From an uncultured Gemmatimonadaceae bacterium (lineage in GTDB: Bacteria > Gemmatimonadota > Gemmatimonadetes > Gemmatimonadales > GWC2-71-9): a stretch of 64,000 nt of DNA. Where the stretch lies: NCBI GenBank assembly GCA_964596925.1, contig CAZQWQ010000040.1:65469-129468 (forward strand), in the 5' to 3' direction. This document shows positions 1 through 64,000 of the stretch, in pieces. The first letter of the stretch is position 1, and each line of letters opens with the position of its first letter. The notes beneath the pieces were generated by a model, which saw only the letters and a list, made by a program, of their open reading frames with translations, did no database searches and was not told the origin of the DNA. A program made the position numbers and the translations under genes.

Positions 1-8
1 TGGAGCGG

Positions 9-1307
9 TTGCTCGCGCGCACGCGCCAGTCCGCCCAGCTGTTCGAGCGTGCGTCGCGCATCCTGCCCTTCGGGGTCGTGTCCTCGTTCCAGAAAATGCA
101 GCCCTACCCGATCTACCTGACGCACGGCAAGGGCAGCCACGTGTGGGACCAGGACGGGCACGAATACCTCGACTTCCACGGCGGCTTCGGGGCGATGGTC
201 GTGGGCCACGCGCATCCCGTGATCGTGGAGGCGATCGCCCGGGCGGCAAGCCGGGGCACGCACTTCGCCGTGACCACGGAGCGGGCGGTCGAATGGGGCG
301 AGGAAATCTGTCGCCGCTTCAAGCTCGAGATGCTGCGCTTCGCCAACTCGGGTACCGAGGCCACGATGGACGCGATTCGCGTGGCGCGGGCAGCCACCGG
401 ACGTGACGTGGTATGCAAGATCGAGGGTTCCTACCACGGTCACCACGACGCGGTGATGTTCTCCGTGCTGCCGAACGCGGACGTGATGGGCGGGCGCGAC
501 CGGCCCGCCATAGCCCCAGTATCCAAAGGGATGACGAAGGACGCCGCCAAGCATGTGTGCGTGGTGCCGTTCAATGATGCCGCGTTCCTGGAGCGCGCCT
601 TCGCCGAGCGCGGTCACGAGATCGCCTGCCTCATCATGGAGCCGGCGATGATGAACATCGGCATCGTGCTGCCGGAGCCGGGGTACCTGCCGCGGGCGCG
701 CGAGCTCTGCACCAAGTACGGCGTGGTGTTGATTTACGACGAGGTGAAGACCGGCTTCACGATCGCCGCGGGCGGCGCCACCGAGCGGTTCGGTGTACAG
801 CCCGACCTCGTGTGCCTCGCCAAGGCGATCGCGGGCGGGCTGCCCGCGGCGGCCTTCGGGGGTCGCGCCGACCTGATGTCGCTCATCACGCAGGGCGTGT
901 CGCAGATGGGGACCTACAACGGCAACCCGCTGGTTGCCGAGGTAGGGCTCGTGATGCTGCGGCAGCTGCTCACGCCGGACGCGTATCGCACCCTGGCGCA
1001 GCTCGGCGCGCGGCTCATCGCCGGCTGCCAGCGGGCAATCGACACCTACGGCATCCCGGCGCACACGGTGAACCTCGACGCCAAGGGCTGCGTGTCGTAC
1101 CGGCCCACGCCGCTGCGAAACTACCGCGACTTCCTCGACACGAAGCCGGACCTGTTCGCCGCGTCGTACCCGTGGCTGTTGAACCGTGGCATTTTCATGA
1201 CGCCGGGCGATGAGGAGCAGTGGACGCTCTCGCTGCAGCACGGCGACGCCGACGTGGATCGGTACGTCGAAGTGTTTACGGAGTTCTGCAAGACCCTGGC
1301 AAGCTAG
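9..1307 (+). CDS. Class-III PLP aminotransferase (glutamate-1-semialdehyde aminomutase-like)
   Basis: 432-aa ORF. Motifs: DFHGGFGAMVVGHAHP, FANSGTEA, EGSYHGH, DEVKTGF, and LAKAIAGG (candidate PLP lysine). The TTG start at nt 9 is in frame with the window edge, so the true 5' end could lie upstream. Confidence 0.85.
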   Translation: MLARTRQSAQLFERASRILPFGVVSSFQKMQPYPIYLTHGKGSHVWDQDGHEYLDFHGGFGAMVVGHAHPVIVEAIARAASRGTHFAVTTERAVEWGEEICRRFKLEMLRFANSGTEATMDAIRVARAATGRDVVCKIEGSYHGHHDAVMFSVLPNADVMGGRDRPAIAPVSKGMTKDAAKHVCVVPFNDAAFLERAFAERGHEIACLIMEPAMMNIGIVLPEPGYLPRARELCTKYGVVLIYDEVKTGFTIAAGGATERFGVQPDLVCLAKAIAGGLPAAAFGGRADLMSLITQGVSQMGTYNGNPLVAEVGLVMLRQLLTPDAYRTLAQLGARLIAGCQRAIDTYGIPAHTVNLDAKGCVSYRPTPLRNYRDFLDTKPDLFAASYPWLLNRGIFMTPGDEEQWTLSLQHGDADVDRYVEVFTEFCKTLAS

Positions 1308-2816
1308 CTAGCGGTTGACGCTCGCCGTGGGGCCGGTCGTGGCGGCGGCCGCCGCGGCCGCTGGCTCGAGCCCGTAGCGCTGGGGATTGCTGCACACCAC
1401 GGCGGCGGCGAGCACCTTGGGGACGTATTCCATCGTCTCCGATGGCAGCATCTTCAGACGGTAGAGGTGCCAGAAGTCGCGGTTCGCCTTTTTGAAGCCG
1501 CCCGGGGTCCGGGCGATCTTGTGCAGCGTTGCGCGCACGCCGTTCTCGCCCCGGTTATAGCTCGCCATCGCGAGCATGAAAGCATCCTCCCCGAATTCCG
1601 CCAGCAGGTTCGCCATGTGACGTGCCGCGGCACGGGTCTGTTTCGCGACGTCGGTGCGCTCGTCCACCTTCCCGTCGACCCGCAGCCCGAGCGCTCGGGC
1701 CGAGACCGGCATCATCTGCCACATCCCGCGCGCTCCCGAGGGATTGCGGGCCATCGGGCTGAACCGCGACTCGGTCCACGCCACGTACCCCAGCACCTCG
1801 GGGAGCTCGAGCGCCCGAAACTCCCGCACCACCATGGGCCAGTACCGCAGCTTGCGCTGGTACACTTCGCGCATGGCCACCGGCTGCTTCAACAACACGT
1901 TGATATGGTACTGGAGCCGCTCCTTGAATATCGGGGGCACCGCATAAGTTTCCGAATCGAACTGCCGCAGAATCGTCCGGATCTCTCGATCCAGCTCGTC
2001 GCCGGCATTCGCGACCTCTACGGCCTTGGCCCGGTCGGCCCGGGCCAAATCGGCGAGCGTGCGCTCGGCGTTGGACGTGGCATCCAGGAAGCGCTGCTCC
2101 AGCAGCGCTAGGCGGGTGGAATCCTGTTCGGCCTGCATCTGCTGCTGGATGTCGTGGATCTGCGCGTCGAAACGCCCCTTCGCGTCGAGCAGTTTCGCGA
2201 TCTGTCGATGCTGCAGGTAGATGACCGTTCCCAACACCCCGATCACTACCAGCGCAGCCGTTGCGACGATTCCCACCACGCGCACCCAGCGCTTCTTGGT
2301 CTGCCGCTTCATGACCTCGGAGACTTCCTGGACCGCGGTCGCGACGTGGTCCATGGTCTTGCGCGATCGCGTGCCGCCGGCCTTGGCCCGCTCCTCGGCG
2401 ATGCGCTGCGCCGTGAGGGCGAGAATCTGCTCCGTGCCCGAGCCGCGCACCGTGGCCTGCAACACCTTCGCGATGTCCGCGGCGTCCTGGCTCGGGTCGT
2501 AGGTGGCGTCGATCGTCACCTCGATGCGCGCCTCGGGCCCATCGGGCGCGCCGAAGCGGATCGTGTCCCCGGTGCGCAGCTCGTGCTTGGCGACGCGCTT
2601 CCCGTTGGCCTGCAGGCCTGCCGGCGTTTCGAGGTCGATCAGGTGGTAGACGCCGTCCTTGAGCACCACGGCGGCGTGATAGGGGGCCACCCGCGGGTCG
2701 CGCGCCGCGTCAAACCGGAGCTCGCAATCGTGCCCCGTGCCGATCCGCAGCCACCGCTTGTCGCTGCTGGTGGAGGTGCCCTGAAGCGAGCCGGAGAGAT
2801 GCGTGAAGCGAATCAT
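1308..2816 (-). CDS. FHA domain - TM helix - coiled coil - SLT lytic transglycosylase fusion protein
   Basis: N-terminus has an FHA-like fold signature (LRIGTGHDCELRF...YHLIDLETPAGLQANGKRV...GDTIRFG). It is followed by a hydrophobic helix (VVGIVATAALVVIGVLGTVIYL) and a long Q/E/R/A-rich helical region. The C-terminus carries SLT motifs (AWTESRFSP...ARGMWQMMP...ASYNRGENGV). Confidence 0.8.
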   Translation of the reverse strand: MIRFTHLSGSLQGTSTSSDKRWLRIGTGHDCELRFDAARDPRVAPYHAAVVLKDGVYHLIDLETPAGLQANGKRVAKHELRTGDTIRFGAPDGPEARIEVTIDATYDPSQDAADIAKVLQATVRGSGTEQILALTAQRIAEERAKAGGTRSRKTMDHVATAVQEVSEVMKRQTKKRWVRVVGIVATAALVVIGVLGTVIYLQHRQIAKLLDAKGRFDAQIHDIQQQMQAEQDSTRLALLEQRFLDATSNAERTLADLARADRAKAVEVANAGDELDREIRTILRQFDSETYAVPPIFKERLQYHINVLLKQPVAMREVYQRKLRYWPMVVREFRALELPEVLGYVAWTESRFSPMARNPSGARGMWQMMPVSARALGLRVDGKVDERTDVAKQTRAAARHMANLLAEFGEDAFMLAMASYNRGENGVRATLHKIARTPGGFKKANRDFWHLYRLKMLPSETMEYVPKVLAAAVVCSNPQRYGLEPAAAAAAATTGPTASVNR

Positions 2817-2892
2817 GGGGGGCTGCCGGAAAGATTACCGGCTACGGTCACGATGCGCTAGTTCGTTCCGACGGCAGCGGCGGGGCGGATGA

Positions 2893-4977
2893 CTAGAACC
2901 GGAACGTCAAGCCGGCGTACAGGAGATCGTGCGCTTCGATGCCGCCGTCCTCCCGGTACCCGGACACAATAATGAACAAGGAGCGCGCCAGACTCACGTC
3001 CAAGTCCGCGGAGACCCAGCGGATATTCAGGGTCGGTGCCGCCGTCCTGTCGTGCTCGGTGCGCCAACCGGAAGTCAGCTGCACGCTGCCCCGACCGAAT
3101 GGCTCGATCCCGAAGGAGACCGAGTTCAACCACCCCTGGCGCCCCCCGGTCGTGTAGCGGGTGCTGCGGGACCGCAGGCTCATCCCCAGCGGAGTGAGGC
3201 GATCGGCCCCGAGGGCCAACGTGAATGTGTTGGCCGTCCCGCTCGAGGCGCCGCCGTTCGTGCGGGCGTCGACGGAGGCTTGGAAATGCCGCGCCGCCCG
3301 GACGGAGAACCCCCCCCACACGCCGCGCCGAAAGGTGTCGTCGAACACTGTGGCCGGGTTGACCACGTCGCGATAGAGGCGCGCGCTGCGCCGGTTGTCC
3401 ACACCGGTCGTGAGGCTGAATCCGGTAGCGACGAGAAACTGAATGTTGGCGAACGTGCTCGTAGGCGAAACCGCCCGCTCGCCGTCGATGCGCCGCCAGG
3501 GTCGGTAGTAGTCAACCTCCTGGACCGCGTAGATCGAAAGGCGGCGCGTGACGTAGTTTCCCTGCAGGTACATGAACTCCCGGTTCGTGTAGCCGTTCAG
3601 GTACGAGCCGCTCGCCCCCAGCGTCACCGACCACCGTCGCAACGACTCAGGGCGATTGTGGCGGCGCAGATACCCGCCCAGCAACGCGACGTCGCTCGAG
3701 AAGCCCAGGTTGATCAGCTCCGGCTGCGTCCCGGCGAACAACCCGTAGTCCCACGCCGGCAACCCGACCTCGGCAGACGCACCGTCCACCAGTCCCACCG
3801 AGGAGATCCCCGGGGCGTACTGGCGTCCGGTCGTGAACCGGTACGGCGACCCTGGCGCCTGCCAGGAGACGGCCGCCTGATACACGCGGGTCTGGTCATG
3901 ATGGTTGGTGCCACCGGGCAGCACTTGCACCTGGTGGCGGCTGCGCAGGTCGAGCACGAGCCCGATCGGTGACCCCCCCAATCCGACGCCCGTGAGACGG
4001 ATGTCCCCTGATGGCTGTGAAAATCGCCCGCCAAGGGAATCACGCTGCTCGACGGACAGGTAATAGAGCCCGATCCGGCCGCGGATTCTGCCGACGTTCG
4101 ACCGGCGGGACGGACGTGGCGAGACCGGGCGCGGCGCCGGCGCGCGGGCCGTGGCGGCGGGGCTCGAGTCACGCGCCGCGTCAACGGGCTGGAACCGCAC
4201 CGAATCGCCAAGCACCAGGCTGTCGGTCTTGCTGACGATTTGGCACGAAGACTGGTGGGTGGAGACGAAGGCGACTCGAAGCTCGGCGACCGAACGCCCG
4301 GCTCGAACGACATTCACTCGGATGCCTTCGGCCAGCCCTTCCGCCTTCCCCGCACTGATGTACACCGAACTGCTCGTCAGAAACGTCACCCGTGCCGTTC
4401 TGGTCGACGGCCCCGCCGGTGCGGGCAGACGTGATGCCACTGGTGGAGGCACCGGTGGTAGCCCCGCCATGGAAGGCGCAGCGACGGCCGAGTCTGACCG
4501 CGGTGCAACGCGCCCCGGTGGGGACACGCGCGGTGGTTGGGGCGCGGCTGGCCGGGTGGGCGACACCGGCGCGGGCGGCTGGGGTCGGGGCGCCGCCGGC
4601 GCATCGACGGCCGGAGGTCTCAAAACCGGCGGAGACGGAGCAGCCGGCGCGGCTACCGCGGAGTTCGGACGACCAGCGGGCACAAACCGGGCGGAGTCGC
4701 CCGCGATGAGCGCGAGTGGTCGACTCGTGATCTCGCCCTTCATCTGATGGGCACCGAGCGAAATGACCCTCAGGATGGCCACGGGGCGACCGCCGCGCAC
4801 GATCTCCACGCGGGTCCATTGGCGCACGCCCTCGGAGGTCCCCGCGTCGATGGACACGGTGCCGGACGTTACCTCGATCACGCGCGCCCAGCGATACGGA
4901 TCGTCCTGCTGACCCAACCCGGCGGACGCCGGCAACAACAGGCCGGCCACCAATCCCCATTCCAGCCTGCCGCGCAT
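2893..4977 (-). CDS. Outer-membrane beta-barrel protein with two repeated N-terminal domains and a Pro/Ala-rich linker (candidate porin partner of the cytochromes)
   Basis: I chose the internal ATG at 4977 (MRGRLEWGLVAGLLLPASAGLGQQ, signal-peptide-like), which overlaps the upstream stop as TGATG. The C-terminal ~385 aa have alternating beta-strand-like composition and end in ...YAGLTFRF, an aromatic terminus typical of OM barrels. No family name recognised. Confidence 0.65.
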   Translation of the reverse strand: MRGRLEWGLVAGLLLPASAGLGQQDDPYRWARVIEVTSGTVSIDAGTSEGVRQWTRVEIVRGGRPVAILRVISLGAHQMKGEITSRPLALIAGDSARFVPAGRPNSAVAAPAAPSPPVLRPPAVDAPAAPRPQPPAPVSPTRPAAPQPPRVSPPGRVAPRSDSAVAAPSMAGLPPVPPPVASRLPAPAGPSTRTARVTFLTSSSVYISAGKAEGLAEGIRVNVVRAGRSVAELRVAFVSTHQSSCQIVSKTDSLVLGDSVRFQPVDAARDSSPAATARAPAPRPVSPRPSRRSNVGRIRGRIGLYYLSVEQRDSLGGRFSQPSGDIRLTGVGLGGSPIGLVLDLRSRHQVQVLPGGTNHHDQTRVYQAAVSWQAPGSPYRFTTGRQYAPGISSVGLVDGASAEVGLPAWDYGLFAGTQPELINLGFSSDVALLGGYLRRHNRPESLRRWSVTLGASGSYLNGYTNREFMYLQGNYVTRRLSIYAVQEVDYYRPWRRIDGERAVSPTSTFANIQFLVATGFSLTTGVDNRRSARLYRDVVNPATVFDDTFRRGVWGGFSVRAARHFQASVDARTNGGASSGTANTFTLALGADRLTPLGMSLRSRSTRYTTGGRQGWLNSVSFGIEPFGRGSVQLTSGWRTEHDRTAAPTLNIRWVSADLDVSLARSLFIIVSGYREDGGIEAHDLLYAGLTFRF

Positions 4978-6242
4978 CAGTGCCGCCCATCGGGATGGCA
5001 GCGGTAGCAGGCCTGGCTGTCGTACGAATAGCCGGAGCGGCCGGAGTGCTTCGGATCCATTTCGCTCTGGCGGTGACACGACAGACAGTCGAACTGCCGG
5101 TAGTCACTCGGGTTGACGTGACAGGTAGAGCAGGAGTCCCACCGCCCCCGATGGGCTCCCGAATAGATCGGGAAGTATTGCGCGTCGTGGTTGGTGTAGG
5201 TCGCGGAGGTCCAGAGCGTCGTCGTGTGGCACGCCGCGCAATCCGTCGGGAACTGCGCCTGCTGGTGGTTCGGGTCGGTCGTCGTGTTGTAGTCGGTCTG
5301 GTGACACGATACGCACGTCGTCGGCTTCGCTTGGTACACGCCGTCGCCGTGACACTGGTCGCAGGTCGCCTGGATGTGCGCTCCGGTGAGGGGAAACCCG
5401 GTGTTGCCGTGGTTGAACGACGCGGTAGTCCATGTGACCGTAGTGTGGCACGCCGTGCAGTCGGTCGGGAACTGCGCCTGTTGGTGGTTCGGGTTATTGG
5501 TGTTGTTGAAATCCGTTTGATGGCACGACACGCACGTCGTTGGCAGCGCGCCAAACCCGCCGGTCCCGTGGCACTGGGCGCAATTGACGGCCAGGTGCGC
5601 CCCGGTCAGAGGGAACCGCGTGGCGTTGTGGTCGATTCTCGCCCCCTGCCAGCTCACCGCGGCATGGCATTGCTCGCAATTCTGCGAGAACCCGCCGGCC
5701 GCGTGATCCGGATTGCGGGTGTCCTGATAGTCCCTCAGGTGGCAATCGAAGCACGACGTGGAGCGGGCGACGAAGGACATCTGTCCCGACGACGCCCGCG
5801 TGTGACAGCTCTCGCAGTCGACGGCGATGTGGGCGCCGCTAAGGGGGAAGCGCGTGAGTTGGTGCGCTCGCAACATCCCCGTCCGGTCGATGAAGCTGCG
5901 CGGCGTATGGCAGCGCGCGCACGAAGTGCCGAGCTCGCCCTGGTGCGGGTCCTTGTGACACGAGACGCAGTCGCGTGCGGCGCCCTTGAAGGTGAGGGAC
6001 GTATGGCACGATCGGCAGGTGACGGTGGCATGCGCGCCGTCGAGCGGGAATCCGGCCGCCGCTTTGCTGTGATCGAACCTCGCGCTGATCCGCGCCGGGG
6101 TCCACGCCTCGGAACTGTGGCAGACGGCGCACTGCTGCGCGAGCCGTCCGTGCGGATTCTGGGTATCGGGCCGCTGGGCGGCTGCCCCGGCGGGCATGCC
6201 GGCAATCAGCGTGCACCACAGGACCTTTGACCGGAGGTTCAT
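4977..6242 (-). CDS. Periplasmic multiheme c-type cytochrome, 16 CxxCH motifs
   Basis: Start is ATG at 6242 (MNLRSKVLWCTLIAGMPAGAAAQ signal), in an ATGA overlap with the upstream stop. I counted 16 CxxCH motifs in 421 aa. Modules of the form F(D/N)H..FPL(T/S)GAH..CxxCH recur, resembling doubled-CxxCH/cytochrome c7-c3-like repeats. The 801-aa ORF-track version is an artefactual 5' extension. Confidence 0.9.
   Translation of the reverse strand: MNLRSKVLWCTLIAGMPAGAAAQRPDTQNPHGRLAQQCAVCHSSEAWTPARISARFDHSKAAAGFPLDGAHATVTCRSCHTSLTFKGAARDCVSCHKDPHQGELGTSCARCHTPRSFIDRTGMLRAHQLTRFPLSGAHIAVDCESCHTRASSGQMSFVARSTSCFDCHLRDYQDTRNPDHAAGGFSQNCEQCHAAVSWQGARIDHNATRFPLTGAHLAVNCAQCHGTGGFGALPTTCVSCHQTDFNNTNNPNHQQAQFPTDCTACHTTVTWTTASFNHGNTGFPLTGAHIQATCDQCHGDGVYQAKPTTCVSCHQTDYNTTTDPNHQQAQFPTDCAACHTTTLWTSATYTNHDAQYFPIYSGAHRGRWDSCSTCHVNPSDYRQFDCLSCHRQSEMDPKHSGRSGYSYDSQACYRCHPDGRH
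5187..5615 (-). repeat. Intragenic tandem duplication of a 73-aa (219-nt) tri-heme module in the 16-heme cytochrome
   Basis: The residues 210-352 region contains FPLTGAH.A..C.QCHG.G......PTTCVSCHQTD.N.T..PNHQQAQFPTDC.ACHTT..WT.A twice with near-identical sequence. For example, GTCGGGAACTGCGCCTG(T/C)TGGTGGTTCGGGT occurs at ~5246 and ~5465. Confidence 0.8.
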
Positions 6243-8236
6243 GGACGGACTCCATCCCCGTGGCAAGACTCGCAGCGGGCGGAAACGGGACGATATCGGA
6301 CCATGCGCGCGTTGCCCGGACCGACGGCTTGTGGGTGGCACTTGGCGCACGGCACATTGGCGTGCCCACCGCGCAGGGGGAACTTCGTGTCCCGATCGTG
6401 ATCGAAGCGCGACGCCGGGGCGAATGCGTCGGGATCGTGACAGCTCTCGCACCGGCCGCGGTCGCGCCGGTTGGCGAACTGATCGCCGTGCGGCGTATCG
6501 TGACACCCCTGGCACCCCTTCGCGGACGACGTGAACAACAACGGCGCCCCCGTCCAACGGACCAGTACGAGGGACGACTTCGCCGGGGGGCGCCGCAGCT
6601 CGCCATGACAGCTGACGCAGGGGACGGCGCGATGGGCCCCCTCGAGCGTGAACGGGTACCGCGCGTGCTGCGCGACGTCGATCGTGGACGGCCGGTAGCT
6701 CCGGACAGTGTGACACCCGAGACATCCGGTGGGCACAGGGTGCGCCCCGCCGGCGGCGAAGCGCCCCTGGTGCGGGTCGACGTGGCACGAAACGCACTCG
6801 AGCTCGCCGAGTCGGAACAGCACCGCGGCCTTCCCGAGCGTCGTCGTCCGTGGCAGCGGCGCGAGACCGGTGCGCTTGCCACCGTGGCAGGCCTTGCAGC
6901 TGATCTCGACGTGCTGGCCCTCGATCCGGAACCGCGTCGCAGCGTGGGCGGCGACGGTGAACGTGCTCGGCGTCCAGCCCGCCATGTCGTGGCAGGCCGA
7001 GCATTCGCCGTTGTCCGCTCGGACCGTGAGCTGCCCCCCGTGGTCGTCGCGATGGCAATCCACGCAGCGCGCAAACGCTGGACGCATCTGGATGCGCGCG
7101 GACCCGAGCTGTGCGGCGAGCACACCAGGCGGATTCTTCACGTGGCAGGAGACACAGGGGACACGCTGATGCTTCCCTTCGAGCGGGTACTTCGTCTTGC
7201 CGTGCTGCGCCACCGTGAACGCCGCGACCTTGAATCCGGCCACCGTGTGACACGAGCCGCAGTCCACGGCAACGCCGGCGAGGGTCGCGGTGCCGGCGTG
7301 CGGATCCGTGTGGCAGTCGGTGCACCTGGCGAACGGTGGGTTCTTGGTCCTCAGGCCGGGCACATCGTGGCACTTGGCGCACGTCACGCCGGCATGCTGC
7401 CCACGCAGCGGGTAGCGCGTGCGGTTGTGATCGAAATTGCCGCGGTCGATCACCTGGAAGCCCCTGGTCACATGGCAGTCACGGCAGGCCCCCGTGAACC
7501 GGCCCCGATGGGGATCGGCGTGACATGCGAGGCAATCCCGATGGGTGACCGGCTTGAACACCGGCACCGTGTCGCCGGTTGCCGTCTTGTGGCAGGCGGC
7601 GCAGCGCACGTCCACGTGCTTCCCGGTGAGCGGGTAGGCCGATTTCGCGTGGTCGAAACGCGGCGCCGGTTTCCATCGTGCCTGATCGTGACAGGTGAGG
7701 CAATCCTGATTCAGCGCCCTCCGGTGCACGTCCTGGTGACACGCCGTGCAGGTTTGCTCCAGGCCAACCCAGCCCGCTGCGGCGCCCGTGCGCGGGGAGA
7801 GCGTGGCCGCCGCGCCGACCCGGTAGGAGGTCTTGTGGCAATCGGCACACTTCGTCGTTTGATGACGTCCTTCGAGCGACCAGCCCGCTTGGGCGTGGTC
7901 GAACCGGAGGACATCGCCGCCGGGCCAGCTGATCATGGAGAATGCGCGTCCAGCGTGGTCGGGATGACAGCTGGCGCAGCGCTCCCCCCGTCGCCGGGCG
8001 TGATACCCGCGGCCTTGCTGCACCAGCCAGGGGATCTCCTTGTGACATTGGAGGCAGAGCGACGTCATCTGCTCCTTTCCTCCACCGCCGTGACAGGAAA
8101 CGCAGCGTCGCGTCCCTTCGAGTTGCGCGTGAGGCTGCGCCAAGGGGCCGGGCGAAATCTGGGCTCGCGCGGCGGGCGCTCCGCCGAGGCTTGCCCATGC
8201 CGACACCAGTACGACGAGTGCGCCTGCACGCCTCAC
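6239..8236 (-). CDS. Multiheme c-type cytochrome, 23 CxxCH motifs
   Basis: The GTG at 8236 forms a GTGA overlap with the upstream stop; an alternative GTG lies at 8245. Signal-like N-terminus VRRAGALVVLVSAWASLGGAPAARAQ. I counted 23 CxxCH motifs in ~665 aa, with the same repeated H..(Y/F)PL.G.H...CxxCH...CxxCH.DPH modules. Confidence 0.85.
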   Translation of the reverse strand: MRRAGALVVLVSAWASLGGAPAARAQISPGPLAQPHAQLEGTRRCVSCHGGGGKEQMTSLCLQCHKEIPWLVQQGRGYHARRRGERCASCHPDHAGRAFSMISWPGGDVLRFDHAQAGWSLEGRHQTTKCADCHKTSYRVGAAATLSPRTGAAAGWVGLEQTCTACHQDVHRRALNQDCLTCHDQARWKPAPRFDHAKSAYPLTGKHVDVRCAACHKTATGDTVPVFKPVTHRDCLACHADPHRGRFTGACRDCHVTRGFQVIDRGNFDHNRTRYPLRGQHAGVTCAKCHDVPGLRTKNPPFARCTDCHTDPHAGTATLAGVAVDCGSCHTVAGFKVAAFTVAQHGKTKYPLEGKHQRVPCVSCHVKNPPGVLAAQLGSARIQMRPAFARCVDCHRDDHGGQLTVRADNGECSACHDMAGWTPSTFTVAAHAATRFRIEGQHVEISCKACHGGKRTGLAPLPRTTTLGKAAVLFRLGELECVSCHVDPHQGRFAAGGAHPVPTGCLGCHTVRSYRPSTIDVAQHARYPFTLEGAHRAVPCVSCHGELRRPPAKSSLVLVRWTGAPLLFTSSAKGCQGCHDTPHGDQFANRRDRGRCESCHDPDAFAPASRFDHDRDTKFPLRGGHANVPCAKCHPQAVGPGNARMVRYRPVSARCESCHGDGVRP

Positions 8237-9225
8237 CAGAGCCACGTCGCGCCCAACGCGACCACCACCGCCACGTGAATGAGCACGGCCACGAGGGCGG
8301 CAATCGCCACTGGGCGATGGGCCACATGCCAGAAGCGGAATACGGCGTGCGTGGCGTCGAGCATCCGCGTTTGTTGGGTGAGGGCCATCTCGCGCCGAGC
8401 GAGCCGCTGCACCCACCGCAACACCTGGTGGTCCTGCTTGCGGCGGTGTGGCCCGCCGCGCTCGTAGAGGAGGCGCAGTCGCTGCGTGGCCCGGCGGCGG
8501 GCGAGGTCGTCCGAAACGAGGCGCATCAGCGTGCCCCACAGGCCCTGCCGGACGACCGGGGCCCGGTCGGACGTCAGCGTCCGCTCGATCAGCTCCACGT
8601 CGAGCCCGGTAGTCTTGGCGATCTGCTCGAGCAGCGCCTGCCGCCGCGTCGCGATTTCGTCGAGCGTGAGCTCGATGCCGGCCTTGCTCCGGGGAATGCG
8701 CGCGTAGAGGTATCGTCCCACGATGCCGCTCGACCATACGACCATCATCGACCAGAAACCGAGTCCAATGAGACCCTCGAACCGCCAGGCGGCGTGGATT
8801 GCCACGAGGAGTGGAAGCACCAGCGCGGCGAGCACATGGACGTCGAGCCAGCGCGCGATGGTGCCGGTCCAGGCGAGCCACCGCGCCCGTTTGCGGATCG
8901 GGTACAGCCAGAGAAACAGGAAGATCGCGACGGCGACGAGCCCGGCGCTCTGGCCGACGTATCCCGACGGGCGGAGCCAGGGATGCAGGTAATGGCGCAC
9001 ACGCTCGGCGATCGGCAGGGTATAGTACGGGAGCCCGAGCAGGCAGATCGCCGCCAAGAGCGCGAAGACGACGAGCAGCAGGCGGCGCGACGCTCGGGGT
9101 TGCTGCCGCGGCGCGGGGAGAGACGGGCGTGGGCGCGACACATGGACACGGACCGGACCGCCGGGCTCCACGGGCTCCGGCCGTGGTCGCGACGGAGACG
9201 CGGACACGAGATCTGCTTCACGCAT
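8233..9225 (-). CDS. Polytopic inner-membrane protein with two H-x13-H transmembrane helices (candidate di-heme b-type cytochrome)
   Basis: 330 aa with about 5 hydrophobic helices. One helix is LDVHVLAALVLPLLVAIHAAW (H-x13-H) and the last is WHVAHRPVAIAALVAVLIHVAVV (H-x13-H). A ~110-aa charged loop lies between helix 4 and helix 5. Translationally coupled to the 23-heme gene. Confidence 0.6.
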   Translation of the reverse strand: MREADLVSASPSRPRPEPVEPGGPVRVHVSRPRPSLPAPRQQPRASRRLLLVVFALLAAICLLGLPYYTLPIAERVRHYLHPWLRPSGYVGQSAGLVAVAIFLFLWLYPIRKRARWLAWTGTIARWLDVHVLAALVLPLLVAIHAAWRFEGLIGLGFWSMMVVWSSGIVGRYLYARIPRSKAGIELTLDEIATRRQALLEQIAKTTGLDVELIERTLTSDRAPVVRQGLWGTLMRLVSDDLARRRATQRLRLLYERGGPHRRKQDHQVLRWVQRLARREMALTQQTRMLDATHAVFRFWHVAHRPVAIAALVAVLIHVAVVVALGATWLW

Positions 9226-9442
9226 AGCGGCCTTCTATGCCTCGTCGGGCGAGGGCCTGTCGGTGATGGAAGCCACGCCGACGCGGGTTACGCGCGAGCC
9301 GGGTTGCGCGACGCGACCTCGGCAGGGCATGGTACCTGCGACTCAAGTTTCGTACGGCACTGTCGACTCGGGGTTCGAGCGCCCAACCGACGGCCACGTA
9401 ACGTGTTGGCGCGTGGCCGGCGTCACTGGCCACACGACTCCC

Positions 9443-9468
9443 TGCGCCATTCTACATCACGTGGCGCA
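9443..9468. promoter_or_regulatory. Inverted repeat TGCGCCA-N12-TGGCGCA in the divergent intergenic region of the cytochrome / FeS-flavoprotein cluster
   Basis: The 7-bp arms lie at 9443-9449 and 9462-9468, about 45 nt upstream of the 9510 ATG. Candidate operator only. Confidence 0.25.
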
Positions 9469-9509
9469 TTCTGCGACAGGGGGCGGCCGCCATAATCTAT
9501 GAAGGAGCG

Positions 9510-10856
9510 ATGGACAGCATTCTGATTTACCTCGTGTTCGCGGTCATCCTCTGCGTGCCGGTCGTGTCACACCTGCGGCGCATGCGGAAAAAGGAGGCCG
9601 CGGCACTCGCCGCCGCCAAGCGGTCGCGGTTGTCGACCGAGGGCCCCAGGGCCCAGCACCCGCGCATCGACGTGAACCACTGCATCGGCTGCGGCGCGTG
9701 TGTGGTGGTGTGCCCGGAGGGCGACGTCCTGGCGGTGATCGCCGGAAAAGCGGCGATCGTGAACGGCCACAAGTGCATCGGGCATGGGCTGTGCGCCGAG
9801 GCCTGCCCGGTCGGCGCGATCGAGATCGTGATGGCGAATCCCAGTATCGCCGCCGACCTGCCGTGCCTCTCTCGAGAGTTCGAAACGAACGTGCCCAACC
9901 TGTTCGTCGTCGGCGAGCTTGGCGGGCTCGCGTTGATCAAGAATGCCGTCAATCAGGGACGCGACTGTATCGACACGATCGCCGCCCGGCTCACCCGCTC
10001 CCGACCCGCAGCCGGGGCACCGGGCGTTCGGGACGTGATGATCGTCGGCGCCGGCCCGGGCGGCATCAGCGCTTCGCTGCGTGCCGTCGAGCGCAAATTG
10101 AGCTACGTCACGTTCGAGCAGGATGAATTCGGCGGGACCGTCGCGAAATACCCGCGCCAGAAACTCGTGCTGACGAGCCCTGTGGAATTTCCGCTGTACG
10201 GCAAATTCAAGAAGCTCCAGTTGTCCAAGGAAGAGTTGCTGCGTTTCTGGCACAAAGTCCACAAGGAGTCCGGCCTCGCGGTGCAAACCGGCGAGAAGGT
10301 CGAGAGCATCCACAAGGGGGACGACGGCGTGTTCATGATTGCCACCGCCCGGGGCCGCTACCGTGCGCGAGCGGTGATCCTCGCTCTCGGACGTCGCGGC
10401 AGCCCTCGCAAGCTGGAGATCCCGGGCGAGGCGTTGCCGAAAGTGATGTACAGTCTGTTGGACGCGGAGGCCTATACTGGCGCGCGGATCCTCGTCGTGG
10501 GCGGCGGGGACAGCGCCGTGGAAACTGCCCTGGGCCTGGCCCACCAGCGCGGCAACACGGTCACCTTGTCTTATCGCAAAGAAGCATTCAGTCGCATCAA
10601 GGAGCGTAACACGCAGCGTCTCAACGAGTATGTCAAGAAGGGCCGACTCACGGTGATCTTCAACTCGCAACCCGTCGAGATCCGAGAGCAGTCAGTCGTC
10701 CTCGAGGTGGCGGGTCAGACCCGAGAGCTGGCCAATGACTATGTGTGGGTGTTGGTGGGCAGCCTGCCGCCGAACGAGTTCCTCCACCAGGCGGGCGTCC
10801 AGCTAGGAACGCACGATCTCACCGCAGCAGCGCGTGCCGCCGCACAGTCCGCGTAA
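9510..10856 (+). CDS. Membrane-anchored 2x[4Fe-4S]-ferredoxin domain fused to an FAD/NAD(P)-dependent pyridine-nucleotide oxidoreductase domain
   Basis: GAAGGAG RBS upstream of the ATG. N-terminal TM helix ILIYLVFAVILCVPVV. Cluster motifs CIGCGACVVVCP and CIGHGLCAEACP. Two dinucleotide folds, VMIVGAGPGGISASL and ILVVGGGDSAVETAL. No CxxC redox-disulfide motif seen. Confidence 0.85.
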   Translation: MDSILIYLVFAVILCVPVVSHLRRMRKKEAAALAAAKRSRLSTEGPRAQHPRIDVNHCIGCGACVVVCPEGDVLAVIAGKAAIVNGHKCIGHGLCAEACPVGAIEIVMANPSIAADLPCLSREFETNVPNLFVVGELGGLALIKNAVNQGRDCIDTIAARLTRSRPAAGAPGVRDVMIVGAGPGGISASLRAVERKLSYVTFEQDEFGGTVAKYPRQKLVLTSPVEFPLYGKFKKLQLSKEELLRFWHKVHKESGLAVQTGEKVESIHKGDDGVFMIATARGRYRARAVILALGRRGSPRKLEIPGEALPKVMYSLLDAEAYTGARILVVGGGDSAVETALGLAHQRGNTVTLSYRKEAFSRIKERNTQRLNEYVKKGRLTVIFNSQPVEIREQSVVLEVAGQTRELANDYVWVLVGSLPPNEFLHQAGVQLGTHDLTAAARAAAQSA

Positions 10857-10921
10857 CTGCGTCGAAAGCAGACCTGGTGCGCGGGAGCCGGCGAGGGCCT
10901 CCGGGGTAAAGGGCTCATCCC

Positions 10922-11302
10922 TCAGGTCGCTGCGTCCCCCGGCAGCACGGCGCGCACGACTTCCAGCAGCTCGTCCTTGGCGAACGGCTTGCTCAGGGTG
11001 CGAGTCGCGCCCAACGCCGCGGCGACCGCGTTCAAGTCACCGGGGCCGGCGCGGAGGCCGCCGGACATGGTGATGATCTTGACCGCCGGCCATTCGCGAC
11101 GCAGGCGCCGGATGGTGGCGATTCCGTCCTGGCCCGGCATGTAGATGTCGGTCAGCACCAGGTCCACCGCTGCGTCGCGCATCAGCCGAATCCCCGCCTC
11201 GCCCTCGCCCGCTTCGAGCACCTCGTACCCGGCGCGCTCGAGGATGCGGCGCGCGACCCCGCGGATAGCCGCGTCGTCATCGATCAGCAGAATGCGTTGC
11301 AC
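10922..11302 (-). CDS. Single-domain response regulator (CheY-like receiver)
   Basis: GTG at 11302 is preceded by GAGGGGGAC and lies 8 nt after the upstream stop. Receiver motifs ILLIDDD...LVLTDIYMPGQDG...KIITMSG...LSKPF. Confidence 0.85.
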   Translation of the reverse strand: MQRILLIDDDAAIRGVARRILERAGYEVLEAGEGEAGIRLMRDAAVDLVLTDIYMPGQDGIATIRRLRREWPAVKIITMSGGLRAGPGDLNAVAAALGATRTLSKPFAKDELLEVVRAVLPGDAAT

Positions 11303-11309
11303 GTCCCCC

Positions 11310-12653
11310 TCACACCCCCGCCTCGGCTTCCCACACCTGCGCGCAAGTGGGGCAGAACCCGTGACTGAACTCGGCCTCCGAATGATCCCGGACGTAGGAC
11401 TCGATCTGCTGCCACGTCCCCTCGTCATTGAGCACCTTCCGGCAGTTGGAGCACACCGTCACCAGCCCGCGCAGCGTCTTGACCTCGTGCAACGCCGCCT
11501 GCAGCTCGTGCAGCATGGTCTGGAGCTTCTCTTCGGCGCGCTTGCGGGCCGTGATGTCGCGACCGGCGCCGAACACCCCGGTGATCTTGCCGGTCCCATC
11601 CTTGATGGCGCCCTTGGTGAACAGCAGCGTGCGGGTCTCCCCCGCCACCTCTGTGCTTTCCTCGGAGGTCTCGTTCTGACCTGACTCCGCGATCCGCTGG
11701 TCTACCTCGACCATTCGCTGGGCCAGCCCTGGGGCAAACAGCTCGGCATCCGTCTGGCCCATCATCTCCTCCGGCGCCCGCCGCAGAATCTCGGACGTGA
11801 CCCTGCTTACGAGGAGGTAGCGCCCGGTCAGATCCTTGGCGAAGATCACTTCCCCGCTGCCCTCGACCACCGCCGTCAGGAGTTCCCGGCCCTGGCGCAC
11901 GGCGTGATGCATCGCCGCGAAGCGGCGATCGATGACCGACGTGGAAATGGCGACGGCCATGGCCAGGAGGGTGCCGGCGCCGATCGCGTAGGCGCCCAGG
12001 ATGCCAATGCCGATCGTTTGCGCGGCGTTCACCGGCACGTCCGACCCGCTGAACGTCGCCGCCGCCATGCCGGTGTAGTGCATGCACGGCACCGCGGCCC
12101 CCATGAGCAGGGCGCTCCCGGCCTTGCGCCAGCCCCAGGCTTCCCGGCCGGCATGGCCGTAGCGGAACGCGAGCCACAGGGCGACGGCGGACACCACGAT
12201 CGCGATGATCACCGAGAGCGTGACGAGAACGGCGTTCCAGTGCATCTCGGCTGGGAGGCGCATCGCCGCCATCCCGGTGTAGTGCATCGTCGCGATCCCG
12301 GAGCCCATCACGAGACTGCCGGCGATGGTGCGTCCCACGCTGAGCCGCTCCCGACTGGCGACGTAGAGCGCCACGGCGGACGCGAACATCGCGGCGACGA
12401 GCGATAACGCGACGGTGGGGATGTGGTCCCGCACCGGGACCGGCAACCGGAACGCCAGCATGCCGGTGTAGTGCATGGACCAGATGCCGAGGCCCATGGC
12501 GCACGCTCCACCTGCGAGCCAGAGGGCCCGAGCGCGCCCGCTCGCGGCCGTGACGCGGCCGGCGAGATCGAGCGCGGCGCCGGCGGCCAGCACGGCGATC
12601 ACTACGGACAGCGCCACGAGGCGCGGATCGTAGCTGCCGGCCAGCGCGGTCAC
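11310..12653 (-). CDS. MHYT-domain membrane sensor with PAS domain and C-terminal CxxC-x29-CxxC tail
   Basis: Three MHYTGM motifs sit in successive TM helix pairs (the MHYT domain). These are followed by a PAS-like region (VIFAKDLTGRYLLVS...DAELF...KDGTGKITGVFGAGRDITARKRAEE). The tail is TLRGLVTVCSNCRKVLNDEGTWQQIESYVRDHSEAEFSHGFCPTC. The GTG start overlaps the upstream stop (GTGA). Confidence 0.85.
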   Translation of the reverse strand: MTALAGSYDPRLVALSVVIAVLAAGAALDLAGRVTAASGRARALWLAGGACAMGLGIWSMHYTGMLAFRLPVPVRDHIPTVALSLVAAMFASAVALYVASRERLSVGRTIAGSLVMGSGIATMHYTGMAAMRLPAEMHWNAVLVTLSVIIAIVVSAVALWLAFRYGHAGREAWGWRKAGSALLMGAAVPCMHYTGMAAATFSGSDVPVNAAQTIGIGILGAYAIGAGTLLAMAVAISTSVIDRRFAAMHHAVRQGRELLTAVVEGSGEVIFAKDLTGRYLLVSRVTSEILRRAPEEMMGQTDAELFAPGLAQRMVEVDQRIAESGQNETSEESTEVAGETRTLLFTKGAIKDGTGKITGVFGAGRDITARKRAEEKLQTMLHELQAALHEVKTLRGLVTVCSNCRKVLNDEGTWQQIESYVRDHSEAEFSHGFCPTCAQVWEAEAGV

Positions 12654-15175
12654 GAGGCGTCCAGCACTTCGCGCACTTTGCGCATCAACGCGGTCGGGGT
12701 GAACGGCTTCTGCAAAAAGGCCAGCCCCGGCTCGAGCACGCCGTGGCTCGCCATCGCGTCGTCTGTGTAGCCCGACATGTAGAGCACCCGCGTTTCCGGC
12801 CGCAGCTCGGCCAGGCCCAGCGCCAGGTCGCGACCGCTTTTCCCCGGCATCACGACGTCGGTGAGGAGGAGGTGCACCGCGCTGATGTGATCGTGGGCAA
12901 TTGCCAGGGCCTCGTCCGCGTTCTGGGCCACCAGCACCCGATACCCGTGTCGCTGCAGCAGTCCCGTTACCAGCGGGCGCAGCATCGCGTCGTCCTCGGC
13001 CACGAGCACGGTCTCCGTCCCCGTGAGCGTCGCCGCGGGCTCGGCGGCGACGGCGAGCCCATCGGCCGGCGCGTCCACCGCCGGCAGGCAGATCGTGAAC
13101 GTCGCGCCCCGTCCCGGCTCGCTCTCAACCCGAATGTACCCCTCCGACTGGTGCACGATTCCATACACGGTCGAGAGGCCAAGCCCCGTGCCCAGCCCCT
13201 GTTCCTTGGTCGTGAAGAAGGGCTCGAAGATGCGAGCTTGCGTCTCGGCATCCATCCCGCTGCCCGTGTCGCTCACCGACAGCAGCACGTACTTTCCCGG
13301 CACGACCGGCTCGCGCGGCGGCCCGTGCGGCCCGGGCAGCTCGACCGGCGCGGTTTCGATCCGGAGCGTGCCGCCGGTCGGCATGGCGTCGCGAGCGTTG
13401 ACCACGAGGTTCATGAGGACCTGTTGCAGCTGGCCGGGATCGGCGCACACGTTGCCGGCGTCGGGGTGCAGCTTCAGGCGCAGCTCCACGTCTTCGCCGA
13501 TGAGGCGTACCAGCATCTTCCTCAAGTCCTCGACCAGGTCGTTGACGGTCAGGACGGCGGTCTGGAGCAGCTGGTGGCGGCTGAACGCGAGCAGCTGCTT
13601 GGTGAGCGAGGCCGCCTGGGTCGTCGCCTTCCGGACCTCGGCCAGATCCTGACGGGCGCGGCCCTCCTCGGGCAGGTCGTCGCTCATCAGATCCACGTAG
13701 CCGAGGATGACGGTCAGCAGGTTGTTGAAGTCATGCGCCACCCCGCCCGCCAGCCGCCCCACCGCCTCCATCTTCTGTGCCTGGCGGGCCTGCTCCTGGA
13801 TCTGCGTGAAGGCAAGCGCGTTGCCGAGCTGAGTGCCGACGACGCGGGCGAAGGTGAGCCATTCTTCTGTGTCGAGGCCTGCTCTATCGGACCCCATCAC
13901 CAGTGCGCCCATCGGCAGCCCATCCCCGGGGATCCTCGCGATCACGAGCCCCGCGACGCCCGACCGTTCCAAGATCTCGCGACCGGCGGTCTCGGGGACG
14001 GCGGCCGACGGGAGCGCCAACGCGGCGTGCGCGGTGATGAGCTGATCGAGCAGGTCGGGATGGCCAAAGAACATTTCCACCAGGGCGCGACGCACGCCGG
14101 CAAAACCGATGGACGCCCGGAGCGACAGGGCACCTCCGGGGTTCCTTAGGTATAGGGCGCCCTCCGAGACGCCACCGGCCTCGAGACAGCGGGCGAGAAC
14201 CTCCTCGACAGCCTGATTCGAGTCGGCCGTCCGGACCAGTACGCGGGAGATACCGTCGATCGCCGCCACCTGCGCCGCCAGAGCCGCGTTGCGCTGGGCG
14301 AGCGTCGCCGTCATGGCCAGCTGGCGCTCGAGCTGGTGCACCACCCGCTGGAGATGCGCGGTCGTCGTGTGCTCGTGCACGATGACCCGGGGCGCGACCC
14401 GCTCGGGGGAGCGGCTGGTCTCGAGCGCGGCAATCACCGCGCCCAGATCGGGGGTACGAGTCACGAGCGCGTCGGCGCCCATTTTGACCGCCAGGTCGCG
14501 GTCCTCCTGCTCGACGTAGGCCGAGGAGGCGAGCACCACCGGCAGGTGCGCCAGGCGAGGATCCTGACGCACGGCGCGGCACAGTCCATAGCCATCCAGT
14601 TTCGGCATCAGGACGTCACTGAGGATGGCGTCGGGTGGATTGTGGCGCGCGCGGGCGAGCGCGTCTTCCCCATCTACGGCAGTTTCCACGGCGTAGCCCG
14701 CGTCGGAGAGCCGACGGACCGTCAACTTGCGTTGGATCGGCTCGTCGTCGGCGACCAGGATGCGACCCCGCGAGCCGGAGGATTCCGCGCTCTCCGGCGC
14801 GGCCGGCAAGTGGGCGCGGATCGCCTCCAGCAGCCGCGATGGCGCGACGGGCTTGGCCAGGAACTCGTGGAACAGGACCGCCGCGATCCGTTTCTCCTCG
14901 TCCCGCGTGAGCATCCCGGACATCGCGATGATGGGAATATCCGCGCATTGCGGCAGGGCACGCAGCCGTTCCGCCAGGTCGAACCCGCTCATGCCCGGCA
15001 GACGCACATCCTGGACGATGAGCGCTGGCGGGTCGCCGGCGGCCGCCTCGAGCGCCTCGCGACCGTCGCCCGCCTCTCGCACCACGTAGCCCGCGCCTTC
15101 CAAAGTGACGCGGAGCATCTTCCGAATAATCGGATTGTCCTCAACCACGAGGATGGTCAATTGGCGGTCGCTCAC
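12650..15175 (-). CDS. Hybrid sensor histidine kinase (REC-REC-GAF-like-HisKA-HATPase-REC)
   Basis: GTG at 15175 forms a GTGA overlap with the upstream RR stop. Two N-terminal receivers (ILVVEDNP...[10 protein letters not shown] and ILVADDEP...[10 protein letters not shown]). H-box [14 protein letters not shown]-boxes DTGSGM/GTGLGLS, and a C-terminal receiver (VLVAEDD...[10 protein letters not shown]). Confidence 0.85.
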
Positions 15176-15564
15176 GCCGCACCTCCGCGCGCAGCGCCGT
15201 CCAGATGGGAGGCGACGATCCCCGGCAGCGTGCGCGTGTTGAGCGGCTTCGCGATGTACCCATCGCACCCAGCGGCCAGGATGCGCTCTTCGTCGCCCTT
15301 CATCGCGTAGGCGGTCAGACCCAGGATGATGATGTCCCGCGTCGAGGGGGTGGCCTTGAGCTGCCGGGTCAGGCTGAGCCCGTCCATCCCGGGGAGCTGG
15401 ACATCCATGAGGATGAGCCGGGGATGGAATTCCTTGAGGAGGGCGAGGGCCTCGTCCGCGTCCTCTGCCGTGCGAACGTCGTAGCCCTCGGCGGCGAGCA
15501 GCACCCGGGCGAGCTTCAGGTTCATTGGGTTGTCGTCCACGATGAGGATCGGCTCACCGGACAC
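15172..15564 (-). CDS. Single-domain response regulator
   Basis: 130 aa. Motifs ILIVDDNPMNLKL...ILMDVQLPGMDG...GLTAYAMKGDEE...GYIAKP. Confidence 0.9.
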   Translation of the reverse strand: MSGEPILIVDDNPMNLKLARVLLAAEGYDVRTAEDADEALALLKEFHPRLILMDVQLPGMDGLSLTRQLKATPSTRDIIILGLTAYAMKGDEERILAAGCDGYIAKPLNTRTLPGIVASHLDGAARGGAA

Positions 15565-18010
15565 GCAAGCCGTCCGCGACGCGCGTGGGTGCGGGTGGCA
15601 GCGGAACCAGGTCGCGCAGTTCCGCGAGCAGCGCCGCGGGGCCCTCGCCCTTCAGCACGAGCCCTTGGGTCGCGCCTCGCAGCTTCTCGCGCTCCCGGCG
15701 CGTCAGGTCTTTGACGGTCCACACGATCACCGGCGTCCGACGTCCCACGGCGGTCGCCCGGAACCGTTCCAGGAACGCGAAGCCGTCCATGCCCGGCATC
15801 AGGAGATCGAGCACCACCGCCGCAGGCGGAGTCGCGACCGCCGCCTCGAGCCCCTCCAAAGCGCCGGCAACGCACTGTGAGCGATATCCGGAGTCCTGGA
15901 GCGCCCGCTCGGCGAGCTTCCGGACCCTCGGGGCGTCGTCCACGACGAGGATCGGGCGGGTCTCGTTCACGGCCACGTTGGCTCGCGCGAGCGAAGCGAG
16001 CAGGTCTTCGGTCCGGACCGGCTTGATCAGGACGTCGTGAACGTGGAAGCCGGCGGCCACTCCCTTGTGGGGCACCACCGTCACGATGACCACCGGCGTA
16101 TTGCGGTTCGGGCCCTCCTCCTGGATGGCCCTGATGACGTCCTGGCCGTGCATGTCCGGGAGGAGGAGATCGAGGGTAATGGCGTCGTAGAGCTGTTGGC
16201 GACAGCGCGCCAAGGCCTCCGCGCCGGTCGCCACGGCCTCGACGGAATACCCCGAGTCCGCGAGCGTCTGGACGATCCACGTGCGGTCCTTCTTGTCGTC
16301 CTCGACGACCAGGATCCGGCGGGCCCCGGCACCCCCGGCCGCCGGCTCCCCCACCGGCTCGGGAGTGACCTTCGCGCTGCGGGGCAGGACGGCGGAGAAC
16401 ACGCTTCCCAGGCCGGGCGTGCTGCGCACATCCACCCGCCCGCCCTGGGCCTCGACGATCCGCTTCGTGAATGCGAGGCCGAGCCCGGTGCCCGCGTAGT
16501 GCTTGGCGGTGCTCGCGTCGAGCTGTTGGAACTCGACGAACAGCCGGTCCATGTCGGCGGGCTTGATCCCGATGCCCTGGTCCTCCACTTCGATGCGGAA
16601 CTCGTCGGCGTTTTCGGATTTGCCCCGCACCGTGACCCGGCCCTCGTCGGGGGAGAACTTGAGCGCGTTCGAGAGATAGTTGTAGAGCACCTGCTTGAGC
16701 TTGGACGCGTCGGCGGTGATGCCGCCGAGCGCCGGATCGATGTCGCTCTCGATCGTGAGGCGCTTCTGCGCCGCGAGCGTGCGCAGCACGACCTTCACCT
16801 CGCCCACGAGCTTCTCGAGGTCCACCGGCTCGGGCCAGAATTCCATCTTCCCCGACTCGACCTTGGCGAGGTCGAGCACGGCGTTGATGAGCTGCAGCAG
16901 GTGGCGCGAGCTCGTGAGGATGTCGCCCAGGTACTCCTGCTGCTCGGGCGTCACGGGGCCCGTCTTGCCGTCGTGCATCAGCTCGGCGAATCCGATGATG
17001 GCGTTCAAGGGCGTACGCAGCTCATGCGACATGTTGGCGAGGAACTCGCTCTTCAACTTGCTCGCCTGATGCGCCGTCTGCGCCTGCAGCGCCTCGGCGC
17101 GCCGATCGGCATCCGCTCGATTGATGAGTCTCGCGCCCGGAAAGATCGCAATGAGGAGCAAGACGATATTCGCGAGCACCACGACCGCCACCCCGAACTC
17201 AAGTGTGATCAGGCGGAAGTGCTCGGCCTGGATTATCAGCAATCCTATCGCCAGGGGAATGAGAAGCAGTGGAATCAACTGCCGAGCGGCCGCGCTCCCC
17301 GGTCCATTCCCCATTACCGTCTCCACAACCCAGCCGTCGGAACGGGCGGCGAGCACGCCACCGGCGAAGACCACGAACAGGAGGGCGGTGTGGAATGCCA
17401 TCTCGGTCGTGTACATCGTCACGCGGGAGAACGCCGTCACTCCGTAGGCATGCCCAACGACTCCCATGAGCCCGATCAGCAGCACGATCGCGGCGCTCAG
17501 CTCGGCGAGCCGCCGTCGTCGGGGGGAATGCGCGTCGATACCCAGAATCGCCCCGCTCAAGAGGACGAGATTCAATGCCGTGTTCGGCGCCATCCGACCC
17601 GGAAAAAGCGCGGTGCCCGATCGTTCCGGCAGCGGCAGGCGGTCTATGCCGAGATCCCATCCCAATACGTACTCCAACAGCGTCAGCACCCCCGCCAGGA
17701 GCGCCAGGGCCGCGCAGATCCGGGCGACGGACAGCAAGGACGTCCCGCTGCGCTCTGGGTTCCGCAAATGAAACGCGATTCCTAATAGAATGAAGCTGGA
17801 CGCGGTGAGGGGCTTCATCGACTCCCACATCGGGGCGATGCTCTTCAAGACCCTGATGTCGAGAACCCACCCTGCGAGCACGACGAGGCCAACGCCAATG
17901 ACCGCAGGCCCGGCGGCGCGGGACAACCGGACGACCCTGGCGATTCCGGTGGTGGGTGCCTCACGAGCCACGGGCAGCCTCGTCTGGTGACGTGACCGCT
18001 GAACGGACAC
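15554..18010 (-). CDS. Membrane-bound hybrid sensor histidine kinase (multi-TM sensor - HisKA - HATPase - REC - REC)
   Basis: About 8 N-terminal hydrophobic helices. H-box FLANMSHELRTPLNAI, DQGIGI, GTGLGLAFTKRIV, then two receivers (ILVVEDDKKD...LDLLLPDMHG and ILVVDDAP...LDLLMPGMDG). GTG start. Confidence 0.85.
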   Translation of the reverse strand: MSVQRSRHQTRLPVAREAPTTGIARVVRLSRAAGPAVIGVGLVVLAGWVLDIRVLKSIAPMWESMKPLTASSFILLGIAFHLRNPERSGTSLLSVARICAALALLAGVLTLLEYVLGWDLGIDRLPLPERSGTALFPGRMAPNTALNLVLLSGAILGIDAHSPRRRRLAELSAAIVLLIGLMGVVGHAYGVTAFSRVTMYTTEMAFHTALLFVVFAGGVLAARSDGWVVETVMGNGPGSAAARQLIPLLLIPLAIGLLIIQAEHFRLITLEFGVAVVVLANIVLLLIAIFPGARLINRADADRRAEALQAQTAHQASKLKSEFLANMSHELRTPLNAIIGFAELMHDGKTGPVTPEQQEYLGDILTSSRHLLQLINAVLDLAKVESGKMEFWPEPVDLEKLVGEVKVVLRTLAAQKRLTIESDIDPALGGITADASKLKQVLYNYLSNALKFSPDEGRVTVRGKSENADEFRIEVEDQGIGIKPADMDRLFVEFQQLDASTAKHYAGTGLGLAFTKRIVEAQGGRVDVRSTPGLGSVFSAVLPRSAKVTPEPVGEPAAGGAGARRILVVEDDKKDRTWIVQTLADSGYSVEAVATGAEALARCRQQLYDAITLDLLLPDMHGQDVIRAIQEEGPNRNTPVVIVTVVPHKGVAAGFHVHDVLIKPVRTEDLLASLARANVAVNETRPILVVDDAPRVRKLAERALQDSGYRSQCVAGALEGLEAAVATPPAAVVLDLLMPGMDGFAFLERFRATAVGRRTPVIVWTVKDLTRREREKLRGATQGLVLKGEGPAALLAELRDLVPLPPAPTRVADGLRVR

Positions 18011-18062
18011 ACGATGGCGGGGTTCGTGATGGAAGCGGTGCCGCAGGAAAGACTTTCTTCGT

Positions 18063-18122
18063 GACTCCTCCCCCTCCCGACTCGGTTTTGGAAGAGGAGT
18101 CGGGGCGACTCACTGAGTCGCC
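18063..18122. promoter_or_regulatory. Nested palindromes carrying five GANTC sites between the LuxR-RR gene end and the hybrid kinase start
   Basis: GACTCCTC (18063-70) pairs with GAGGAGTC (18094-101). CCGACTCGG (18077-85) is palindromic. GGCGACTCAcTGAGTCGCC (18104-18122) is a 19-nt perfect palindrome. GACTC/GAGTC occur at 18063, 18079, 18097, 18107 and 18115. The function (terminator or operator) is undetermined. Confidence 0.4.
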
Positions 18123-18177
18123 GTACGCCGGTGGTGTATTATCTAGAGTGCATCCTTTCTCCTTCCCATGGTATCAG

Positions 18178-18885
18178 TCATAGGACTGTCAGCCAGCGTC
18201 TTACAACTGGCTCAATTCCGTAACCCCAAAGGGCGACGGTGACTAGCGCCGTCAGTCCATGCTGGACGGCATACCGGATCAGATCGGCGCTTGTCTTGAG
18301 CTGCATCTTGCGCAACATCCGCGCGCGGTGCGTACTGACGGTCTTCGGAGACAGCCCGAGGTCCTGGGCGATCTGCTTCACGCTCTTGCCGACGCCGATC
18401 ATGCAGAGGACTTCGTATTCCCGGGGGGAGATCATCTCGTGCGGCAGCCAGGCGGCACGCGCGTCCAGCGCACCCGCCGCTCTCTCCGCCATCGACGGCG
18501 TGAGATACTTCCCGCCCCCGGCGACCTGCATGATCGCGCCGATGATCTCCCGCGGGGCCTGCTGCTTGGTGAGATAGCCGGCCGCGCCTTCCTTCATCGC
18601 GCGCACCGCAAACTGATCCTCCGGGTGCATCGTGAGGACCAGCACCTGCACGTTCGGAAACGCCGAACGGAGCTGGCGCAGCAGCCCCGGAAACGGCGCG
18701 CCCGGCATGGTGATATCCAGCAGCAGGACATCGGGCTCCGTGGCCCGCATCAACGCCACGGTTTCATCGCCATCGGCCGCCTCCCCGACCACTGTCAGCC
18801 CGCTGTCATCGGCGATGGTTTGCCGGAGCCCGGCTCGCACGAGCGGATGGTCGTCAGCGATGGCGACACGGATCGCGTCGGTCAC
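18178..18885 (-). CDS. NarL/FixJ (LuxR-type HTH) response regulator
   Basis: GTG at 18885 forms a GTGA overlap with the kinase stop. Receiver motifs (VAIADDHPLVRAGL...LLLDITMPG) and a LuxR HTH (SPREYEVLCMIGVGKSVKQIAQDLGLSPKTVSTHRARMLRKM). The 496-aa ORF-track version is a 5' artefact. Confidence 0.9.
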   Translation of the reverse strand: MTDAIRVAIADDHPLVRAGLRQTIADDSGLTVVGEAADGDETVALMRATEPDVLLLDITMPGAPFPGLLRQLRSAFPNVQVLVLTMHPEDQFAVRAMKEGAAGYLTKQQAPREIIGAIMQVAGGGKYLTPSMAERAAGALDARAAWLPHEMISPREYEVLCMIGVGKSVKQIAQDLGLSPKTVSTHRARMLRKMQLKTSADLIRYAVQHGLTALVTVALWGYGIEPVVRRWLTVL

Positions 18886-20348
18886 GAAGTGCCTCGTTTT
18901 CCGGCGAGCGGGAGTTGCACGATGACGGAGGTCCCACCCTGGGGGCGCGCCCGGACATCGACGGTGCCGTTCCAGAGCAACGCGCGCTCGCGCATGCCGA
19001 GCAATCCCAGCGAGCGCGGGTTCATGGCTTCCGCCGTCGCGATTCCCCGGCCATCGTCGCTCACTCCCAGGACCAGCTCGGCCGGTGTCTCGCGCACCTG
19101 CACGTCTACGTGGTGCGCGGCCGCGTGCCGCACGACATTGGTGAGCGCCTCCTGGAGAATGCGGAACAGGTCCGTCGAGCGGTCGGCGTCGAGCGGCGGG
19201 AGCGTGGCCGGCAGATCGAGCGCGCAGGCGATGCCGGTCCGGCGGGCGAACTGCTGGGTTTCCCACTCGATCGCGGCGAGCAGGCCGAGATCGTCCAGCA
19301 CCGCCGGCCGGAGCTCCGTCGCCAAGGTGCGCACCCGGCCGATCGTCGCTTCGATGAGCGCCGCCATCGCGCGGCACTTCTCGACGAGAGGGCGGTCCTG
19401 GGCGGGGAGTCGCGATTCCAACCAGGCGACGTCCATCCCCAGCGCGGTGAGCACCTGCCCCAACTCGTCGTGGATCTGGCGCGCCATGAGCGCCCGCTCC
19501 TGTTCCCGCACGCTGCGCATTCGGCCGGCGAACTCCCGCAGGCGTTTGTGGGTCGCCCGCAGCTCCTCGTCCGCCCGCTTGCGCTCGGTGATGTCTTTCC
19601 CCACCCCCAGAAGGCCGATCGCCTGTCCATGGGTATCGCGCATCACGGCGGTCTTCACATCCACCCAAACAGGAGAACCGTCACGGCGGCGCCCGTTCCA
19701 ATCTTTGATAAGAACCTGACCCTCAAGGATCTGCTTGATGTCGGCCGCCAGTCCATCCAGGCCTGCGTCGGGATACAACCGTTCCAAGGTTTGCCCAAGC
19801 ATCTCGTCGGTCGTGTAGCCGAACAACGCCGTTGCCCCGTCGTTCCAGTACATGACCCGGCCCTCGAGATCGATTGCGATGATGCTATCCGGCACGTTCT
19901 GTAGGATGGTCGCTTGGAATCGTAGCCGCTCCTCCACTTGTTGGCGCTCGGTGATCTCGCGAACGAATGCGCCGAAGAGCTGTGTATCGCCATGCCGGAC
20001 TGCAGCGATCGTCAGCTCGATGGGGAACTCGCGCCCGTCGCGACGCCGCGCGCTGATCTCGATCCGCCGGTTCAGCAATCGCCCTTCGCCCGTCGCGGCG
20101 AGGCGGGCAAGTTCCTGTGCGTGCCGCTCCTTGTGGCGTGGGGGGATGATGGTCTCCGCCAGGGTACGGCCGACAGCTTCGGATTCATCCCACCCGAAGA
20201 CCTGTTCCGCCTGCCGGTTCCACTGATGAATGACGCCGCCAGCGTCGATCAAGATGAAGGCGTCGAGGGCTGCGTCGAGAATCGCCCGGAGCAGCGGCTC
20301 CGGTTCTCCCCGGGGTCGGGGTTCGGGACGGCGGGAAGCGAGGGTCAT
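18882..20348 (-). CDS. PAS-PAS sensor histidine kinase, HisKA_3 (NarX/DegS-type) family
   Basis: Two PAS-like segments. H-box ARQIHDELGQVLTAL, typical of HisKA_3. ATPase motifs (LTNVVRHA, DDGRGI, GLLGMRERA). Confidence 0.9.
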   Translation of the reverse strand: MTLASRRPEPRPRGEPEPLLRAILDAALDAFILIDAGGVIHQWNRQAEQVFGWDESEAVGRTLAETIIPPRHKERHAQELARLAATGEGRLLNRRIEISARRRDGREFPIELTIAAVRHGDTQLFGAFVREITERQQVEERLRFQATILQNVPDSIIAIDLEGRVMYWNDGATALFGYTTDEMLGQTLERLYPDAGLDGLAADIKQILEGQVLIKDWNGRRRDGSPVWVDVKTAVMRDTHGQAIGLLGVGKDITERKRADEELRATHKRLREFAGRMRSVREQERALMARQIHDELGQVLTALGMDVAWLESRLPAQDRPLVEKCRAMAALIEATIGRVRTLATELRPAVLDDLGLLAAIEWETQQFARRTGIACALDLPATLPPLDADRSTDLFRILQEALTNVVRHAAAHHVDVQVRETPAELVLGVSDDGRGIATAEAMNPRSLGLLGMRERALLWNGTVDVRARPQGGTSVIVQLPLAGKRGTS

Positions 20349-20411
20349 GGCGACGCGGCGATCACTGACTGCAGGATAGGGGATCGCAGGCGGCTCGCAA
20401 GGGGTGGATCA

Positions 20412-22217
20412 CTATGGCACCGGTTTCTCGGCGAACCGGGCAACGCGCGGCAGGATGGCGTGGAATACGCTGCCCACGCCGTACGTGCTCTGGGCGCCCA
20501 CCCGGCCGCCCTGAGCTTCCACGATCCGCTTGGTCAGGGCCAACCCAAGGCCGGTACCGGGGTATTGCTTGGCGGAACTCGCGTCGAGCTGCTGGAACTC
20601 GACGAACAACCGGCCCATGTCCTCCGGCCGTATCCCGATCCCATTGTCCTGCACCTCGATGCGAAATGCATCCACGCCTTCGGGAAGTACGCGGATGACG
20701 ATGCGCCCCCCGTCGTGAGAGAACTTGACCGCGTTCGACACGTAGTTATGCAGCACCTGCTTCAGCTTTCCGGGATCGGCAATGATGTCCACGATATCCG
20801 GAGCCTGCGCGATCTCGATTACGAGGTGTTTCTGTTCGGCGAGCGTGCGCACGGTGTCCTGGACATCCACAATCACGGAGGCGAGGCGCACCGGCTCCGG
20901 GCGGAGCTCCAGTTTTCCCGCGTCGAGGTTCGAGAGGTCCAACACGTCGTTGAGGATTTGGAGCAGGTTTCGAGCGGCGGTGAGGATGTCGCGCAGGAAC
21001 TCCTGCTGACGCGGCGAGATGGGGCCCGCCTTGCCGTCGTGCATCAGCTCCGCGAACCCGATGATCGCGTTGAATGGGGTGCGCAGCTCGTGCGACATGT
21101 TGGCGACGAACTCGCTCTTCAGGCGGTGCGCCGCCTCGAGCTCGACAACCTGGCGCTTGAGCTGTGCGTTCAGGACGTCGATTTCGTTGCGGGCGCGCTC
21201 CCGCTCAGTCACATCCTCGAACGTGGCGACGGCGAGTGACAGTTGGCCGTTGCTCCCGTATACAGGCGCCGCCCACACATCGAGTGGGATTACTCGATCC
21301 GGAGCGCGGATCTCGATGTCAGTAACGTGGACTCGCTCGCCCCGCATGGCGCGAGCGACCGGGAGGCGCTCGGCGGGATATAGGGTGTCAGTGCCGCACA
21401 CATACACCTGGTAGATCTCGGGTAGCTCGCCGATGGCGGCCCCGGGGGCGAGGCCCTTGCCGAGGATCTGCTGACTCGCCTGGTTGGCGGCGTACGCTCG
21501 CCCCGCATGGTCGACCACAAAAACTCCTATGGGCATCTGTTCCAGTATATCGAGCGACTGCCGCTCGGACTCCTGGAGGCCCCGCACCGCGCGATTCCGG
21601 GCGGAGAGCCCCAGCCACAGGAGTGCTGCAGCGATCGTGAGCAACACGACCGTGAGCGCGCTACTGGCGACGATAACGGCCTTTGTCCGGCGGGCAGCGG
21701 CAACGATGCGCGTTGAATGAACGTCTCGGGCACTGATGAGGGCGCTCTTGGCCGCCACCACCAGCGCGCGGATCTGGTCCATGAGATTTCTGCCACGGTC
21801 ACTGATCATCAGCTGGCGCGCGGTTTCCGCGTGTCCAGCCCGGCGGAGCTGGATCGTGGTGTCGAGCAAGACCAACTTCTCGGCGATCAACGGGGTGAGA
21901 CGCTGCATCGCGGTGGCGAGCGTGGTGTCACTCCCCGTTAATGCGCCCAGCGCTTTGGTATCTACATCTATGGCTGCAATAGCCGTTTGATACGGACCGA
22001 GGTAGCGCGATTCGCCGGTAACGAGGTAGCCCCGCTGCCCTGTCTCGGCATCCAGCAGATCCTTGAGCACCGCATCGAAGCGGAGCAAAGTGAGGTTCGC
22101 GCGGTTCCGGCTGGCGCTCTCTTCTTCAAGCTGGACAAGGCTTTGGTAGGACAGGGCACCCACGAGGATCAGGGCACCGAGCGCGGCAGCGAAGACGCCG
22201 ATGAGCGGGGCGACCAC
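20412..22217 (-). CDS. CHASE3-PAS sensor histidine kinase
   Basis: N-terminal TM helix followed by a CHASE3-like signature (ETGQRGYLVTGESRYLGPY), a second TM helix and a PAS region. H-box FVANMSHELRTPFNAI plus HATPase motifs. The kinase core is a close paralog of the 15554-18010 core. Confidence 0.9.
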   Translation of the reverse strand: MVAPLIGVFAAALGALILVGALSYQSLVQLEEESASRNRANLTLLRFDAVLKDLLDAETGQRGYLVTGESRYLGPYQTAIAAIDVDTKALGALTGSDTTLATAMQRLTPLIAEKLVLLDTTIQLRRAGHAETARQLMISDRGRNLMDQIRALVVAAKSALISARDVHSTRIVAAARRTKAVIVASSALTVVLLTIAAALLWLGLSARNRAVRGLQESERQSLDILEQMPIGVFVVDHAGRAYAANQASQQILGKGLAPGAAIGELPEIYQVYVCGTDTLYPAERLPVARAMRGERVHVTDIEIRAPDRVIPLDVWAAPVYGSNGQLSLAVATFEDVTERERARNEIDVLNAQLKRQVVELEAAHRLKSEFVANMSHELRTPFNAIIGFAELMHDGKAGPISPRQQEFLRDILTAARNLLQILNDVLDLSNLDAGKLELRPEPVRLASVIVDVQDTVRTLAEQKHLVIEIAQAPDIVDIIADPGKLKQVLHNYVSNAVKFSHDGGRIVIRVLPEGVDAFRIEVQDNGIGIRPEDMGRLFVEFQQLDASSAKQYPGTGLGLALTKRIVEAQGGRVGAQSTYGVGSVFHAILPRVARFAEKPVP

Positions 22218-22323
22218 TGAGCGGTGCAGAGGGGGACTCCACTTCGGGAAAAGGCGAGCACATCATTGCCCCCGTGCTCACGATTGCGCAAGGGTTTGTC
22301 CGGAGCCGATATTGGCCGGAGCC

Positions 22324-23448
22324 ATGATAGCGCACACGGAGCATCACGGCGGGACCATTTTGGTCTTCCTGTTCCTGGCCTCCGCCTGCACCGGCGACGA
22401 GGGGCCACAAACGGGCGCACGCCTCGTGCTCTCGCCGCCATGGACGTCCATCCCCGTCGGCGACCCGCTCATTGGTGACACGGTACGGGCTGCATTCGTC
22501 AACGAAGCGGGCGTTCAACTCCCCGCGAATGCGGTCGCCTGGACGAGTAGCGACACCAGCGTGGCGCGGATCGACGCGACGGGCCTGGTCCAGGCCGTGC
22601 GCGTCGGCGTCGTCACGATCCGGGGGACCGCTGATGACGACGTCGCCGACCAGCCGATCACGGTCACCGACCCTGTCCTGGTCGGCACCGGCGACATCGG
22701 GACCTGCCTGTCCACCAACGACGAAGCCACCGCCTTGCTGCTCGACAGCCTCGCCGGTATGGTGTTCACCGCCGGCGACAACGACTATTCGGACGCGACC
22801 CCCGCACCGGCGTACGGTGTCTGCTTCGATTCGACCTGGGGGCGTCATCTCCCGCGCATTCGCCCCACACCGGGTGAGGATGATCGGCGCAATAACACGC
22901 TCGACGACTATTTCGATTATTTCGGGGCAGCGGCGCACCCCCCCGCCGGCTACTACAGTTACGATCTCGGCGCCTGGCATGTGGTGGTGCTCAACGCCAC
23001 GCCCGCGGTCGACGCTACTCAGCTGAGCTGGCTCATCGCCGACCTCGCGGCCAATCCCGCGCTGTGCACGGTGGCGATCGCGCATCGACCCCGCTTCAGC
23101 TCCGGCAACGCCGGTAGTGCGGCAACACAGGGAGCGGTTTTCCAGGCGCTGTACGATGCTGGGGTGGAGCTCCTAGTGTCCGGCAACGATCATGACTACG
23201 AGCGCTTCGCACCCCAAGCCCCCGATCAGACTCCCGACCCCGACAGCGGGGTGGTGCAGTTCGTGGTGGGGACCGGCGGCAAGAGTCATGGTGGCATCAA
23301 CCTGCCGCTGGAGCTGAACAGCGTCGCGCAGAACGACGATACCTACGGCGTGCTGCGGCTCGTGTTCCATCTGACGAGCTACGATTGGCGCTTTTTCCCC
23401 GTCCGCGGGCGCACCTTCACCGACACGGGCAGCGCGGACTGCCACTAG
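22324..23448 (+). CDS. Secreted Ig-like (Big_2-like) domain + calcineurin-like metallophosphoesterase
   Basis: I chose the ATG at 22324 (MIAHTEHHGGTILVFLFLASAC, lipoprotein-like). The Big_2-like segment is WTSSDTSVARIDATGLVQAVRVGVVTI. Phosphoesterase motifs are GDIG, AGDNDY, GNDHDYER and VVGTGG. Confidence 0.75.
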   Translation: MIAHTEHHGGTILVFLFLASACTGDEGPQTGARLVLSPPWTSIPVGDPLIGDTVRAAFVNEAGVQLPANAVAWTSSDTSVARIDATGLVQAVRVGVVTIRGTADDDVADQPITVTDPVLVGTGDIGTCLSTNDEATALLLDSLAGMVFTAGDNDYSDATPAPAYGVCFDSTWGRHLPRIRPTPGEDDRRNNTLDDYFDYFGAAAHPPAGYYSYDLGAWHVVVLNATPAVDATQLSWLIADLAANPALCTVAIAHRPRFSSGNAGSAATQGAVFQALYDAGVELLVSGNDHDYERFAPQAPDQTPDPDSGVVQFVVGTGGKSHGGINLPLELNSVAQNDDTYGVLRLVFHLTSYDWRFFPVRGRTFTDTGSADCH

Positions 23449-23516
23449 GGTCCCAGGCGAAAACGCCCCGGTGCTCTACACGAGCCCGAGGCGTCATGTG
23501 CTGAAACCGACTGCAC

Positions 23517-23570
23517 GGGTTTTCCCTACGTTTCTACCTCGACGATTTTCTCCCTACGTGTTTTTCTTGC
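23517..23570. repeat. Half-copy of the same unit family next to the tRNA-Ile 3' end
   Basis: Three tandem pyrimidine-rich units, GGGTTTTCCCTACG, TTTCTACCTCGACG and ATTTTCTCCCTACG, followed by TGTTTTTCTTGC. No matching purine-rich arm was found nearby. Confidence 0.5.
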
Positions 23571-23577
23571 AGCGGAG

Positions 23578-23651
<74 letters not shown>

Positions 23652-23744
23652 CTGTCGCCGCTCTCAGTGACGGTCACGATGGCCGTCGCCGTACGCCGTC
23701 GCCCACCGGTTAGCCGGAAAATACCACTGTACCACGTACTTCTC

Positions 23745-23999
23745 TCAGTCCCACTCTCGCTTCGGTCCCTTTTTGGGCTTGAAGCCGTCCTCGTCTTCCT
23801 CGTCGAATTCGTCGTCGAGGTCGTCGTAGTCGTCGAGCTCCTCGAGATCCTCGTCGTCCCCTTCGTCCTCATCCAGATCGTCGTCGAAGTCTGCGTCGAG
23901 GTCCTTGTCCTCTTCGAAGTCCTCGAACTCCTCGTCGATGTCGTCGCTGCGACGCTTGAGCGACCACTCCATCGACGTTGCCACGGCCAGCATCGTCAC
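23745..23999 (-). CDS. Small hyper-acidic hypothetical protein (D/E-rich, basic C-terminal tip)
   Basis: 84-aa ORF between typA and tRNA-Ile: ...MEWSLKRRSDDIDEEFEDFEEDKDLDADFDDDLDEDEGDDEDLEELDDYDDLDDEFDEEDEDGFKPKKGPKREWD. GAC/GAG codon periodicity is consistent with coding. The start is uncertain (GTG 23999, ATG 23993 or ATG 23972). No family recognised. Confidence 0.45.
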   Translation of the reverse strand: MTMLAVATSMEWSLKRRSDDIDEEFEDFEEDKDLDADFDDDLDEDEGDDEDLEELDDYDDLDDEFDEEDEDGFKPKKGPKREWD

Positions 24000-24061
24000 C
24001 CCCGGCTGAGGTTGCGGTTGCCTGGTCCCGCGGCCGCGGGATCCCGAGCGCCTCTCGTCCC

Positions 24062-25906
24062 TTACTGGTCTTGGGCCCGCGCGGTGCGGGCCAGCTTCCG
24101 CCGCTGTGTCGCACCCAGCGCGCGCTTGCGCAGCCGAACCGACGCCGGCGTCACTTCGATCAACTCGTCGTCTTCGATGTACTCGAGCGCCAGCTCCAGC
24201 GTGACTTGGCGCGGCGGCTCGAGCGAGATCATCTCGTCCGAGGCCGTCGTGCGCATGTTCGTCAGCTTTTTCTCTTTCGCCGCGTTCACATCGAGATCGC
24301 CCGGCCGCACATGCTCGCCGACAATCATCCCTTCGTACACGGCGTCGCCCGGCTTCACAAACATGGTACCGCGCTCCTGCAAATTGAAGAGCGCGAACGC
24401 CACCGCCAGCCCCTCCCGGTCGGCCACCATCACGCCGCGGTTCCGCCCGGACAACGGACCCGCCCAGGACCCGTACGCAAAAAAACGGTGATGCATGGTC
24501 CCGGTCCCGCGCGTATCCGTCAAGAACTCCGAGCGGTAGCCAAGCAGCCCCCGTGCCGGGATCTTGAAGCGCAGCCGCACCATCCCCACGCCCGCGTTTT
24601 TCATGTCGAGCAACGTCGCCCGCCGCGGCCCCAGCTTCTCCATCACCACCCCCATATAACCCTCGGGGCAGTCGATCATCAGCTCCTCGTACGGCTCGAG
24701 CTGTTCCCCATTCGGTCCTTCCCGGGGAATGATGCGCGGCCGGCTCACCTGGAACTCAAAGCCCTCCCGCCGCATCGTCTCCATCAGGATCCCGAGGTGC
24801 AGCTCGCCGCGCCCGGATACCGTGAACGTCTGGGGGTCATCGGTGTCTTCGACGCGCAGCGCGACGTTGCGCTCCAGCTCTTTGTACAAGCGTTCCCGCA
24901 GCTGCCGGCCGGTGACGAATTTGCCTTCCCGGCCCGCGAACGGCGCGTCGTTCACCCGGAAGTCTACCGAGATTGTCGGCTCCTCGACCGCGATGCCGGC
25001 CAGCCGGTCGAGGTGATCGAGCGCACTGATGGTCTTGCCGATCTCCACCCCCGCCAGGCCGGCGAGCGCCACGATCTCCCCGGCGGCCGCCTCCTCGAGC
25101 TCCACCCGCTCGAGTCCTTCGAACCCGAACAGCTTGACCACCCGCGCCTGATCGAACGGCGCGTCGCCCAGCGGCCCCGGCTCGCCCAGCGGCAGCAGGG
25201 CGACCGTGTCGCCGACGTGGACCCGCCCCCGCTCGATGCGTCCGATGCCGATGCGACCAAGGTAGGACGAATAGTCGAGCGTCGAAATCAGCATCTGCAA
25301 CGGACCCGAGGGGTCCCCCGACGGCGCGGGTACGGTGGAAAGGATCGTCGCGAACAGCGGCACCAGGTCCTTCCCGGGCACGCCGAGGTCCGGCGTCGCG
25401 ATCCCCAACCGGCTCGACGCATAGAGGAAGGGGCAGTTGAATTGGACCGGCGTCGCCTCGAGGTCGAGGAACAGCTCGAGCACTTCATCGTGCACCCGCA
25501 GTGGCTCGGCGTCCGAGCGGTCGATCTTGTTGATGACGACAATCGGCTTGAGTCCCAGGGCAAGTGCCTTCCCCGCGACGAACCGCGTTTGCGGCATCGG
25601 GCCTTCCGCCGCGTCCACCAGGAGCAGGAAGCCGTCCACCATCCGTAGTATGCGCTCGACCTCGCCCCCGAAGTCCGCATGCCCCGGCGTGTCGACGATG
25701 TTGATCGTGTGGACCGGATCACCCCACTTCATCGACGTGTTCTTCGAGAGGATGGTGATTCCCCGCTCGCGTTCGAGTGGGTTCGAATCGAGCGAGCCAA
25801 TCCCCGCCTCCTTCACGCGCACCCCGGACTGCTTGAGCATCTGGACGACGAGCGTGGTCTTTCCGTGATCGACGTGGGCGATGATGGCGATGTTGCGAAT
25901 CTGCAA
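24062..25906 (-). CDS. typA: Translational GTPase TypA/BipA
   Basis: 614 aa. Motifs [34 protein letters not shown] and NKIDR. EF-G-like domain order with the TypA-specific C-terminus. Confidence 0.97.
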
Positions 25907-25988
25907 GGAGCTACGTCCTGTAGGGTGTCATGGTGAGGGGCGCAGTATAGAAAGGGCCTCTACGAAAGGCAAGGGAAGGATTCGCCGT

Positions 25989-26825
25989 CTACTCGCACGT
26001 CTCTTCCCGCTCCATTTGCACCGTCATGTGGTGGATTCCCAGGCCTCGCAGGCGTTCCTGCGCCTCCTCGAGGATCCGCTGGTTGGCACCTGGGTCCCGG
26101 ACCACGAGGTGCCCGCTCATCGCGACGACGCCGCTCGTGAGGGTCCACACGTGGAGGTCGTGCACTGAGCTCACGCCCGCGATGCTGACGAGCCGGTCAT
26201 GGACGGTGGTCAGCGGGATATGGGCCGGCGTGGCTTCGAGCAGGATGTCAGCGCTCTCGCGGACCAGGCGCCAGGCGCTCTGCAGGATGAGCAGGCCGAT
26301 CGCCACCGAGAGCAATGGATCGGCGAGCGTCCAGCCCGTGAGCAGCACGATCGCGCCGGCGGCCAGCGCCCCGATGGAGCCCAGCAGGTCGCTGAGGACA
26401 TGGAGGTACGCGCCGCGCTGGTTGAGCGAGTGGTCGTGGTCCCGGTGCAGGATCCGCATGCTGACGAGGTTCGTCAGCAGCCCGAGCGTCGCCACGCCGA
26501 CGACGAGCGGACCGTGGATCGCGGGCGGCGCACGAAGCCGGTGCCACGCCTCGATCGCGATGCCGGCGGCGATCACGATCAGCACCGCCCCGTTGACGAG
26601 CGCCGCCAGAATCTCAAGCCGCACCAACCCGTAACTGCGCTCGGGCGTCGCGGGCCGCTGCGCCACGCGGGCGACGAACAGGGCCAGCCCGAGCGCCGCA
26701 ACATCCGCCACCATGTGCCCCGCGTCGGCGAGCAAGGCCAGCGAATGCGCCAAGACGCCGCCGACCGCCTCGGCCACCATGACGGCCGCGCTCAGCGCCA
26801 ACACAAGCGACAGCCGCCGCGTCAT
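25989..26825 (-). CDS. Cation diffusion facilitator (CzcD/ZitB-like) metal efflux transporter
   Basis: I chose the ATG at 26825 (MTRRLSLVLALSAAVMVAEAVGG). Motifs SLALLADAGHMVADV and HVLSDLLGS, and the C-terminal domain HDLHVW. The upstream 135 codons of the ORF track are low-complexity and rejected. Confidence 0.85.
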   Translation of the reverse strand: MTRRLSLVLALSAAVMVAEAVGGVLAHSLALLADAGHMVADVAALGLALFVARVAQRPATPERSYGLVRLEILAALVNGAVLIVIAAGIAIEAWHRLRAPPAIHGPLVVGVATLGLLTNLVSMRILHRDHDHSLNQRGAYLHVLSDLLGSIGALAAGAIVLLTGWTLADPLLSVAIGLLILQSAWRLVRESADILLEATPAHIPLTTVHDRLVSIAGVSSVHDLHVWTLTSGVVAMSGHLVVRDPGANQRILEEAQERLRGLGIHHMTVQMEREETCE

Positions 26826-26960
26826 GTCGGCCCGCGCCGGCGCACGGTGCGCGCACTGCACGTCGAGGGGGAGAGCCTGAGCCACGTGATCCTCTCGCGG
26901 AAGGATACGGCGCCGCCCGCTTGAAGTCACCCCCGGCTCGACTACCTTAAGCCCCCTCCG

Positions 26961-28289
26961 ATGCCCGACCCGATAGGAAGTTCGCTGGGGCTCCGTCTCG
27001 CGGCCGTCGTGCTGCTCCTGACGGCGAACGCGTTTTTTGTAGCGGCGGAGTTTGCCCTCGTCGCTGCGCGCCGCACCCGCATCGAGGCGATGATCCGCCG
27101 CGGGGATCGCAAGGCCAAGAGCGTCCTCAAGGCCCTGGAGGATCTCTACCGCCAACTCTCCGCCGCCCAGCTCGGCATCACCGTTGCCTCGATCATGCTG
27201 GGCTACGTCGCGGAGGATACGGTCGCCCACCTGTTTCGCGACTGGTTCGCGGCCCTCCCCCCAATGCTCGGCTTTCTCGCGCGTGGCGGGGTCGCGTCAA
27301 CCGCCGCCGTCTCCGTCATCTCCTTTCTGCACGTCGTGATCGGAGAGCAGGCGCCCAAGGCATGGGCGATCACCTACCCCGAAGGGACGAGTCGCTGGAT
27401 CGCCACGCCGCTGCTGGTGTTCTCGACGATCACGCTGCCGTTCACCGAGCTGCTGAACTGGAGTGCCAATCGCGTCATCCGACTCCTCGGCATCAAAGGC
27501 ACGACCGCCGAGCACGAGCGGGTGCACTCGCCCGAGGAGATCCTGATGCTCGTCCAGCAAAGCGGGAAGACCGGCCGAATGGGCGCCCAGGACGCGCGCA
27601 TGATTGAAGGAGTGTTCGAGTTCAGCGAAAAGAACGCGCGCGAGGTGATGACACCGCGGACCCGAATGGTGGCGTTGCCGGCGACGCTGTCGCTCGCCGA
27701 CGCCGCCGACCGAGTCGCGGCAGCGGGTCGCTCGCGCTATCCCGTGTACCGGGAGTCGCTGGACGACATCGTTGGCACGGTACACGCCAAGGACATCCTG
27801 CGCGCACTGCGGGGATCTGAGCACGGAGACCGGACGCTTGAGGCGATCCTCCGTCTTCCTCTGTTCGTGCCCGGAACGCGCGAGGTCGAAGATGTGCTCG
27901 CCGACATGAAGCGGCAGAAGGTCCACCTCGCCATCGTGTTGGACGAGTACGGCGGCACCGCTGGGCTCGTCACCATGGAGGATCTGCTGGAAGAGATCGT
28001 CGGACAGATCTATGACGAATACGACCGCCCGGATGCCCCGAGCGGCGGCCCGTCCGCCGGCGCGCCCGCGCCGCTGATTTCCGGAAGCGCTGAGATCTCC
28101 GAGATCAACAAGACCTACGGGCTGCAGTTGGACGACACCGACTACACGACGATCGGTGGCGTAGTGTTCGGCAAGCTCGGGCGTTTGCCGAAAGCCGGAG
28201 ACCGGGTGGACCTGCCGGGGGCAACCTTTGAAGTGGTAGAAATGGAAGGTCGGCGCGTCGGGAAGGTGAAAGTCGAACGACGCGGTTAG
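26961..28289 (+). CDS. CNNM/DUF21-CBS-CorC_HlyC family protein (hemolysin-like / Mg-Co efflux-related)
   Basis: Motifs NAFFVAAEFALVAARR and GEQAPK, a CBS pair (MTPRTRMVAL...YPVY...GTVHAKD), and a C-terminal CorC_HlyC-like domain (GGVVFGKLGRLPKAGD). Confidence 0.9.
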   Translation: MPDPIGSSLGLRLAAVVLLLTANAFFVAAEFALVAARRTRIEAMIRRGDRKAKSVLKALEDLYRQLSAAQLGITVASIMLGYVAEDTVAHLFRDWFAALPPMLGFLARGGVASTAAVSVISFLHVVIGEQAPKAWAITYPEGTSRWIATPLLVFSTITLPFTELLNWSANRVIRLLGIKGTTAEHERVHSPEEILMLVQQSGKTGRMGAQDARMIEGVFEFSEKNAREVMTPRTRMVALPATLSLADAADRVAAAGRSRYPVYRESLDDIVGTVHAKDILRALRGSEHGDRTLEAILRLPLFVPGTREVEDVLADMKRQKVHLAIVLDEYGGTAGLVTMEDLLEEIVGQIYDEYDRPDAPSGGPSAGAPAPLISGSAEISEINKTYGLQLDDTDYTTIGGVVFGKLGRLPKAGDRVDLPGATFEVVEMEGRRVGKVKVERRG

Positions 28290-29212
28290 CCCAGTCGAGG
28301 CATGCCGCGCTCTGCCAGTTGGGTGGCCAGCTCCAGTGCGGCACGCATCGACCCGGTATCCGCGATGCCCTTCCCGACGATGTCGAACGCGGTGCCGTGA
28401 TCGGGCGCCGTCCGCGGGAACGGCAGTCCCATTGTGACGTTCACCCCTTTGCCGAACCCCGCCACTTTGACCGCCGTCATGCCCACGTCGTGGTACGGAG
28501 CGAGCACCGCGTCGAACTCCCCCCGCAGCGCGCGCACGAACACCGTGTCTGCCGGTAGCGGGCCCGCGGCGCCGAGCTGCTCGGCGGCGGGACGCAGAAT
28601 ACGCTCGTCCTCGTCGCCAAACAGACCGCCCTCGCCGGCGTGTGGGTTGAGCGCGCACACCGCGAGTCGTGGCGCGATCAGCCCCCACCAGCGCGCCAGC
28701 GCGGTCGCCGTGATCCGGCCGATCGCCACGACCCCCTCCGTGGTCAGCCGCAACGGGACGTCGCGCAAGGCGATATGGGTGGTGACGAGCGCGACACGCA
28801 GCTGGCCGGCCGTCAGCATCATGGCCGTCGGGGTGTTGCTGGTAAGATGGGAGAGCAACTCGGTCACGCCCGGGAAGCGATACCCGGCGAGATGCAGCGC
28901 GCGTTTCTCCACGGGTCCGGTCACCACCGCGTCCACTTCGCCGGCGCGCGCCAGCCAGACGGCTCGTTCGATGGAGCGGACTGACAGTAGGCCGGCGGCC
29001 GTGGCGCGCGCGTCGTCACCGCGGCCGGCGTCGTGTCCCCATTCCCCAACGCTCAGCCGGCTGCGCGCCGGAATGCCCCCCATCTGGTCATCCGGGCCGA
29101 CCAGCACGACGTCCGCGGCAAGCGGCGCCTCGCCGAGCGCCCGCGCCACCACCTCGGGGCCGATCCCTCGCGGGTCGCCGAGGGTGACGGCGAGGCGCGG
29201 ACGGCGGGCCAC
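28286..29212 (-). CDS. pdxA: 4-hydroxythreonine-4-phosphate dehydrogenase
   Basis: Motifs TLGDPRGIGPEVV, NPHAGEGGLFGDED, HDVGMTA and APDHGTAFDIVGKGIAD. It follows a SurA-like gene, as in the classical surA-pdxA arrangement. Confidence 0.92.
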   Translation of the reverse strand: MARRPRLAVTLGDPRGIGPEVVARALGEAPLAADVVLVGPDDQMGGIPARSRLSVGEWGHDAGRGDDARATAAGLLSVRSIERAVWLARAGEVDAVVTGPVEKRALHLAGYRFPGVTELLSHLTSNTPTAMMLTAGQLRVALVTTHIALRDVPLRLTTEGVVAIGRITATALARWWGLIAPRLAVCALNPHAGEGGLFGDEDERILRPAAEQLGAAGPLPADTVFVRALRGEFDAVLAPYHDVGMTAVKVAGFGKGVNVTMGLPFPRTAPDHGTAFDIVGKGIADTGSMRAALELATQLAERGMPRLG

Positions 29213-29214
29213 CG

Positions 29215-30531
29215 CTACAGCCGGATGTCGATGTAGGTCTGGCGACGCAGCAGGTCGACGTAGTGTTGGACGGCCAGATCCTGGGCGAGCCGGCCCCGGA
29301 TCTGGTCGCGCACGTCCTCGAACCCGAGCTCGCCTTCCGGTTGGCGCCCGGTCGCCTCGAGCACGGCGAATTGCGGCCGGGGACCGTTCGCCCCGATCGC
29401 CAGCACGGCCTTGAGGCCCAGCGTGCTGTCCCGCGCGAACAGCTGCTGGTAGTCCGGGCCCAACTCCGAGAGCGGCACCGACTCAGCGAGTTTGGGGGCG
29501 TTCTCGTCGCCATACATGCGCGCCAACGAGTCGAACGACGCCCCTCGGGCGAGCGCCGTGTGGACCGACTCGGCACGCTGGCGGGCGGCCGCGATCTGCG
29601 CGGGCGAGATCACGGGCGCGATCAGGATGTGGCGCGCCAGCAGCTCGGCGGGCTGGATCCGGTCCACCTGGATGATATGGTAACCGAACATGGTCTCCAC
29701 CACGTCCGATATCTGGCCGGGCCGAAGGCGGAACGCCACGGCTTCGAACGGCTTCACCATCGTGCCGAGGCGGAACCAGCCGAGCGACCCGCCGGAATCC
29801 CGCGTCGTGGAGTCCGCGGAGAATCGCCGCGCCGCGGCGGCGAAGTCAGCCCCGCCGCGCAGGGCCGTAAGGAGTGACTCGGCGGTCGTCCGCGCCACTT
29901 GGCGCGCCACGGAATCGGGCTCCGGCAGGATCACGACCTGGCGGAACGACACCACCGCGGGGCGCCGCTGACTCTGGCCTTTGTTCGCATCCCAGAACGC
30001 GCGCATCTGCGCGTCGGTCGGCGGGATCGGCTTGAGGATGCCCTTTTGTCGCAGCTGTTCCTGGAGCCGTTGGCTCAGGATGGCGCGGCGCTGGCTTTCG
30101 GTCAACCAGCGACGCCACTCCTCGGCGCTGCCGAACCCGGCGAGGCGCAGCTGCCGTTGCAGCTCGATTTCCGAGGCGAAGCGACCGCGCACGTTCTTCA
30201 CGGTTTGCTCCACCGCTTCCTGCACCTCCTGCTCCGTCACCTTCACCGTCGTGTCCCGTTCGGCCTGCTGGACAAGCAGCTCCATGTCGACCAGCGACGT
30301 GAGAATGCGGCGCCGCAGCGCGGCGCGTCCTGCGGAATCTTGCGGCAACACCTGGCCAGCCGTCTGCGCCTGGGCCAGCTCCTCCTCGAGCTGCGACGCG
30401 AGAATCGGCCGCGTGCCGACGACGGCCACGATTCGGTCCACCGGCACGGGCCCCTGTGCCCGCACCGCCTTCGGGCTTGCGCCCGCGAGCACCAGGGCGA
30501 ACGCCAGGAGGAATCCACACCGGGCCGTCAT
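29215..30531 (-). CDS. SurA-like periplasmic chaperone / parvulin-type peptidyl-prolyl isomerase
   Basis: I chose the ATG at 30531 (MTARCGFLLAFALVLAGASPKAVRAQ signal). SurA-N-like start (VDRIVAVVGTRPILASQLEEE). Parvulin domain GGSLGWFRLGTMVKPFE...MFGYHIIQV. Confidence 0.8.
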   Translation of the reverse strand: MTARCGFLLAFALVLAGASPKAVRAQGPVPVDRIVAVVGTRPILASQLEEELAQAQTAGQVLPQDSAGRAALRRRILTSLVDMELLVQQAERDTTVKVTEQEVQEAVEQTVKNVRGRFASEIELQRQLRLAGFGSAEEWRRWLTESQRRAILSQRLQEQLRQKGILKPIPPTDAQMRAFWDANKGQSQRRPAVVSFRQVVILPEPDSVARQVARTTAESLLTALRGGADFAAAARRFSADSTTRDSGGSLGWFRLGTMVKPFEAVAFRLRPGQISDVVETMFGYHIIQVDRIQPAELLARHILIAPVISPAQIAAARQRAESVHTALARGASFDSLARMYGDENAPKLAESVPLSELGPDYQQLFARDSTLGLKAVLAIGANGPRPQFAVLEATGRQPEGELGFEDVRDQIRGRLAQDLAVQHYVDLLRRQTYIDIRL

Positions 30532-30536
30532 CGGTG

Positions 30537-32042
30537 TCACTGCAAGACCCGGCGCGACGGTGGGCGTTGCAGCAGCGAATCCGGCACTGGGGGCACGGGC
30601 GCCGGACCGGGCGCGGGGCGCATGCCGGTCCCCGGGGTCTCCGCGCCCGGCGGGCGCAACGAATCCGTCGCGGCGCGCAACGCGGTGGCCCGCTCGGCGG
30701 CGCGACGGACCGCCGCGGCATCGATCGACCATTCGCTACGCTGACGCAGCACCTGGGCGAGCAGCGGCGGGATTGGGAAAAACTGAGCCCCGCCCCCGAC
30801 CACCCGGTCGAAATAGTCGTTCACGCGCGCCATCGCGAAACGCGCCCGGCCATCAGGCGTCGTGGCCGAGTCGCGCGCCATCGCGGCATCGAGCTGCAGC
30901 ATCGCACGCAGCAACGTGAGGGTTGAGTCGTATTCGAAGCGGATCATGGCCCACTCCGAGTCCGCCAGCTGCACGTTGGCGGAATCCGCCTCACGGATGG
31001 CGACGGTACGCTCCGCCATCTGCTGTACCAACGAGCCGATCATGGAGTCATTGGCCGACGGCAGCGCCTGCGCGATTCGCGGGTCGACCGCGTACACCCA
31101 GCGCACGAAATCCTTCATCTGAAACTCGCCCCCGGAATAGCTGGCGAGCCGCTGGCTGCTGCTCCCGGCGGTACCGAGGTCCTGCATCGCGCCGCGGATC
31201 GCTTCTCCCACCCGCTTCGAGACCCGGACCTGGCGCCGTTGGGTCAGGTCGGCCAGGTACGTAGAATCGTTGCGCGCGACGATGATGCGCCGCACGCTGG
31301 CTGCGAAGGTGTCGCGGATCTCGGCGAGCGGGGGCCGGCGAATGATATGGAACCCGAAGTTGGACCGCACGACACCCGACATCGCGCCCGGCACGAGCTG
31401 CCACGCCGCGTCCTCGAACTGCGGCACGAAGCGCCCACGCCAGCTCACATCGAGGTACCCCCCCGATACCTTGGACCCCGGATCCTCCGAGGCCCGCCTG
31501 GCCGCGGCCGCGAAGGCTGCCCCACCCGACGTCGCCAGCGTGCGCCACAACCCATTCGCCTGCGCTTGTTTCTGCTGCAGCGCCGGCGGAGCCGCGCTCG
31601 GCGCCACGGCGATCAGAATGTGCGAGAACGCGCGCAGCTCGCCGGCTCCGTAGATCGAGTCGATTGCCCGATCGCTTGGGGCCTGACTGGTGTTGAGCCG
31701 CTCGAGGAAGTGCTCGAGTTTCAGCTGAGTGACCGCGGGCCACATGGCATGCGCCACGACTGATGTGTCATCGAGGTTCTCGCCCTGGGCCAGCGCCACA
31801 GCGAACAACATGAAGTCGACGTACGCGCCCGCCAACCGCGACAGGTTCGTCGGCTGCAGCGGCATCCCCTTCACCCGCGAGGCGATCTCCGCCAGACGAT
31901 CGACCGTCAGGGTTTGCCCGGCCGCCCGCGCCGCCGCCGAGGGATGTGCAGAAAACGCATCCCCCAGCACTTTGCACCCGCCCAGTGCGAGCACTAGCAC
32001 CAGCAACCCCAATCGACGCATGGCGAGACTCCTCTTCCTCAT
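30537..32042 (-). CDS. Parvulin-type PPIase-domain lipoprotein (SurA/PpiD-like)
   Basis: Lipobox LVLALGGC. Parvulin motif GGYLDVSWRGRFVPQFE...NFGFHIIRR. The start could be ATG 32042 or ATG 32021. Confidence 0.75.
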   Translation of the reverse strand: MRKRSLAMRRLGLLVLVLALGGCKVLGDAFSAHPSAAARAAGQTLTVDRLAEIASRVKGMPLQPTNLSRLAGAYVDFMLFAVALAQGENLDDTSVVAHAMWPAVTQLKLEHFLERLNTSQAPSDRAIDSIYGAGELRAFSHILIAVAPSAAPPALQQKQAQANGLWRTLATSGGAAFAAAARRASEDPGSKVSGGYLDVSWRGRFVPQFEDAAWQLVPGAMSGVVRSNFGFHIIRRPPLAEIRDTFAASVRRIIVARNDSTYLADLTQRRQVRVSKRVGEAIRGAMQDLGTAGSSSQRLASYSGGEFQMKDFVRWVYAVDPRIAQALPSANDSMIGSLVQQMAERTVAIREADSANVQLADSEWAMIRFEYDSTLTLLRAMLQLDAAMARDSATTPDGRARFAMARVNDYFDRVVGGGAQFFPIPPLLAQVLRQRSEWSIDAAAVRRAAERATALRAATDSLRPPGAETPGTGMRPAPGPAPVPPVPDSLLQRPPSRRVLQ

Positions 32043-35000
32043 AGGTCTGCGGACACTGCGGTGAGCGCGCGCACCAGCCCGGGGCCGATCGCCTCTCCCC
32101 CCAGGCGGCGAAGTCGCAGCGAGAGCGGCACGGCCCGGCGCACATCAGCCTCGAACTGCACCGCGTCGAGCGCCGCGGTCAGCCCGGCCATCCGCGGGTG
32201 CGCGCCTCGCCGAAACGTGAGCCGCGCCTCGTCGCCCCGCACCAGGACCGTTTCCAGTCCCGTCCGGGCGCCGAGCGCGCGGAGTTCCGTCACCAGGAGC
32301 AGCCGCTCGGCCTCCGGTGGCAAGGGCCCGAAGCGATCGCGTAGCTCCTCGCGAACGGCTGGAATCTCGCCAGGCCTTTCAACCCGCGCCAGTCGCCGGT
32401 ACACCTCGAGCTTCGCGGCATGATCGGCCACGTAACCGTCGGGCAAATGCGCCGGCAGGTCCAACACGACCTCGGGGGGAACCCCGGCGCCCCACCTCGT
32501 GTCCCCCTTGCCTTGGAGGGCCCGCACTTCCTCCTCCAACCACCGCAGGTACATATCGAACCCCACAGCCTGGGCGTGTCCCGACTGTTGTGCGCCTAGC
32601 AAGTTCCCCGCGCCACGTAGTTCCAGGTCGCGCAGCGCGATGCGGTAACCCGATCCCAGGTCGGTGTGATGCTCCAGCGCCCGCAGCCGGTCTTCGGCGG
32701 CCGGGTCGGTGAGGTCGGGCACGAGCAGATAGCAAGCTGCCCGCCGGTGGCTGCGCCCGACGCGGCCGCGCAGCTGGTACAGCTGCGCCAACCCGAAACG
32801 ATCCGCCCGGTCGACAATCATCGTGTTCGCATTCGGGACGTCGAGCCCGGACTCGACGATCATCGTCGACACGAGCACATCCACCTCGCCGGCGACGAAC
32901 CGTGCCATGACCCGGTCGAGCTCCGCCTCCTTCATCTGCCCGTGCGCCACGGCCACCCGGGCCCGGGGCGCGAGCGACTGCACGCGGGCGGCGATCGTAT
33001 CGATCGTCTCGATGCGGTTGTGCACGAAGTACACCTGCCCGCCTCGGTCCAACTCCCGGGCGATCGCTTCCTCGAGCAAGGCGTCGTCCCACGGCTCAAT
33101 GAACGTCAACACCGGAGAGCGATCCTTCGGCGCGGTCTCGAGCATCGTCATGTCGCGCAGCCCGGCGAGTGACAGATGCAGCGTCCGCGGGATCGGCGTG
33201 GCGGTGAGCGTCAGCACGTCCACCGAGAGTTTCAATGCCTTGAGCCGCTCCTTGTGCCGCACCCCAAAGCGATGCTCCTCGTCCACGATCACGAGGCCGA
33301 GGTCCTTGAACCGGACGTCCGGGGAGAGCAGTCGATGCGTGCCGATCACGATGTCGAGAGTCCCGTCGGCAAGCCGGGCGAGAGCCGCGCTGGTGTCGCG
33401 GGCCGAGCGGAAGCGCGACAATACGTCGAGTCGAACCGGATAGTCGGCGAGCCGGTCCCGGAACGTCCGGCCATGCTGCTCCGCGAGGATCGTCGTGGGG
33501 ACGAGGACCGCCACCTGTTTCCCGATCTGCACCGCCTTGAAGGCCGCGCGCAGCGCCACCTCCGTCTTGCCATATCCGACGTCGCCCACGAGCAGGCGGT
33601 CCATCGGTCGCGGCCGTTCCATATCGCGCTTGACCTCGAGCGTGGCGTGCACCTGATCGGACGTGTCCTCGTACAGGAACGCCGACTCGAGCTCGCGCTG
33701 CCACGGTGTGTCCGGTGGAAACGCGTACCCCGGCGCGAGCTGGCGGCGCGCGTACAGCTCGAGCAGCTCCTGCGCCATGGCGCGGATCGCCGCGCGCGTC
33801 TTGTCGCGCTGTCGCTGCCAGGTCGTGTTGCCGAGGCGGTGCAGTCGCGGCGGTGGCGCGTCCCCGTTTCCCGGGGCGCGGTACGGTTCGAGCTGGTCCA
33901 GCCGGTACAGCGGCACGTTCAGCCGGTCGCCGCCCTCGTACTCGACGACCGCAACCTCGAGCGTCGCTTCACCCACCGGGATCGTCTGCAACCCCCGGAA
34001 TATCCCGATGCCATGCTCGAGGTGCACCACGAACTCACCCACGGCCAGCGGTCGCGACGCGGCGGAGAGGGTTGCCGTGCGGTAGCGTCGTGGCCGCCGC
34101 AGCCGGCGCGCGCGGCGGAAAATCTCGTGGTCCGTGAGCACCCGCAGTCCCGGGAGCACAAACCCCGCATCGATCGCGCCCACCGCGAGCGTCGCCGAGC
34201 GGTCGCCGAGCAATTCCTCCAGGCGCTCGAGCTGTCCCTCGTTGTCGCACAAGACGACGGTCGCGGGCGCGCTCGCCACAACCTGCCGCAGACGCTTCAA
34301 GTCGCGGTCGATCGCCTCGGGAGGCACGAGCGGGAAGTTTTGGTCCGCGCCGGCGACCCCCGGGGCAAGTCGCGCAAACCCGGCCAGCAGGCGTCGCCAC
34401 CGCGCGGGATCGACGAACAGCTCCTCGCGCGCGGCCGCCGCCTCGCCCATGCGCCGTGCGACATCGAGATGGTGCGCCGCGTCGGTCCACGCACGGTCGA
34501 CTTCGTGCTCGAGGGCGGTCTCCTGGTCCAGCACGATCAGTGCATCAGAGGGAAGCAGATCCAGAAGCGACTGCCGTTCGACGGACGCGGTCTCCGCGGC
34601 GTCTCGAACATCCACCTCGGTGCGGCTGGGAAGGACCGTGACCCGGGGAACCGTTTCCCCCGAGCGTTGCGTATCCAGATCGAACGCGCGCAGCGACACA
34701 ATCTCGTCGCCCCACCACTCGATCCTGGTCGGTGCCGCCATGCCGTATCCATACACGTCCAGGATGCCGCCGCGCACACTGAATTGAGCGACTTCGGTGA
34801 CCGTCGGCACCCGCTCGTATCCCATGTCGGCAAGCCGCTCCGCCACCCAGGTGAGCGACGCTTGCTCCGCACCGCCCGCCGCCAGCACAAGGCGGCGCCG
34901 TGCGAGAGCCGCCGGAACACCGGTGCGTTCGGCGCTGCCCCGACCCGTCGTCACGACGATGCGCGCCAGCCCCGACAACAACGCTTCCATGGTCTCGATG

Positions 35001-35308
35001 CGCTCGCCCGCAATCTCGACGTGCGGCTCTTCGGCGCCCAGGCTCTCGCGCTGGGGGAACAGCACCACGCCTCCGTCGCGCAGCGTCCGGAGGTCGGCGA
35101 GCCAGCGCTCGGCGTCCGCCGGCGTGGGGGTAAGGACGACAAATACGCGCTGAGCCAATCGCCGCGCGAGGGCAGCCACGAGGACCGCGGGACTCGAACC
35201 CGGCAGCCCGCCGAGCGTGAGCCGTACGCCCGCCGCGGGGAGACGCTCGGCCAGCGCACGCGTCGCTGGGAGGTCGTCGAAGCGATCGAGGAGGAAATCC
35301 AGAGACAT
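32039..35308 (-). CDS. mfd: Transcription-repair coupling factor
   Basis: I chose the ATG at 35308 (MSLDFLLDRF...), which forms a TGATG overlap with the upstream stop. Motifs: a CarD-like segment (GEFVVHLEHGIGIF), helicase motifs GDVGYGKTEVA, DEEHRFGV and TATPIPRTL, and a TRCF C-terminus. Confidence 0.93.
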   Translation of the reverse strand: MSLDFLLDRFDDLPATRALAERLPAAGVRLTLGGLPGSSPAVLVAALARRLAQRVFVVLTPTPADAERWLADLRTLRDGGVVLFPQRESLGAEEPHVEIAGERIETMEALLSGLARIVVTTGRGSAERTGVPAALARRRLVLAAGGAEQASLTWVAERLADMGYERVPTVTEVAQFSVRGGILDVYGYGMAAPTRIEWWGDEIVSLRAFDLDTQRSGETVPRVTVLPSRTEVDVRDAAETASVERQSLLDLLPSDALIVLDQETALEHEVDRAWTDAAHHLDVARRMGEAAAAREELFVDPARWRRLLAGFARLAPGVAGADQNFPLVPPEAIDRDLKRLRQVVASAPATVVLCDNEGQLERLEELLGDRSATLAVGAIDAGFVLPGLRVLTDHEIFRRARRLRRPRRYRTATLSAASRPLAVGEFVVHLEHGIGIFRGLQTIPVGEATLEVAVVEYEGGDRLNVPLYRLDQLEPYRAPGNGDAPPPRLHRLGNTTWQRQRDKTRAAIRAMAQELLELYARRQLAPGYAFPPDTPWQRELESAFLYEDTSDQVHATLEVKRDMERPRPMDRLLVGDVGYGKTEVALRAAFKAVQIGKQVAVLVPTTILAEQHGRTFRDRLADYPVRLDVLSRFRSARDTSAALARLADGTLDIVIGTHRLLSPDVRFKDLGLVIVDEEHRFGVRHKERLKALKLSVDVLTLTATPIPRTLHLSLAGLRDMTMLETAPKDRSPVLTFIEPWDDALLEEAIARELDRGGQVYFVHNRIETIDTIAARVQSLAPRARVAVAHGQMKEAELDRVMARFVAGEVDVLVSTMIVESGLDVPNANTMIVDRADRFGLAQLYQLRGRVGRSHRRAACYLLVPDLTDPAAEDRLRALEHHTDLGSGYRIALRDLELRGAGNLLGAQQSGHAQAVGFDMYLRWLEEEVRALQGKGDTRWGAGVPPEVVLDLPAHLPDGYVADHAAKLEVYRRLARVERPGEIPAVREELRDRFGPLPPEAERLLLVTELRALGARTGLETVLVRGDEARLTFRRGAHPRMAGLTAALDAVQFEADVRRAVPLSLRLRRLGGEAIGPGLVRALTAVSADL

Positions 35309-36987
35309 CAACGCGTCAGCGTCGCCACCGCGAGCTCCGCGAGCGCCACCAGCAGCGCGAAGAGCAGCAGCAGCCCGCTCACATCGGCGCGGCTCGTCCC
35401 CGCAAACGCCGCCGCCGCGAACTCGTCGCTCGCCAGCACTTCGGCGCCGAGCGCGGCCCGAACGAGATCGGGATCGGCCGCCGCGAGGTCGGATTCCCGA
35501 GCGTCCGGCCCGAACACGGTCGCGCTCACTGTGTCTCGGCCCACCGTGGTAAACGCGGCCCGCGGGGCGCCCTCGCGCTCCGCCACCGGGGCTTCGCCCC
35601 GCACGAAGCGGTTCACGAGGGCGTCCACAAAGGGCACGAATGCGGGCGTCGCGGGCAGGGCGGTCCACGTCGTGTCGAGCCGGCTGCCGAGCAATACGAC
35701 TCCTCCCACCGCCACCGCCCATGGTTCGCCGTTCACCCTGGCGAGCACGGCGGCGGAATCACTCCCCGTCACCTGCAGCCGCCGGGTCACCGCCACCCCC
35801 TCGAGGCTCAACACGGTCGCGCTCGTGAGCGGGCCGGGCGTACCCGGCCCCCCGAACCGCCACGTGAGCCCGCGTGCCGCGAGCGCGCGGTTGAACTCCC
35901 CCACCAGCGCGGGGTCTGCGGGGGGAATGACAACTGCCGCTCCCGCGCCAGGGCGCTCGCCGACGGTCACTTCCGCCCCGTCGGTAACCCGTCGCGCTGC
36001 GCGCAGCACGCTGAGCGCGGCGGTGACGAACGGCCCGGCCGCGAGGCTGGTCCGCACGCCCGCCGGACGCACCACGTGCCATACCACAACGCGCCGGTCA
36101 TCGGCGCGAAGCTCGTCCGGCTCGAGCCCGACCTCTCCGACCTTCCACCCCGGCGCGGCATCGGCGAGCGGCAGCGTCACGGCGGCGCCCGGCGACGCGA
36201 GCGCCCGCGCCACGTCACGTCCCCGAATGCGAAGCGTCACGGGCACCGCCCCCGCCCTCGCAGTGCCGCTGATCGCAACGACGACGGTCGCGTCGGCGAC
36301 GCGCGCGGACGCGATCCCGCGGTTCTCGGGCGCCGGACCGGCCGGCGCGAGGGCAAGCACCCGGACCCCGGCCGGCGGGTCCACTCGTCCCGACCCGAGC
36401 GCAGTGCGCTGCAGGTCGCTCACAATGTGCACCTCGCGAACGGTAGCCGGCTCGCCCGCCACCACGCGCGCCGCGCGGCTCACCGCCGCGCCGAGATCGA
36501 GCCGCCGCGCGTCGGCCGACGTGCTGTCCACCGCCGCTACCAGCTCCTCGGGCGTGCCGGCCCGAACGATCCCATCCGCCAGGACGAGCCACACTCGATC
36601 GGCGGCGGCGGCGCGCTGCAACACGGTACGCGCCGCGGTCTTCAGCCGGTCGAGCGTCACGTGGCCACTCGCCACCGCGGCCGACGAGAGCGAGTTGTCC
36701 AGGATTACAACGAGCGCCGTCGGCGGGTGCCCTCCGCCGGGGCGCTTTGTCGGCACGAGAGGACGCGCAGCGGCCAGGATGATGGCGACGATCAGCGCCG
36801 TGCGCAGCACCAGCAGCAGCAGGTGTCGCAACCGCAAACGCCGCGCGCTGCGTCGCTCGGCCTCCGTCAGATAACGTAACGGTGGGAACTCCGCTTCAGG
36901 CGGCGTGCGACGTTCGAACAAGTGCAGCAAAGCGGGGATCGCCGCGGCGACCAGGCCCAGCAGCGCCAGCGGGTGCAGGAAGATCAC
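35308..36987 (-). CDS. BatA-like protein: N-terminal double-TM 'aerotolerance' domain + vWA-like domain
   Basis: GTG at 36987 forms a GTGA overlap with the DUF58 stop. Motifs VIFLHPLALLGLVAAAIPALLHLF..RR, a second TM helix, and VILDNSLSS (DxSxS MIDAS-like). Confidence 0.7.
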   Translation of the reverse strand: MIFLHPLALLGLVAAAIPALLHLFERRTPPEAEFPPLRYLTEAERRSARRLRLRHLLLLVLRTALIVAIILAAARPLVPTKRPGGGHPPTALVVILDNSLSSAAVASGHVTLDRLKTAARTVLQRAAAADRVWLVLADGIVRAGTPEELVAAVDSTSADARRLDLGAAVSRAARVVAGEPATVREVHIVSDLQRTALGSGRVDPPAGVRVLALAPAGPAPENRGIASARVADATVVVAISGTARAGAVPVTLRIRGRDVARALASPGAAVTLPLADAAPGWKVGEVGLEPDELRADDRRVVVWHVVRPAGVRTSLAAGPFVTAALSVLRAARRVTDGAEVTVGERPGAGAAVVIPPADPALVGEFNRALAARGLTWRFGGPGTPGPLTSATVLSLEGVAVTRRLQVTGSDSAAVLARVNGEPWAVAVGGVVLLGSRLDTTWTALPATPAFVPFVDALVNRFVRGEAPVAEREGAPRAAFTTVGRDTVSATVFGPDARESDLAAADPDLVRAALGAEVLASDEFAAAAFAGTSRADVSGLLLLFALLVALAELAVATLTR

Positions 36988-37868
36988 GTGAGACGGCGCA
37001 GCGCCAAGCCGAACGGCTGATCGGTCATGATATCGTGGTACGCGATGCCGTGACGGCGGCAGGCGGAGCGCCAGGCCGCGATCTCCCGTTGCACCGTGTC
37101 GCGGTACGCACGCGCCAGCTCGCGCGGCCGCACGACGAGGCTCACATTGGATTCGGGATCCCTGAACCGAACCTCGGGTGGCCCCTCGAGCTCGCGCTCC
37201 GCGGGATCCATGAGGTGCAGCACTACGACCTGATGTCCACGGTGTCGCAAATACCGCAGTGCCGTGAGGGTGAGCTCCCGCTCCAGCAGCAAGTCGGACA
37301 GCAACAGCACCAATCCACGCCGGACCAGCAACGAAGTGACGTGGCGCAACGCCGCCTCGGCGGCTGTTCCCCGCCCCTCGGGCGTCGCCATGATGCCCCG
37401 CACCAGGCGGCGCCACTGTCCGGTTTTCACCCGCGCCGGCACCACCTCCCGGACCGCATCGTCGAACGTGATGAGTCCGGTGGCATCCCGTTGCCGCAGC
37501 AGGATGAGCCCCACGGCTGCAGCCAACCGCTCCGCGTATTCACGCTTGGTCAGGCGATCCGGCGCGCCGCGCCACGTCATCGAGCGGCTCGCGTCCATCA
37601 GGATCATCGCCCGCAGGTTGGTCTCTTGCTCGAACTGTTTCACGAACAGCCGATCGGCCCGGGCCAGGATGCGCCAGTCCAAGTAGCGAAGCTCGTCGCC
37701 CGGCTGGTAGGCGCGGTGCTCGGTGAACTCCACCGAAAAACCGCGAAACGGGGACCGGTGCAAACCGGAGAGGAAGCCCTCGACCACCCCCTCGGCTACG
37801 ATTTCGATCCCCCCCAGCTTCGCCACATCGGCGGGGTTGAGCAGGTCGAGTCGTGTGGCTGGGCTCAT
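36984..37868 (-). CDS. DUF58 family protein (MoxR/Bat-operon associated)
   Basis: Motifs GLHRSPFRGFSVEFTEHRAYQPGDELRYLDWR and ILMDASRSM are characteristic of DUF58 as I remember the family. Confidence 0.85.
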   Translation of the reverse strand: MSPATRLDLLNPADVAKLGGIEIVAEGVVEGFLSGLHRSPFRGFSVEFTEHRAYQPGDELRYLDWRILARADRLFVKQFEQETNLRAMILMDASRSMTWRGAPDRLTKREYAERLAAAVGLILLRQRDATGLITFDDAVREVVPARVKTGQWRRLVRGIMATPEGRGTAAEAALRHVTSLLVRRGLVLLLSDLLLERELTLTALRYLRHRGHQVVVLHLMDPAERELEGPPEVRFRDPESNVSLVVRPRELARAYRDTVQREIAAWRSACRRHGIAYHDIMTDQPFGLALRRLT

Positions 37869-38023
37869 GGCTCGCGGAAGCTAGAAGCGGTCATTTGTCC
37901 GTGGTAGAGGACAACGTCGCCTGGAGACTTGCCGGCGCCGCCGCGCAAGTGATTCCCGGGCAACTGGTTGCTGGAATGTCGATACGGCACGTGGCCTGCT
38001 TTTGGCCCCTGGCGGGAGGACCT

Positions 38024-39382
38024 ATGCTATCGAACCTATTCTTGTTTGCGGCCATTGTCGCGTTTCCCGCGCCGGAGCGCTCCGGTGTTGGAAGCTCCAC
38101 CGATTACCGGCCCCGCGTGGAAGTCTGGACCAACCGCGGCGACGATCCCTACCACACCGGTCAGCGCGCGCGTGTGTACCTGCGGGCCGACCGCGACGGC
38201 TTCGTTACCCTGTTCCGCGTCGACACCGACGGGCGGGTTCGAGTCCTGTACCCCCGCATGCCGTGGGAGGACAATTACGTCCGCGGTGGGGAGGAGTTCG
38301 AAGTCGATGGCGGCGCGGACGCCTTCGACATCGATGACTCACCCGGCGTCGGGTATGTGTTCGCGGTCATCGCCGCCGATCCATTCGAATACGACCCCAT
38401 TACGTCCGGCGACCACTGGGACTATCGCGTGATCGCCAACGGCCGGGTGAGGGGCGACCCCTACGTCGCGCTCACCGACCTGGCACAGCGCATCGTGCCG
38501 GACAGCTACACCGACTGGGACTACGACATCGTCCCCTACTATGTGGAGCGGCGGTACGACTATCCGCGGTTCCTCTGTTATGACTGCCACAGCTATGCGA
38601 GCTATCGCTACTGGGACCCGTACGCCTACTCCTGTGTGCGGTTCCGGATCGTGGTCTTCGACGACCCGTACTACTACCCCTATCGGTACTACGGCGGCCG
38701 GCGAGTGGTCTTCACCCGCCCGTTCCGTCCCGAGCCGCGTTTCATCTTCAAGGACCGCGGCGGCGTTGGCGACGATCGCTTCGTAACCCGCGAGCGGCAA
38801 CGTCCGGTGAATGACAATGGGCGTCGCGGGGTCCGCGGCGTCGACCTGGGCCGCCGTGGCACCGTCCCGGTGCCCGATGTCCGTCAACGCGGCCGCGACC
38901 CGCGCCCGGAGGTCACTCCACGCCGACCCGGGCGCCCGGAGGTCACCCCACGCCGACCCGAGCGCCCGCAACCGCAACAGCGGCCGGAGCAGCGACAGAG
39001 GCGGCCGGATCAGACGCAACAGCGGCCCGAACCGCGCGCACGGCCGGACAGCGGGCAGAGCTGGGAGCGACGCCGGACGGACCAGCAGCTGCCGGGGCGT
39101 CGTCCCGACCGACCGATCGTGCCACGGGACGAGCGGCGGCGCCCGACCGAGCAGCCCGCGCCGCGGCGGGCGGAGCCGCGCGAGCAGCCGCGGGCAGGAC
39201 CGCGCGAGCAGCCGCGGGCGCAGCCGCAACGCGAACGCCCGCGCGCAGAACCCGAACGCGCCCGACCACGCGCGGAACCGCAACGCGACCGCCCGCGAGC
39301 GGAACCCCGACGTGGCCGAGAACCGGCCCCCCCCAAAAGCCGGCCCTCCGGGCAACCGGAGTTGCGTCGCAGGCGGCCATAG
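38024..39382 (+). CDS. DUF4384-like secreted protein with Tyr/Asp-rich middle and Arg/Pro/Glu/Gln-rich repetitive tail
   Basis: ATG at 38024 preceded by GGGAGGA. DUF4384-like core ARVYLRADRDGFVTLFRVDTDGRVRVLYP. The tail carries repeats such as RPEVTPRRPG/RPEVTPRRPE and PREQPRA/PRAEP units. Confidence 0.65.
   Translation: MLSNLFLFAAIVAFPAPERSGVGSSTDYRPRVEVWTNRGDDPYHTGQRARVYLRADRDGFVTLFRVDTDGRVRVLYPRMPWEDNYVRGGEEFEVDGGADAFDIDDSPGVGYVFAVIAADPFEYDPITSGDHWDYRVIANGRVRGDPYVALTDLAQRIVPDSYTDWDYDIVPYYVERRYDYPRFLCYDCHSYASYRYWDPYAYSCVRFRIVVFDDPYYYPYRYYGGRRVVFTRPFRPEPRFIFKDRGGVGDDRFVTRERQRPVNDNGRRGVRGVDLGRRGTVPVPDVRQRGRDPRPEVTPRRPGRPEVTPRRPERPQPQQRPEQRQRRPDQTQQRPEPRARPDSGQSWERRRTDQQLPGRRPDRPIVPRDERRRPTEQPAPRRAEPREQPRAGPREQPRAQPQRERPRAEPERARPRAEPQRDRPRAEPRRGREPAPPKSRPSGQPELRRRRP
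38904..38963 (+). repeat. Perfect-phase 30-nt tandem repeat (2 copies, 28/30 identical) inside the DUF4384 gene tail
   Basis: GCCCGGAGGTCACTCCACGCCGACCCGGGC followed by GCCCGGAGGTCACCCCACGCCGACCCGAGC, encoding RPEVTPRRPG / RPEVTPRRPE. Confidence 0.85.
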
Positions 39383-39483
39383 AGCCTTCCAGCTTTGCAA
39401 CCTGCTGACGTGCCCGTCCGTGGTCCACCACGGCCGGGCACGCTAGCTTTCCCTTCCTTTCCCAATCGCGTCAGGAGTTTCCC

Positions 39484-41031
39484 GTGTCACCGATCTCCCG
39501 TTTGTGGTTGCTCACTCTGCTTCCGGGCGTGCTTTCGGCACAGACACCGGCGTCGATCGACCGAGCCGTCAATTCCATCACGCCCGAAGACGTCCGACAC
39601 CGGATCGGCATCCTGGCCGATGACTCGATGCTCGGTCGGGCCACGCCGAGCCTGCAGCTCGAGCAGGTGGCCCAGTATGTGGCCGCCGAGTTCCAGCGTT
39701 TTGGGCTCAAGCCCGGTGGGGACAACGGCGGGTACCTGCAGCGGTACGGTATCGTCCAGCGTCAGTTGGACACTGCGCGGTCAGCGCTCGAGATCGCCGG
39801 CCCATCCGGGACGCAGACGCTCAAGCCCGGGCGCGGCGTGAATCTGCTCCCCTTCGGTCCCCCACCATCGCGGGACGTGGCCGGTACCGTCGTGTTGTTT
39901 GCGGGACCTGGCGACACGTTGCAGCCGCTGTCCGGCACCGACGTGCGAGGGGCCTGGATCGTCATCATCGGGAGTGCCCAACCCAGCGGGTTGCGAATCA
40001 CGGATCCGGCGCCGGAGGCCGGGTTGCGGGCTGGCGCCGTGGGCATCCTGGTGATCTCGAACCGCCCGGATACCATGTGGCAGTCTCGTCTGGAGCGGCT
40101 CTCCCGCCCCACCCTGACCGTTCCCTGGCAGGCAGCGGCGGACACGATGCGTCGGCCGGCCCTGCTTGAAATCCGGGACGCGGACGCCGCCCGAGCGTTT
40201 GGCATCGATCCGGTCGCGTTGCGCGCGCAGCCGAACCGCACGACCCGGCGCCTCGAGGGATTTACCCTGACCTACCGGCCGGCCTACCGGGAGCTCTCGT
40301 CTGCAAGCGCGCCAAATGTCATCGGGATCCTCGAGGGCAGCGACCCCCAACTCAAGAATGAATACGTGTTCTTCACCGGGCACATGGACCATGTCGGCAC
40401 GCCTGGGGCCGGCCAAGGCTGCGCCGCTCGTGGTGGCGACACAATCTGCAATGGCGCGGACGACGATGCCTCGGGCACGGTGGCGGTGATCGAGGCGGCG
40501 GAGGCCTTCTCCCGCCTGGCTCCGCGGCCGAAGCGATCGCTCGTGTTCATGACGGTGAGCGGCGAGGAGCGTGGGCTGTGGGGGAGCGAGTATTTCTCGG
40601 AGTTTCCCACAGTGCCGCTCGCCGGCATCGTGGCCAACCTGAACACCGACATGGTGGGGCGCAACTGGCGCGACACGATCGCGGTGATCGGCAAGGAGCA
40701 TTCGGATCTCGGCGCCACGCTGGACCGGGTCAGCGCGGCGCATCCCGAGCTCCGCATGCGGGCGATCGACGACATCTGGCCGCAGGAAAACTTCTATTTC
40801 CGCTCCGACCACTACAACTTCGCCAGGAAGGGCGTTCCGATCCTGTTCTTCTTCAACGGCACGCACGACGACTACCACGAGGTGAGCGATTCGCCGGACA
40901 AGATCGATGCGGAGAAGGAAGCCCGCATCGTGAAGCTGGTGTTCTACCTCGGGCTCGACATCGCCAATGCGCCGCAACGACCGCGATGGAATCCGGAGAG
41001 CTATCGAAGGATCGTGCAAGGTGAGCATTAG
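39484..41031 (+). CDS. M28-family Zn aminopeptidase
   Basis: Signal peptide. PA-like insert. M28 motifs FFTGHMDHVG, GADDDASGTVAV, SGEERGLWGS and SDHYNFARKGVP. Confidence 0.9.
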   Translation: MSPISRLWLLTLLPGVLSAQTPASIDRAVNSITPEDVRHRIGILADDSMLGRATPSLQLEQVAQYVAAEFQRFGLKPGGDNGGYLQRYGIVQRQLDTARSALEIAGPSGTQTLKPGRGVNLLPFGPPPSRDVAGTVVLFAGPGDTLQPLSGTDVRGAWIVIIGSAQPSGLRITDPAPEAGLRAGAVGILVISNRPDTMWQSRLERLSRPTLTVPWQAAADTMRRPALLEIRDADAARAFGIDPVALRAQPNRTTRRLEGFTLTYRPAYRELSSASAPNVIGILEGSDPQLKNEYVFFTGHMDHVGTPGAGQGCAARGGDTICNGADDDASGTVAVIEAAEAFSRLAPRPKRSLVFMTVSGEERGLWGSEYFSEFPTVPLAGIVANLNTDMVGRNWRDTIAVIGKEHSDLGATLDRVSAAHPELRMRAIDDIWPQENFYFRSDHYNFARKGVPILFFFNGTHDDYHEVSDSPDKIDAEKEARIVKLVFYLGLDIANAPQRPRWNPESYRRIVQGEH

Positions 41032-41052
41032 GCCCTGGCGCGATCGGCAACC

Positions 41053-41322
41053 ATGAAGCTCGACCTCTACAAGAAGCACAAAGCGGAGTACGTCACTCCC
41101 AGGTCCCCGGCCCTCGTCACGCCCGCGTCCGCGAAATACCTCGCGATCGCCGGCCGTGGCGACCCGGCGGGATCGGCCTTCCAGGCCGCGGTCGGCGCGC
41201 TGTACGGGGTCGCGTTCACGATCAAGATGGCCAAGAAACGAGCCCGTCGAGACTACGCGGTGGCGAAGCTCGAAGGGGCGCGGCTGCGAACCATTCTCCG
41301 ACATCCGGTTCGCTCACGTTGA
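41053..41322 (+). CDS. GyrI-like domain protein remnant (apparent internal in-frame deletion)
   Basis: An 89-aa ORF whose first ~74 aa look like the N-terminus of ~200-aa GyrI-like small-molecule-binding proteins (KLDLYKKHKAEY...AIAGRGDP...FQAAVGALYGVAFTIKM...DYAVAKLEG). It then jumps directly to a C-terminus-like RLRTILRHPV. The 3' end overlaps the rho stop region. Confidence 0.5.
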   Translation: MKLDLYKKHKAEYVTPRSPALVTPASAKYLAIAGRGDPAGSAFQAAVGALYGVAFTIKMAKKRARRDYAVAKLEGARLRTILRHPVRSR

Positions 41323-42390
41323 GCGAGCGGTGGCCCCCAAGAGCTCTTCGTTGGTTTTGGATCGTCGCAACAGCGCCAGCAAGTTTTCCATCCCCTGCGC
41401 GGTCGGCAGCCCGACCAGACGCCGGCGCAGCTCCTGGCGACCGGCCACGACCGCCGGCGGCGCGAGCAGCTCCTCCCGACGGGTCCCGCTCGCCGCAATG
41501 TCCACCGCGGGATAGATGCGCCGGTCCGCCAGCTCGCGCGTCAAGCGCAGCTCGGCGTTCCCCGTACCCTTGAACTCCTCGAAAATCACGTCGTCCATCC
41601 GGCTCTCTGTCTCGACCAGCGCCGTGGCGATGACCGTCAGAGAGCCTCCGTCCGGCACCGCGCGGGCCGCCCCGAACAGTGCCTTCGGCTTCGCCAGCGC
41701 GTTGGCGTCGAGCCCCCCGGACATGGTGCGGCCGCTGGACCGCCCGGTGGTGTTGTGCGAGCGTGCGAGTCGGGTGATCGAATCGAGGACAATCACCACG
41801 TCCCGGCCAAGCTCCACCTGTCGCCGGGCGTGCTCGAACACCATGTCGGCGACCGCGACGTGCCGCTCGTGGGACAGGTCGAAGCTCGACGCAATCACTT
41901 CGCCGCGGCCCCAGTCGACCATCTCGCTCACTTCTTCCGGGCGCTCATCCACGAGCAGGATGAGCAGCTCGGCGTCGGGGTAGTTGACCGCGACGGCCTC
42001 GGCGACGGCCTGGAGCATGATGGTCTTCCCCGCCTTGGGGGGCGACACGATCAGGGCGCGCTGGCCGAAGCCAAACGGACACACCAGATCCACGACGCGT
42101 TGGATGTCACCGGTCCGTTGGCTGGACGGTTGTGCCATTTCGAGCCGGAGCGGCTTCGAGGGATGCACGGCTCCGAGGTTCGTGAACGCGGGACGATCGG
42201 TCAGCCGCTCCGGCGGCGTCCCGTTGACGGACGCGACGCGCCCGTTGTCCATGACGATCTGATCGCCACGACGCAACCCAGGCAGGCGAACCGCCGGGTC
42301 CCCCCGGGCCGGGAGGTAGCCGTTCGCCGCTACACGGAGCGCGCCGCCACCTTTCGGGGCGGGATCGAACCAACCAGTGATGGGTGACAG
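41314..42390 (-). CDS. rho: Transcription termination factor Rho, short form with atypical N-terminus and non-canonical start
   Basis: ATPase core motifs RVVDLVCPFGFGQRALIVSPPKAGKT, LLVDERPEEV, LDSITRLARS and TALVETESRMDDVIFEEFKGTGN. Homology continues upstream of the ORF-track TTG (42276) as ...ITGWFDPAPKGGGALRVAANGYLP. The only SD-supported in-frame start is CTG at 42390 (GAGGT six nt upstream). An in-frame TGA at 42426..42424 (minus strand) caps the ORF. Confidence 0.75.
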   Translation of the reverse strand: MSPITGWFDPAPKGGGALRVAANGYLPARGDPAVRLPGLRRGDQIVMDNGRVASVNGTPPERLTDRPAFTNLGAVHPSKPLRLEMAQPSSQRTGDIQRVVDLVCPFGFGQRALIVSPPKAGKTIMLQAVAEAVAVNYPDAELLILLVDERPEEVSEMVDWGRGEVIASSFDLSHERHVAVADMVFEHARRQVELGRDVVIVLDSITRLARSHNTTGRSSGRTMSGGLDANALAKPKALFGAARAVPDGGSLTVIATALVETESRMDDVIFEEFKGTGNAELRLTRELADRRIYPAVDIAASGTRREELLAPPAVVAGRQELRRRLVGLPTAQGMENLLALLRRSKTNEELLGATARST

Positions 42391-42420
42391 GGAGTGACCT
42401 CGATGATAAAGGTAAGCCTT

Positions 42421-42502
42421 CAGTTGTCAGTTGTCAGTCGTCACCGGGCCGGGAAGCCACCAACGCCCCTCAGGCAGCCTGACGACTGAGAACTGACGAC
42501 TG
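42421..42502. repeat. 23-bp inverted repeat built from heptad units, rho-lepA intergenic region
   Basis: The left arm is CAGTTGTCAGTTGTCAGTCGTCA (42421-42443). The right arm is TGACGACTGAGAACTGACGACTG (42480-42502). The reverse complement of the right arm matches the left arm at 21/23 positions, with one mismatch that would be a G.U wobble in RNA. The spacer is 36 nt and GC-rich. Each arm is about three 7-nt repeats (CAGTTGT/CAGTCGT). Confidence 0.75.
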
Positions 42503-42522
42503 GCGACTATATTCCGCCTCGC

Positions 42523-44314
<1,792 letters not shown>

Positions 44315-44322
<8 letters not shown>

Positions 44323-45355
44323 CCTGCTCATCCAGACGGCGTTCCTCGGCGACGTGGTGCTGACGACGCCGCTGCTCGCCGCGCTCGCGGAGCGCGAAGG
44401 GCCGCTGGACGTGGTGACGACTCCCGCCGCCGCACCGCTCCTGGAAACGCACCCGGCGGTACGGCGGGTGATCCCCTACGACAAGCGCGGCGTCGATCAC
44501 GGGTGGCGCGGCGTGCGCAACCTCGCCCGCCGGCTCCAGGCGGAACACTACGCCGCGGCCTATCTCCCCCATCGGTCGTTGCGCAGCGCGGCGCTGGCAT
44601 GGCTCGCGCGCATTCCGCGACGCGTCGGCTACCGCGACGGGTGGCAGCGACTCTACACGGAGACGCGCACCCGTCCGACGAGCGGTCACGAGATCGATCG
44701 GTTGCTCGTGTTGGCGGATGTGCCGCCGCGCCACCAGACCACCCCCTCGCTGCAGCTCACCGCCGCCGACGTCGCGGCGGCCGATGCGCTGTTGCGCGCC
44801 GTCCAGGTTGTGCCGCCATTCGTCGCCTTGGCGCCCGGGTCGATCTGGGGCAGTAAGCGATGGCCGCACTACGCGGCGCTGGCGCGGCGACTGGTATTGC
44901 GAACCGACGTACTGCTGGTCGGCGGGCCGGAGGACGTGACGCTGGCGGATGCGATCGTCGCGGCGATCCCCGCCCCGCCCGGACTCCCGGACGGTCGCGG
45001 GGAGGGGCGGCGCAAAGTGGTGAACGCCAGCGGGAAGCTGACGCTGCGACAATCCGCCGCGTTGATCCAGAAGGCGAGCGTGCTCGTCACGAACGACAGC
45101 GCCCCGCTCCATTTCGCGCAGGCGGTGGGGACGCCGACCGTGGCGATTTTCGGACCCACAATTCCGGTGTTCGGCTTCGGCACCCGAGGGCCGCGCGATG
45201 TCTCGTTGGGGATCGATGCCCTCGATTGCCGCCCCTGCTCGGCGCACGGGCCTGACACCTGCCCGCTGGGCCATCACCTGTGCATGCAATCACTTCGGGT
45301 GGAGGACGTGCTGCATGCCGTGGAGGAAACCGGAGCGTTCCATCGTCGCGGATAG
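44315..45355 (+). CDS. Glycosyltransferase family 9 (ADP-heptose:LPS heptosyltransferase-like)
   Basis: Motifs [27 protein letters not shown] and [26 protein letters not shown]. The TTG start overlaps the lepA end by 8 nt. Confidence 0.85.
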
Positions 45356-45475
45356 CGACTGACGCGAAGCGCCCAGGGCGCACGCTTGCCGTCCTTGCCT
45401 CCAGGCGGTACATCCTAACGATCCTCGCCGCCCCTGGCTGACGTCCTCGGGCGACGTGCTCTTGCGAGGTCTGGA

Positions 45476-48400
45476 GTGCCTGCTCCCGCCTGCCGTCGCT
45501 GCTACACGCTGTGCGTCTTGAGCGCCTGGACCGCAGCGCTCCTGCTTGGCTCGGCTCGAATCGCGAGCGCCCAGTTGCCGCGTCTGCCAGAATTTGGCGG
45601 ACGAACCGTTTCCCTCGGACAACCAAAGCGCTGGCACTGGCAAGCCGGACTTGGCGCCGGCCCATACTTCGAAGGTCCGGGCACCGCCTGGATGGTGCGG
45701 GCGGTAGGTGGCGTCTACCATGCCCCGCTCAACCCGATCATCGGACTCGTCGAGCTCGGGATGGAAGCCTACGCCGGCGCGCGGGGAGGAAGGGCCGACG
45801 CCGGCCTGCGGGCGCTCGTCCAGATTCCCTATGCCAGTGCCGGTATCGGGGCGGACTACAATCTGGAGCGTGGCCGGCTCGACATGTTCGTCACGTCGCA
45901 CACGCCGGTACGCCGAGGCGGCGTGCTCACCCGCGGCTCGCTGCTGCGGTTCGATTGGTACCCACTGCGGAGCCACAGCTTCACCGTCGGCGTTTCCGTG
46001 CCGCTGGGCGACCGGCTCGCCGGTCGGAACCGGCCCATTCGTGACTACGTGGTCGTGTCTGGCGATCTCCGTTCGCCCGCCTCACACCGAGCGATCGATC
46101 CGGCCATCGCCGCGGCACTCGACAGCCTGCGGGTTTCGGCGGAATGGATCCGGCGCGTGGTCGTCCCGTTCCTCGACCAGGATGGCCGCAGCGCGAAAGT
46201 CGCGATGGCGCGCACCGCGCGCTACGTCACCGAGCTCCAGGCCCATCTCGCGGCGCGAAGCGTCGAACAGGAAATCCGCGCATTCCATGGCCACATGGAG
46301 CAGGTCTTTGCCCTCGCGTCCGGCACTCCCTCGGCGGGCCGGGAGTTGAGCCGGGGGGCCCGGGAGACTCTGCTCGAGGAAATCCTCCTTCCCTACAACC
46401 GCATGCTGGGGCGGAAGAAGCGGAAGGACACGCTGCAATCATTTAGCGTCGCCGCTCGCGGACGGTTCGGCGGATGGGTCGCCGCGACCGGCCAGGTCCC
46501 CCCCGGTCGGGCGGACCACGTCATGTTCGCGTTCCAACAACTGACCGAAATCCTCGAGGCGGTTCGGCGCCGTGCGGCGAAGGAGTGGGACGACCCCCGG
46601 CTCGTGTGGCTGCCGCTCCAATACGCCCTCTTGCCCGAGGACTACGACGAGCAGGCAGAGTTGGACGCGCTGCTGGCGCGGGCCACCGCCGTGCCATTCA
46701 CCGACCACAATCGCATCTCCTACGTGGCCAACCTGCATTTTCACTGGGAGCTGCTCAAGATGATCCGGGAGACGCGGGCATACCACGTCCTCTGGATCCA
46801 CGATTTTCCCGCGACGACCTCTGTGGGGGGCCTCGATTGGGCGTCCTTCCTGCAGGTCGTCGACGGGTATCTCAAAACGCTCGCGGATCGCGTCGAGGCC
46901 TACGACTCGACGGGCACCCTGCCATCCTTCTTCATTTTTCTCGACCAGCACTATTACGAGCAACGAAAATCGCGGGTGTTGATGGGGGTGCTCGAAGACC
47001 CCCTGCGAGCGTCTGCCACCTTGTCGCTCGGCGTGCCGCAGGATGCCGAACGGCTGGCCCGCGCCCTGGAGCGGCTCCGCACCGCGGTCTCTCACTCCCG
47101 TCGTCTGCAAGCCGAAGCGCGGGAGTACGGAGAGGACTGGCTGCACAACCGCGTCAAGGTGCACATCAACATCACCAATCGCCCCGATGCGACCTTTTGG
47201 GGCGGCGGCCTGGTGTCGAGTGTCTTTGGATATCCCGACGACATGATGCGCGACCATCGCAAGATCGCGTTCCGTGACGTGAGCGAGGACGATCCTTTCG
47301 GGGGCACCGCGATCCTGACGGGGATGGGCGTGGGCCAGCAGTACCTGGGCCCGGGATGGGACGACCGATCGCTCATCGTGGTGGGCCCGGCGCTCCTGGA
47401 GCTCAAGCGCGCGGCGCACGACCTGCTGGTGAGCCAGGGCCTGAAGGAAACGGAGGTCCCACCTCCCTTCCGAACCCCGACAACCGCGGCGCGGTTCGTG
47501 GCGCAAGCCGACGCCGCCCGCTCCGGCGGGCGCGCCATGGCCCTGGTCAACGGGACGGGCTACCTGCCAAAACCCTTGAACGTCGCGAAGGCGCTGCTCT
47601 ATTCGCTGATGCCGCCCGGTTCCGTCATCAAGGTTCCCGATTCACTGTGGAACTCGTCCTTCTTCGCAGGGCTGCTCGTCGGCGCGTGTCTGCGGGGCTC
47701 TCAGGTGATGATCATCGCGCCGGCGCTGGACAACGCACCGAGTAACGGCTTTCCGCAGATGGTGCGAGCGCACGAGCTGCTGACGCGTCTGCTGCTCGTA
47801 CGGCGCGAGTTGGGCCCGGCGATCGCCACGGCGGGAGGCGACCTGCGAACCGGGCTCTACGCACTCCCGATCGACCGGCACGGGTTTGCGGATCGTGCGG
47901 CCCGCTGGGCACGACAGATCGATTCGACACCGTTCCTCCGGACATACCTGCCGTTCGCTCCAGCACTCGTGCCGCTGGTCGCGGCGGCGGGCGACACCGC
48001 TCCTCCCCGTAGCCGCCCTGCCGACTCGGCGGCCGTGGTTCCGTTGCGGCCCAAGCTGCATCAAAAAGTGCAATTCATGGCCACACGAGAATCCTGGCGC
48101 GCGATTTCGTCCTCCGCGGAGTGGCCGAGTTTCATGGCCGCCTATTTGCGATATCGTGAGGCGTCCTACGTTCCCGAAATGGAGTCCGACAAAGCCACTG
48201 AGCTCGCCGACTCCCTGGTGCAGATTGCCGAGCGGCTGCTCGCCCGGATCCGCCTCGAGCCGCGCGCCGCGAGTTTCGCGATGGTTGGGTCTCAGAACCA
48301 GGACTACCGCGGCATGTTTATGGACGGCGAGATCGATGTGCTCCTGACCGGACCCGAATCACTCGTCCCGATGCTCGATATCGTGTTTATGATGGGCACC

Positions 48401-48499
48401 GTCACTTGGATCGACGATCAAGCGACGCTCGACCGCCTGCTCCCGCCGGTCGGCGAGTTCATGCGCCGCATTGGCCGAGTGGCCAAGGACGGCGTGTGA
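45476..48499 (+). CDS. Large secreted hypothetical protein with two divergent PLD-like (HKD) motifs
   Basis: 1007 aa with a signal-like N-terminus (...LLLGSARIASAQ) and a ~150-aa Gly/aromatic beta-rich region. One motif is H594-R-K-IAFR-D601 (HxKxxxxD). A second is H862-Q-K, with GSQN 74 aa downstream. The coding call is confident; the function is tentative. Confidence 0.55.
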   Translation: MPAPACRRCYTLCVLSAWTAALLLGSARIASAQLPRLPEFGGRTVSLGQPKRWHWQAGLGAGPYFEGPGTAWMVRAVGGVYHAPLNPIIGLVELGMEAYAGARGGRADAGLRALVQIPYASAGIGADYNLERGRLDMFVTSHTPVRRGGVLTRGSLLRFDWYPLRSHSFTVGVSVPLGDRLAGRNRPIRDYVVVSGDLRSPASHRAIDPAIAAALDSLRVSAEWIRRVVVPFLDQDGRSAKVAMARTARYVTELQAHLAARSVEQEIRAFHGHMEQVFALASGTPSAGRELSRGARETLLEEILLPYNRMLGRKKRKDTLQSFSVAARGRFGGWVAATGQVPPGRADHVMFAFQQLTEILEAVRRRAAKEWDDPRLVWLPLQYALLPEDYDEQAELDALLARATAVPFTDHNRISYVANLHFHWELLKMIRETRAYHVLWIHDFPATTSVGGLDWASFLQVVDGYLKTLADRVEAYDSTGTLPSFFIFLDQHYYEQRKSRVLMGVLEDPLRASATLSLGVPQDAERLARALERLRTAVSHSRRLQAEAREYGEDWLHNRVKVHINITNRPDATFWGGGLVSSVFGYPDDMMRDHRKIAFRDVSEDDPFGGTAILTGMGVGQQYLGPGWDDRSLIVVGPALLELKRAAHDLLVSQGLKETEVPPPFRTPTTAARFVAQADAARSGGRAMALVNGTGYLPKPLNVAKALLYSLMPPGSVIKVPDSLWNSSFFAGLLVGACLRGSQVMIIAPALDNAPSNGFPQMVRAHELLTRLLLVRRELGPAIATAGGDLRTGLYALPIDRHGFADRAARWARQIDSTPFLRTYLPFAPALVPLVAAAGDTAPPRSRPADSAAVVPLRPKLHQKVQFMATRESWRAISSSAEWPSFMAAYLRYREASYVPEMESDKATELADSLVQIAERLLARIRLEPRAASFAMVGSQNQDYRGMFMDGEIDVLLTGPESLVPMLDIVFMMGTVTWIDDQATLDRLLPPVGEFMRRIGRVAKDGV

Positions 48500-49089
48500 A
48501 GGTTCACGCCCGCGCGTGCCTGCTGGTGGGAGCCCTCGCCATCGTCGCATCTCCCGCGCCCGCCCAGATCGGCGAGATCCAGGCCGGTGGCATAGGCAGC
48601 TACGGTACGGGCGAGCCGTTCGGCGCGGGGGCCGGCCTGGTGTGGGGCGTGGCGGCTGGTCGGATCGCCTACATCGGAGTGCGCTGGACGAACTTTGGCG
48701 GGACCACGAACCAGCGCGGCCCCGCGTCGTCACCGTCGGAGGTCACAACCCGCAGTCAGCAGTTCGCTCTCGACCTCGGCGTCCAAATCCCGGTGGGGAG
48801 GCTTGAAGTCGTCCCCGGGATGAGCGTGGGGTTCGTCCGGTTCGCGCAGCGCGTGCGCGCGCCTGCCCCGGGTGGCGGAAGCACCGTCGTCTCCGAGCAC
48901 GAGACGGAGTTTCTGGCGGCGCCCGGTGTGGCCGTGGTGGTGCCCGCGGGCCCAGTGGCGTTCATCCCGGAGCTGCGCTACAGCCTCGCCGGAAGCCCGT
49001 CCAGTCTGCCCTGGCGAGTCCCGCACCGTGGGTTACTGCTCTCGCTGCGGCTCGTGATTACCTTCGAAGTCGGCCGGATCCGGCAATAG
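48496..49089 (+). CDS. Small outer-membrane beta-barrel-like protein
   Basis: GTG at 48496 forms a GTGA overlap with the upstream stop. Signal peptide VKVHARACLLVGALAIVASPAPAQ. Alternating Gly/aromatic strands and a C-terminal ...LRLVITFEVGRIRQ. About 197 aa, compatible with an 8-stranded barrel. Confidence 0.55.
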   Translation: MKVHARACLLVGALAIVASPAPAQIGEIQAGGIGSYGTGEPFGAGAGLVWGVAAGRIAYIGVRWTNFGGTTNQRGPASSPSEVTTRSQQFALDLGVQIPVGRLEVVPGMSVGFVRFAQRVRAPAPGGGSTVVSEHETEFLAAPGVAVVVPAGPVAFIPELRYSLAGSPSSLPWRVPHRGLLLSLRLVITFEVGRIRQ

Positions 49090-49194
49090 CCCGCCTTCTC
49101 CGTCGACACCATTGTACCGGTGCGGCGGCTCATCCCGGCGCGGCCCGCAAGGGACGTTTCGGGGATCTCGCCATTCGCGTTGCCGAGGAGACCG

Positions 49195-50160
49195 ATGCGC
49201 TACATCGTCGGAGTTGACGTCGGGGGAACGAACATCGTCGTGGGCACGGTGGCCCAGGACGGCTCGGAGCTTGTCGGCGTCGTCTCGGAGCCGACGCGGT
49301 CCGAAGAGGGTGCCGACGCCGTGGTCGAGCGGATCGTCACGCTGTCCCGCGCGTCGATCGCTGAGGCGAAAGGCAAGGAGATCGCGGGGGTGGGGATCGG
49401 CTCGCCCGGACCGCTCGACACCAAGACCGGCATCGTGCTGCTCACACCCAACCTCGGTTGGGTCAACATGCCGCTGCGCGACCGCGTGGCCGCCGGTCTC
49501 GGCCTCCCCGCGACGCTCGACAACGATGCCAACTGCGCGATCTTCGGCGAATGGTGGCGCGGTGCGGCGCGCGGCACCGATTTCGTCGTCGGCTTGACCG
49601 TCGGCACGGGCATTGGCGGTGGAATCGTGCTGCAGGGTGATGTCTACCACGGCGCCTCTGACATCGCGGGCGAGATCGGCCACATGACCATCGACTCGAC
49701 CGGGCGGCTCTGCAAGTGCGGCAACTACGGCTGCCTCGAGGCATACGCATCGGGACCGGCGATCGCCGCGCGCGCGGTGGAGGGAATTGAAGCCGGCGCG
49801 GAGACCGGCCTGCCCACCTACGTCGCCGGCGACCTGAGCCTAATCACCGCCCAGGTCGTATACGAAGCGGCGCACGACGGCGACGCCTACGCCCTGGAAG
49901 TCGTCCGCGACACCGCCAAGTTCCTCGGCGCGGGAGTGGCCAACATCATCAACATTTTCAACCCACAGGTGGTCGTGATCTGCGGCGGGGTGACGCTCGC
50001 GGGCGACAAACTGTTCGTGCCGCTCCGCAGCGAGGTGAAGCGGCGCGCGTTCAAGCCGGCGGTCGATGTGTGCCGCATCCTCCCCGGCGAGCTGCCCGGA
50101 ACCGCTGGGGTGTGGGGTGCGGCGGCGGTGTTCATCAAGCGGACGTGGGGCCGCGTGTGA
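49195..50160 (+). CDS. ROK-family sugar kinase (glucokinase-like)
   Basis: ATG at 49195 after GAGGAG. Motifs VGVDVGGTNIVVG, the ROK signature and a Cys motif (GEIGHMTIDSTGRLCKCGNYGCLEAYASG). Confidence 0.85.
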   Translation: MRYIVGVDVGGTNIVVGTVAQDGSELVGVVSEPTRSEEGADAVVERIVTLSRASIAEAKGKEIAGVGIGSPGPLDTKTGIVLLTPNLGWVNMPLRDRVAAGLGLPATLDNDANCAIFGEWWRGAARGTDFVVGLTVGTGIGGGIVLQGDVYHGASDIAGEIGHMTIDSTGRLCKCGNYGCLEAYASGPAIAARAVEGIEAGAETGLPTYVAGDLSLITAQVVYEAAHDGDAYALEVVRDTAKFLGAGVANIINIFNPQVVVICGGVTLAGDKLFVPLRSEVKRRAFKPAVDVCRILPGELPGTAGVWGAAAVFIKRTWGRV

Positions 50161-51098
50161 AGCAGCTGGGCGTCGTCGGCACGCTGGTGTGGGACACGAT
50201 TCACGGGCGCGATCCGGCGCAAGGGGCGGTGGAGGAATGGGGAGGGATCGCCTACGCCCTGGCGGGTCTCGACGCGGCGTTGGGCGACGACTGGCGACTG
50301 GTCCCCCTCATCAAGGTCGGGCGCGACCTCGCCCCGCGGGCTGCGGTGTTCTTGCGCGAGGTGCGGCACGCGGTCCCCGGCGCGCGTTTCTTGGAAGTTC
50401 CCGAGCCGAACAACCGCGTCACCTTGCGATACCTGTCGGCGGAGCGACGCTGCGAGCAGCTCGTCGGCGGGGTGCCTGGGTGGACGTGGGCCGAGCTGGG
50501 CCCCTTGGTGCACGACCTCGACGCCCTGTACGTGAACTTCATTTCCGGCTGGGAAATGACGCTCGAGACGGCGCAGCTGTTGCGGCACGGCTTTGCACAG
50601 CCGATCTACGCGGATCTGCACAGCCTGTTTCTGGGCCGCACCGACGACGGCACCCGCGTGCTCCAGCCGCTGCCCGAGGCGGGCGGTTGGTTCACCTGCT
50701 TCGATACGGTGCAGCTCAACGAAGATGAGTTTGCCCAGCTCGGACCGGATCCGCTCGCCGCCGCCGCGTCCGCGCTCGCCGTCGGCTGTGGGGCGCTGAT
50801 CGTGACGCTCGGTGTCCGCGGGGCCGTCTATTTCGAACAGGAATCGGACGCCGCGACCCACCGGCGCACCGGCCCGATCCGCACGGCCCGCGTCGCCGCC
50901 GAGGCGTCCTCGGGGGCGGAAGGAGACCCGACTGGCTGTGGCGACGTGTTCGGCGCGGTCACGTGCGCCCAGCTGTTGCACAGTGCTCCCCTCGACGCCG
51001 CGATCCGAGAAGGATGCCGGCTGGCCGCGCGCAACGTGTCCTACCGTGGCGCCAGCGGCCTGCGCGACCATTTGCTTGGACGGCTCGCGACGGCATGA
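50157..51098 (+). CDS. PfkB-family carbohydrate kinase
   Basis: GTG at 50157 forms a GTGA overlap. C-terminal PfkB motif DPTGCGDVFGAV. An N-terminal GG dipeptide region is present. Confidence 0.8.
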   Translation: MKQLGVVGTLVWDTIHGRDPAQGAVEEWGGIAYALAGLDAALGDDWRLVPLIKVGRDLAPRAAVFLREVRHAVPGARFLEVPEPNNRVTLRYLSAERRCEQLVGGVPGWTWAELGPLVHDLDALYVNFISGWEMTLETAQLLRHGFAQPIYADLHSLFLGRTDDGTRVLQPLPEAGGWFTCFDTVQLNEDEFAQLGPDPLAAAASALAVGCGALIVTLGVRGAVYFEQESDAATHRRTGPIRTARVAAEASSGAEGDPTGCGDVFGAVTCAQLLHSAPLDAAIREGCRLAARNVSYRGASGLRDHLLGRLATA

Positions 51099-52000
51099 CG
51101 CGGCTGGTCGACGTCCCGGCCCAGTTCGACGATCGCTCGTTCGACCAGTTTGCCGGGGCCTTCAGTCACGCGCTCGCCGACGGCGGGCGACTCCTGTTCG
51201 ACGCGCACGCGGCCGAATGGGCGTCGCCCTACGGGCTCGTGGGATTGCTCGCCGCTGGTCAGGCCGCCCGGGCGGGCGGGGGAGACGCTCCGCTGCTCAC
51301 GGTGCCGACGACGCCTGAGGTGCTGAGTTACTGGGTGCGGGCCGGCTTCTTCAGTGCCGCGAAGGAACTGTTCGAGATTCACGGCCGCGTGCCGCGCGGC
51401 AAACCCGCTGCCGACTCGGATGTGCTGCTGCCGGTCACCGCGGTGCGCGCCGCCGAAGACGTGCACGAGGTGGTGGGTCACATCCAACAGCGCGCGACAG
51501 CGATTCTCTCCAGCGAGCTGGGGATCGACCCGAAGGCGACGATGGGTTTTGCTATGGCGCTTTCAGAGGCGTGTCAGAATATTGTAGAGCACGCGGGAAC
51601 AGGCGGCTGGGTCGCGGTGCAAAGCTACCATTGGCGGCGCCGGCTGGCCCGGCGGGTGGTGGTGATCGCGGTGGCGGACGCGGGCGTGGGGTTTCGCGCT
51701 TCCCTCGAGCCGACGCAGGGCAAACGCTTCGGCGACCGCTGGGGCGACGCGGCGGCGCTCGAGGCGGCGTTGATCCAGGGGGTAAGCCGGTTCCGGGATC
51801 CCGGCCGTGGGCAGGGGCTGAAGGGGATCCGGAACTATGTGTCGCGGTGGGAAGGCAAGCTCGCCATCCGCAGCGGCACGGCTCGCATCGCAATCGTTCC
51901 CCCCTGGGACGACGACGTGCCGCTGGCGGACGGCCTCCCGAACTTTCCCGGCTCGCAGGTACTCCTCATCGTCCCGGAACTGAAGGGCCGACACGCGTGA
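51095..52000 (+). CDS. GHKL-type ATP-binding protein with an uncharacterised N-terminal domain
   Basis: ATG at 51095 forms an ATGA overlap. N-box-like EACQNIVEHAG, G1-like VADAGVGF and G2-like GRGQGLKGI. There is no H-box/DHp region, so it is not a canonical histidine kinase. Confidence 0.7.
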   Translation: MTRLVDVPAQFDDRSFDQFAGAFSHALADGGRLLFDAHAAEWASPYGLVGLLAAGQAARAGGGDAPLLTVPTTPEVLSYWVRAGFFSAAKELFEIHGRVPRGKPAADSDVLLPVTAVRAAEDVHEVVGHIQQRATAILSSELGIDPKATMGFAMALSEACQNIVEHAGTGGWVAVQSYHWRRRLARRVVVIAVADAGVGFRASLEPTQGKRFGDRWGDAAALEAALIQGVSRFRDPGRGQGLKGIRNYVSRWEGKLAIRSGTARIAIVPPWDDDVPLADGLPNFPGSQVLLIVPELKGRHA

Positions 52001-52434
52001 TCCACTCGATCGACGTTTCCGCGGTGCTGCGCCAGGCAGTACGCGTGTCCTACGCGGACCTGGTCACCCGGGCCACCGGGCGGGCGGTGCGCGAACACAT
52101 CGAGCAGGTGTACGTCGCCGATGCCGATGGGGTCGCCCGGATGGACTTCGCCGGCGTGCGCTGCATCGACTACTCCTGTGCCGACGAAATCGTGGCGAAA
52201 CTACTACGCGAGCGTATCCGCGTGCTGGTGCTGCGGGGCTGCTCCGACGGGCACCTCGAGGCGCTCGGTCCGGTGCTGGAGGGACACGGACTCGCGGCGG
52301 TGCTGGAACGGCCCGACGGCACGCTCGATGGGCTGGGACCACGCGCATCCGCCGAGGCACTGCTCGAGGAGCTAGTCACGCTGCGACTCGCCGCCCGCAC
52401 CGTGGGAGGCGTCGTGGCGATGGTCACCGCGTGA
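51997..52434 (+). CDS. STAS-like small protein (DUF4325-like)
   Basis: GTG at 51997 forms a GTGA overlap. 145 aa. LVTRATGRAVREHIE...ARMDFAGVRCIDYSCADEIVAKLL matches my recollection of the DUF4325 signature (ldF.gV..is.sFadE). Confidence 0.55.
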   Translation: MIHSIDVSAVLRQAVRVSYADLVTRATGRAVREHIEQVYVADADGVARMDFAGVRCIDYSCADEIVAKLLRERIRVLVLRGCSDGHLEALGPVLEGHGLAAVLERPDGTLDGLGPRASAEALLEELVTLRLAARTVGGVVAMVTA

Positions 52435-53588
52435 CCCGCCGGCGTCTCGGGCTTTCCACCCGCGCCATTCACGGCGATCCGGAGCCGCGTCCGGACTGGA
52501 CGCCGGTCACCCGGCCGGTGTTTCAGAGCTCCACCTTCACCAACCCCGTCGGTTCGACCGCTGAAGTCCTCTACACCCGCTACGGCAACAACCCGAACCA
52601 GGTGCACATCGGCAAGCGCCTGGCCCTGCTCGAAGGCGCCGAGGCATCGCTGTTCGTGTCGAGCGGGATGGGCGCCACGGCCCTGGCGCACCTGGCCGTC
52701 CTGCGGCCCGGCGATCATCTGATATCGAGCGAATGGATCTATGGCGGGGTGCATCGCCTGTTCACCCAGGAGTTCGGCCGCTTCGGGATCGAGGTCACAT
52801 TCGTCGATCCGCTCCGGTCGCGCGCCTGGAAAGAGGCGCTGCGGAAGAACACCCGTGCGTTGTTCGTGGAAACGCCGACCAATCCCCTGCTCCGGGTGAT
52901 CGACCTCGAGCCGATCGCCGCGCTGGCCAAGGCCGAGGGACTCGCGCTGCTGGTCGATTCCACCTTTGCCTCGCCCATCGCCTTTCGGCCACTGGAGCAC
53001 GGCGCGGACATCGTGATCCACAGTGCCACGAAGTACCTGAACGGGCATACGGACGTGATTGCCGGGGCGGTGGTCGGGACGGATGCGGTGGTTGAAGAAG
53101 TCCGGCGCCTGATGCAGCTGTGGGGGCAAGCCATCGACCCGCATACCGCGTGGTTGATCGATCGAGGGATGCGAACTCTCGCCATCCGGATGGCCCGGCA
53201 CTCCGCGACCGGGATCGCGGTCGCGGAGTGGTTCACCCAGCAGCCGCAGGTCGCGGCGGTCCACTACCCCGGGCTGCCCTCGCACCGCGATTACAACACC
53301 GCCAAGCGGGTGCTGGAGGGGTTCGGCGGCATGCTGGGCATCGAGTTGAAGGGTGGCGCGCGCGCCGCTGAGCGGTTTCTGCGCGCGCTCACGATCGCCA
53401 CACATGCGCCGTCCTTGGGCGGCACGGAAACGCTGGTGTCCGAGCCACGACTCACCTCGCACAAGAGCCTCACCCCCGAAGAGCGGACGCGGGGTGGCAT
53501 TCCGGACGGGTTTCTGAGATTTTCCCTCGGACTCGAAGATGCCGACGACCTCATCGCGGATTTCGCCCAGGCCCTGGCGCAGCTCTAG
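52431..53588 (+). CDS. Cys/Met-metabolism PLP enzyme (cystathionine gamma-synthase / beta-lyase family)
   Basis: The GTG start forms a GTGA overlap. Motifs YTRYGNNPN, SSGMGA and HSATKYLNGHTDVIAG (PLP-Lys), and a C-terminal IPDGFLRFSLGLED. Confidence 0.9.
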   Translation: MTRRRLGLSTRAIHGDPEPRPDWTPVTRPVFQSSTFTNPVGSTAEVLYTRYGNNPNQVHIGKRLALLEGAEASLFVSSGMGATALAHLAVLRPGDHLISSEWIYGGVHRLFTQEFGRFGIEVTFVDPLRSRAWKEALRKNTRALFVETPTNPLLRVIDLEPIAALAKAEGLALLVDSTFASPIAFRPLEHGADIVIHSATKYLNGHTDVIAGAVVGTDAVVEEVRRLMQLWGQAIDPHTAWLIDRGMRTLAIRMARHSATGIAVAEWFTQQPQVAAVHYPGLPSHRDYNTAKRVLEGFGGMLGIELKGGARAAERFLRALTIATHAPSLGGTETLVSEPRLTSHKSLTPEERTRGGIPDGFLRFSLGLEDADDLIADFAQALAQL

Positions 53589-54284
53589 GTGATCAAGTTC
53601 ACGAACGTCTTCAAGACGTACGCGAAGGGCGGCCTCGCACTCAAGGATGTGTCTTTCCACATCGCGAAGGGCGAGTTCGCCTTCCTGACCGGACACTCGG
53701 GCGCCGGCAAGTCCACCGTCTTGAAACTGGTCTACGCCGACGAGCGCCCCTCGAGCGGCGAGGTCCGGGTGTCGGGCTACAGCGTGGCCGACCTGACGCC
53801 CCGGGATGTCCCACACCTGCGGCGGCGGCTGGGGATCGTGTTCCAGGATTTCCGCCTGCTCGAGGATCGCACGGCCGAGGAGAACGTGGCGTTCGCGCTG
53901 GAGGTGACGGGTGCGCGGCGCTCCGCCATCCCGGCTCGGGTGATGCGCGTGCTCACGCAGGTGGGGCTCGCCGCCAAGGCAGGAGCCTACCCACGCGAAT
54001 TGTCGGGCGGCGAGCAACAGCGGGTCGCCATCGCGCGCGCGCTCGTGAATGAGCCCCAGGTATTGCTGGCCGACGAGCCGACCGGGAATTTGGATGAGCG
54101 CGCGACGCGCGGAGTGTTCCAGTTGTTGCGTGATATCAACGCGAGCGGCACGGCGGTCGTGATGGCGACTCACGATCTCGAGATGGTGCGCTCCGCCCCG
54201 TATCGGGTGATCGAACTTCAGGAAGGAGCCGTGGTGTACGACTCGGCGGTGGACGAACCCACAGTCGGGGACGCGCAGGCATGA
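53589..54284 (+). CDS. ftsE: Cell-division ABC ATPase FtsE
   Basis: Motifs GHSGAGKST, LSGGEQQRVAIARAL and LLADEPTGNLD. Followed by ftsX with an ATGA overlap. Confidence 0.93.
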   Translation: MIKFTNVFKTYAKGGLALKDVSFHIAKGEFAFLTGHSGAGKSTVLKLVYADERPSSGEVRVSGYSVADLTPRDVPHLRRRLGIVFQDFRLLEDRTAEENVAFALEVTGARRSAIPARVMRVLTQVGLAAKAGAYPRELSGGEQQRVAIARALVNEPQVLLADEPTGNLDERATRGVFQLLRDINASGTAVVMATHDLEMVRSAPYRVIELQEGAVVYDSAVDEPTVGDAQA

Positions 54285-55138
54285 CCCTCACCGTGCGCGA
54301 AGCGCTGCTGGCCTTCCGCCGGGCGCCGCTTCTGTCGGCGCTCTCCGTCACCACGATCGCGTTCTCGTTGTTCGTGCTGGGCCTGTTCGGGCTCGTCGCC
54401 GTCAACCTGCGCCAGGCGTTGCGCGGCGTGGCCGAGCGGGTCGAAATCGTCGCGTATCTGTTGCCCGGGACTCCGATCGAGACCGTGCTGCTGGGCGAGC
54501 AGGATATCGAGGCGTTTCCCGAGGTCGCCGCCGCGGTCCATATCTCCGAGGACAGCGCCCTGGCCCGTGCCCGGCGAGAGCTGGTCGAGTTCCGCGACCT
54601 GTTGCGCGAGCTCGAGCGGAATCCCCTGCCGGCGTCGATCGAGGTGAAGCTCAAGCCCGGGTTTCAGGACGCGACACACGTAAACGCCGTGGCCGAACGG
54701 CTGAGGGGCTTCGGGTTCGTCGACGACGTGCGCTTCGGTCGAGACTGGGTGGAGAAACTCGACAAGCTGCGGCGCCTTGCCGCGGCCGTGGGCGTGGTGG
54801 TCGGCGCGGCGTTCGCGACGGTGGCCGTGATCATCATCGGCACGACGATTCGCATGGCGGTGCTGCAACGCAGCCGCGAGATCGCCATCATGCGGCTGGT
54901 GGGGGCGACTGACGGGTTTATCCGGCGCCCATTTCTGCTCCAGGGCGCCCTCAAAGGGCTGCTCGGCGGCCTCGTGGCGATCGCCCTTTCCTACGCGGCC
55001 TACGCCCTCATCAACCGGTTTCTCATCGAATCGTCTTTCTTCACGGTGGCCCAGGCGCTGGGGATCGTGGTGTTCGGGACGGTGATTGGCCTCATGGGAA
55101 GTCTCCTGAGCGTCGGCCGGCATCTCAAACGAGTGTAA
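54281..55138 (+). CDS. ftsX: Cell-division permease-like protein FtsX
   Basis: An N-terminal TM helix, a periplasmic loop, and the C-terminal FtsX 3-TM domain (IAIMRLVGATDGFIRRPF). Confidence 0.9.
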   Translation: MTLTVREALLAFRRAPLLSALSVTTIAFSLFVLGLFGLVAVNLRQALRGVAERVEIVAYLLPGTPIETVLLGEQDIEAFPEVAAAVHISEDSALARARRELVEFRDLLRELERNPLPASIEVKLKPGFQDATHVNAVAERLRGFGFVDDVRFGRDWVEKLDKLRRLAAAVGVVVGAAFATVAVIIIGTTIRMAVLQRSREIAIMRLVGATDGFIRRPFLLQGALKGLLGGLVAIALSYAAYALINRFLIESSFFTVAQALGIVVFGTVIGLMGSLLSVGRHLKRV

Positions 55139-55300
55139 CGACGTACTTCGAACGAGAGTAAGAACGCATGGAAAAGACGTATGGGGAGAAAGACGTAGGG
55201 AGAAGGCGTAGCGGCACGCGTCGCTCTTACATACGCCTTTTCCTTACGCTTCTTCCCCCTACGGTTCTTCCTTACGTCTTTTGCCTTCCGCTTTTCGCCC
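55139..55300. repeat. Low-GC palindromic short-unit repeat element, copy A (ftsX / envC-like junction)
   Basis: The left arm has 13-16-nt purine-rich units (ACGCATGGAAAAG, ACGTATGGGGAGAAAG, ACGTAGGGAGAAGG, CGTAGCGG). The centre is ACGCGT at 55216-55221. The right arm has complementary pyrimidine-rich units (CCTTTTCCTTACG, CTTCTTCCCCCTACG, GTTCTTCCTTACG, TCTTTTGCCTTCCG). The two arms can pair as a long imperfect hairpin. Confidence 0.7.
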
Positions 55301-56424
55301 AACGTCCCAATATCGAACAGCAAATGCGGGACAACCAGCAACGCCTGGAGAATATCCGGCGGGAGCGGACCCAGGCGCAGCAGGACCTGGAGCGGCTGCG
55401 CGCACAGGTGCACAATCTCGCCGACGAGCTCTCCAACCTGGAGCGGCAGCGCGAAACCACCAACCGCATTGTGAACGAGCTGGACCGCCAGATCGTCCAG
55501 TTGTCCGATGGGATCGACCAGATCACGGTGGACCTGATCCTCGCCCAGGACGCGTTGGAGGAAAAGCGTGCCGTGCTGGAACGACGGCTGGTGGATATCT
55601 ACAAACGTGGGGCCCTGTACGCCTACCAGGTGCTGCTCGCCGCGGAGAGTTTCGGCGATTTGTTGTCCCGCTACAAGTATCTCTATCTCGTGAGCCGGCA
55701 AGACCGTCAGCTGACCAATGAAATGGACCGGTTGCGCGACCGCATCGCGCAGGAGCGACGCGGGCTGGTGGGAGCGCGCGATGCGCTCGAGCGTCGCCGC
55801 GGCGAGCGCTCCGAGGAGCTGCAGCATTTCATGGACCTGGCGCGGCGACGCGAAACCAGCCTGCGCGAAACGCGGCGCAGCGTCGCGCGCGTCCAGGAGC
55901 GGCTGACCGCCGCGGACGCCGAGGAACGACGCGTGGGCGACGCGATTGCGGCACTCGAGCGCTCGCGGCGCGACGCCGAAGCCCGCGGGATCGTGTCTGG
56001 AGCCGGCACCATCTCCCACGAGAACCTCGGCACACTCGACTGGCCGGTGGACGGCCGGATCGTGTACCAGTTCGGGCCCACGGCCGGCCCAGACAACACG
56101 CGGATCACCTGGCACGGGATCGGCATTGCCGCGGCGCCGGGCACGCCGGTGACGGCGGTCGCGCCGGGGACGGTGGCGCTGGTGGGGCCGCTCGGCACCT
56201 ACCTCACGACCGTGATTCTCGATCACGGTGGCGGGTTCTATACCGTGTACGCCACCCTGAGAGACGCCGCCGTCGCGAAGGGTGAGCGGGTGGGGCGCGG
56301 GCATGTCATCGGCCACGTGGGCGGAGGCGCCAGCGACCACGGCCCCCACCTGCACTTCGAGATCAGGGGACCGGGGCAGATCGCTCTGGATCCGGCGAAC
56401 TGGCTGAGGCCACGGCAGCGATAA
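55168..56424 (+). CDS. EnvC-like coiled-coil M23 peptidoglycan metalloendopeptidase/activator
   Basis: Long coiled coil plus a C-terminal M23 domain (HGIGIAA..GTPV.AVA.G.V..........ILDHGGGFYTVYA......HLHFEIR). It lies directly after ftsEX, as envC does. The start is uncertain: ATG 55168 lies inside a low-GC repeat element, and the next in-frame ATG is 55324. Confidence 0.85.
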   Translation: MEKTYGEKDVGRRRSGTRRSYIRLFLTLLPPTVLPYVFCLPLFAQRPNIEQQMRDNQQRLENIRRERTQAQQDLERLRAQVHNLADELSNLERQRETTNRIVNELDRQIVQLSDGIDQITVDLILAQDALEEKRAVLERRLVDIYKRGALYAYQVLLAAESFGDLLSRYKYLYLVSRQDRQLTNEMDRLRDRIAQERRGLVGARDALERRRGERSEELQHFMDLARRRETSLRETRRSVARVQERLTAADAEERRVGDAIAALERSRRDAEARGIVSGAGTISHENLGTLDWPVDGRIVYQFGPTAGPDNTRITWHGIGIAAAPGTPVTAVAPGTVALVGPLGTYLTTVILDHGGGFYTVYATLRDAAVAKGERVGRGHVIGHVGGGASDHGPHLHFEIRGPGQIALDPANWLRPRQR

Positions 56425-57353
56425 TGGGACGACGTATGGAAAGAGACGTGGGAAAACAGCGTAGGGATATGCGTAGCTACGTTTTTTCCCTACGCCGTTC
56501 TCCCCTTACGTTTTTTCCTTACGCCTTTTGTCTGGTCGCCTGCCCCTCCCAACCCACTTCTCTGCGACTCGCCGGCACGGTAGAAATCCGCGAGCTCCGT
56601 CTGGCCTCGCTGGCAGCCGGCCGAATCGCGCGGCTGCTCAAGGACGAGGGCGACTCGGTGCGCCGCGGCGACACGATCGCGCTGCTCGAGCAACCCGGCC
56701 TGGCGGCGTTGATCGGCCAGCGGCGCGCGCAGGCGCAAAGCGCCGAGCGCCGCACGGCCGAGGTCACTGCCGCGCTGGCGGACAGTGCGAGGGCGGCGAA
56801 CGACCTCGCACGAGCCGGCCGCCTCCGTGAGCAGGGAATCATCGCTCCCCAGCAGTACGACAATCTAGTAGGCGCCGCGACGGCCGCCGCCGCCCGGCTG
56901 CGGGCCGTCCGCTCCGCGGGTAGCGACGCGCGAGCCGCCGCGCAGGGGCTCGCCGTCACCGAGGCGATCCGCGACGAGCTGGTGCTCATCGCTCCCGCGG
57001 ACGGCGTCATCCTCACACGCTACCTCGAGGCGGGGGAGGCGGCCGCGGTGGGAACGCCGATTGTATCGCTCGGTGTCGTGTCGCAACCCTGGGTGCGCGC
57101 TTACGTCGGCGAGCCGTTCATCGCGCGGCTGCGCCCTGGGCAGACGGTGGCAATCCGTGCCGACGGGGTGGCGACGCCGATCGCCGGCCGGGTCATCGAG
57201 ATCGCGTCGCGCGCCGAGTTCACGCCGCGCGCGGCGCTCACCGAGCGCGAGCGCGCCGACCTCGTGTTCGGTATCAAGGTGGCGTTCGACGACCCGGCGG
57301 GTCGCCTCAAGGCGGGGTTGCCGGTCACACTCGAGGTCCCGCTCTCGCCGTGA
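56424..57353 (+). CDS. HlyD-family membrane-fusion/periplasmic adaptor protein (YbhG-like)
   Basis: Barrel-sandwich and hairpin regions (GTVEIRELRLAS..GRI..LLKDEGDSVRRGDTIALL; PADGVILTR; FTPRAALTERERADLVFGIKV). ATG 56424 overlaps the envC-like stop (TAATG). An alternative ATG at 56469 would give a lipoprotein signal ...FCLVAC. Confidence 0.85.
   Translation: MGRRMERDVGKQRRDMRSYVFSLRRSPLTFFPYAFCLVACPSQPTSLRLAGTVEIRELRLASLAAGRIARLLKDEGDSVRRGDTIALLEQPGLAALIGQRRAQAQSAERRTAEVTAALADSARAANDLARAGRLREQGIIAPQQYDNLVGAATAAAARLRAVRSAGSDARAAAQGLAVTEAIRDELVLIAPADGVILTRYLEAGEAAAVGTPIVSLGVVSQPWVRAYVGEPFIARLRPGQTVAIRADGVATPIAGRVIEIASRAEFTPRAALTERERADLVFGIKVAFDDPAGRLKAGLPVTLEVPLSP
56427..56535. repeat. Low-GC palindromic short-unit repeat element, copy B (envC-like / hlyD junction)
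   Basis: Left-arm units are ACGTATGGAAAGAG, ACGTGGGAAAACAG and CGTAGGGATATG. The centre is a perfect palindrome CGTAGCTACG (56472-56481). Right-arm units are TTTTTTCCCTACG, CCGTTCTCCCCTTACG, TTTTTTCCTTACG and CCTTTTGTC. The architecture matches copy A. Confidence 0.7.
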
Positions 57354-58084
57354 CCGACGTCGCGGTCGACATCCGCGAGCTCACGCGCCGGTTCGGCGCC
57401 CTCACCGCCGTTTCCCAGCTCACACTCCAGATCGCCCGTGGGGAGGTGTTCGGCCTGCTCGGACCGAACGGCTCCGGAAAGACGACGACCATCCGCATGC
57501 TGTGCGGCCTGCTTGATCCCACGTCCGGTGGCGCGACGGTGGCCGGCATCGACGTCAGTACCGCGCCCGAGCGGGTCAAGACGCAGATCGGCTACATGTC
57601 CCAGCGGTTCGGGCTATACGAGGACCTTACGGTCGCCGAGAATCTCCAGTTCTACGGCGGGATCTACGGATTGCGCGGCGCCGCGCAGGCGACACGCCTG
57701 GCGGAGCTTGTGGCATTCCTCGGGCTCGGGAGCCGGATGCACCAGCTCGCCGCCCAGCTGTCCGGCGGATGGAAGCAGCGCCTGGCGCTGGGGTGCGCGT
57801 TGCTGCACCAGCCGCCGGTGCTCTTCCTCGACGAGCCGACCGCCGGGGTCGACCCCGCGGCGCGGCGCAGTTTCTGGAGCGCGATCCATGACCTCGCGCG
57901 CCGCGGCACGACGGTGCTCGTGACGACGCACTACATGGACGAGGCGGAACGGTGCGACCGCCTGGCGATGATGAGCCTCGGGCACCTCATCGCCCTCGGG
58001 TCGCCGGCGGAAGTCGCGCAGCAGGTCGGGGGCAAAACGCTCGAGGACGCGTTCGTCATTCTGCAGGAGCGCGACGAGCGATGA
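57350..58084 (+). CDS. ABC transporter ATP-binding protein (ABC-2 exporter type)
   Basis: Motifs GPNGSGKTT, LSGGWKQRLALGCAL and LFLDEPTAGVDP. The GTG start forms a GTGA overlap. Confidence 0.92.
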   Translation: MTDVAVDIRELTRRFGALTAVSQLTLQIARGEVFGLLGPNGSGKTTTIRMLCGLLDPTSGGATVAGIDVSTAPERVKTQIGYMSQRFGLYEDLTVAENLQFYGGIYGLRGAAQATRLAELVAFLGLGSRMHQLAAQLSGGWKQRLALGCALLHQPPVLFLDEPTAGVDPAARRSFWSAIHDLARRGTTVLVTTHYMDEAERCDRLAMMSLGHLIALGSPAEVAQQVGGKTLEDAFVILQERDER

Positions 58085-59193
58085 TGACGCGGCTCTGGCC
58101 GATGGTGCGCAAGGAATTCCTCCAGATGCGCCGCGACCGCCTCACCCTGGGATTGATGTTCGGCGTCCCCGTCGCCCAGCTCCTCATGTTCGGGTTCGCG
58201 ATTCAGACGGACGTCCGGCATATCCCCACCGTGGTCGTGGACGAATCCCGCACGCCCGCCAGCCGTGACATCATTGCCGCGCTCGAGAATACGGGAAACT
58301 TCCGCGTCGTGGCACACGTGGACGGCCGCCCGGCGCTCGATGCCGCGTTCGCCGGGGGGGACGCCCAGGCGGGCATCGTGATCCCCAATGACTACTCGCG
58401 AAACGTTGGCCGCGGCACGACGGCCACGATCCAGGTGATCGTGGATGCTTCGGACCCGCTCTCCTCGCAGTCGGCGCTCGCCGCCGCCGCGGGACTGGGC
58501 CAGGCGCGCAATCTGGCGATTCTCGCCGCCGCGGCCGGCCGCACGAGTCTGCCGATAGACGTCCGCATCCGTCCGCGCTACAACCCGGGGCTGCGAAGCC
58601 CCAACTACATCGTGCCCGGCCTGGTCGGACTCGTCCTGACGATGACCATGGTCCTGATCACCGCCATGGCAATCGTACGCGAGCGGGAGCGGGGCACGCT
58701 CGAGCAGCTCATCGTCACGCCGATCACCAAAACCGAACTGATGCTCGGGAAAATCGCGCCCTACATCGGCGTCGGGTTGTTCCAGATGTCCGCCGTCCTG
58801 ATCCTCGGCCGATTCGTCTTCGATGTCCCGTTCGTCGGGAGCCTGTGGCTCCTGTACGGCGTCAGTCTGGTGTTCATCGTGGTGAGCCTGAGCCTTGGCC
58901 TGTACATCTCGGCGCTTGTTCAGACGCAGCAGCAGGCGATCCAGCTGAGCTTCTTTTTCATGCTCCCAAGCATCCTGCTCTCGGGGTTCATGTTCCCGCG
59001 CCAGGCGATGCCCGAGTTTTTCCAGTGGTTGGGATTGTTGTTGCCGATCACGCCGTTCCTGGAAGTCCTGCGGGGCATCCTCCTCAAGGGTGTGGGTCTC
59101 GAAGCCCTCTGGCCGCAGACGCTGTTGCTGGCCGGCTTCGCAGTGGGGCTGATCACGCTGGCCGTGCGGCGGTTTCACAAGACGCTGGACTAA
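58081..59193 (+). CDS. ABC-2 type transporter permease (YbhS/YbhR-like)
   Basis: ATG at 58081 forms an ATGA overlap. N-terminal TM helix, large periplasmic loop, then five or six TM helices (IVRERERGTLEQL). Confidence 0.9.
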   Translation: MMTRLWPMVRKEFLQMRRDRLTLGLMFGVPVAQLLMFGFAIQTDVRHIPTVVVDESRTPASRDIIAALENTGNFRVVAHVDGRPALDAAFAGGDAQAGIVIPNDYSRNVGRGTTATIQVIVDASDPLSSQSALAAAAGLGQARNLAILAAAAGRTSLPIDVRIRPRYNPGLRSPNYIVPGLVGLVLTMTMVLITAMAIVRERERGTLEQLIVTPITKTELMLGKIAPYIGVGLFQMSAVLILGRFVFDVPFVGSLWLLYGVSLVFIVVSLSLGLYISALVQTQQQAIQLSFFFMLPSILLSGFMFPRQAMPEFFQWLGLLLPITPFLEVLRGILLKGVGLEALWPQTLLLAGFAVGLITLAVRRFHKTLD

Positions 59194-59197
59194 CCGG

Positions 59198-59878
59198 ATG
59201 CGCCCTTCCCCGGAGACGTTGCCAGTTCGTAAACGGATGGTGCGGCAGCAGCTCGCGCGGCGCGGCATTGGCGACCGACGCGTGCTGGCGGCGATGGCCT
59301 GGGTGCCGCGCGAGTGGTTCCTCCCGCCGACGCTCGCGGCGGAAGCCTATCACGACGGGCCGCTCCCGATCGGGAGCGGTCAGACCATCTCCCAACCGTT
59401 CATCGTCGCGCTGATGACGGCCTCGGTCGCTCCGCGCCGGCGCCATCGCGTGCTCGAAGTCGGGACGGGATCCGGCTACCAGACCGCCGTGCTGGCACGC
59501 TTGGTGGCGCGGGTCTTCACCGTGGAGCGGCTCCCCGACCTGCTGGTCGAAGCCGAGGAGCGGTTTCGGCGTCTCAGGATCCACAACATCGAGACCCGGC
59601 TCGGAGACGGGGCAGCCGGGTGGCCGGAAACGGCTCCGTTCGACGGGATCCTCGTCACTGCGGCGACGCCGCGCATCCCTACCCCACTGCTGCACCAGCT
59701 CGCCCCCGGCGGGCGCCTCGTGGCGCCGGTCGGTGACCAGACCGAGCAGGAGCTGGTCATCGTCACGCGGACAGCGTCGGGGTGGCAGGAGCAAGGCGCG
59801 GGAGGCGTGCGGTTCGTGCCGCTCGTGTCCCGGCTGGCGTTCCCGGAGGACCCACCCGGGTTGCCGAAAAATGATTAG
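59198..59878 (+). CDS. pcm: Protein-L-isoaspartate O-methyltransferase
   Basis: Motifs GQTISQPFIVALM, VLEVGTGSGYQTAVLA and GGRLVAPVG. Confidence 0.93.
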   Translation: MRPSPETLPVRKRMVRQQLARRGIGDRRVLAAMAWVPREWFLPPTLAAEAYHDGPLPIGSGQTISQPFIVALMTASVAPRRRHRVLEVGTGSGYQTAVLARLVARVFTVERLPDLLVEAEERFRRLRIHNIETRLGDGAAGWPETAPFDGILVTAATPRIPTPLLHQLAPGGRLVAPVGDQTEQELVIVTRTASGWQEQGAGGVRFVPLVSRLAFPEDPPGLPKND

Positions 59879-59887
59879 GATTATCGA
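59867..59887. promoter_or_regulatory. AT-rich Fur/Zur-box-like sequence upstream of the metal-uptake block
   Basis: AAAAATGATTAGGATTATCGA stands out in a GC-rich context. It partially resembles the classical Fur box GATAATGATAATCATTATC (AATGAT.A and GATTATC parts). It overlaps the pcm stop, ~55 nt upstream of the Cys/His ORF. Confidence 0.3.
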
Positions 59888-59937
59888 CACGCGCACGGGG
59901 ACGCGATCCGGTCGTTCCCCGACGGTGTAGGAGACGC

Positions 59938-60297
59938 ATGCGACACTCGCTTCACGGCAGGCTTCACGGATGGGCGCGCGGCATGGCCACGGTGCTGCTG
60001 GCGCTGCAGGCGCTGGCCGGCGGCGCGGTCGCGCTCGCTCACGCCGCCGACTCGCAGCGCGGACCCGTGGCCATCGAGTCGGGCCACACCGCCCAGTGCG
60101 TGACGCTTCACGATCCCGCCCGCTGCGCGCAGTGTCAGTATCATGCGACCCGTACGATCCCGGCCGAGACGCGACGGGAGCCGTTCACCGTCGATCCCCA
60201 CCGTCAGTCCACGGGGTGCCAGTACGCCGACTTGCCGGCCGCCCGCCCGCACCTTCGCACCGCTCCACCCCGCGCGCCTCCCGCTCCCCTGTCCTGA
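59938..60297 (+). CDS. Small secreted Cys/His-rich hypothetical protein
   Basis: 119-aa ORF with GC-rich third positions and a signal-like MATVLLALQALAGGAVALAHA. It has four Cys and many His residues (GHTAQCVTLHDPARCAQCQYH...GCQY). It heads the metal-uptake gene block. No family recognised. Confidence 0.45.
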   Translation: MRHSLHGRLHGWARGMATVLLALQALAGGAVALAHAADSQRGPVAIESGHTAQCVTLHDPARCAQCQYHATRTIPAETRREPFTVDPHRQSTGCQYADLPAARPHLRTAPPRAPPAPLS

Positions 60298-60392
60298 AAT
60301 CCGGCCGGCCCATTGACGGGCCCGGCCGCGTTACCGCGCTCGGCCCCGTTGGCCGTCGCGCGGACACGACCTGGACAGGAGTTCGAGATCAC

Positions 60393-61892
60393 ATGTGGTC
60401 ATCCCGTTGTCCTTGGCTCGTCGTCGCAGTGACGATTGCCGCTCCGCTGGGAGCTCTGGCGGCTCAGCAACCGTCGCGGGAGGCGACCCAACGTCAGGTG
60501 GATTCACTCGCCGCCAAGCTGCGGCGCGTGCAGGCGCGTCTCGACAGTGTGCTCGCGCTGCTCGTGCAGCTGCAGGCCAACCGACCGGCGCGCACCGACT
60601 CAGGGCTGGTAGCTGCCCGAGCCGACAGCGCGGCGGCGCAGCGCCAGCAGCGCACGCTCGACTCCCTGACCGCAGTCATCCGCACCATGCAGGCGCGGAT
60701 GGATAGCCTGGGGCGGGCGGGCGGCGAGCAGCCGGCCGCGCCGCTGCCCGGGCAACAATCGTCGTCGCCAGGGCGTACGAGCGGAGCCTATATGAACATC
60801 GGCTTCGTGTCATTGACTGACCTGGGCTGGTCGACCGAGCCCGATGTCGGCTCGCTCCAACTCGGCGACCATGATCCCGTGGTGCGCGGCTTTACGCTTC
60901 CCAACTCCGAAATCTCGCTGGACGGGGCCGTGGATCCGTACTTCAAAGGGTTCAGCAGCATCGTTTTCAAGCTGGACGCAGAAGGGGAGACGGGCGTCGA
61001 GCTGGAAGAGGTCTATTTCCTGACCACTTCGCTTCCGGGGAACCTGCAGGTTAAAGGCGGGCAGTTCTTCACTGAATTCGGCCGGCAGAATCCGCAGCAC
61101 CCCCACTCGTGGGCTTTCGTGGACCAGCCGTTGGTGCTCAATCGGATGTTCGGCCCCGAAGGGTTGCGGAGCCAAGGCGTCAGGGTCTCCTGGCTCGCGC
61201 CGATATCGTTCTACACCGAGGCCATGGTGAGTGTTCTGAACAGCGTTGGGGGAACGACGTTCAGCTTTCGCTCAGACGAGTCATCAGAAATCCACGGAGG
61301 TGTACCCGCTGAGCGTGAGGTACGCGGAGCGGGGGACCTGCTGGTCGTGCCGCGTGTCGCCACATCGTTCGATCTGACGGCTACGCAAACGCTGCTGCTG
61401 GGAGCGTCGGCGGCGTTCGGCCCGAATAATTCCGGGTCTTCGGCCGGGACGCAGATCTACGGCGTCGACCTCTACTGGAAATGGAAGTCAGCCACAGCCC
61501 ATCAGGGCTTCCCGTTTGTCTCGTGGCAGACCGAGGCGCTGTATCGCCGGTATGAAGCAGCGCAGCGCGTGTCGGCCGATGACTCGACGGTCACGTTGCT
61601 CGACGAGACGCTCAGCGACCGGGGCGTTTATTCGCAGGTGCTGTGGGGAATCAAACCACGCGTCGTGGCCGGGCTGCGCGGCGAATTCACCAGCGGCGAC
61701 AATGGCGCGTTCGACTCGCAGCTGCGCGCTGCTCGTTTTCGTCTATCACCGAATATGACGTTGTATCCCACTGAGTTCTCGAAGGTGCGGCTGCAATACA
61801 ACTACGACCACCGCAAGGGAATCGGCGGTGATCACTCCGTGTGGTTGCAGTTTGAGTTCCTGCTGGGTGCACACGCATCACACAAATTCTAA
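60393..61892 (+). CDS. Outer-membrane beta-barrel protein with N-terminal coiled coil and His-rich C-terminus (candidate metal-uptake porin)
   Basis: ATG at 60393 after GGACAGGAG. Signal peptide, a ~100-aa Q/R/L/A helical segment, then barrel-like strands ending ...WLQFEFLLGAHASHKF. Adjacent to ZnuA/ZnuB-like genes. Confidence 0.7.
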   Translation: MWSSRCPWLVVAVTIAAPLGALAAQQPSREATQRQVDSLAAKLRRVQARLDSVLALLVQLQANRPARTDSGLVAARADSAAAQRQQRTLDSLTAVIRTMQARMDSLGRAGGEQPAAPLPGQQSSSPGRTSGAYMNIGFVSLTDLGWSTEPDVGSLQLGDHDPVVRGFTLPNSEISLDGAVDPYFKGFSSIVFKLDAEGETGVELEEVYFLTTSLPGNLQVKGGQFFTEFGRQNPQHPHSWAFVDQPLVLNRMFGPEGLRSQGVRVSWLAPISFYTEAMVSVLNSVGGTTFSFRSDESSEIHGGVPAEREVRGAGDLLVVPRVATSFDLTATQTLLLGASAAFGPNNSGSSAGTQIYGVDLYWKWKSATAHQGFPFVSWQTEALYRRYEAAQRVSADDSTVTLLDETLSDRGVYSQVLWGIKPRVVAGLRGEFTSGDNGAFDSQLRAARFRLSPNMTLYPTEFSKVRLQYNYDHRKGIGGDHSVWLQFEFLLGAHASHKF

Positions 61893-61910
61893 GGGGCGAC
61901 GAGAAATGAT

Positions 61911-62837
61911 ATGAAAACCATGACCCAACATCGACTCGCAGCTGTCGCGCTGATCGCGTTGTGCGGCGTGGGAACATCCTTCCCCGGAAAACTCCGCGTC
62001 GTGGCCACGACCCCGGATCTGGCGGCGCTTGCCAGGGAAATCGGCGGTGCGGCCGTCGAAGTCACCGCGCTGGCCAAACCGACGGAAGACCCGCATTACG
62101 TGGACGCCAAACCCAGCCATATTGTCACACTCAACCGCGCCGACGTGCTCATCGAAGGCGGCGCGGAGCTGGAACTCGGATGGTTGCCCTCGCTGCTCGA
62201 GAGCGCGCGCAACGACAAGATCGCCGCGGGCGCGCCCGGCCGCATCGTGGCCTCGGAAGGCATCAGGATGCTCGAAGTGCCCGCGACGTTTGATCGCTCC
62301 CGGGGCGATGTGCACGCGCTCGGCAATCCGCATTTTCTGCTCGACCCTCTCAATGTGAAGACAATCGTCGCGCAGATTGCCGACCACTTCGCGCAGGTCG
62401 ATCCCCAAGCGGCAGATCTTTTCAAAGCCAACCTCAGCAACTTTGTCGCTGCACTCGACGTGAAGCTGGCCGAGTGGCAAGCGGCACTCGCGCCGTATCG
62501 CGGCGCGAGGATCGTGACCTACCACAAGGATTTCGTGTATTTGGCACAGCGGTTCAACCTGGAGGTTGTCGAGACCCTTGAGCCAAAGCCCGGCATCGCA
62601 CCGTCGCCCGCGCATCTGGCGAAGGTCATCGCCACGATGAGGGCGGCAAACGCGCGCGTGATTCTCGTTCAGCCCTACCAGAATCGCCGAACCGCGGAAA
62701 CGGTGGCGCGTCAGACCAACGCGGTGGTGTTGGATATTGCGCAGCAGCCTGGCGTCCTCCAAAACACGGGCACGTATTTTGAGCTGATGGATTACATGGT
62801 CCGAACGCTGGTCACAGCTTTCCAGGAGAACAGGTGA
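61911..62837 (+). CDS. Metal ABC transporter substrate-binding protein (ZnuA/TroA family)
   Basis: Motifs LRVVATTPDLAALAREIGG, EDPHYVDAKPS, DVHALGNPHFLLDP and VTYHKDFVYLAQRF. Confidence 0.88.
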   Translation: MKTMTQHRLAAVALIALCGVGTSFPGKLRVVATTPDLAALAREIGGAAVEVTALAKPTEDPHYVDAKPSHIVTLNRADVLIEGGAELELGWLPSLLESARNDKIAAGAPGRIVASEGIRMLEVPATFDRSRGDVHALGNPHFLLDPLNVKTIVAQIADHFAQVDPQAADLFKANLSNFVAALDVKLAEWQAALAPYRGARIVTYHKDFVYLAQRFNLEVVETLEPKPGIAPSPAHLAKVIATMRAANARVILVQPYQNRRTAETVARQTNAVVLDIAQQPGVLQNTGTYFELMDYMVRTLVTAFQENR

Positions 62838-63670
62838 TGCCTGCGGATTTCGCGGTGGTCTGGCAGGTCATGAAATGGCCATTGGCGGCTTGTCTCATCC
62901 TGCCGCCGCTGCTGGTCTATCTCGGACTGCACGTGGTGCGGCGCGAGGTGATTTTTGTAGACTTAGCGCTGGCGCAGGTGGCGACCTTGGGCACCTGCGT
63001 GGGCCTGATCATGGGTTACCACTTCAATGATCGCAGCACGTTTTTGATTTCGCTGGGCGTGACGTTCCTAGGGGCGGGACTCTTCAGTTGGTCGCGCAGC
63101 AGCCAGAAAAGCCCCGTCCCGCAAGAAGCGATCATCGGTATCACATTCGTGGTCGCCGCGGCCGGTGTGATTCTGTTGCTGAGTCGAGTGGCGGGGGGGA
63201 AAGAGGAACTCGAGCACTTGTTGACCGGCGATATCCTCAACGTGACAGGTGCTGACGTGGGTCAACGCACAGCGCTTTTTGTGGTGTTGGCTGCGTTCTA
63301 TGCCGCGCTCCACAAGCGGTTTGCGCTGATTTCTTCCGATCCAGAAGCAGCCTTCGCGCAGGGATTGAAGGTTCGGCTGTGGGACTTCCTGTTCTATGCG
63401 GCGTTTGCGCTGGTGGTCGTGAGTTTTGTGCGGGTGGCTGGCGTGCTGCTGACTTTCGCGTATCTCATTGTGCCTGCCGTCTGTGGAGTGATGTTGGCGC
63501 AGCAGTGGATGCGGCGGTTAGCGATCGGGTGGGCGACAGCCGCGATGGCGAGCTTGATCGGCCTGTCGGCGTCGTACTGGTTGGATTTGCCGACGGGAGC
63601 GGCGATTGTGGGCGCCTGTGGATTGCTATTGGTCGTCGTGAGCGTTTTTGTTGTTGTGCGGCGGGCGTAG
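62834..63670 (+). CDS. Metal ABC transporter permease (ABC-3, ZnuB/TroCD family)
   Basis: 278 aa with 8-9 TM helices. ABC-3 hallmarks (VIFVDLALAQVATLG; LLTFAYLIVPA). The start overlaps the ZnuA-like stop. Confidence 0.88.
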   Translation: MMPADFAVVWQVMKWPLAACLILPPLLVYLGLHVVRREVIFVDLALAQVATLGTCVGLIMGYHFNDRSTFLISLGVTFLGAGLFSWSRSSQKSPVPQEAIIGITFVVAAAGVILLLSRVAGGKEELEHLLTGDILNVTGADVGQRTALFVVLAAFYAALHKRFALISSDPEAAFAQGLKVRLWDFLFYAAFALVVVSFVRVAGVLLTFAYLIVPAVCGVMLAQQWMRRLAIGWATAAMASLIGLSASYWLDLPTGAAIVGACGLLLVVVSVFVVVRRA

Positions 63671-64000
63671 GGTTACCTGGCCGCAGATCGCCAAGCTGGC
63701 GGCGTTCTATGCCGGCCTGGGAGTATTTCAATTCCTGTTGCGCCGGCGCTTCCTCACCATCTCGTTCCACCCCGAGGACGCGGAACGCCAAGGGTGGAAG
63801 ATCCGCTGGTGAGATTTCCTCTTCTATCTATTGTTCGGTGTCGTGATCACGTTGGCGGTGCCGATCGCGGGCGTCCTGATGGTGTTTAGTTTCCTCGTCG
63901 TGCCGGCGGTGATAGCCAACTTGTTTACCGGTGACAAGCGAGAGCTCGTGCTGCTCTCCTGGGGCAGTGGGGCCCTCGCCTCGATCCTCGGCTTGTGGGT
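63642..64000 (+). pseudogene. Fragment of a second ABC-3 permease: C-terminal half only, with an in-frame TGA at a conserved Trp position
   Basis: The third forward reading frame (codon starts at multiples of 3) reads ...RVTWPQIAKLAAFYAGLGVFQFLLRRRFLTISFHPEDAERQGWKIRW*DFLFYLLFGVVITLAVPIAGVLMVFSFLVVPAVIANLF... This is collinear with residues ~140-250 of the upstream permease (...KVRLWDFLFYAAF...). The TGA at 63810-63812 aligns with that Trp. No N-terminal half is present. The fragment runs off the window edge. Confidence 0.55.

Follow-up and report, generated by a model that had tools for sequence, protein, structure and literature searches.

Five neighboring genes, here designated A to E, make up a set that looks like an electron route from NAD(P)H across both membranes to the cell exterior. 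The set combines a known part with a part that, as far as our searches reach, is new. The known part is the four-gene core A-D, whose architecture matches that of PCC3, a porin-cytochrome cluster predicted in Proteobacteria by He et al. in 2017 (PMC5566968), when the two are compared by published description. The new part is the flavoprotein partner encoded by gene E.

Organization of the locus

The genes are found in a 64 kb stretch of DNA, referred to below as the window. The host is a soil-type bacterium of the Gemmatimonadota. Genes A to D occupy the minus strand. Gene A (8233..9225) encodes a 330-aa membrane protein with five transmembrane (TM) helices and four conspicuous histidines, a putative di-heme b protein. 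Gene B, or MHC1 (6239..8236), encodes a 665-aa multiheme cytochrome (MHC) with 23 CxxCH motifs, proposed to be a periplasm-spanning wire, and gene C, or MHC2 (4977..6242), encodes a 421-aa cytochrome with 16 such motifs, proposed to be associated with the barrel or to lie outside it. Finally, gene D (2893..4977) encodes a 694-aa protein with an outer-membrane barrel in its AF2 model. An initial sequence-only reading had listed these four products in this order and had described the genes as chained by overlapping stop and start codons, and both descriptions agree with the re-read coordinates and overlaps. A closes with CTC TGG TGA, and the GTG of GTGA (8233-8236) opens B; B closes with CCA TGA, and the ATG of ATGA (6239-6242) opens C; C closes with CAC TGA, and the ATG of TGATG (4975-4979) opens D.

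Gene E (9510..10856, plus strand) encodes a TM-anchored FeS-flavoprotein of 448 aa, as judged by Pfam matches and topology. It is divergent from gene A across a 284 bp intergenic region (9226..9509), the same gap that had been read earlier, which presumably holds the promoters for both transcription units. A sigma-70 consensus scan of this region gave no match, a result that is uninformative for the Gemmatimonadota phylum.

Multiheme cytochromes B and C

The CxxCH counts of B and C correspond to 39 hemes, and no Cx3-4CH motifs were found in either protein. These two are the sole open reading frames with at least two CxxCH motifs in the window, while the chance expectation from composition is ~0.001 motifs per protein. 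There are 28.9 residues per heme in B and 26.3 in C, and this spacing of 26-29 residues falls within the range of the PCC3 “wire” cytochromes (PMC5566968). The earlier proposal that they are built from doubled-CxxCH modules does not hold, since c7/c3-type triheme modules predominate, with Cytochrome_C7 matches in B/C at E-values of 5e-29 and 5e-16, and Paired_CXXCH matches are minor or sub-threshold. C is built as 1 + 5 triheme units, each of ~73 aa, and it also matches the pentaheme MtrC/MtrF domain II/IV model PF22113 at 44 bits (cutoff 30).

Along its entire length, B shares 32% identity with a 23-heme Emticicia protein (E-value 9e-112), and C is 41% identical to a 40-heme Emticicia protein (E-value 6e-87). 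Full-length homologues of MHC1 have either 20 or 23 hemes. Homologues of MHC2 have from 10 to 55, and the number follows 3n+1 in 12 of 13. Stretching of MHC2 in triheme steps, with MHC1 fixed at 20/23, fits a fixed periplasmic span with a free outer end. In every locus the MHC2 gene lies directly upstream of the barrel gene, abutting or overlapping it, and this includes mini-modules that consist of membrane protein, MHC2 and barrel. Both cytochromes appear to have Sec-type signal peptides without a lipobox, features judged by eye only. No lipoprotein or recognizable secretion signal was found in B or C, which counts against a location of C at the cell surface.

Barrel protein D

All features of D are encoded on the minus strand. 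A signal peptide (~4915-4977) is followed by two FlgT_C-like beta domains (4684-4893 and 4192-4401) and a barrel (2899-4086), and the protein ends in ...AGLTFRF, a sequence resembling a beta-signal. The AF2 model (mean pLDDT 76, barrel mostly >85) gives a large barrel of 22 antiparallel strands at residues 298-693, two small 6-strand beta domains at residues 29-98 and 193-262, and disordered Pro-rich linkers between them. The two extra N-terminal domains and the barrel claimed from the sequence thus reappear in the model, with one change: the barrel had been assigned to the C-terminal ~385 aa, but in every barrel homologue conservation extends over the C-terminal ~500 aa, a unit that comprises the second beta domain and the barrel.

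D itself has no Pfam or NCBIfam matches, and FlgT_C matches were obtained in 5 of 42 D homologues. Foldseek comparison of the model with the PDB returned generic outer-membrane barrels alone (PapC/FimD ushers, AlgE and OprD), and MtrB was absent from the top 50. D is homologous to barrels of other phyla, with E-values from 6e-41 to 1e-10. In all 11 contexts examined that contain a D homologue (twelve barrel genes), the barrel gene adjoins a multiheme cytochrome gene.

Membrane protein A

The AF2 model of A (pLDDT 84, pTM 0.74) has helices at residues 43-68, 89-113, 123-144, 151-175 and 263-323. It is organized as five TM helices with a ~120-aa cytoplasmic helical insert at residues 176-295. 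Two of the helices carry the motifs W126-x3-H130-x13-H144 (WLDVH-x13-H) and W299-x3-H303-x13-H317 (WHVAH-x13-H), in agreement with the two H-x13-H helices reported initially. The candidate heme ligands are encoded on the minus strand at 8836-8838 (H130), 8794-8796 (H144), 8317-8319 (H303) and 8275-8277 (H317), and an SGxxG motif (SGIVG) at 8716-8730 on the same strand. All 48 diverse sequences compared retain W126, H130, H144, G167, G170, W299, H303 and H317, even the relatives with identities as low as 24-33%.

Four histidines on two TM helices, in pairs ~13 residues apart, are also the hallmark of the Ferric_reduct, DUF4405 and cytochrome b561 families, and heme b binding by one DUF4405 protein has been demonstrated experimentally (PMC11334425). 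Matches to di-heme families are weak but recurrent among 55 members of the A family: DUF4405 in 35 (best E-value 2e-5), Ferric_reduct in 26 and Ni_hydr_CYTB in 18, all under curated thresholds. The window protein itself scores 17.4 bits against Ni_hydr_CYTB (cutoff 30.1), and Foldseek comparison of its model with the PDB gave no significant match (best E-value 1.3). Formal membership of A in the Ferric_reduct, DUF4405 or cytochrome b561 family was rejected, since its HMM scores are only sub-threshold. On these sequence features, A is a member of a large family without a Pfam or NCBIfam model, remotely akin to the ferric-reductase/DUF4405 di-heme b proteins, and it putatively holds two b hemes.

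Flavoprotein E

E comprises an N-terminal TM helix (9510-9581), a ferredoxin-like FeS domain (~9657-9839) with the motifs CIGCGACVVVCP and CIGHGLCAEACP, and a TrxR/YpdA-fold FAD and NAD(P)H domain (~10032-10817), all on the plus strand. It matches Pyr_redox_3 (E-value 1.6e-44) and Pyr_redox_2, and the Fer4 families match above threshold. By the positive-inside rule, the cofactor domains are predicted to lie in the cytoplasm. The first FeS motif (CxxCxxCxxxCP) is canonical in the window protein, and its second Cys is replaced by Ser/Thr in Bacteroidota and Ignavibacteria. The second motif is C-x2-H-x2-C-x3-C-P, with His in place of Cys in all six aligned sequences. This means that, of the TM-anchored 2x[4Fe-4S] and FAD/NAD(P) oxidoreductase initially described, the TM helix and the Fer4 and Pyr_redox domains stand, but the clusters are not a classical 2x[4Fe-4S] pair.

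The solved structures nearest to E are YpdA/Bdr (7a7b, 6.5e-28), thioredoxin reductases (TrxRs) and TrxR-type ferredoxin-NADP reductases, which supports a relationship to YpdA/TrxR at the level of the fold. Two functional assignments were rejected. As a YpdA/Bdr bacillithiol-disulfide reductase, E scores 173 bits against TIGR04018 (cutoff 339.9), and its FAD motif GAGPGG lacks a Cys; as a thioredoxin reductase, it scores 89 against TIGR01292 (cutoff 343), and its flavin domain lacks the conserved CxxC.

Conservation across phyla

Ten loci were anchored on the A family (the window, L001, L002, L003, L014-L016 and L018-L020). They span Gemmatimonadota, Ignavibacteria and Bacteroidota, including cultured Emticicia and Sunxiuqinia, together with three further contigs. 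All ten contain an FeS-flavoprotein gene, at least two MHC genes and a barrel gene. The flavoprotein gene is divergent, second or last depending on the locus, and its retention at three differing positions argues for a functional rather than an accidental linkage. Across these loci the FeS-flavoprotein is a constant fifth member of the set, one that appears to be undescribed so far as the searches reach, and its presence throughout gives backing to the earlier suggestion of a self-contained input module. All five proteins have matches on the Emticicia plasmid pEMTOL02, with E-values of 8e-36 for A, 9e-112 for B, 6e-87 for C, 5e-13 for D and 1.6e-116 for E (40% identity). The family as a whole was found in Gemmatimonadota, Bacteroidota, Ignavibacteria, Fidelibacterota, Krumholzibacteria, Acidobacteriota and Myxococcota, and no Proteobacteria were seen among its named A-family members. 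Hosts like Emticicia are aerobes, and we know of no report of metal reduction by them.

Proposed electron route

The reading that we prefer, with a probability of about 55%, is that A to E form a single envelope-crossing conduit from NAD(P)H through flavin, FeS clusters, two b hemes and a cytochrome wire to the barrel. E would sit on the cytoplasmic face with its N-terminal helix as an anchor. Its FAD would be reduced by hydride transfer from NAD(P)H, and single electrons would then leave over two FeS clusters, of which one would be either His-ligated or a 3Fe cluster. Electrons from E would then cross the inner membrane in A, independently of quinones, on two stacked b hemes bound by H130/H303 on the cytoplasmic side and H144/H317 on the periplasmic side, an arrangement like that of ferric reductase/NOX and of MsrQ with its flavin reductase. 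B, as a 23-heme wire, would bridge the periplasm. C, with its gene in translational coupling to that of the barrel, would lie in or protrude from the 22-strand barrel of D and hand the electrons over to an acceptor outside the cell, for example Fe(III)/Mn(IV) minerals or humic matter. The tethered FlgT_C-like periplasmic domains of D probably serve in docking of the complex. With NAD(P)H at -320 mV, electrons would flow downhill to mineral acceptors, and the membrane potential helps them move outward. The logic of an extracellular electron transfer (EET) conduit, recognized at the outset, is upheld by the 22-strand barrel, the barrel-MHC adjacency (11/11) and the flavoprotein (10/10).

The same hardware could instead run inward, with Fe(II), Mn(II), reduced humics or Fe(0) outside the cell, or a partner cell, as the electron source. 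The electrons would pass through the cytochromes to A, and from there to the quinone pool or through E to NAD(P)+. Multiheme wires are reversible, and in Hmc/Tmc of sulfate reducers electrons from the periplasm move inward via a cytochrome b and reach an FeS protein on the cytoplasmic side; B and C match the HmcA model weakly (21-23 bits, cutoff 400). In addition, PCC3 was first found in genomes of Fe(II) oxidizers and has been modelled as an uptake route (PMC5566968). However, PCC3 of Sideroxydans ES-1 is not induced by Fe(II) (PMC8788666) and is down-regulated on Fe(II) compared to thiosulfate (PMC8788666; 10.1101/2025.02.27.639646). The identified hosts of the present family belong to heterotroph lineages and include no lithotrophs, and an obligatory flavoprotein of NAD(P)H type is better suited as a donor. 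By our own reasoning, electron transfer from Fe(II) to NAD(P)+ would moreover be uphill by more than 0.3 V and opposed by the membrane potential, and we consider inward operation unlikely.

It is similarly improbable that A is a quinol/quinone-active cytochrome b, as in the account of He et al., so that the conduit would draw on the quinone pool like CymA/ImcH/CbcL and E would be an accessory off-line from the b hemes, e.g., an NAD(P)H:quinone feeder or a repair or redox-poising reductase. As far as is known, every characterized Gram-negative EET route begins at a quinol dehydrogenase, and the TM anchor of E would make binding to A unnecessary. The PCC3 and PCC4 membrane proteins were likewise modelled as quinone-active (PMC5566968). 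Against this, E accompanies A in all ten loci, whatever its operon position; docking is the sole obvious role for the conserved ~100-120-aa cytoplasmic insert of A; and the terminal cluster of E, with its non-Cys ligand, seems to resemble the exit clusters of other FeS chains.

Finally, it is very improbable that the outer membrane is not crossed at all, with the cytochromes storing electrons or acting as a reductase in the periplasm and D being an ordinary porin or exporter encoded nearby by chance. The missing lipoprotein and secretion signals and the generic Foldseek matches of D, with no MtrB in the top 50, would suit such an arrangement, but MHC2 adjoins the barrel gene even in the mini-modules, all homologues of the barrel in the contexts seen belong to such clusters, an MHC2 of up to 55 hemes (~40 nm by our own estimate) is too long for the periplasm, and no other role is obvious for a 22-strand barrel without a predicted plug.

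Comparison with known systems

Like MtrCAB of Shewanella and MtoAB/PioAB, the proposed conduit would combine a periplasmic MHC, an outer-membrane barrel and an outer cytochrome into a trans-outer-membrane wire, and C scores above the Pfam threshold for the MtrC/MtrF pentaheme domain. The parts differ, however. D has 22 strands compared to 26 and no MtrB-family match, the cytochromes have 23 and 16 hemes compared to 10 and 10, none of them is a lipoprotein, and entry at the inner membrane would not be via CymA and quinol. Membership in the DmsE/MtrA family (TIGR03508, 62 and 30 bits, cutoff 192) and in the OmcA/MtrC family (TIGR03507, 18-21 bits, cutoff 209, lipobox absent) was rejected. The Pcc/Ext clusters of Geobacter also combine an outer-membrane barrel with one set of MHCs in the periplasm and another on the outer side. 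In Geobacter Pcc, the periplasmic cytochrome is an octaheme protein and the outer one a lipoprotein, and no dedicated pair of membrane protein and flavoprotein is known to belong to it.

At the inner membrane, A resembles ferric reductase/NOX, MsrQ-Fre and the DUF4405 flavinylation-associated cytochromes in that it is predicted to be a membrane-bound di-heme b protein and carries, on each of two helices, a pair of histidines 13 residues apart. In ferric reductase/NOX and MsrQ-Fre, NAD(P)H likewise feeds in through a cytoplasmic flavoprotein and electrons reach the far side without quinones. A differs in its 5 TM helices, cytoplasmic insert and sub-threshold Pfam matches, while E, a TM-anchored fusion of ferredoxin domain and TrxR fold, corresponds neither to the FNR-type dehydrogenase domain of NOX nor to Fre. 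Electrons here would go to a 39-heme wire, compared to O2, Fe(III)-chelate, MsrP or a flavinylated protein in those systems. Hmc/Tmc of Desulfovibrio likewise connects a multiheme cytochrome in the periplasm with a cytochrome b in the membrane and an FeS protein on the cytoplasmic side, but it lacks an outer-membrane barrel and its FeS protein is HdrD-like.

PCC3 matches the four-gene core in gene order, heme density, barrel size and membrane-protein motifs, and the initial view that the combination is not a described system must be given up for this core. Published examples are Slit_1446-1449 and Slit_0867-0870 of Sideroxydans lithotrophicus ES-1 and a cluster in Leptothrix cholodnii SP-6. 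The order of membrane protein, periplasmic MHC, second MHC and porin is identical, and that of Slit_1446-1449 equals A-B-C-D (PMC11429942 Table 1). The PCC3 membrane protein has ~300 aa, 5 TM helices, SGxxG on TM4 and Wx3Hx13H on TM3 and TM5, all of which are found in A, and its ferric-reductase-like di-heme-b character was pointed out by He et al. (PMC5566968). PCC3 cytochromes are repeat-built with 22-39 residues per heme (PMC5566968), as B and C are with their triheme repeats, and PCC3 porins have 22-42 strands, with 22 in L. cholodnii as in D. In both families, one cytochrome is nearly fixed in heme number (~20-27) and the other varies widely. The periplasmic MHC of PCC3 has 21, 24 or 27 hemes (Gallionellaceae cluster 20), compared to 23 here and 20/23 in full-length homologues, and heme numbers of the second MHC are irregular in PCC3 but follow 3n+1 here. 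Moreover, PCC3 has been reported from Alpha-, Beta- and Gammaproteobacteria only, while the present family occurs in other phyla and has FlgT_C-like N-terminal domains on the window's barrel. The FeS-flavoprotein, absent from the listed PCC3 components, is invariably there in the family described here.

Gene Cluster and Multiheme Cytochromes

The window has a G+C content of about 68%. Four genes on its minus strand are linked by overlapping stop and start codons (GTGA, ATGA and TGATG). In order, they encode membrane protein A (8233–9225; 330 aa), the multiheme cytochrome B, termed MHC1 (6239–8236; 665 aa, GTG start, 23 CxxCH motifs), a second multiheme cytochrome C, termed MHC2 (4977–6242; 421 aa, 16 CxxCH motifs), and the outer-membrane barrel protein D (2893–4977; 694 aa). 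The membrane-anchored FeS-flavoprotein E (9510–10856, plus strand; 448 aa) is encoded divergently from A, 284 bp apart. These coordinates, overlaps and motif counts agree throughout with an earlier reading of the sequence alone, which had proposed an electron conduit. No Cx3-4CH variants occur in MHC1 or MHC2, and no other ORF in the 64 kb window contains two or more CxxCH motifs. Horizontal transfer of the cluster was considered and rejected, since the GC3 of the five genes (0.82–0.86) is that of their neighbours. A scan with the sigma-70 consensus, which is uninformative for this phylum, returned no promoter-like sites, and terminator-like sites were fewer than the chance level.

Pfam identifies MHC1 and MHC2 as c7/c3-type cytochromes, and MHC2 also scores above threshold for the MtrC/MtrF pentaheme domain; an NCBIfam search gave no above-cutoff gain for the cluster proteins. 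Visual inspection assigns a Sec-type signal peptide to each of B, C and D, and no lipobox was seen in them. Among the cluster homologues compared, full-length MHC1-type proteins carry either 20 or 23 hemes. MHC2-type proteins from the window and from the loci L001–L003 and L014–L020 carry 10, 13, 13, 16, 16, 22, 25, 28, 34, 40, 52 and 55 hemes, all of which follow a 3n+1 rule; the sole exception, with 36 hemes, comes from a truncated gene call. Most MHC2 proteins have NPHG...CxxCH in common at the N-terminus and CxxCHPxG at the C-terminus. The MHC2 wire appears to lengthen by whole triheme units of about 73 aa. A near-fixed MHC1 beside an MHC2 that grows in such units is consistent with a periplasmic span that is constrained and a distal end that is free. 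With between 10 and 55 hemes, the MHC2 proteins could serve as a natural series for studying the effect of wire length.

Conservation of the Five-Part Set

The comparison covered ten loci, each anchored on a member of the A family: the window, two Gemmatimonadota contigs (L001 and L002), plasmid pEMTOL02 of Emticicia oligotrophica DSM 17448 (L003), an Ignavibacteriaceae MAG (L014), Sunxiuqinia sp. A32 (L015), and further contigs (L016, L018, L019 and L020). All ten encode the membrane protein, a 435–448-aa Fer4 + Pyr_redox_3 protein, two or more multiheme cytochromes, and a D homologue of 530–755 aa that has no Pfam match (blastp E 6e-41 to 1e-10). This shared neighbourhood is the strongest line of evidence. 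The position of the flavoprotein gene varies: it is divergent in the Gemmatimonadota loci, it follows the membrane protein directly or after one TPR gene in L003, L014, L015 and L018, and it is the last gene in L016, L019 and L020.

Each of the five window proteins has an orthologue in the Emticicia operon. Membrane protein A is 30% identical to a 281-aa membrane protein (E 8e-36), E is 40% identical to a 440-aa NAD(P)-binding protein (E 1.6e-116), MHC1 is 32% identical over its full length to a 635-aa, 23-heme cytochrome (E 9e-112), MHC2 is 41% identical to a 1001-aa, 40-heme cytochrome (E 6e-87), and D is 23% identical over 209 aa to a 538-aa hypothetical protein (E 5e-13). When A and B were searched against plasmids by tblastn, only pEMTOL02 was found, and no proteobacterial plasmid.

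At the loci examined, the barrel gene is always immediately preceded by an MHC2-type gene, and one further locus (L017) contains an MHC2 and barrel pair. In L001, a second tandem mini-module (8038–11587) lies right behind the main one and comprises a 315-aa paralogue of the membrane protein, an MHC2-type cytochrome with 13 hemes and a short barrel of 528 aa. After it come the FHA-SLT and aminotransferase genes that are also found flanking the window cluster. The window genome lacks this mini-module. The sequence-only reading had held that barrel homologues routinely lacking neighbouring multiheme cytochromes would speak against a conduit; every barrel homologue with visible context adjoins a cytochrome gene.

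The versions from outside Gemmatimonadota have recurrent accessory genes. A fused cytochrome c biogenesis gene (ccsA; L003 6818–9904) lies directly upstream of the Emticicia cluster, which is carried on a 100-kb plasmid. In Emticicia (L003 18632–19402) and Sunxiuqinia (L015 16446–17162), the gene after the barrel encodes a GW-domain protein, and inside the operon L014 (9893–10486) and L018 (11257–11805) encode a small TPR protein whose CcmH/CycH-like TPR matches are weak. The window cluster has no ccsA, GW-domain or TPR accessory gene.

Flanking Genes

Downstream of the barrel gene, on the same strand and after a 76-bp gap, lies a gene for a protein with an FHA domain, a transmembrane segment and an SLT lytic transglycosylase domain (1308–2816, minus strand), and the same gene comes after the cluster in L001. 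Its product may be a candidate member of the unit, acting for example in peptidoglycan remodelling near a periplasm-spanning wire.

On the other side, a dense signalling cluster (10922–20348, minus strand) is convergent on E. It encodes, all on the minus strand, a response regulator (10922–11428), an MHYT-PAS membrane sensor (11310–12653), a hybrid histidine kinase with three receiver domains (12650–15268), a single-domain receiver (15172–15564), a second hybrid kinase (15554–18010) and a PAS-PAS HisKA_3 kinase (18882–20348). In L002, too, the E homologue has a PAS/HisKA/receiver set as its neighbour. Because MHYT domains are thought to sense O2, NO or CO, the signalling cluster could regulate the conduit. 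Elsewhere in the window, a 1,232-aa ORF (33176–36874, plus strand) has a gene-like GC3 of 0.81 and no Pfam match at E <= 1e-5.

Membrane Protein A

The A family is very large and is not covered by any Pfam or NCBIfam model. Word-index matches number more than 1,670, and there are 2,344 representatives at 50% identity (E <= 1e-3) and at least 6,549 matches using a non-Gemmatimonadota profile. The named members belong to Gemmatimonadales, Ignavibacteria, Bacteroidota (including Sunxiuqinia sp. A32), Fidelibacterota, Krumholzibacteriia, Acidobacteriota and Myxococcota, and none of those seen is from Proteobacteria.

Across 48 sequences, including relatives with 24–33% identity to A, the residues G95, Y108, W126, H130, H144, G167, G170, W299, H303, H317 and G325 are invariant, which defines two Wx3Hx13H motifs and one SGxxG. 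The AlphaFold2 model of A (pLDDT 84, pTM 0.74) has five TM helices and a helical insert of about 120 residues between TM4 and TM5, which is probably cytoplasmic according to the positive-inside rule. This topology would place H130 and H303 near the inner leaflet and H144 and H317 near the outer one. A Foldseek search of the PDB with the model gave no solved structural relative (best E 1.3). In its own Pfam scan, A gave only a sub-threshold match to cytochrome b561. When 55 family members were scanned singly, DUF4405 was matched by 35, Ferric_reduct by 26 and Ni_hydr_CYTB by 18, all below threshold. Heme b binding has been demonstrated for a DUF4405 protein that was structurally likened to MsrQ (PMC11334425). 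Taken together, the conserved histidine motifs, the recurrent Pfam matches and this precedent make A a well-supported putative di-heme b protein.

Flavoprotein E

E contains Fer4 and Pyr_redox_3 domains (Pfam), and an N-terminal helix followed by a basic stretch, judged by eye, suggests that these cofactor domains are cytoplasmic. In structure comparison, the nearest relatives of the flavin domain are YpdA/Bdr, thioredoxin reductases and TrxR-type ferredoxin-NADP reductases. The domain has neither the Cys of YpdA nor any CxxC. From this kinship and these absences, we infer that E is a putative NAD(P)H:FeS electron-transfer flavoprotein.

The FeS clusters of E had been read as a classical 2x[4Fe-4S] pair, an assignment that no longer holds. 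The second motif carries a histidine, CxxHxxCxxxCP, in 6/6 aligned homologues (window 9774–9809, E residues 89–100), and in the first motif the second Cys is replaced by Ser or Thr in Bacteroidota and Ignavibacteria. These changes suggest putative His-ligated 4Fe or 3Fe clusters instead.

A database protein, P0241 (863 aa), apparently joins an A-type membrane protein to an FeS-flavoprotein. It was rejected as a natural fusion, since its central ~150 residues look out-of-frame and the E part still has a TM helix of its own; a frameshift or mis-call has probably united two adjacent co-directional genes. It was therefore counted as evidence of A/E adjacency only and not as a Rosetta-stone fusion. 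The JGI name “PreT” on some plain A homologues may stem from entries of this kind.

Barrel Protein D

D was modelled with AlphaFold2 from a 42-sequence alignment (mean pLDDT 76, and above 85 over most of the barrel). In the model, residues 298–693 form 22 antiparallel strands, which bears out the earlier view of the C-terminus as an outer-membrane barrel. Two small six-strand beta domains (residues 29–98 and 193–262) are present, and disordered proline-rich linkers separate the domains. D has no Pfam match. Foldseek against the PDB retrieved only generic outer-membrane barrels, namely the 24-strand ushers PapC and FimD, then AlgE and OprD, and MtrB was absent from the top 50. The small domains show weak similarity to the FlgT C-terminal domain, which is matched by 5 of the 42 homologues (best E 1e-6). 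Homologues of D (n=93), of which all the named ones are from Gemmatimonadota, fall into size classes of ~700 aa and ~500–530 aa, the shorter class being without the first small domain.

Proposed Electron Path

The best-supported reading of the cluster is a complete trans-envelope chain from NAD(P)H to an external acceptor. Electrons would pass from NAD(P)H to FAD and FeS within E, from there to the two b hemes of A, and then through MHC1 to MHC2, in or through the barrel, and on to the acceptor. The conduit proposed from the sequence alone is strengthened by the recurrence of the same five parts and by the constant pairing of MHC2 and barrel genes. Outward flow is favoured because of thermodynamics, the heterotrophic hosts and the NAD(P)H-type partner; inward flow along the same components remains the rival to it. 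A could also be quinone-coupled, as the well-characterised Gram-negative routes of extracellular electron transfer start, to our knowledge, at the quinone pool via CymA, ImcH or CbcL; against this second rival stands the NAD(P)H-type flavoprotein present at all ten loci. A purely periplasmic role, the third rival, sits poorly with a barrel gene that always adjoins a cytochrome gene.

We assign a probability of about 35% to the joint reading, a widespread, quinone-independent and NOX-like extracellular electron transfer in which a membrane-anchored ferredoxin-FNR fusion would feed a di-heme b protein (a family of at least 6,500 sequences without a Pfam or NCBIfam model) and then a modular wire across the periplasm and a 22-strand barrel. 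If this is true, an NAD(P)H-type FeS-flavoprotein and a di-heme b protein under a porin-cytochrome wire would solve the inner-membrane step in a different way, with an entry akin to eukaryotic ferric reductases and NADPH oxidases. Candidate electroactivity would then reach abundant phyla of soil and sediment, among them Gemmatimonadota, Bacteroidota and Ignavibacteria, that are not usually regarded as metal respirers. Members of the FCB group, Acidobacteriota and Myxococcota, including ordinary aerobic heterotrophs, could discharge reducing power onto minerals or humics by an unrecognised route. Emticicia oligotrophica DSM 17448 and Sunxiuqinia sp. A32 are cultured carriers, so the question is directly testable.

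Comparison with Known Systems

The closest described system is PCC3, a functionally unverified prediction that has been an orphan since 2017 (PMC5566968). Its porin has 22–42 predicted strands (22 in Leptothrix cholodnii), its “periplasmic” MHC has 21–27 hemes, and the heme number of its “extracellular” MHC is very variable. Its inner-membrane protein, of about 300 aa, has five TM helices with SGxxG on TM4 and Wx3Hx13H on TM3 and TM5, and was likened by He et al. to the ferric-reductase domain (PMC5566968). In Sideroxydans ES-1, the gene order is membrane protein, periplasmic cytochrome, extracellular cytochrome and porin (PMC11429942), and PCC3 is down-regulated on Fe(II) compared to thiosulfate (PMC8788666; 10.1101/2025.02.27.639646). 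Separate clusters of “MHC + two-HX13H membrane protein + other redox protein” were also tabulated (PMC5566968).

Compared by published description, A-B-C-D agrees with PCC3 in every one of these architectural features, including order, motifs and strands. The four-gene combination, which the sequence-only reading had not recognised as a described system, is therefore already described, whereas the flavoprotein input module appears not to have been. A literature search on Gemmatimonadota, Ignavibacteria, Bacteroidota and Prolixibacter, whose incomplete coverage makes it weak evidence, found MHC surveys and Pcc/Mtr-like clusters but no flavoprotein-containing set. The foremost difference from PCC3 is this obligatory FeS-flavoprotein, absent from the listed components of PCC3. 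In addition, PCC3 has been reported only in Proteobacteria, the heme arithmetic of the window-type cytochromes differs, and the window barrel has extra domains. By its architecture, the window cluster is a new variant of the predicted PCC3 type with a broad phylogenetic range, and this family supplies a concrete hypothesis for the membrane step of PCC3. At the inner membrane, the system resembles NOX/ferric reductases and the MsrQ-Fre pair, and at the outer membrane it resembles Mtr and PCC3.

Follow-up and report, generated by a model that had tools for sequence, protein, structure and literature searches.

Palindromic repeat arrays at the ftsX–envC and envC–hlyD junctions of Gemmatimonadales and their predicted translation as signal peptides

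The described systems that come closest to the repeats treated here are the REP and BIME sequences and the REPINs of Enterobacteria and Pseudomonas, a REPIN being an inverted REP doublet that is mobilized by a RAYT transposase. Rickettsia palindromic elements (RPEs) are palindromes of ~100–150 bp that lie in frame inside genes, where their translation is tolerated by the protein. In Neisseria opa genes, CTCTT repeats—pyrimidine-rich, tandem, and not of triplet length—encode the hydrophobic core of a signal peptide, and the cyanobacterial STRR sequences are tandem 7-nt units of lineage-specific sequence in noncoding DNA. Start-sequestering hairpins, in turn, are an established principle of translational coupling; the known stems are short (10–20 bp) and of unique sequence.

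Here, we describe two elements, copies A and B, at the ftsX–envC and envC–hlyD junctions of one operon within a 64-kb stretch of Gemmatimonadales DNA, which we refer to as the window. Both are imperfect palindromes of 100–170 nt, in which purine-rich units of 13–16 nt are followed by a short center and then by complementary units. At a probability of roughly 55%, we regard them as lineage-specific, dispersed palindromes of soil Gemmatimonadales that are translated as signal peptides and whose mRNA hairpin couples the downstream gene to the upstream one.

REPs and REPINs are likewise short, imperfectly palindromic, dispersed, and lineage-specific; they lie right after stop codons, in operons, and between convergent genes, their inverted pairs form hairpins of ~100 nt, and at orthologous sites their inheritance is vertical. 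The GTAG or GTAA within the unit of the clade that carries A and B (the A/B clade) may also recall the GTAG conserved at the foot of the REP hairpin. Unlike in REPs, an arm is here a tandem array of three to six short units and not one REP, several unit families (7–8 nt, 13–16 nt) turn over rapidly, the density is low, and A and B lie inside ORFs and are translated. With RPEs, copies A and B share palindromes that are in frame and compatible with translation—an analogy of kind only, with no sequence relation. RPEs occupy many internal positions of unrelated proteins and add surface loops, whereas the present elements make up a whole cleavable signal peptide, consist of tandem short units, and throughout an order occupy one and the same junction while differing in sequence. 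As in opa, pyrimidine-rich repeats of nontriplet length code for the hydrophobic core; but opa repeats are perfect, one-armed, and shift the frame for phase variation, whereas those described here are imperfect, paired with a purine array, and conservative of the frame. The burial of the start in a stem, with the upstream gene ending at its foot and stop and start overlapping, is shared with coupling hairpins, whereas the stems here measure 40–90 bp, are built of repeat units, and are also found at noncoupled sites, and it is geometry that points to coupling. Heptamer hairpins, which occur at lepA and at some envC junctions, recall STRR by description only, and neither obligate inverted pairing nor the coding of signal peptides is known for STRR arrays. 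Searching the literature for palindromic repeats of Gemmatimonadetes, or for signal peptides encoded by REP elements, brought up nothing of relevance.

The features of the operon, and of one further array within the window, are the following.

23510..23565, minus strand: one-armed array of three units, ACGTAGGGAGAAAAT, CGTCGAGGTAGAAA, and CGTAGGGAAAACC (consensus matches)
54281..55138, plus strand: ftsX (ORF list; Pfam FtsX, FtsX_ECD)
55125..55166, plus strand: tandem duplication of 23 nt at the 3′ end of ftsX, stop included, TCAAACGAGTGTAACGACG / TCGAACGAGAGTAAGAACG (direct-repeat family D2, 79% identity)
55139–55305, plus strand: copy A, imperfect palindrome (repeat search, consensus matches, fold)
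~55160–55215, plus strand: purine arm of copy A, units CGCATGGAAAAGA, CGTATGGGGAGAAAGA, CGTAGGGAGAAGG, and CGTAGCGG
55216–55221, plus strand: center of copy A, ACGCGT
~55226–55300, plus strand: pyrimidine arm of copy A, 5–6 units ending in ..CC[ACT]TACG
55168..56424, plus strand: EnvC-like gene, 418 aa, coiled coil and M23 peptidase domain (Pfam Peptidase_M23 2.6e-24, CC_PcsB)
55168..55299, plus strand: predicted signal peptide of the EnvC-like protein, wholly encoded by copy A (translation)
56424–56535, plus strand: copy B, of the same architecture as copy A (repeats, consensus matches, fold)
56429–56471, plus strand: purine arm of copy B, units CGTATGGAAAGAGA, CGTGGGAAAACAG, and CGTAGGGATATG
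56472–56481, plus strand: center of copy B, CGTAGCTACG
~56482 to 56535, plus strand: pyrimidine arm of copy B
56424..57353, plus strand: HlyD-family membrane-fusion/adaptor gene (Pfam HlyD_D23, HlyD_3)
56424..56543, plus strand: predicted lipoprotein signal peptide of the HlyD-family adaptor, MGRRMERDVGKQRRDMRSYVFSLRRSPLTFFPYAFCLVA followed by C, encoded by copy B (translation)
57350–58084: ABC ATPase after the HlyD-family gene, itself followed by an ABC-2 permease (Pfam ABC_tran, ABC2_membrane_3)

The 3′ half of copy A consists of direct repeats at spacings of 15, 13, and 13 nt, and six inverted-repeat pairs connect its two halves. Copy B holds an arm pair of 18 nt with 89% complementarity and aligns with copy A as well as with its own reverse complement; identity among units amounts to 65–91%. 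With two mismatches at most, the consensus ACGTAKGGRARAAR matches nine times in the window compared with 1.21 matches expected (0/100 shuffles reach nine), and all nine matches are confined to copy A, copy B, and the one-armed array at 23518–23559. As RNA, copy A folds at −72.6 kcal/mol (z −6.0) and copy B at −51.8 kcal/mol (z −5.7), and for neither is any of 200 shuffles as stable. By a dynamic programme in the style of einverted, with block shuffles to calibrate the null, copy A scores 63, the maximum of the window. A looser hairpin scoring was discarded because shuffles attained the same scores, and self-BLAST for inverted repeats and clustering of 6-mer seeds either missed the elements or were dominated by GC-rich noise. 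The GC content is 0.52–0.55 in the copies and 0.61–0.80 (about 0.7) around them. Copy A starts 1 nt after the ftsX stop TAA (55136–55138), which abuts its foot, and copy B overlaps the envC stop. A previous reading of this DNA from its letters alone (the sequence-only reading), whose letters agree with those found on inspection, had described a repeated, foldable palindromic element of low GC, with these two central palindromes, beginning near the upstream stops and distinct from CRISPR; in all these respects it holds.

A CRISPR array is rejected by the units themselves, which abut at 13–16-nt spacing with no spacers and are followed by their own reverse complements. By inspection, an integron attC site was rejected as well, for there is neither a convincing core-site pair nor a cassette context, and an assembly artifact is at odds with the presence of the elements in many independent assemblies. 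What REPs and REPINs show—a foldable imperfect palindrome and an inverted pair that forms a long hairpin—is found in both copies. A MITE is marked by terminal inverted repeats around an internal region, whereas in A and B tandem units form a palindrome over the full length; their flanks share no consistent direct repeat of the kind left by target-site duplication, and no transposase or IS was seen in the DNA examined. Against Rfam, only a tRNA passes the gathering threshold and copies A and B match no family, and at a permissive threshold they give only subthreshold look-alikes of miRNA precursors, i.e., of a generic long hairpin. A scan of 54900–56800 for a stem followed by a T run detected no terminator-like site in A or B; the sole such site (55741–55726, minus strand) lies outside both and is no more than shuffles give. 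The attenuator that the sequence-only reading had considered is thus not supported.

Both copies are predicted to encode the export signal of the next protein, from the upstream stop to the cleavage site. For the envC-like ORF, the only ATG/GTG/TTG start is 55168, within the 5′ arm of copy A. The presequence divides into MEKTYGEKDVGRRRSGTRRSYIR, the n-region from the 5′ arm and apex, and LFLTLLPPTVLPYVFCLPLFA, the hydrophobic and c-regions from the 3′ arm; copy A ends just before the predicted cleavage between A44 and Q45 (A before QRP). While presequences vary, all orthologues retain the mature N-terminus QRP..QQMR.NQ. The protein has 3487 homologues from Gemmatimonadales, some of them named EnvC or murein hydrolase activator. 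At the foot of copy B, the overlap TAATG (56422–56426) joins the envC stop to the next start, and the HlyD-like ORF begins there at 56424, its only start upstream of the mature part. Copy B ends just before the lipobox LVAC, whose Cys40 codon is 56541–56543; this Cys, and GTVEIRE ~10 residues on, are conserved in relatives with or without the hairpin. Signal-peptide features are present in both: ..RRSYIR-LFLTLLPPTVLPYVFCLPLFA before QRP and ..LRRSP-LTFFPYAFCLVA before C, each with a charged n-region, a hydrophobic core, and a cleavage site with a small residue at −1 (−3 being Leu) or a lipobox Cys, followed by the conserved mature protein. The charged n-region comes from the purine arm and the hydrophobic core from the pyrimidine arm. 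These calls were made by rule from sequence features and conservation and not with a trained predictor. The peptides encoded by A and B are 47% identical over 34 aa; a protein search with the 47-aa element-encoded peptide, in which a match required three shared 5-residue words, found no other proteins.

The elements also exist outside this context. The one-armed array of the window is noncoding and lies just 3′ of tRNA-Ile(GAT) at 23577–23651. Among high-GC metagenome contigs, 49 imperfect arrays were found in 42 contigs, mostly away from envC, one of them at a site where an oxidoreductase gene and an S13 carboxypeptidase gene converge. Intergenic copies start 0–20 nt after stop codons, and some lie between convergent genes. 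The density is low, at three arrays per 64-kb window, with A and B inside ORFs, and a scan of ~190 kb of A/B-clade loci revealed no further arrays. A tblastn search of ~2 Mb of DNA with an E. coli RAYT query gave no match, in a sample far too small to decide. Since copies with the same unit lie at truly noncoding sites, A and B belong to a dispersed REP/MITE-like family that is here co-opted as signal-peptide coding sequence.

Orthologous junctions were compared in 80 Gemmatimonadales genomes, which provided 78 ftsX–envC junctions. A hairpin is found in 56/78, and the junction folds with z ≤ −3 in 42/73, compared with 0/68 control windows inside ftsX and 1/73 inside envC; in roughly a quarter of the lineages, the envC junction bears no hairpin and the signal peptide is short and ordinary. 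The ftsX stop lies at a median of −6.5 nt from the 5′ end of the hairpin and the mature codon Q(RP) at a median of 21.5 nt beyond its 3′ end, and an in-frame start lies upstream of the hairpin or in its 5′ part in 53/54 lineages. Through the 5′ arm, the EnvC frame is free of stops in 52/54 lineages, compared with 25/54 and 33/54 for the other two frames. The 5′-arm peptide has a mean hydropathy of −1.57 and a net charge of +1.8, whereas that of the pyrimidine-rich 3′ arm (purine fraction 0.29) averages +1.0 and exceeds it in 53/54 lineages. At the hlyD junction of close relatives (L002, L040, L005, L007, L010), the hairpin is absent or reduced to the pyrimidine arm, and it is dispensable for this reason. 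In 37/47 junction hairpins, folding is more favorable for the sense than for the antisense strand (mean −4.7 kcal/mol, p = 1.5e-4), with 192 G–U pairs in sense and 129 in antisense. This is suggestive of selection at the RNA level; alternatively, the G–U excess could stem from the arm composition imposed by coding, without RNA selection.

In eight lineages of the A/B clade, the cores CGTA..GG and CC..TACG—CGTA[AGT]GG in the purine-rich units—are invariant at nontriplet (13–16-nt) spacing, and the spacers between them vary, in part compensatorily, both arms having changed together. Other clades carry different units, in both arms: CGTCGAGGAGAGG, CGTCACGCAGAG, GGGGAAG, GGGGACG, and ACGGGAA. Unit lengths are 7, 8, or 13–16 nt, and the unit number differs between relatives. 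Two junction hairpins share 10.4 8-mers if they come from the same genome and 3.5 if from different genomes (p = 2e-6). That the element might be just a signal peptide is excluded by the nontriplet invariant cores together with the noncoding copies. Hence, the junctions do code for N-termini, an option the sequence-only reading had set against a mobile or structured element, but the same DNA is a nucleic-acid element as well. The dispersal and the covariation that this reading had proposed to look for are both found, in same-unit copies at other loci and in hairpins kept at orthologous junctions while both arms altered. Its description of the copies as intercistronic fails, as the starts 55168 and 56424 lie inside them and the frame is open through the 5′ arm; that they flank the envC-like gene is right for their positions, but each is the signal-peptide-coding 5′ end of the ORF downstream.

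In the ftsE–ftsX–envC–hlyD operon, an array of 13–16-nt purine-rich units and the reverse-complementary array after it take up the whole distance between the stop of one gene and the predicted cleavage site of the protein encoded next, and for this reason they are translated. The purine arm yields an n-region rich in Lys, Arg, Glu, and Gly and the pyrimidine arm a hydrophobic region rich in Leu, Phe, Pro, and Ser; a purine-then-pyrimidine palindrome has this composition on either strand. Because the presequence is cut off after export, it would tolerate almost any sequence of that composition and thus be a permissive site for a palindrome. In the mechanism we propose, a hairpin of 100–170 nt on the operon mRNA would bury the start codon and the first ~40 codons, so that a free ribosome could hardly initiate, and the downstream gene would rely for its initiation on the ribosome just finishing the upstream one at the hairpin foot, where stop and start overlap or abut; overlaps of the type ATGA/GTGA are found in many relatives. 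EnvC output would hereby be coupled to FtsX translation and adaptor output to EnvC translation. Judged by this geometry, translational coupling is the most likely role, and the upstream mRNA end may be shielded by the hairpin as well. Unit number and sequence would turn over fast—through slippage, correction of one arm by the other, and takeover by other unit families—with the position retained. In the window, the gap between ftsX stop and envC start measures 29 nt compared with 6 nt in the closest relative L001 by alignment, owing to the 23-nt duplication, which weakens simple termination–reinitiation at this junction. Copies between convergent genes are unable to couple, so any coupling role would be a local co-option.

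The same dispersal lends itself to a doubtful yet serious alternative, namely a palindromic mobile element resembling REPINs or MITEs, selfish or neutral, that serves no function at this locus. It would survive where harmless—in cleaved signal-peptide segments, between convergent genes, after tRNA genes—and the repeated use of junctions would reflect targeting of existing hairpins or old insertions overwritten by newer units. The copies in unrelated noncoding contexts speak for it, as do the quarter of lineages without a hairpin, the variation of the hlyD junction among close relatives in presence and in one or two arms, and the fact that in L002, L015, L017, and L019 the two junctions within a genome differ in unit family. 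However, hairpins are found at only 2–3 junctions per 20-kb locus, and at the same ones down to ~61% EnvC identity, where random insertion and filtering should scatter them more; neither a transposase nor a target-site duplication was observed, nor were terminal inverted repeats enclosing an internal region, and the sense-strand folding advantage hints at selection on RNA. Improbable, in our view, is the idea that the array is bound, in an iteron-like manner or by a nucleoid-associated or regulatory factor, by a protein that recognizes CGTA[AGT]GG in DNA or RNA and co-evolves with its sites, hence the genome-specific units. Invariant 4–7-nt cores at regular 13–16-nt spacing between free spacers in eight lineages, one-armed arrays, whose existence shows that pairing is not always needed, and units common to several sites of a genome would suit it; no candidate protein was found, though, several unrelated unit families occur together in one genome, the unit spacing is off the helical repeat, and arm complementarity is kept well beyond the cores.

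We give still less credence to a terminator, attenuator, or Rho-loading device, in which the hairpin pauses or terminates the polymerase, or in which the C-rich, G-poor 3′ arm (5–6 units of ~13 nt) is a Rho site masked by the purine arm. Intergenic copies do sit where terminators sit, 0–20 nt after stops and in part between convergent genes, the 3′ arm is rich in pyrimidines, and the 13-nt unit may match the RNA site size of one Rho subunit. Yet the scan for a stem and T run was negative in both elements, the region is translated and hence protected from Rho, and the downstream genes are needed together with ftsEX. Least credible is a contingency locus, in which production of EnvC or the adaptor would be switched on and off by phase variation as nontriplet units slip within the part that codes for the signal peptide, like the opa repeats. 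Units of 7, 8, or 13–16 nt, not multiples of three, in that coding part and a unit number that differs between relatives would agree with this; but units only 65–91% alike are far from perfect repeats and make slippage inefficient, the frame is intact in 52/54 lineages, and phase-variable loss of a core division factor is improbable in soil bacteria.

Beyond the preferred reading of translated, coupling palindromes lies a broader idea that we consider unlikely, though worth stating: an undescribed class of Gemmatimonadales elements, self-renewing hairpins that arise from an expanded 7–8-nt or 13–16-nt unit and its reverse complement and are re-seeded or homogenized at the same few junctions order-wide, a task presumably carried out by a trans-acting factor in co-evolution with the unit. 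On either strand, a purine-then-pyrimidine palindrome reads as charged, then hydrophobic and could therefore serve as a portable export-signal cassette, burying the start codon and giving signal peptide and coupling at once.

If translation as signal peptides is correct, this would be a clear case in which a repeat element and a protein-sorting signal are one piece of DNA: the peptide would be dictated by a nucleic-acid palindrome, and the disposable signal peptide would let the palindrome persist. It would show concretely how export signals can arise from repeat elements or be replaced by them, would explain some oddly long, low-GC, poorly conserved N-termini in these genomes, and would be a warning for gene callers and signal-peptide predictors applied to metagenome-assembled genomes. 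Should the hairpins enforce coupling, they would set the FtsX:EnvC ratio of the cell-division machine. A conserved position combined with a lineage-specific unit, also in the lepA leader, points to a homogenizing mechanism or to selection on structure only.

The lepA leader itself shows the pattern of the envC junction, its position being conserved and its unit lineage-specific. GTAG, GTAA, or GTAT is found in every A/B-clade unit, and not once at the foot, and is absent from the units of other clades. Within CGTA[AGT]GG.., a module of stop (TAA or TAG), Shine–Dalgarno (GGAG), and start (ATG) might be read, an idea that fits the A/B clade only.

The two low-GC palindromic elements of the window are coding and not intercistronic. 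They lie within a plus-strand gene series that runs from a gene for a Cys/Met PLP enzyme through ftsE, ftsX, an M23/EnvC-like gene, an HlyD-family adaptor, an ABC ATPase, and an ABC-2 permease to PCMT:

55139–55305: copy A, ftsX–envC junction; centre ACGCGT at 55216–55221
55168, plus strand: ATG, sole possible start of the EnvC-like ORF, within the 5′ arm of copy A
56424–56535: copy B, envC–hlyD junction; centre CGTAGCTACG at 56472–56481
56424, plus strand: ATG of the adaptor ORF, overlapping the envC stop (TAATG)

The EnvC-like product begins with MEKTYGEKDVGRRRSGTRRSYIRLFLTLLPPTVLPYVFCLPLFA, followed after the predicted cleavage site by QRPNIEQQMRDNQ. EnvC is periplasmic in E. coli, and the coiled coil of the present protein begins right after QRP—the conserved start of the mature part. 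Hence, an EnvC-type export signal can come only from copy A. The adaptor product begins with MGRRMERDVGKQRRDMRSYVFSLRRSPLTFFPYAFCLVA and, at the predicted cleavage site, the C of a lipobox. The peptides encoded by the two copies share 47% identity over 34 residues, so both copies are read in the same register. The sequence-only reading had placed the elements between cistrons; as they hold the sole envC start and the adaptor start and encode the presequences, this placement has to be given up.

EnvC presequences are long (median 31 residues, up to 52, for window 55168–55299 together with the homologues P0001–P0120). RR occurs in 63/108 of them, often as x-R-R-x-hydrophobic-hydrophobic just ahead of the hydrophobic core (e.g., TRRSYIRLFL, FTRRLLLTILL, VARRLCVTSL), a pattern that loosely resembles the twin-arginine (Tat) motif. 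A 23-nt tandem duplication of the ftsX 3′ end including the stop codon (window 55125–55166; GTGTAACGACG / GAGTAAGAACG) is missing from the closest relative, L001, and shifts the envC start from 6 to 29 nt past the ftsX stop. The ABC-2 permease ORF as listed (57952–59193) overlaps the ABC ATPase ORF (57350–58084) by about 130 nt; its Pfam match begins at residue 49–66, and hence the true start is probably further downstream.

The earlier description of both elements—purine-rich units, short centre, complementary units, and low GC—holds. Within window 54900–56800, the 3′ half of copy A shows direct repeats at 15, 13, and 13 nt spacing, and six inverted-repeat pairs join its halves; copy B bears an 18-nt arm pair with 89% complementarity. 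Aligned as DNA, copy A matches copy B, and each also matches its own reverse complement, with CGTA and TACG as shared, invariant cores. The 64-kb window contains nine matches to the unit consensus (≤2 mismatches; 1.2 expected from shuffles, 0/100 of which reach nine), confined to the two copies and a one-armed array at 23518–23559. GC is 0.52–0.55 within the elements vs 0.61–0.80 around them. As proposed from the sequence, both copies fold as RNA (copy A −72.6 kcal/mol, z −6.0; copy B −51.8 kcal/mol, z −5.7). Rfam returned no family for them but only sub-threshold matches to miRNA-precursor models, which points to a generic long hairpin, and neither copy has a terminator-like stem with a downstream T run. 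Assignment to MITEs, intrinsic terminators, or an Rfam family failed, as did assignment to CRISPRs, which had been rejected from the start. The one-armed array comprises three units of the same family (23510–23565, minus strand) directly 3′ of tRNA-Ile(GAT); a Big_2-domain ORF (22201–23448) ends on its other side, and no complementary arm is nearby.

A protein search returned 3487 EnvC-like homologues, the named ones from Gemmatimonadales or Gemmatimonadetes; their mature parts are alignable from QRP on, and the presequences are very variable. Eighty genomic loci (L001–L080) were retrieved from Gemmatimonadales MAGs. When the 190 nt upstream of QRP were folded, 42/73 junctions reached z ≤ −3, compared with 0/68 control windows inside ftsX and 1/73 inside envC. 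A calibrated inverted-repeat scan found 112 hairpins scoring ≥50 in 1.28 Mb vs 2 in shuffles, and placed a hairpin at 56/78 ftsX–envC and 26/75 envC-stop junctions. The hairpin is lacking in roughly one in four lineages at the envC junction and in roughly two-thirds at the next one; where it is lacking at the envC junction, a short signal peptide of ordinary type stands in its place (e.g., MKRLSLAVLLPVVLLSTPLLA ahead of QRP). The junction hairpins are made of tandem units that vary with lineage, a period of 13 nt in 19 hairpins and of 7 nt in 14 being the commonest. The largest, at the ftsX–envC junction of L036 (9730–9962), spans 233 nt with a score of 173, and its arms carry 6–7 units each of about 16 nt (ACGGCGTAAAGAGCG type).

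Units of junction hairpins by locus
Window clade (L001–L008, L040): CGTAAGGAAGAA type
L009, L012–L014: CGTCGAGAAGAA
L048, L021, L023: CGTCGAGGAGAGG
L054, L061–L063, L067, L076–L079: CGTCACGCAGAG / CGTCGCGGAGAG
L080: ACGTGGAGGGAGA
L019, L025, L060, L065: GGGGAAG (7 nt)
L015, L017: GGGGACG (7 nt)
L073: GGGGAGC (7 nt)
L039, L077: ACGGGAA (7 nt)

The geometry of these junctions was derived from 54 ftsX–envC hairpins. Measured from the 5′ end of the hairpin, the ftsX stop has a median position of −6.5 nt (interquartile range −14.5 to +2). In 53/54, a start codon in frame precedes the hairpin or falls within its 5′ part, often overlapping the stop as ATGA or GTGA. The first mature codon follows a median of 21.5 nt past the 3′ end. 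Hence, hairpin and signal-peptide coding segment cover the same stretch. Through the 5′ arm, no stop codon interrupts the EnvC frame in 52/54 cases (other frames 25/54 and 33/54), which argues for translation of the whole hairpin. The sequence-only reading had set the element against ordinary coding N-termini at orthologous junctions; the hairpin does recur there, yet as part of coding N-termini.

Properties of the hairpin arms
Mean peptide hydropathy: 5′ arm −1.57; 3′ arm +1.0 (3′ higher in 53/54)
Peptide net charge: 5′ arm +1.8; 3′ arm +1.1
DNA purine fraction: 5′ arm 0.70; 3′ arm 0.29

The elements are also constrained as nucleic acid. Eight window-clade lineages (75–96% EnvC identity) share unchanged CGTA..GG and CC..TACG cores with variable spacers; the cores recur every 13–16 nt, out of step with the triplet code, and protein selection can thus not explain their spacing. 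The consensus structure of this clade keeps the stem, and 12/49 predicted pairs, four of the 12 outside the main stem, are changed on both sides with pairing kept. From one clade to another, both arms differ entirely. At 37/47 junctions, folding is stronger for the sense than for the antisense strand (mean −4.7 kcal/mol, p = 1.5e-4), with 192 vs 129 G–U pairs. This is modest evidence for selection at the mRNA level; arm composition imposed by coding could also add to the advantage.

Further copies do exist. Scanning metagenomes with three consecutive window-type units gave, among the matches listed, many unrelated perfect tandem repeats of low-GC organisms, and at least 49 imperfect arrays in at least 42 contigs with GC ≥0.6, only eight of the listed arrays being close to an EnvC motif. 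Several of the short contigs do represent envC junctions, so the count of arrays elsewhere is too high. Among the 17 two-armed hairpins inspected from the matches listed, several lie between convergent gene ends: one between genes for an oxidoreductase and an S13 DD-carboxypeptidase (L143, Pfam-confirmed), while another reaches the stop codons of the ORFs on either side (L195, Pfam match for one ORF only). Others sit just past a single gene end (L102, L133, L184), and one-armed arrays occur in metagenome contigs as in the window. Hence, the elements form a dispersed family and are not an envC-specific feature. In about 190 kb of window-clade loci, window-type arrays are found at the two junctions only; their density is low and their association with this operon strong.

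Within a genome, envC- and next-junction hairpins share 10.4 8-mers vs 3.5 between genomes (p = 2e-6), with exceptions (L002, L015/L017/L019) that carry different unit families at the two junctions. At the hlyD junction, the window, L001, L003, L006, and L008 bear a two-armed element; L005, L007, L010, and L013 keep pyrimidine units alone; L040 has a plain GC-rich signal; and in L002 (EnvC 92% identical), the lipoprotein signal is short, MRRLCLTVLLDAVVALPA ahead of C, and built from 3′-arm units of another family. These differences among close relatives indicate that the elements expand, contract, lose an arm, and get replaced.

Directly past the envC stop of L048 lies a near-perfect 104-nt hairpin of CGTCGAGGAGAGG units (11191–11294, score 115); no hlyD gene follows on the contig and all three frames are closed, making it a non-coding copy at the place where the window carries a coding one. 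One recurrent junction in metagenome contigs (L101, L118, L157, L171; e.g., L171 2240–2274) has three purine units as C-terminal tail and stop of an ORF (..EQRRERAYGGKP*), ending in TAAGGAGA 8 nt ahead of the next ATG; the unit hence supplies a stop and a Shine–Dalgarno-like sequence. A second recurrent one-armed site is found in L168, L186, L174, and L112.

Taken together, the element belongs to a dispersed family of palindromic repeats and is coextensive and in frame with a presequence and conserved in position—a real feature and more than a plain repeat. The presequence might be a permissive site for the palindrome, permissive because it is removed. Purines followed by pyrimidines would naturally encode a charged and then a hydrophobic segment, in a layout equal on either strand. 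In the mRNA, the long stem might conceal the start codon; initiation would then rely on the ribosome ending the upstream gene at the stem foot and, hence, couple the cistrons. The hairpin may also stabilise the upstream mRNA, a role known for REP elements. Against a necessary function stand the hairpin-free lineages at both junctions and the duplication in the window, by which ftsX stop and envC start are 29 nt apart.

From the options offered initially—REP/MITE-like mobile element, structured intercistronic RNA, or iteron-like array—the first is the best supported, with REP/REPIN as a candidate class. In lying after stops, differing in sequence between lineages, forming long hairpins, and persisting by vertical descent, the elements resemble REP/BIME/REPIN; the in-frame translation resembles Rickettsia palindromic elements, and the tandem pyrimidine units in the signal-peptide region resemble opa-type coding repeats; coupling stems are another close kind. 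No close known kind joins inverted arrays of tandem short units, signal-peptide coextension, and positional conservation with unit turnover, and nothing of this sort turned up for Gemmatimonadetes in the searchable literature.

The rho–lepA intergenic region of the window (42421–42502, upstream of lepA 42523–44322) holds a tandem-unit hairpin of another kind: CAGTTGT CAGTTGT CAGTCGT, a 36-nt loop, and an arm that is the reverse complement of the first (91% complementarity). At least nine relatives bear a hairpin of 7–8-nt units at the same place, upstream of a putative lepA (ORF of ~600 residues, named by position and length), with lineage-specific heptamers (GCCGTCA, GGTGTCA, GGGGTCA, CAGACGT, GGTGCTA, GCTATCG, CCGTCAT) and with feet that are conserved, GGAAGATA ... 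TATATTCC. Heptamers of the CAGACGT/CAGACAT family also occur at the hlyD junction of L030.
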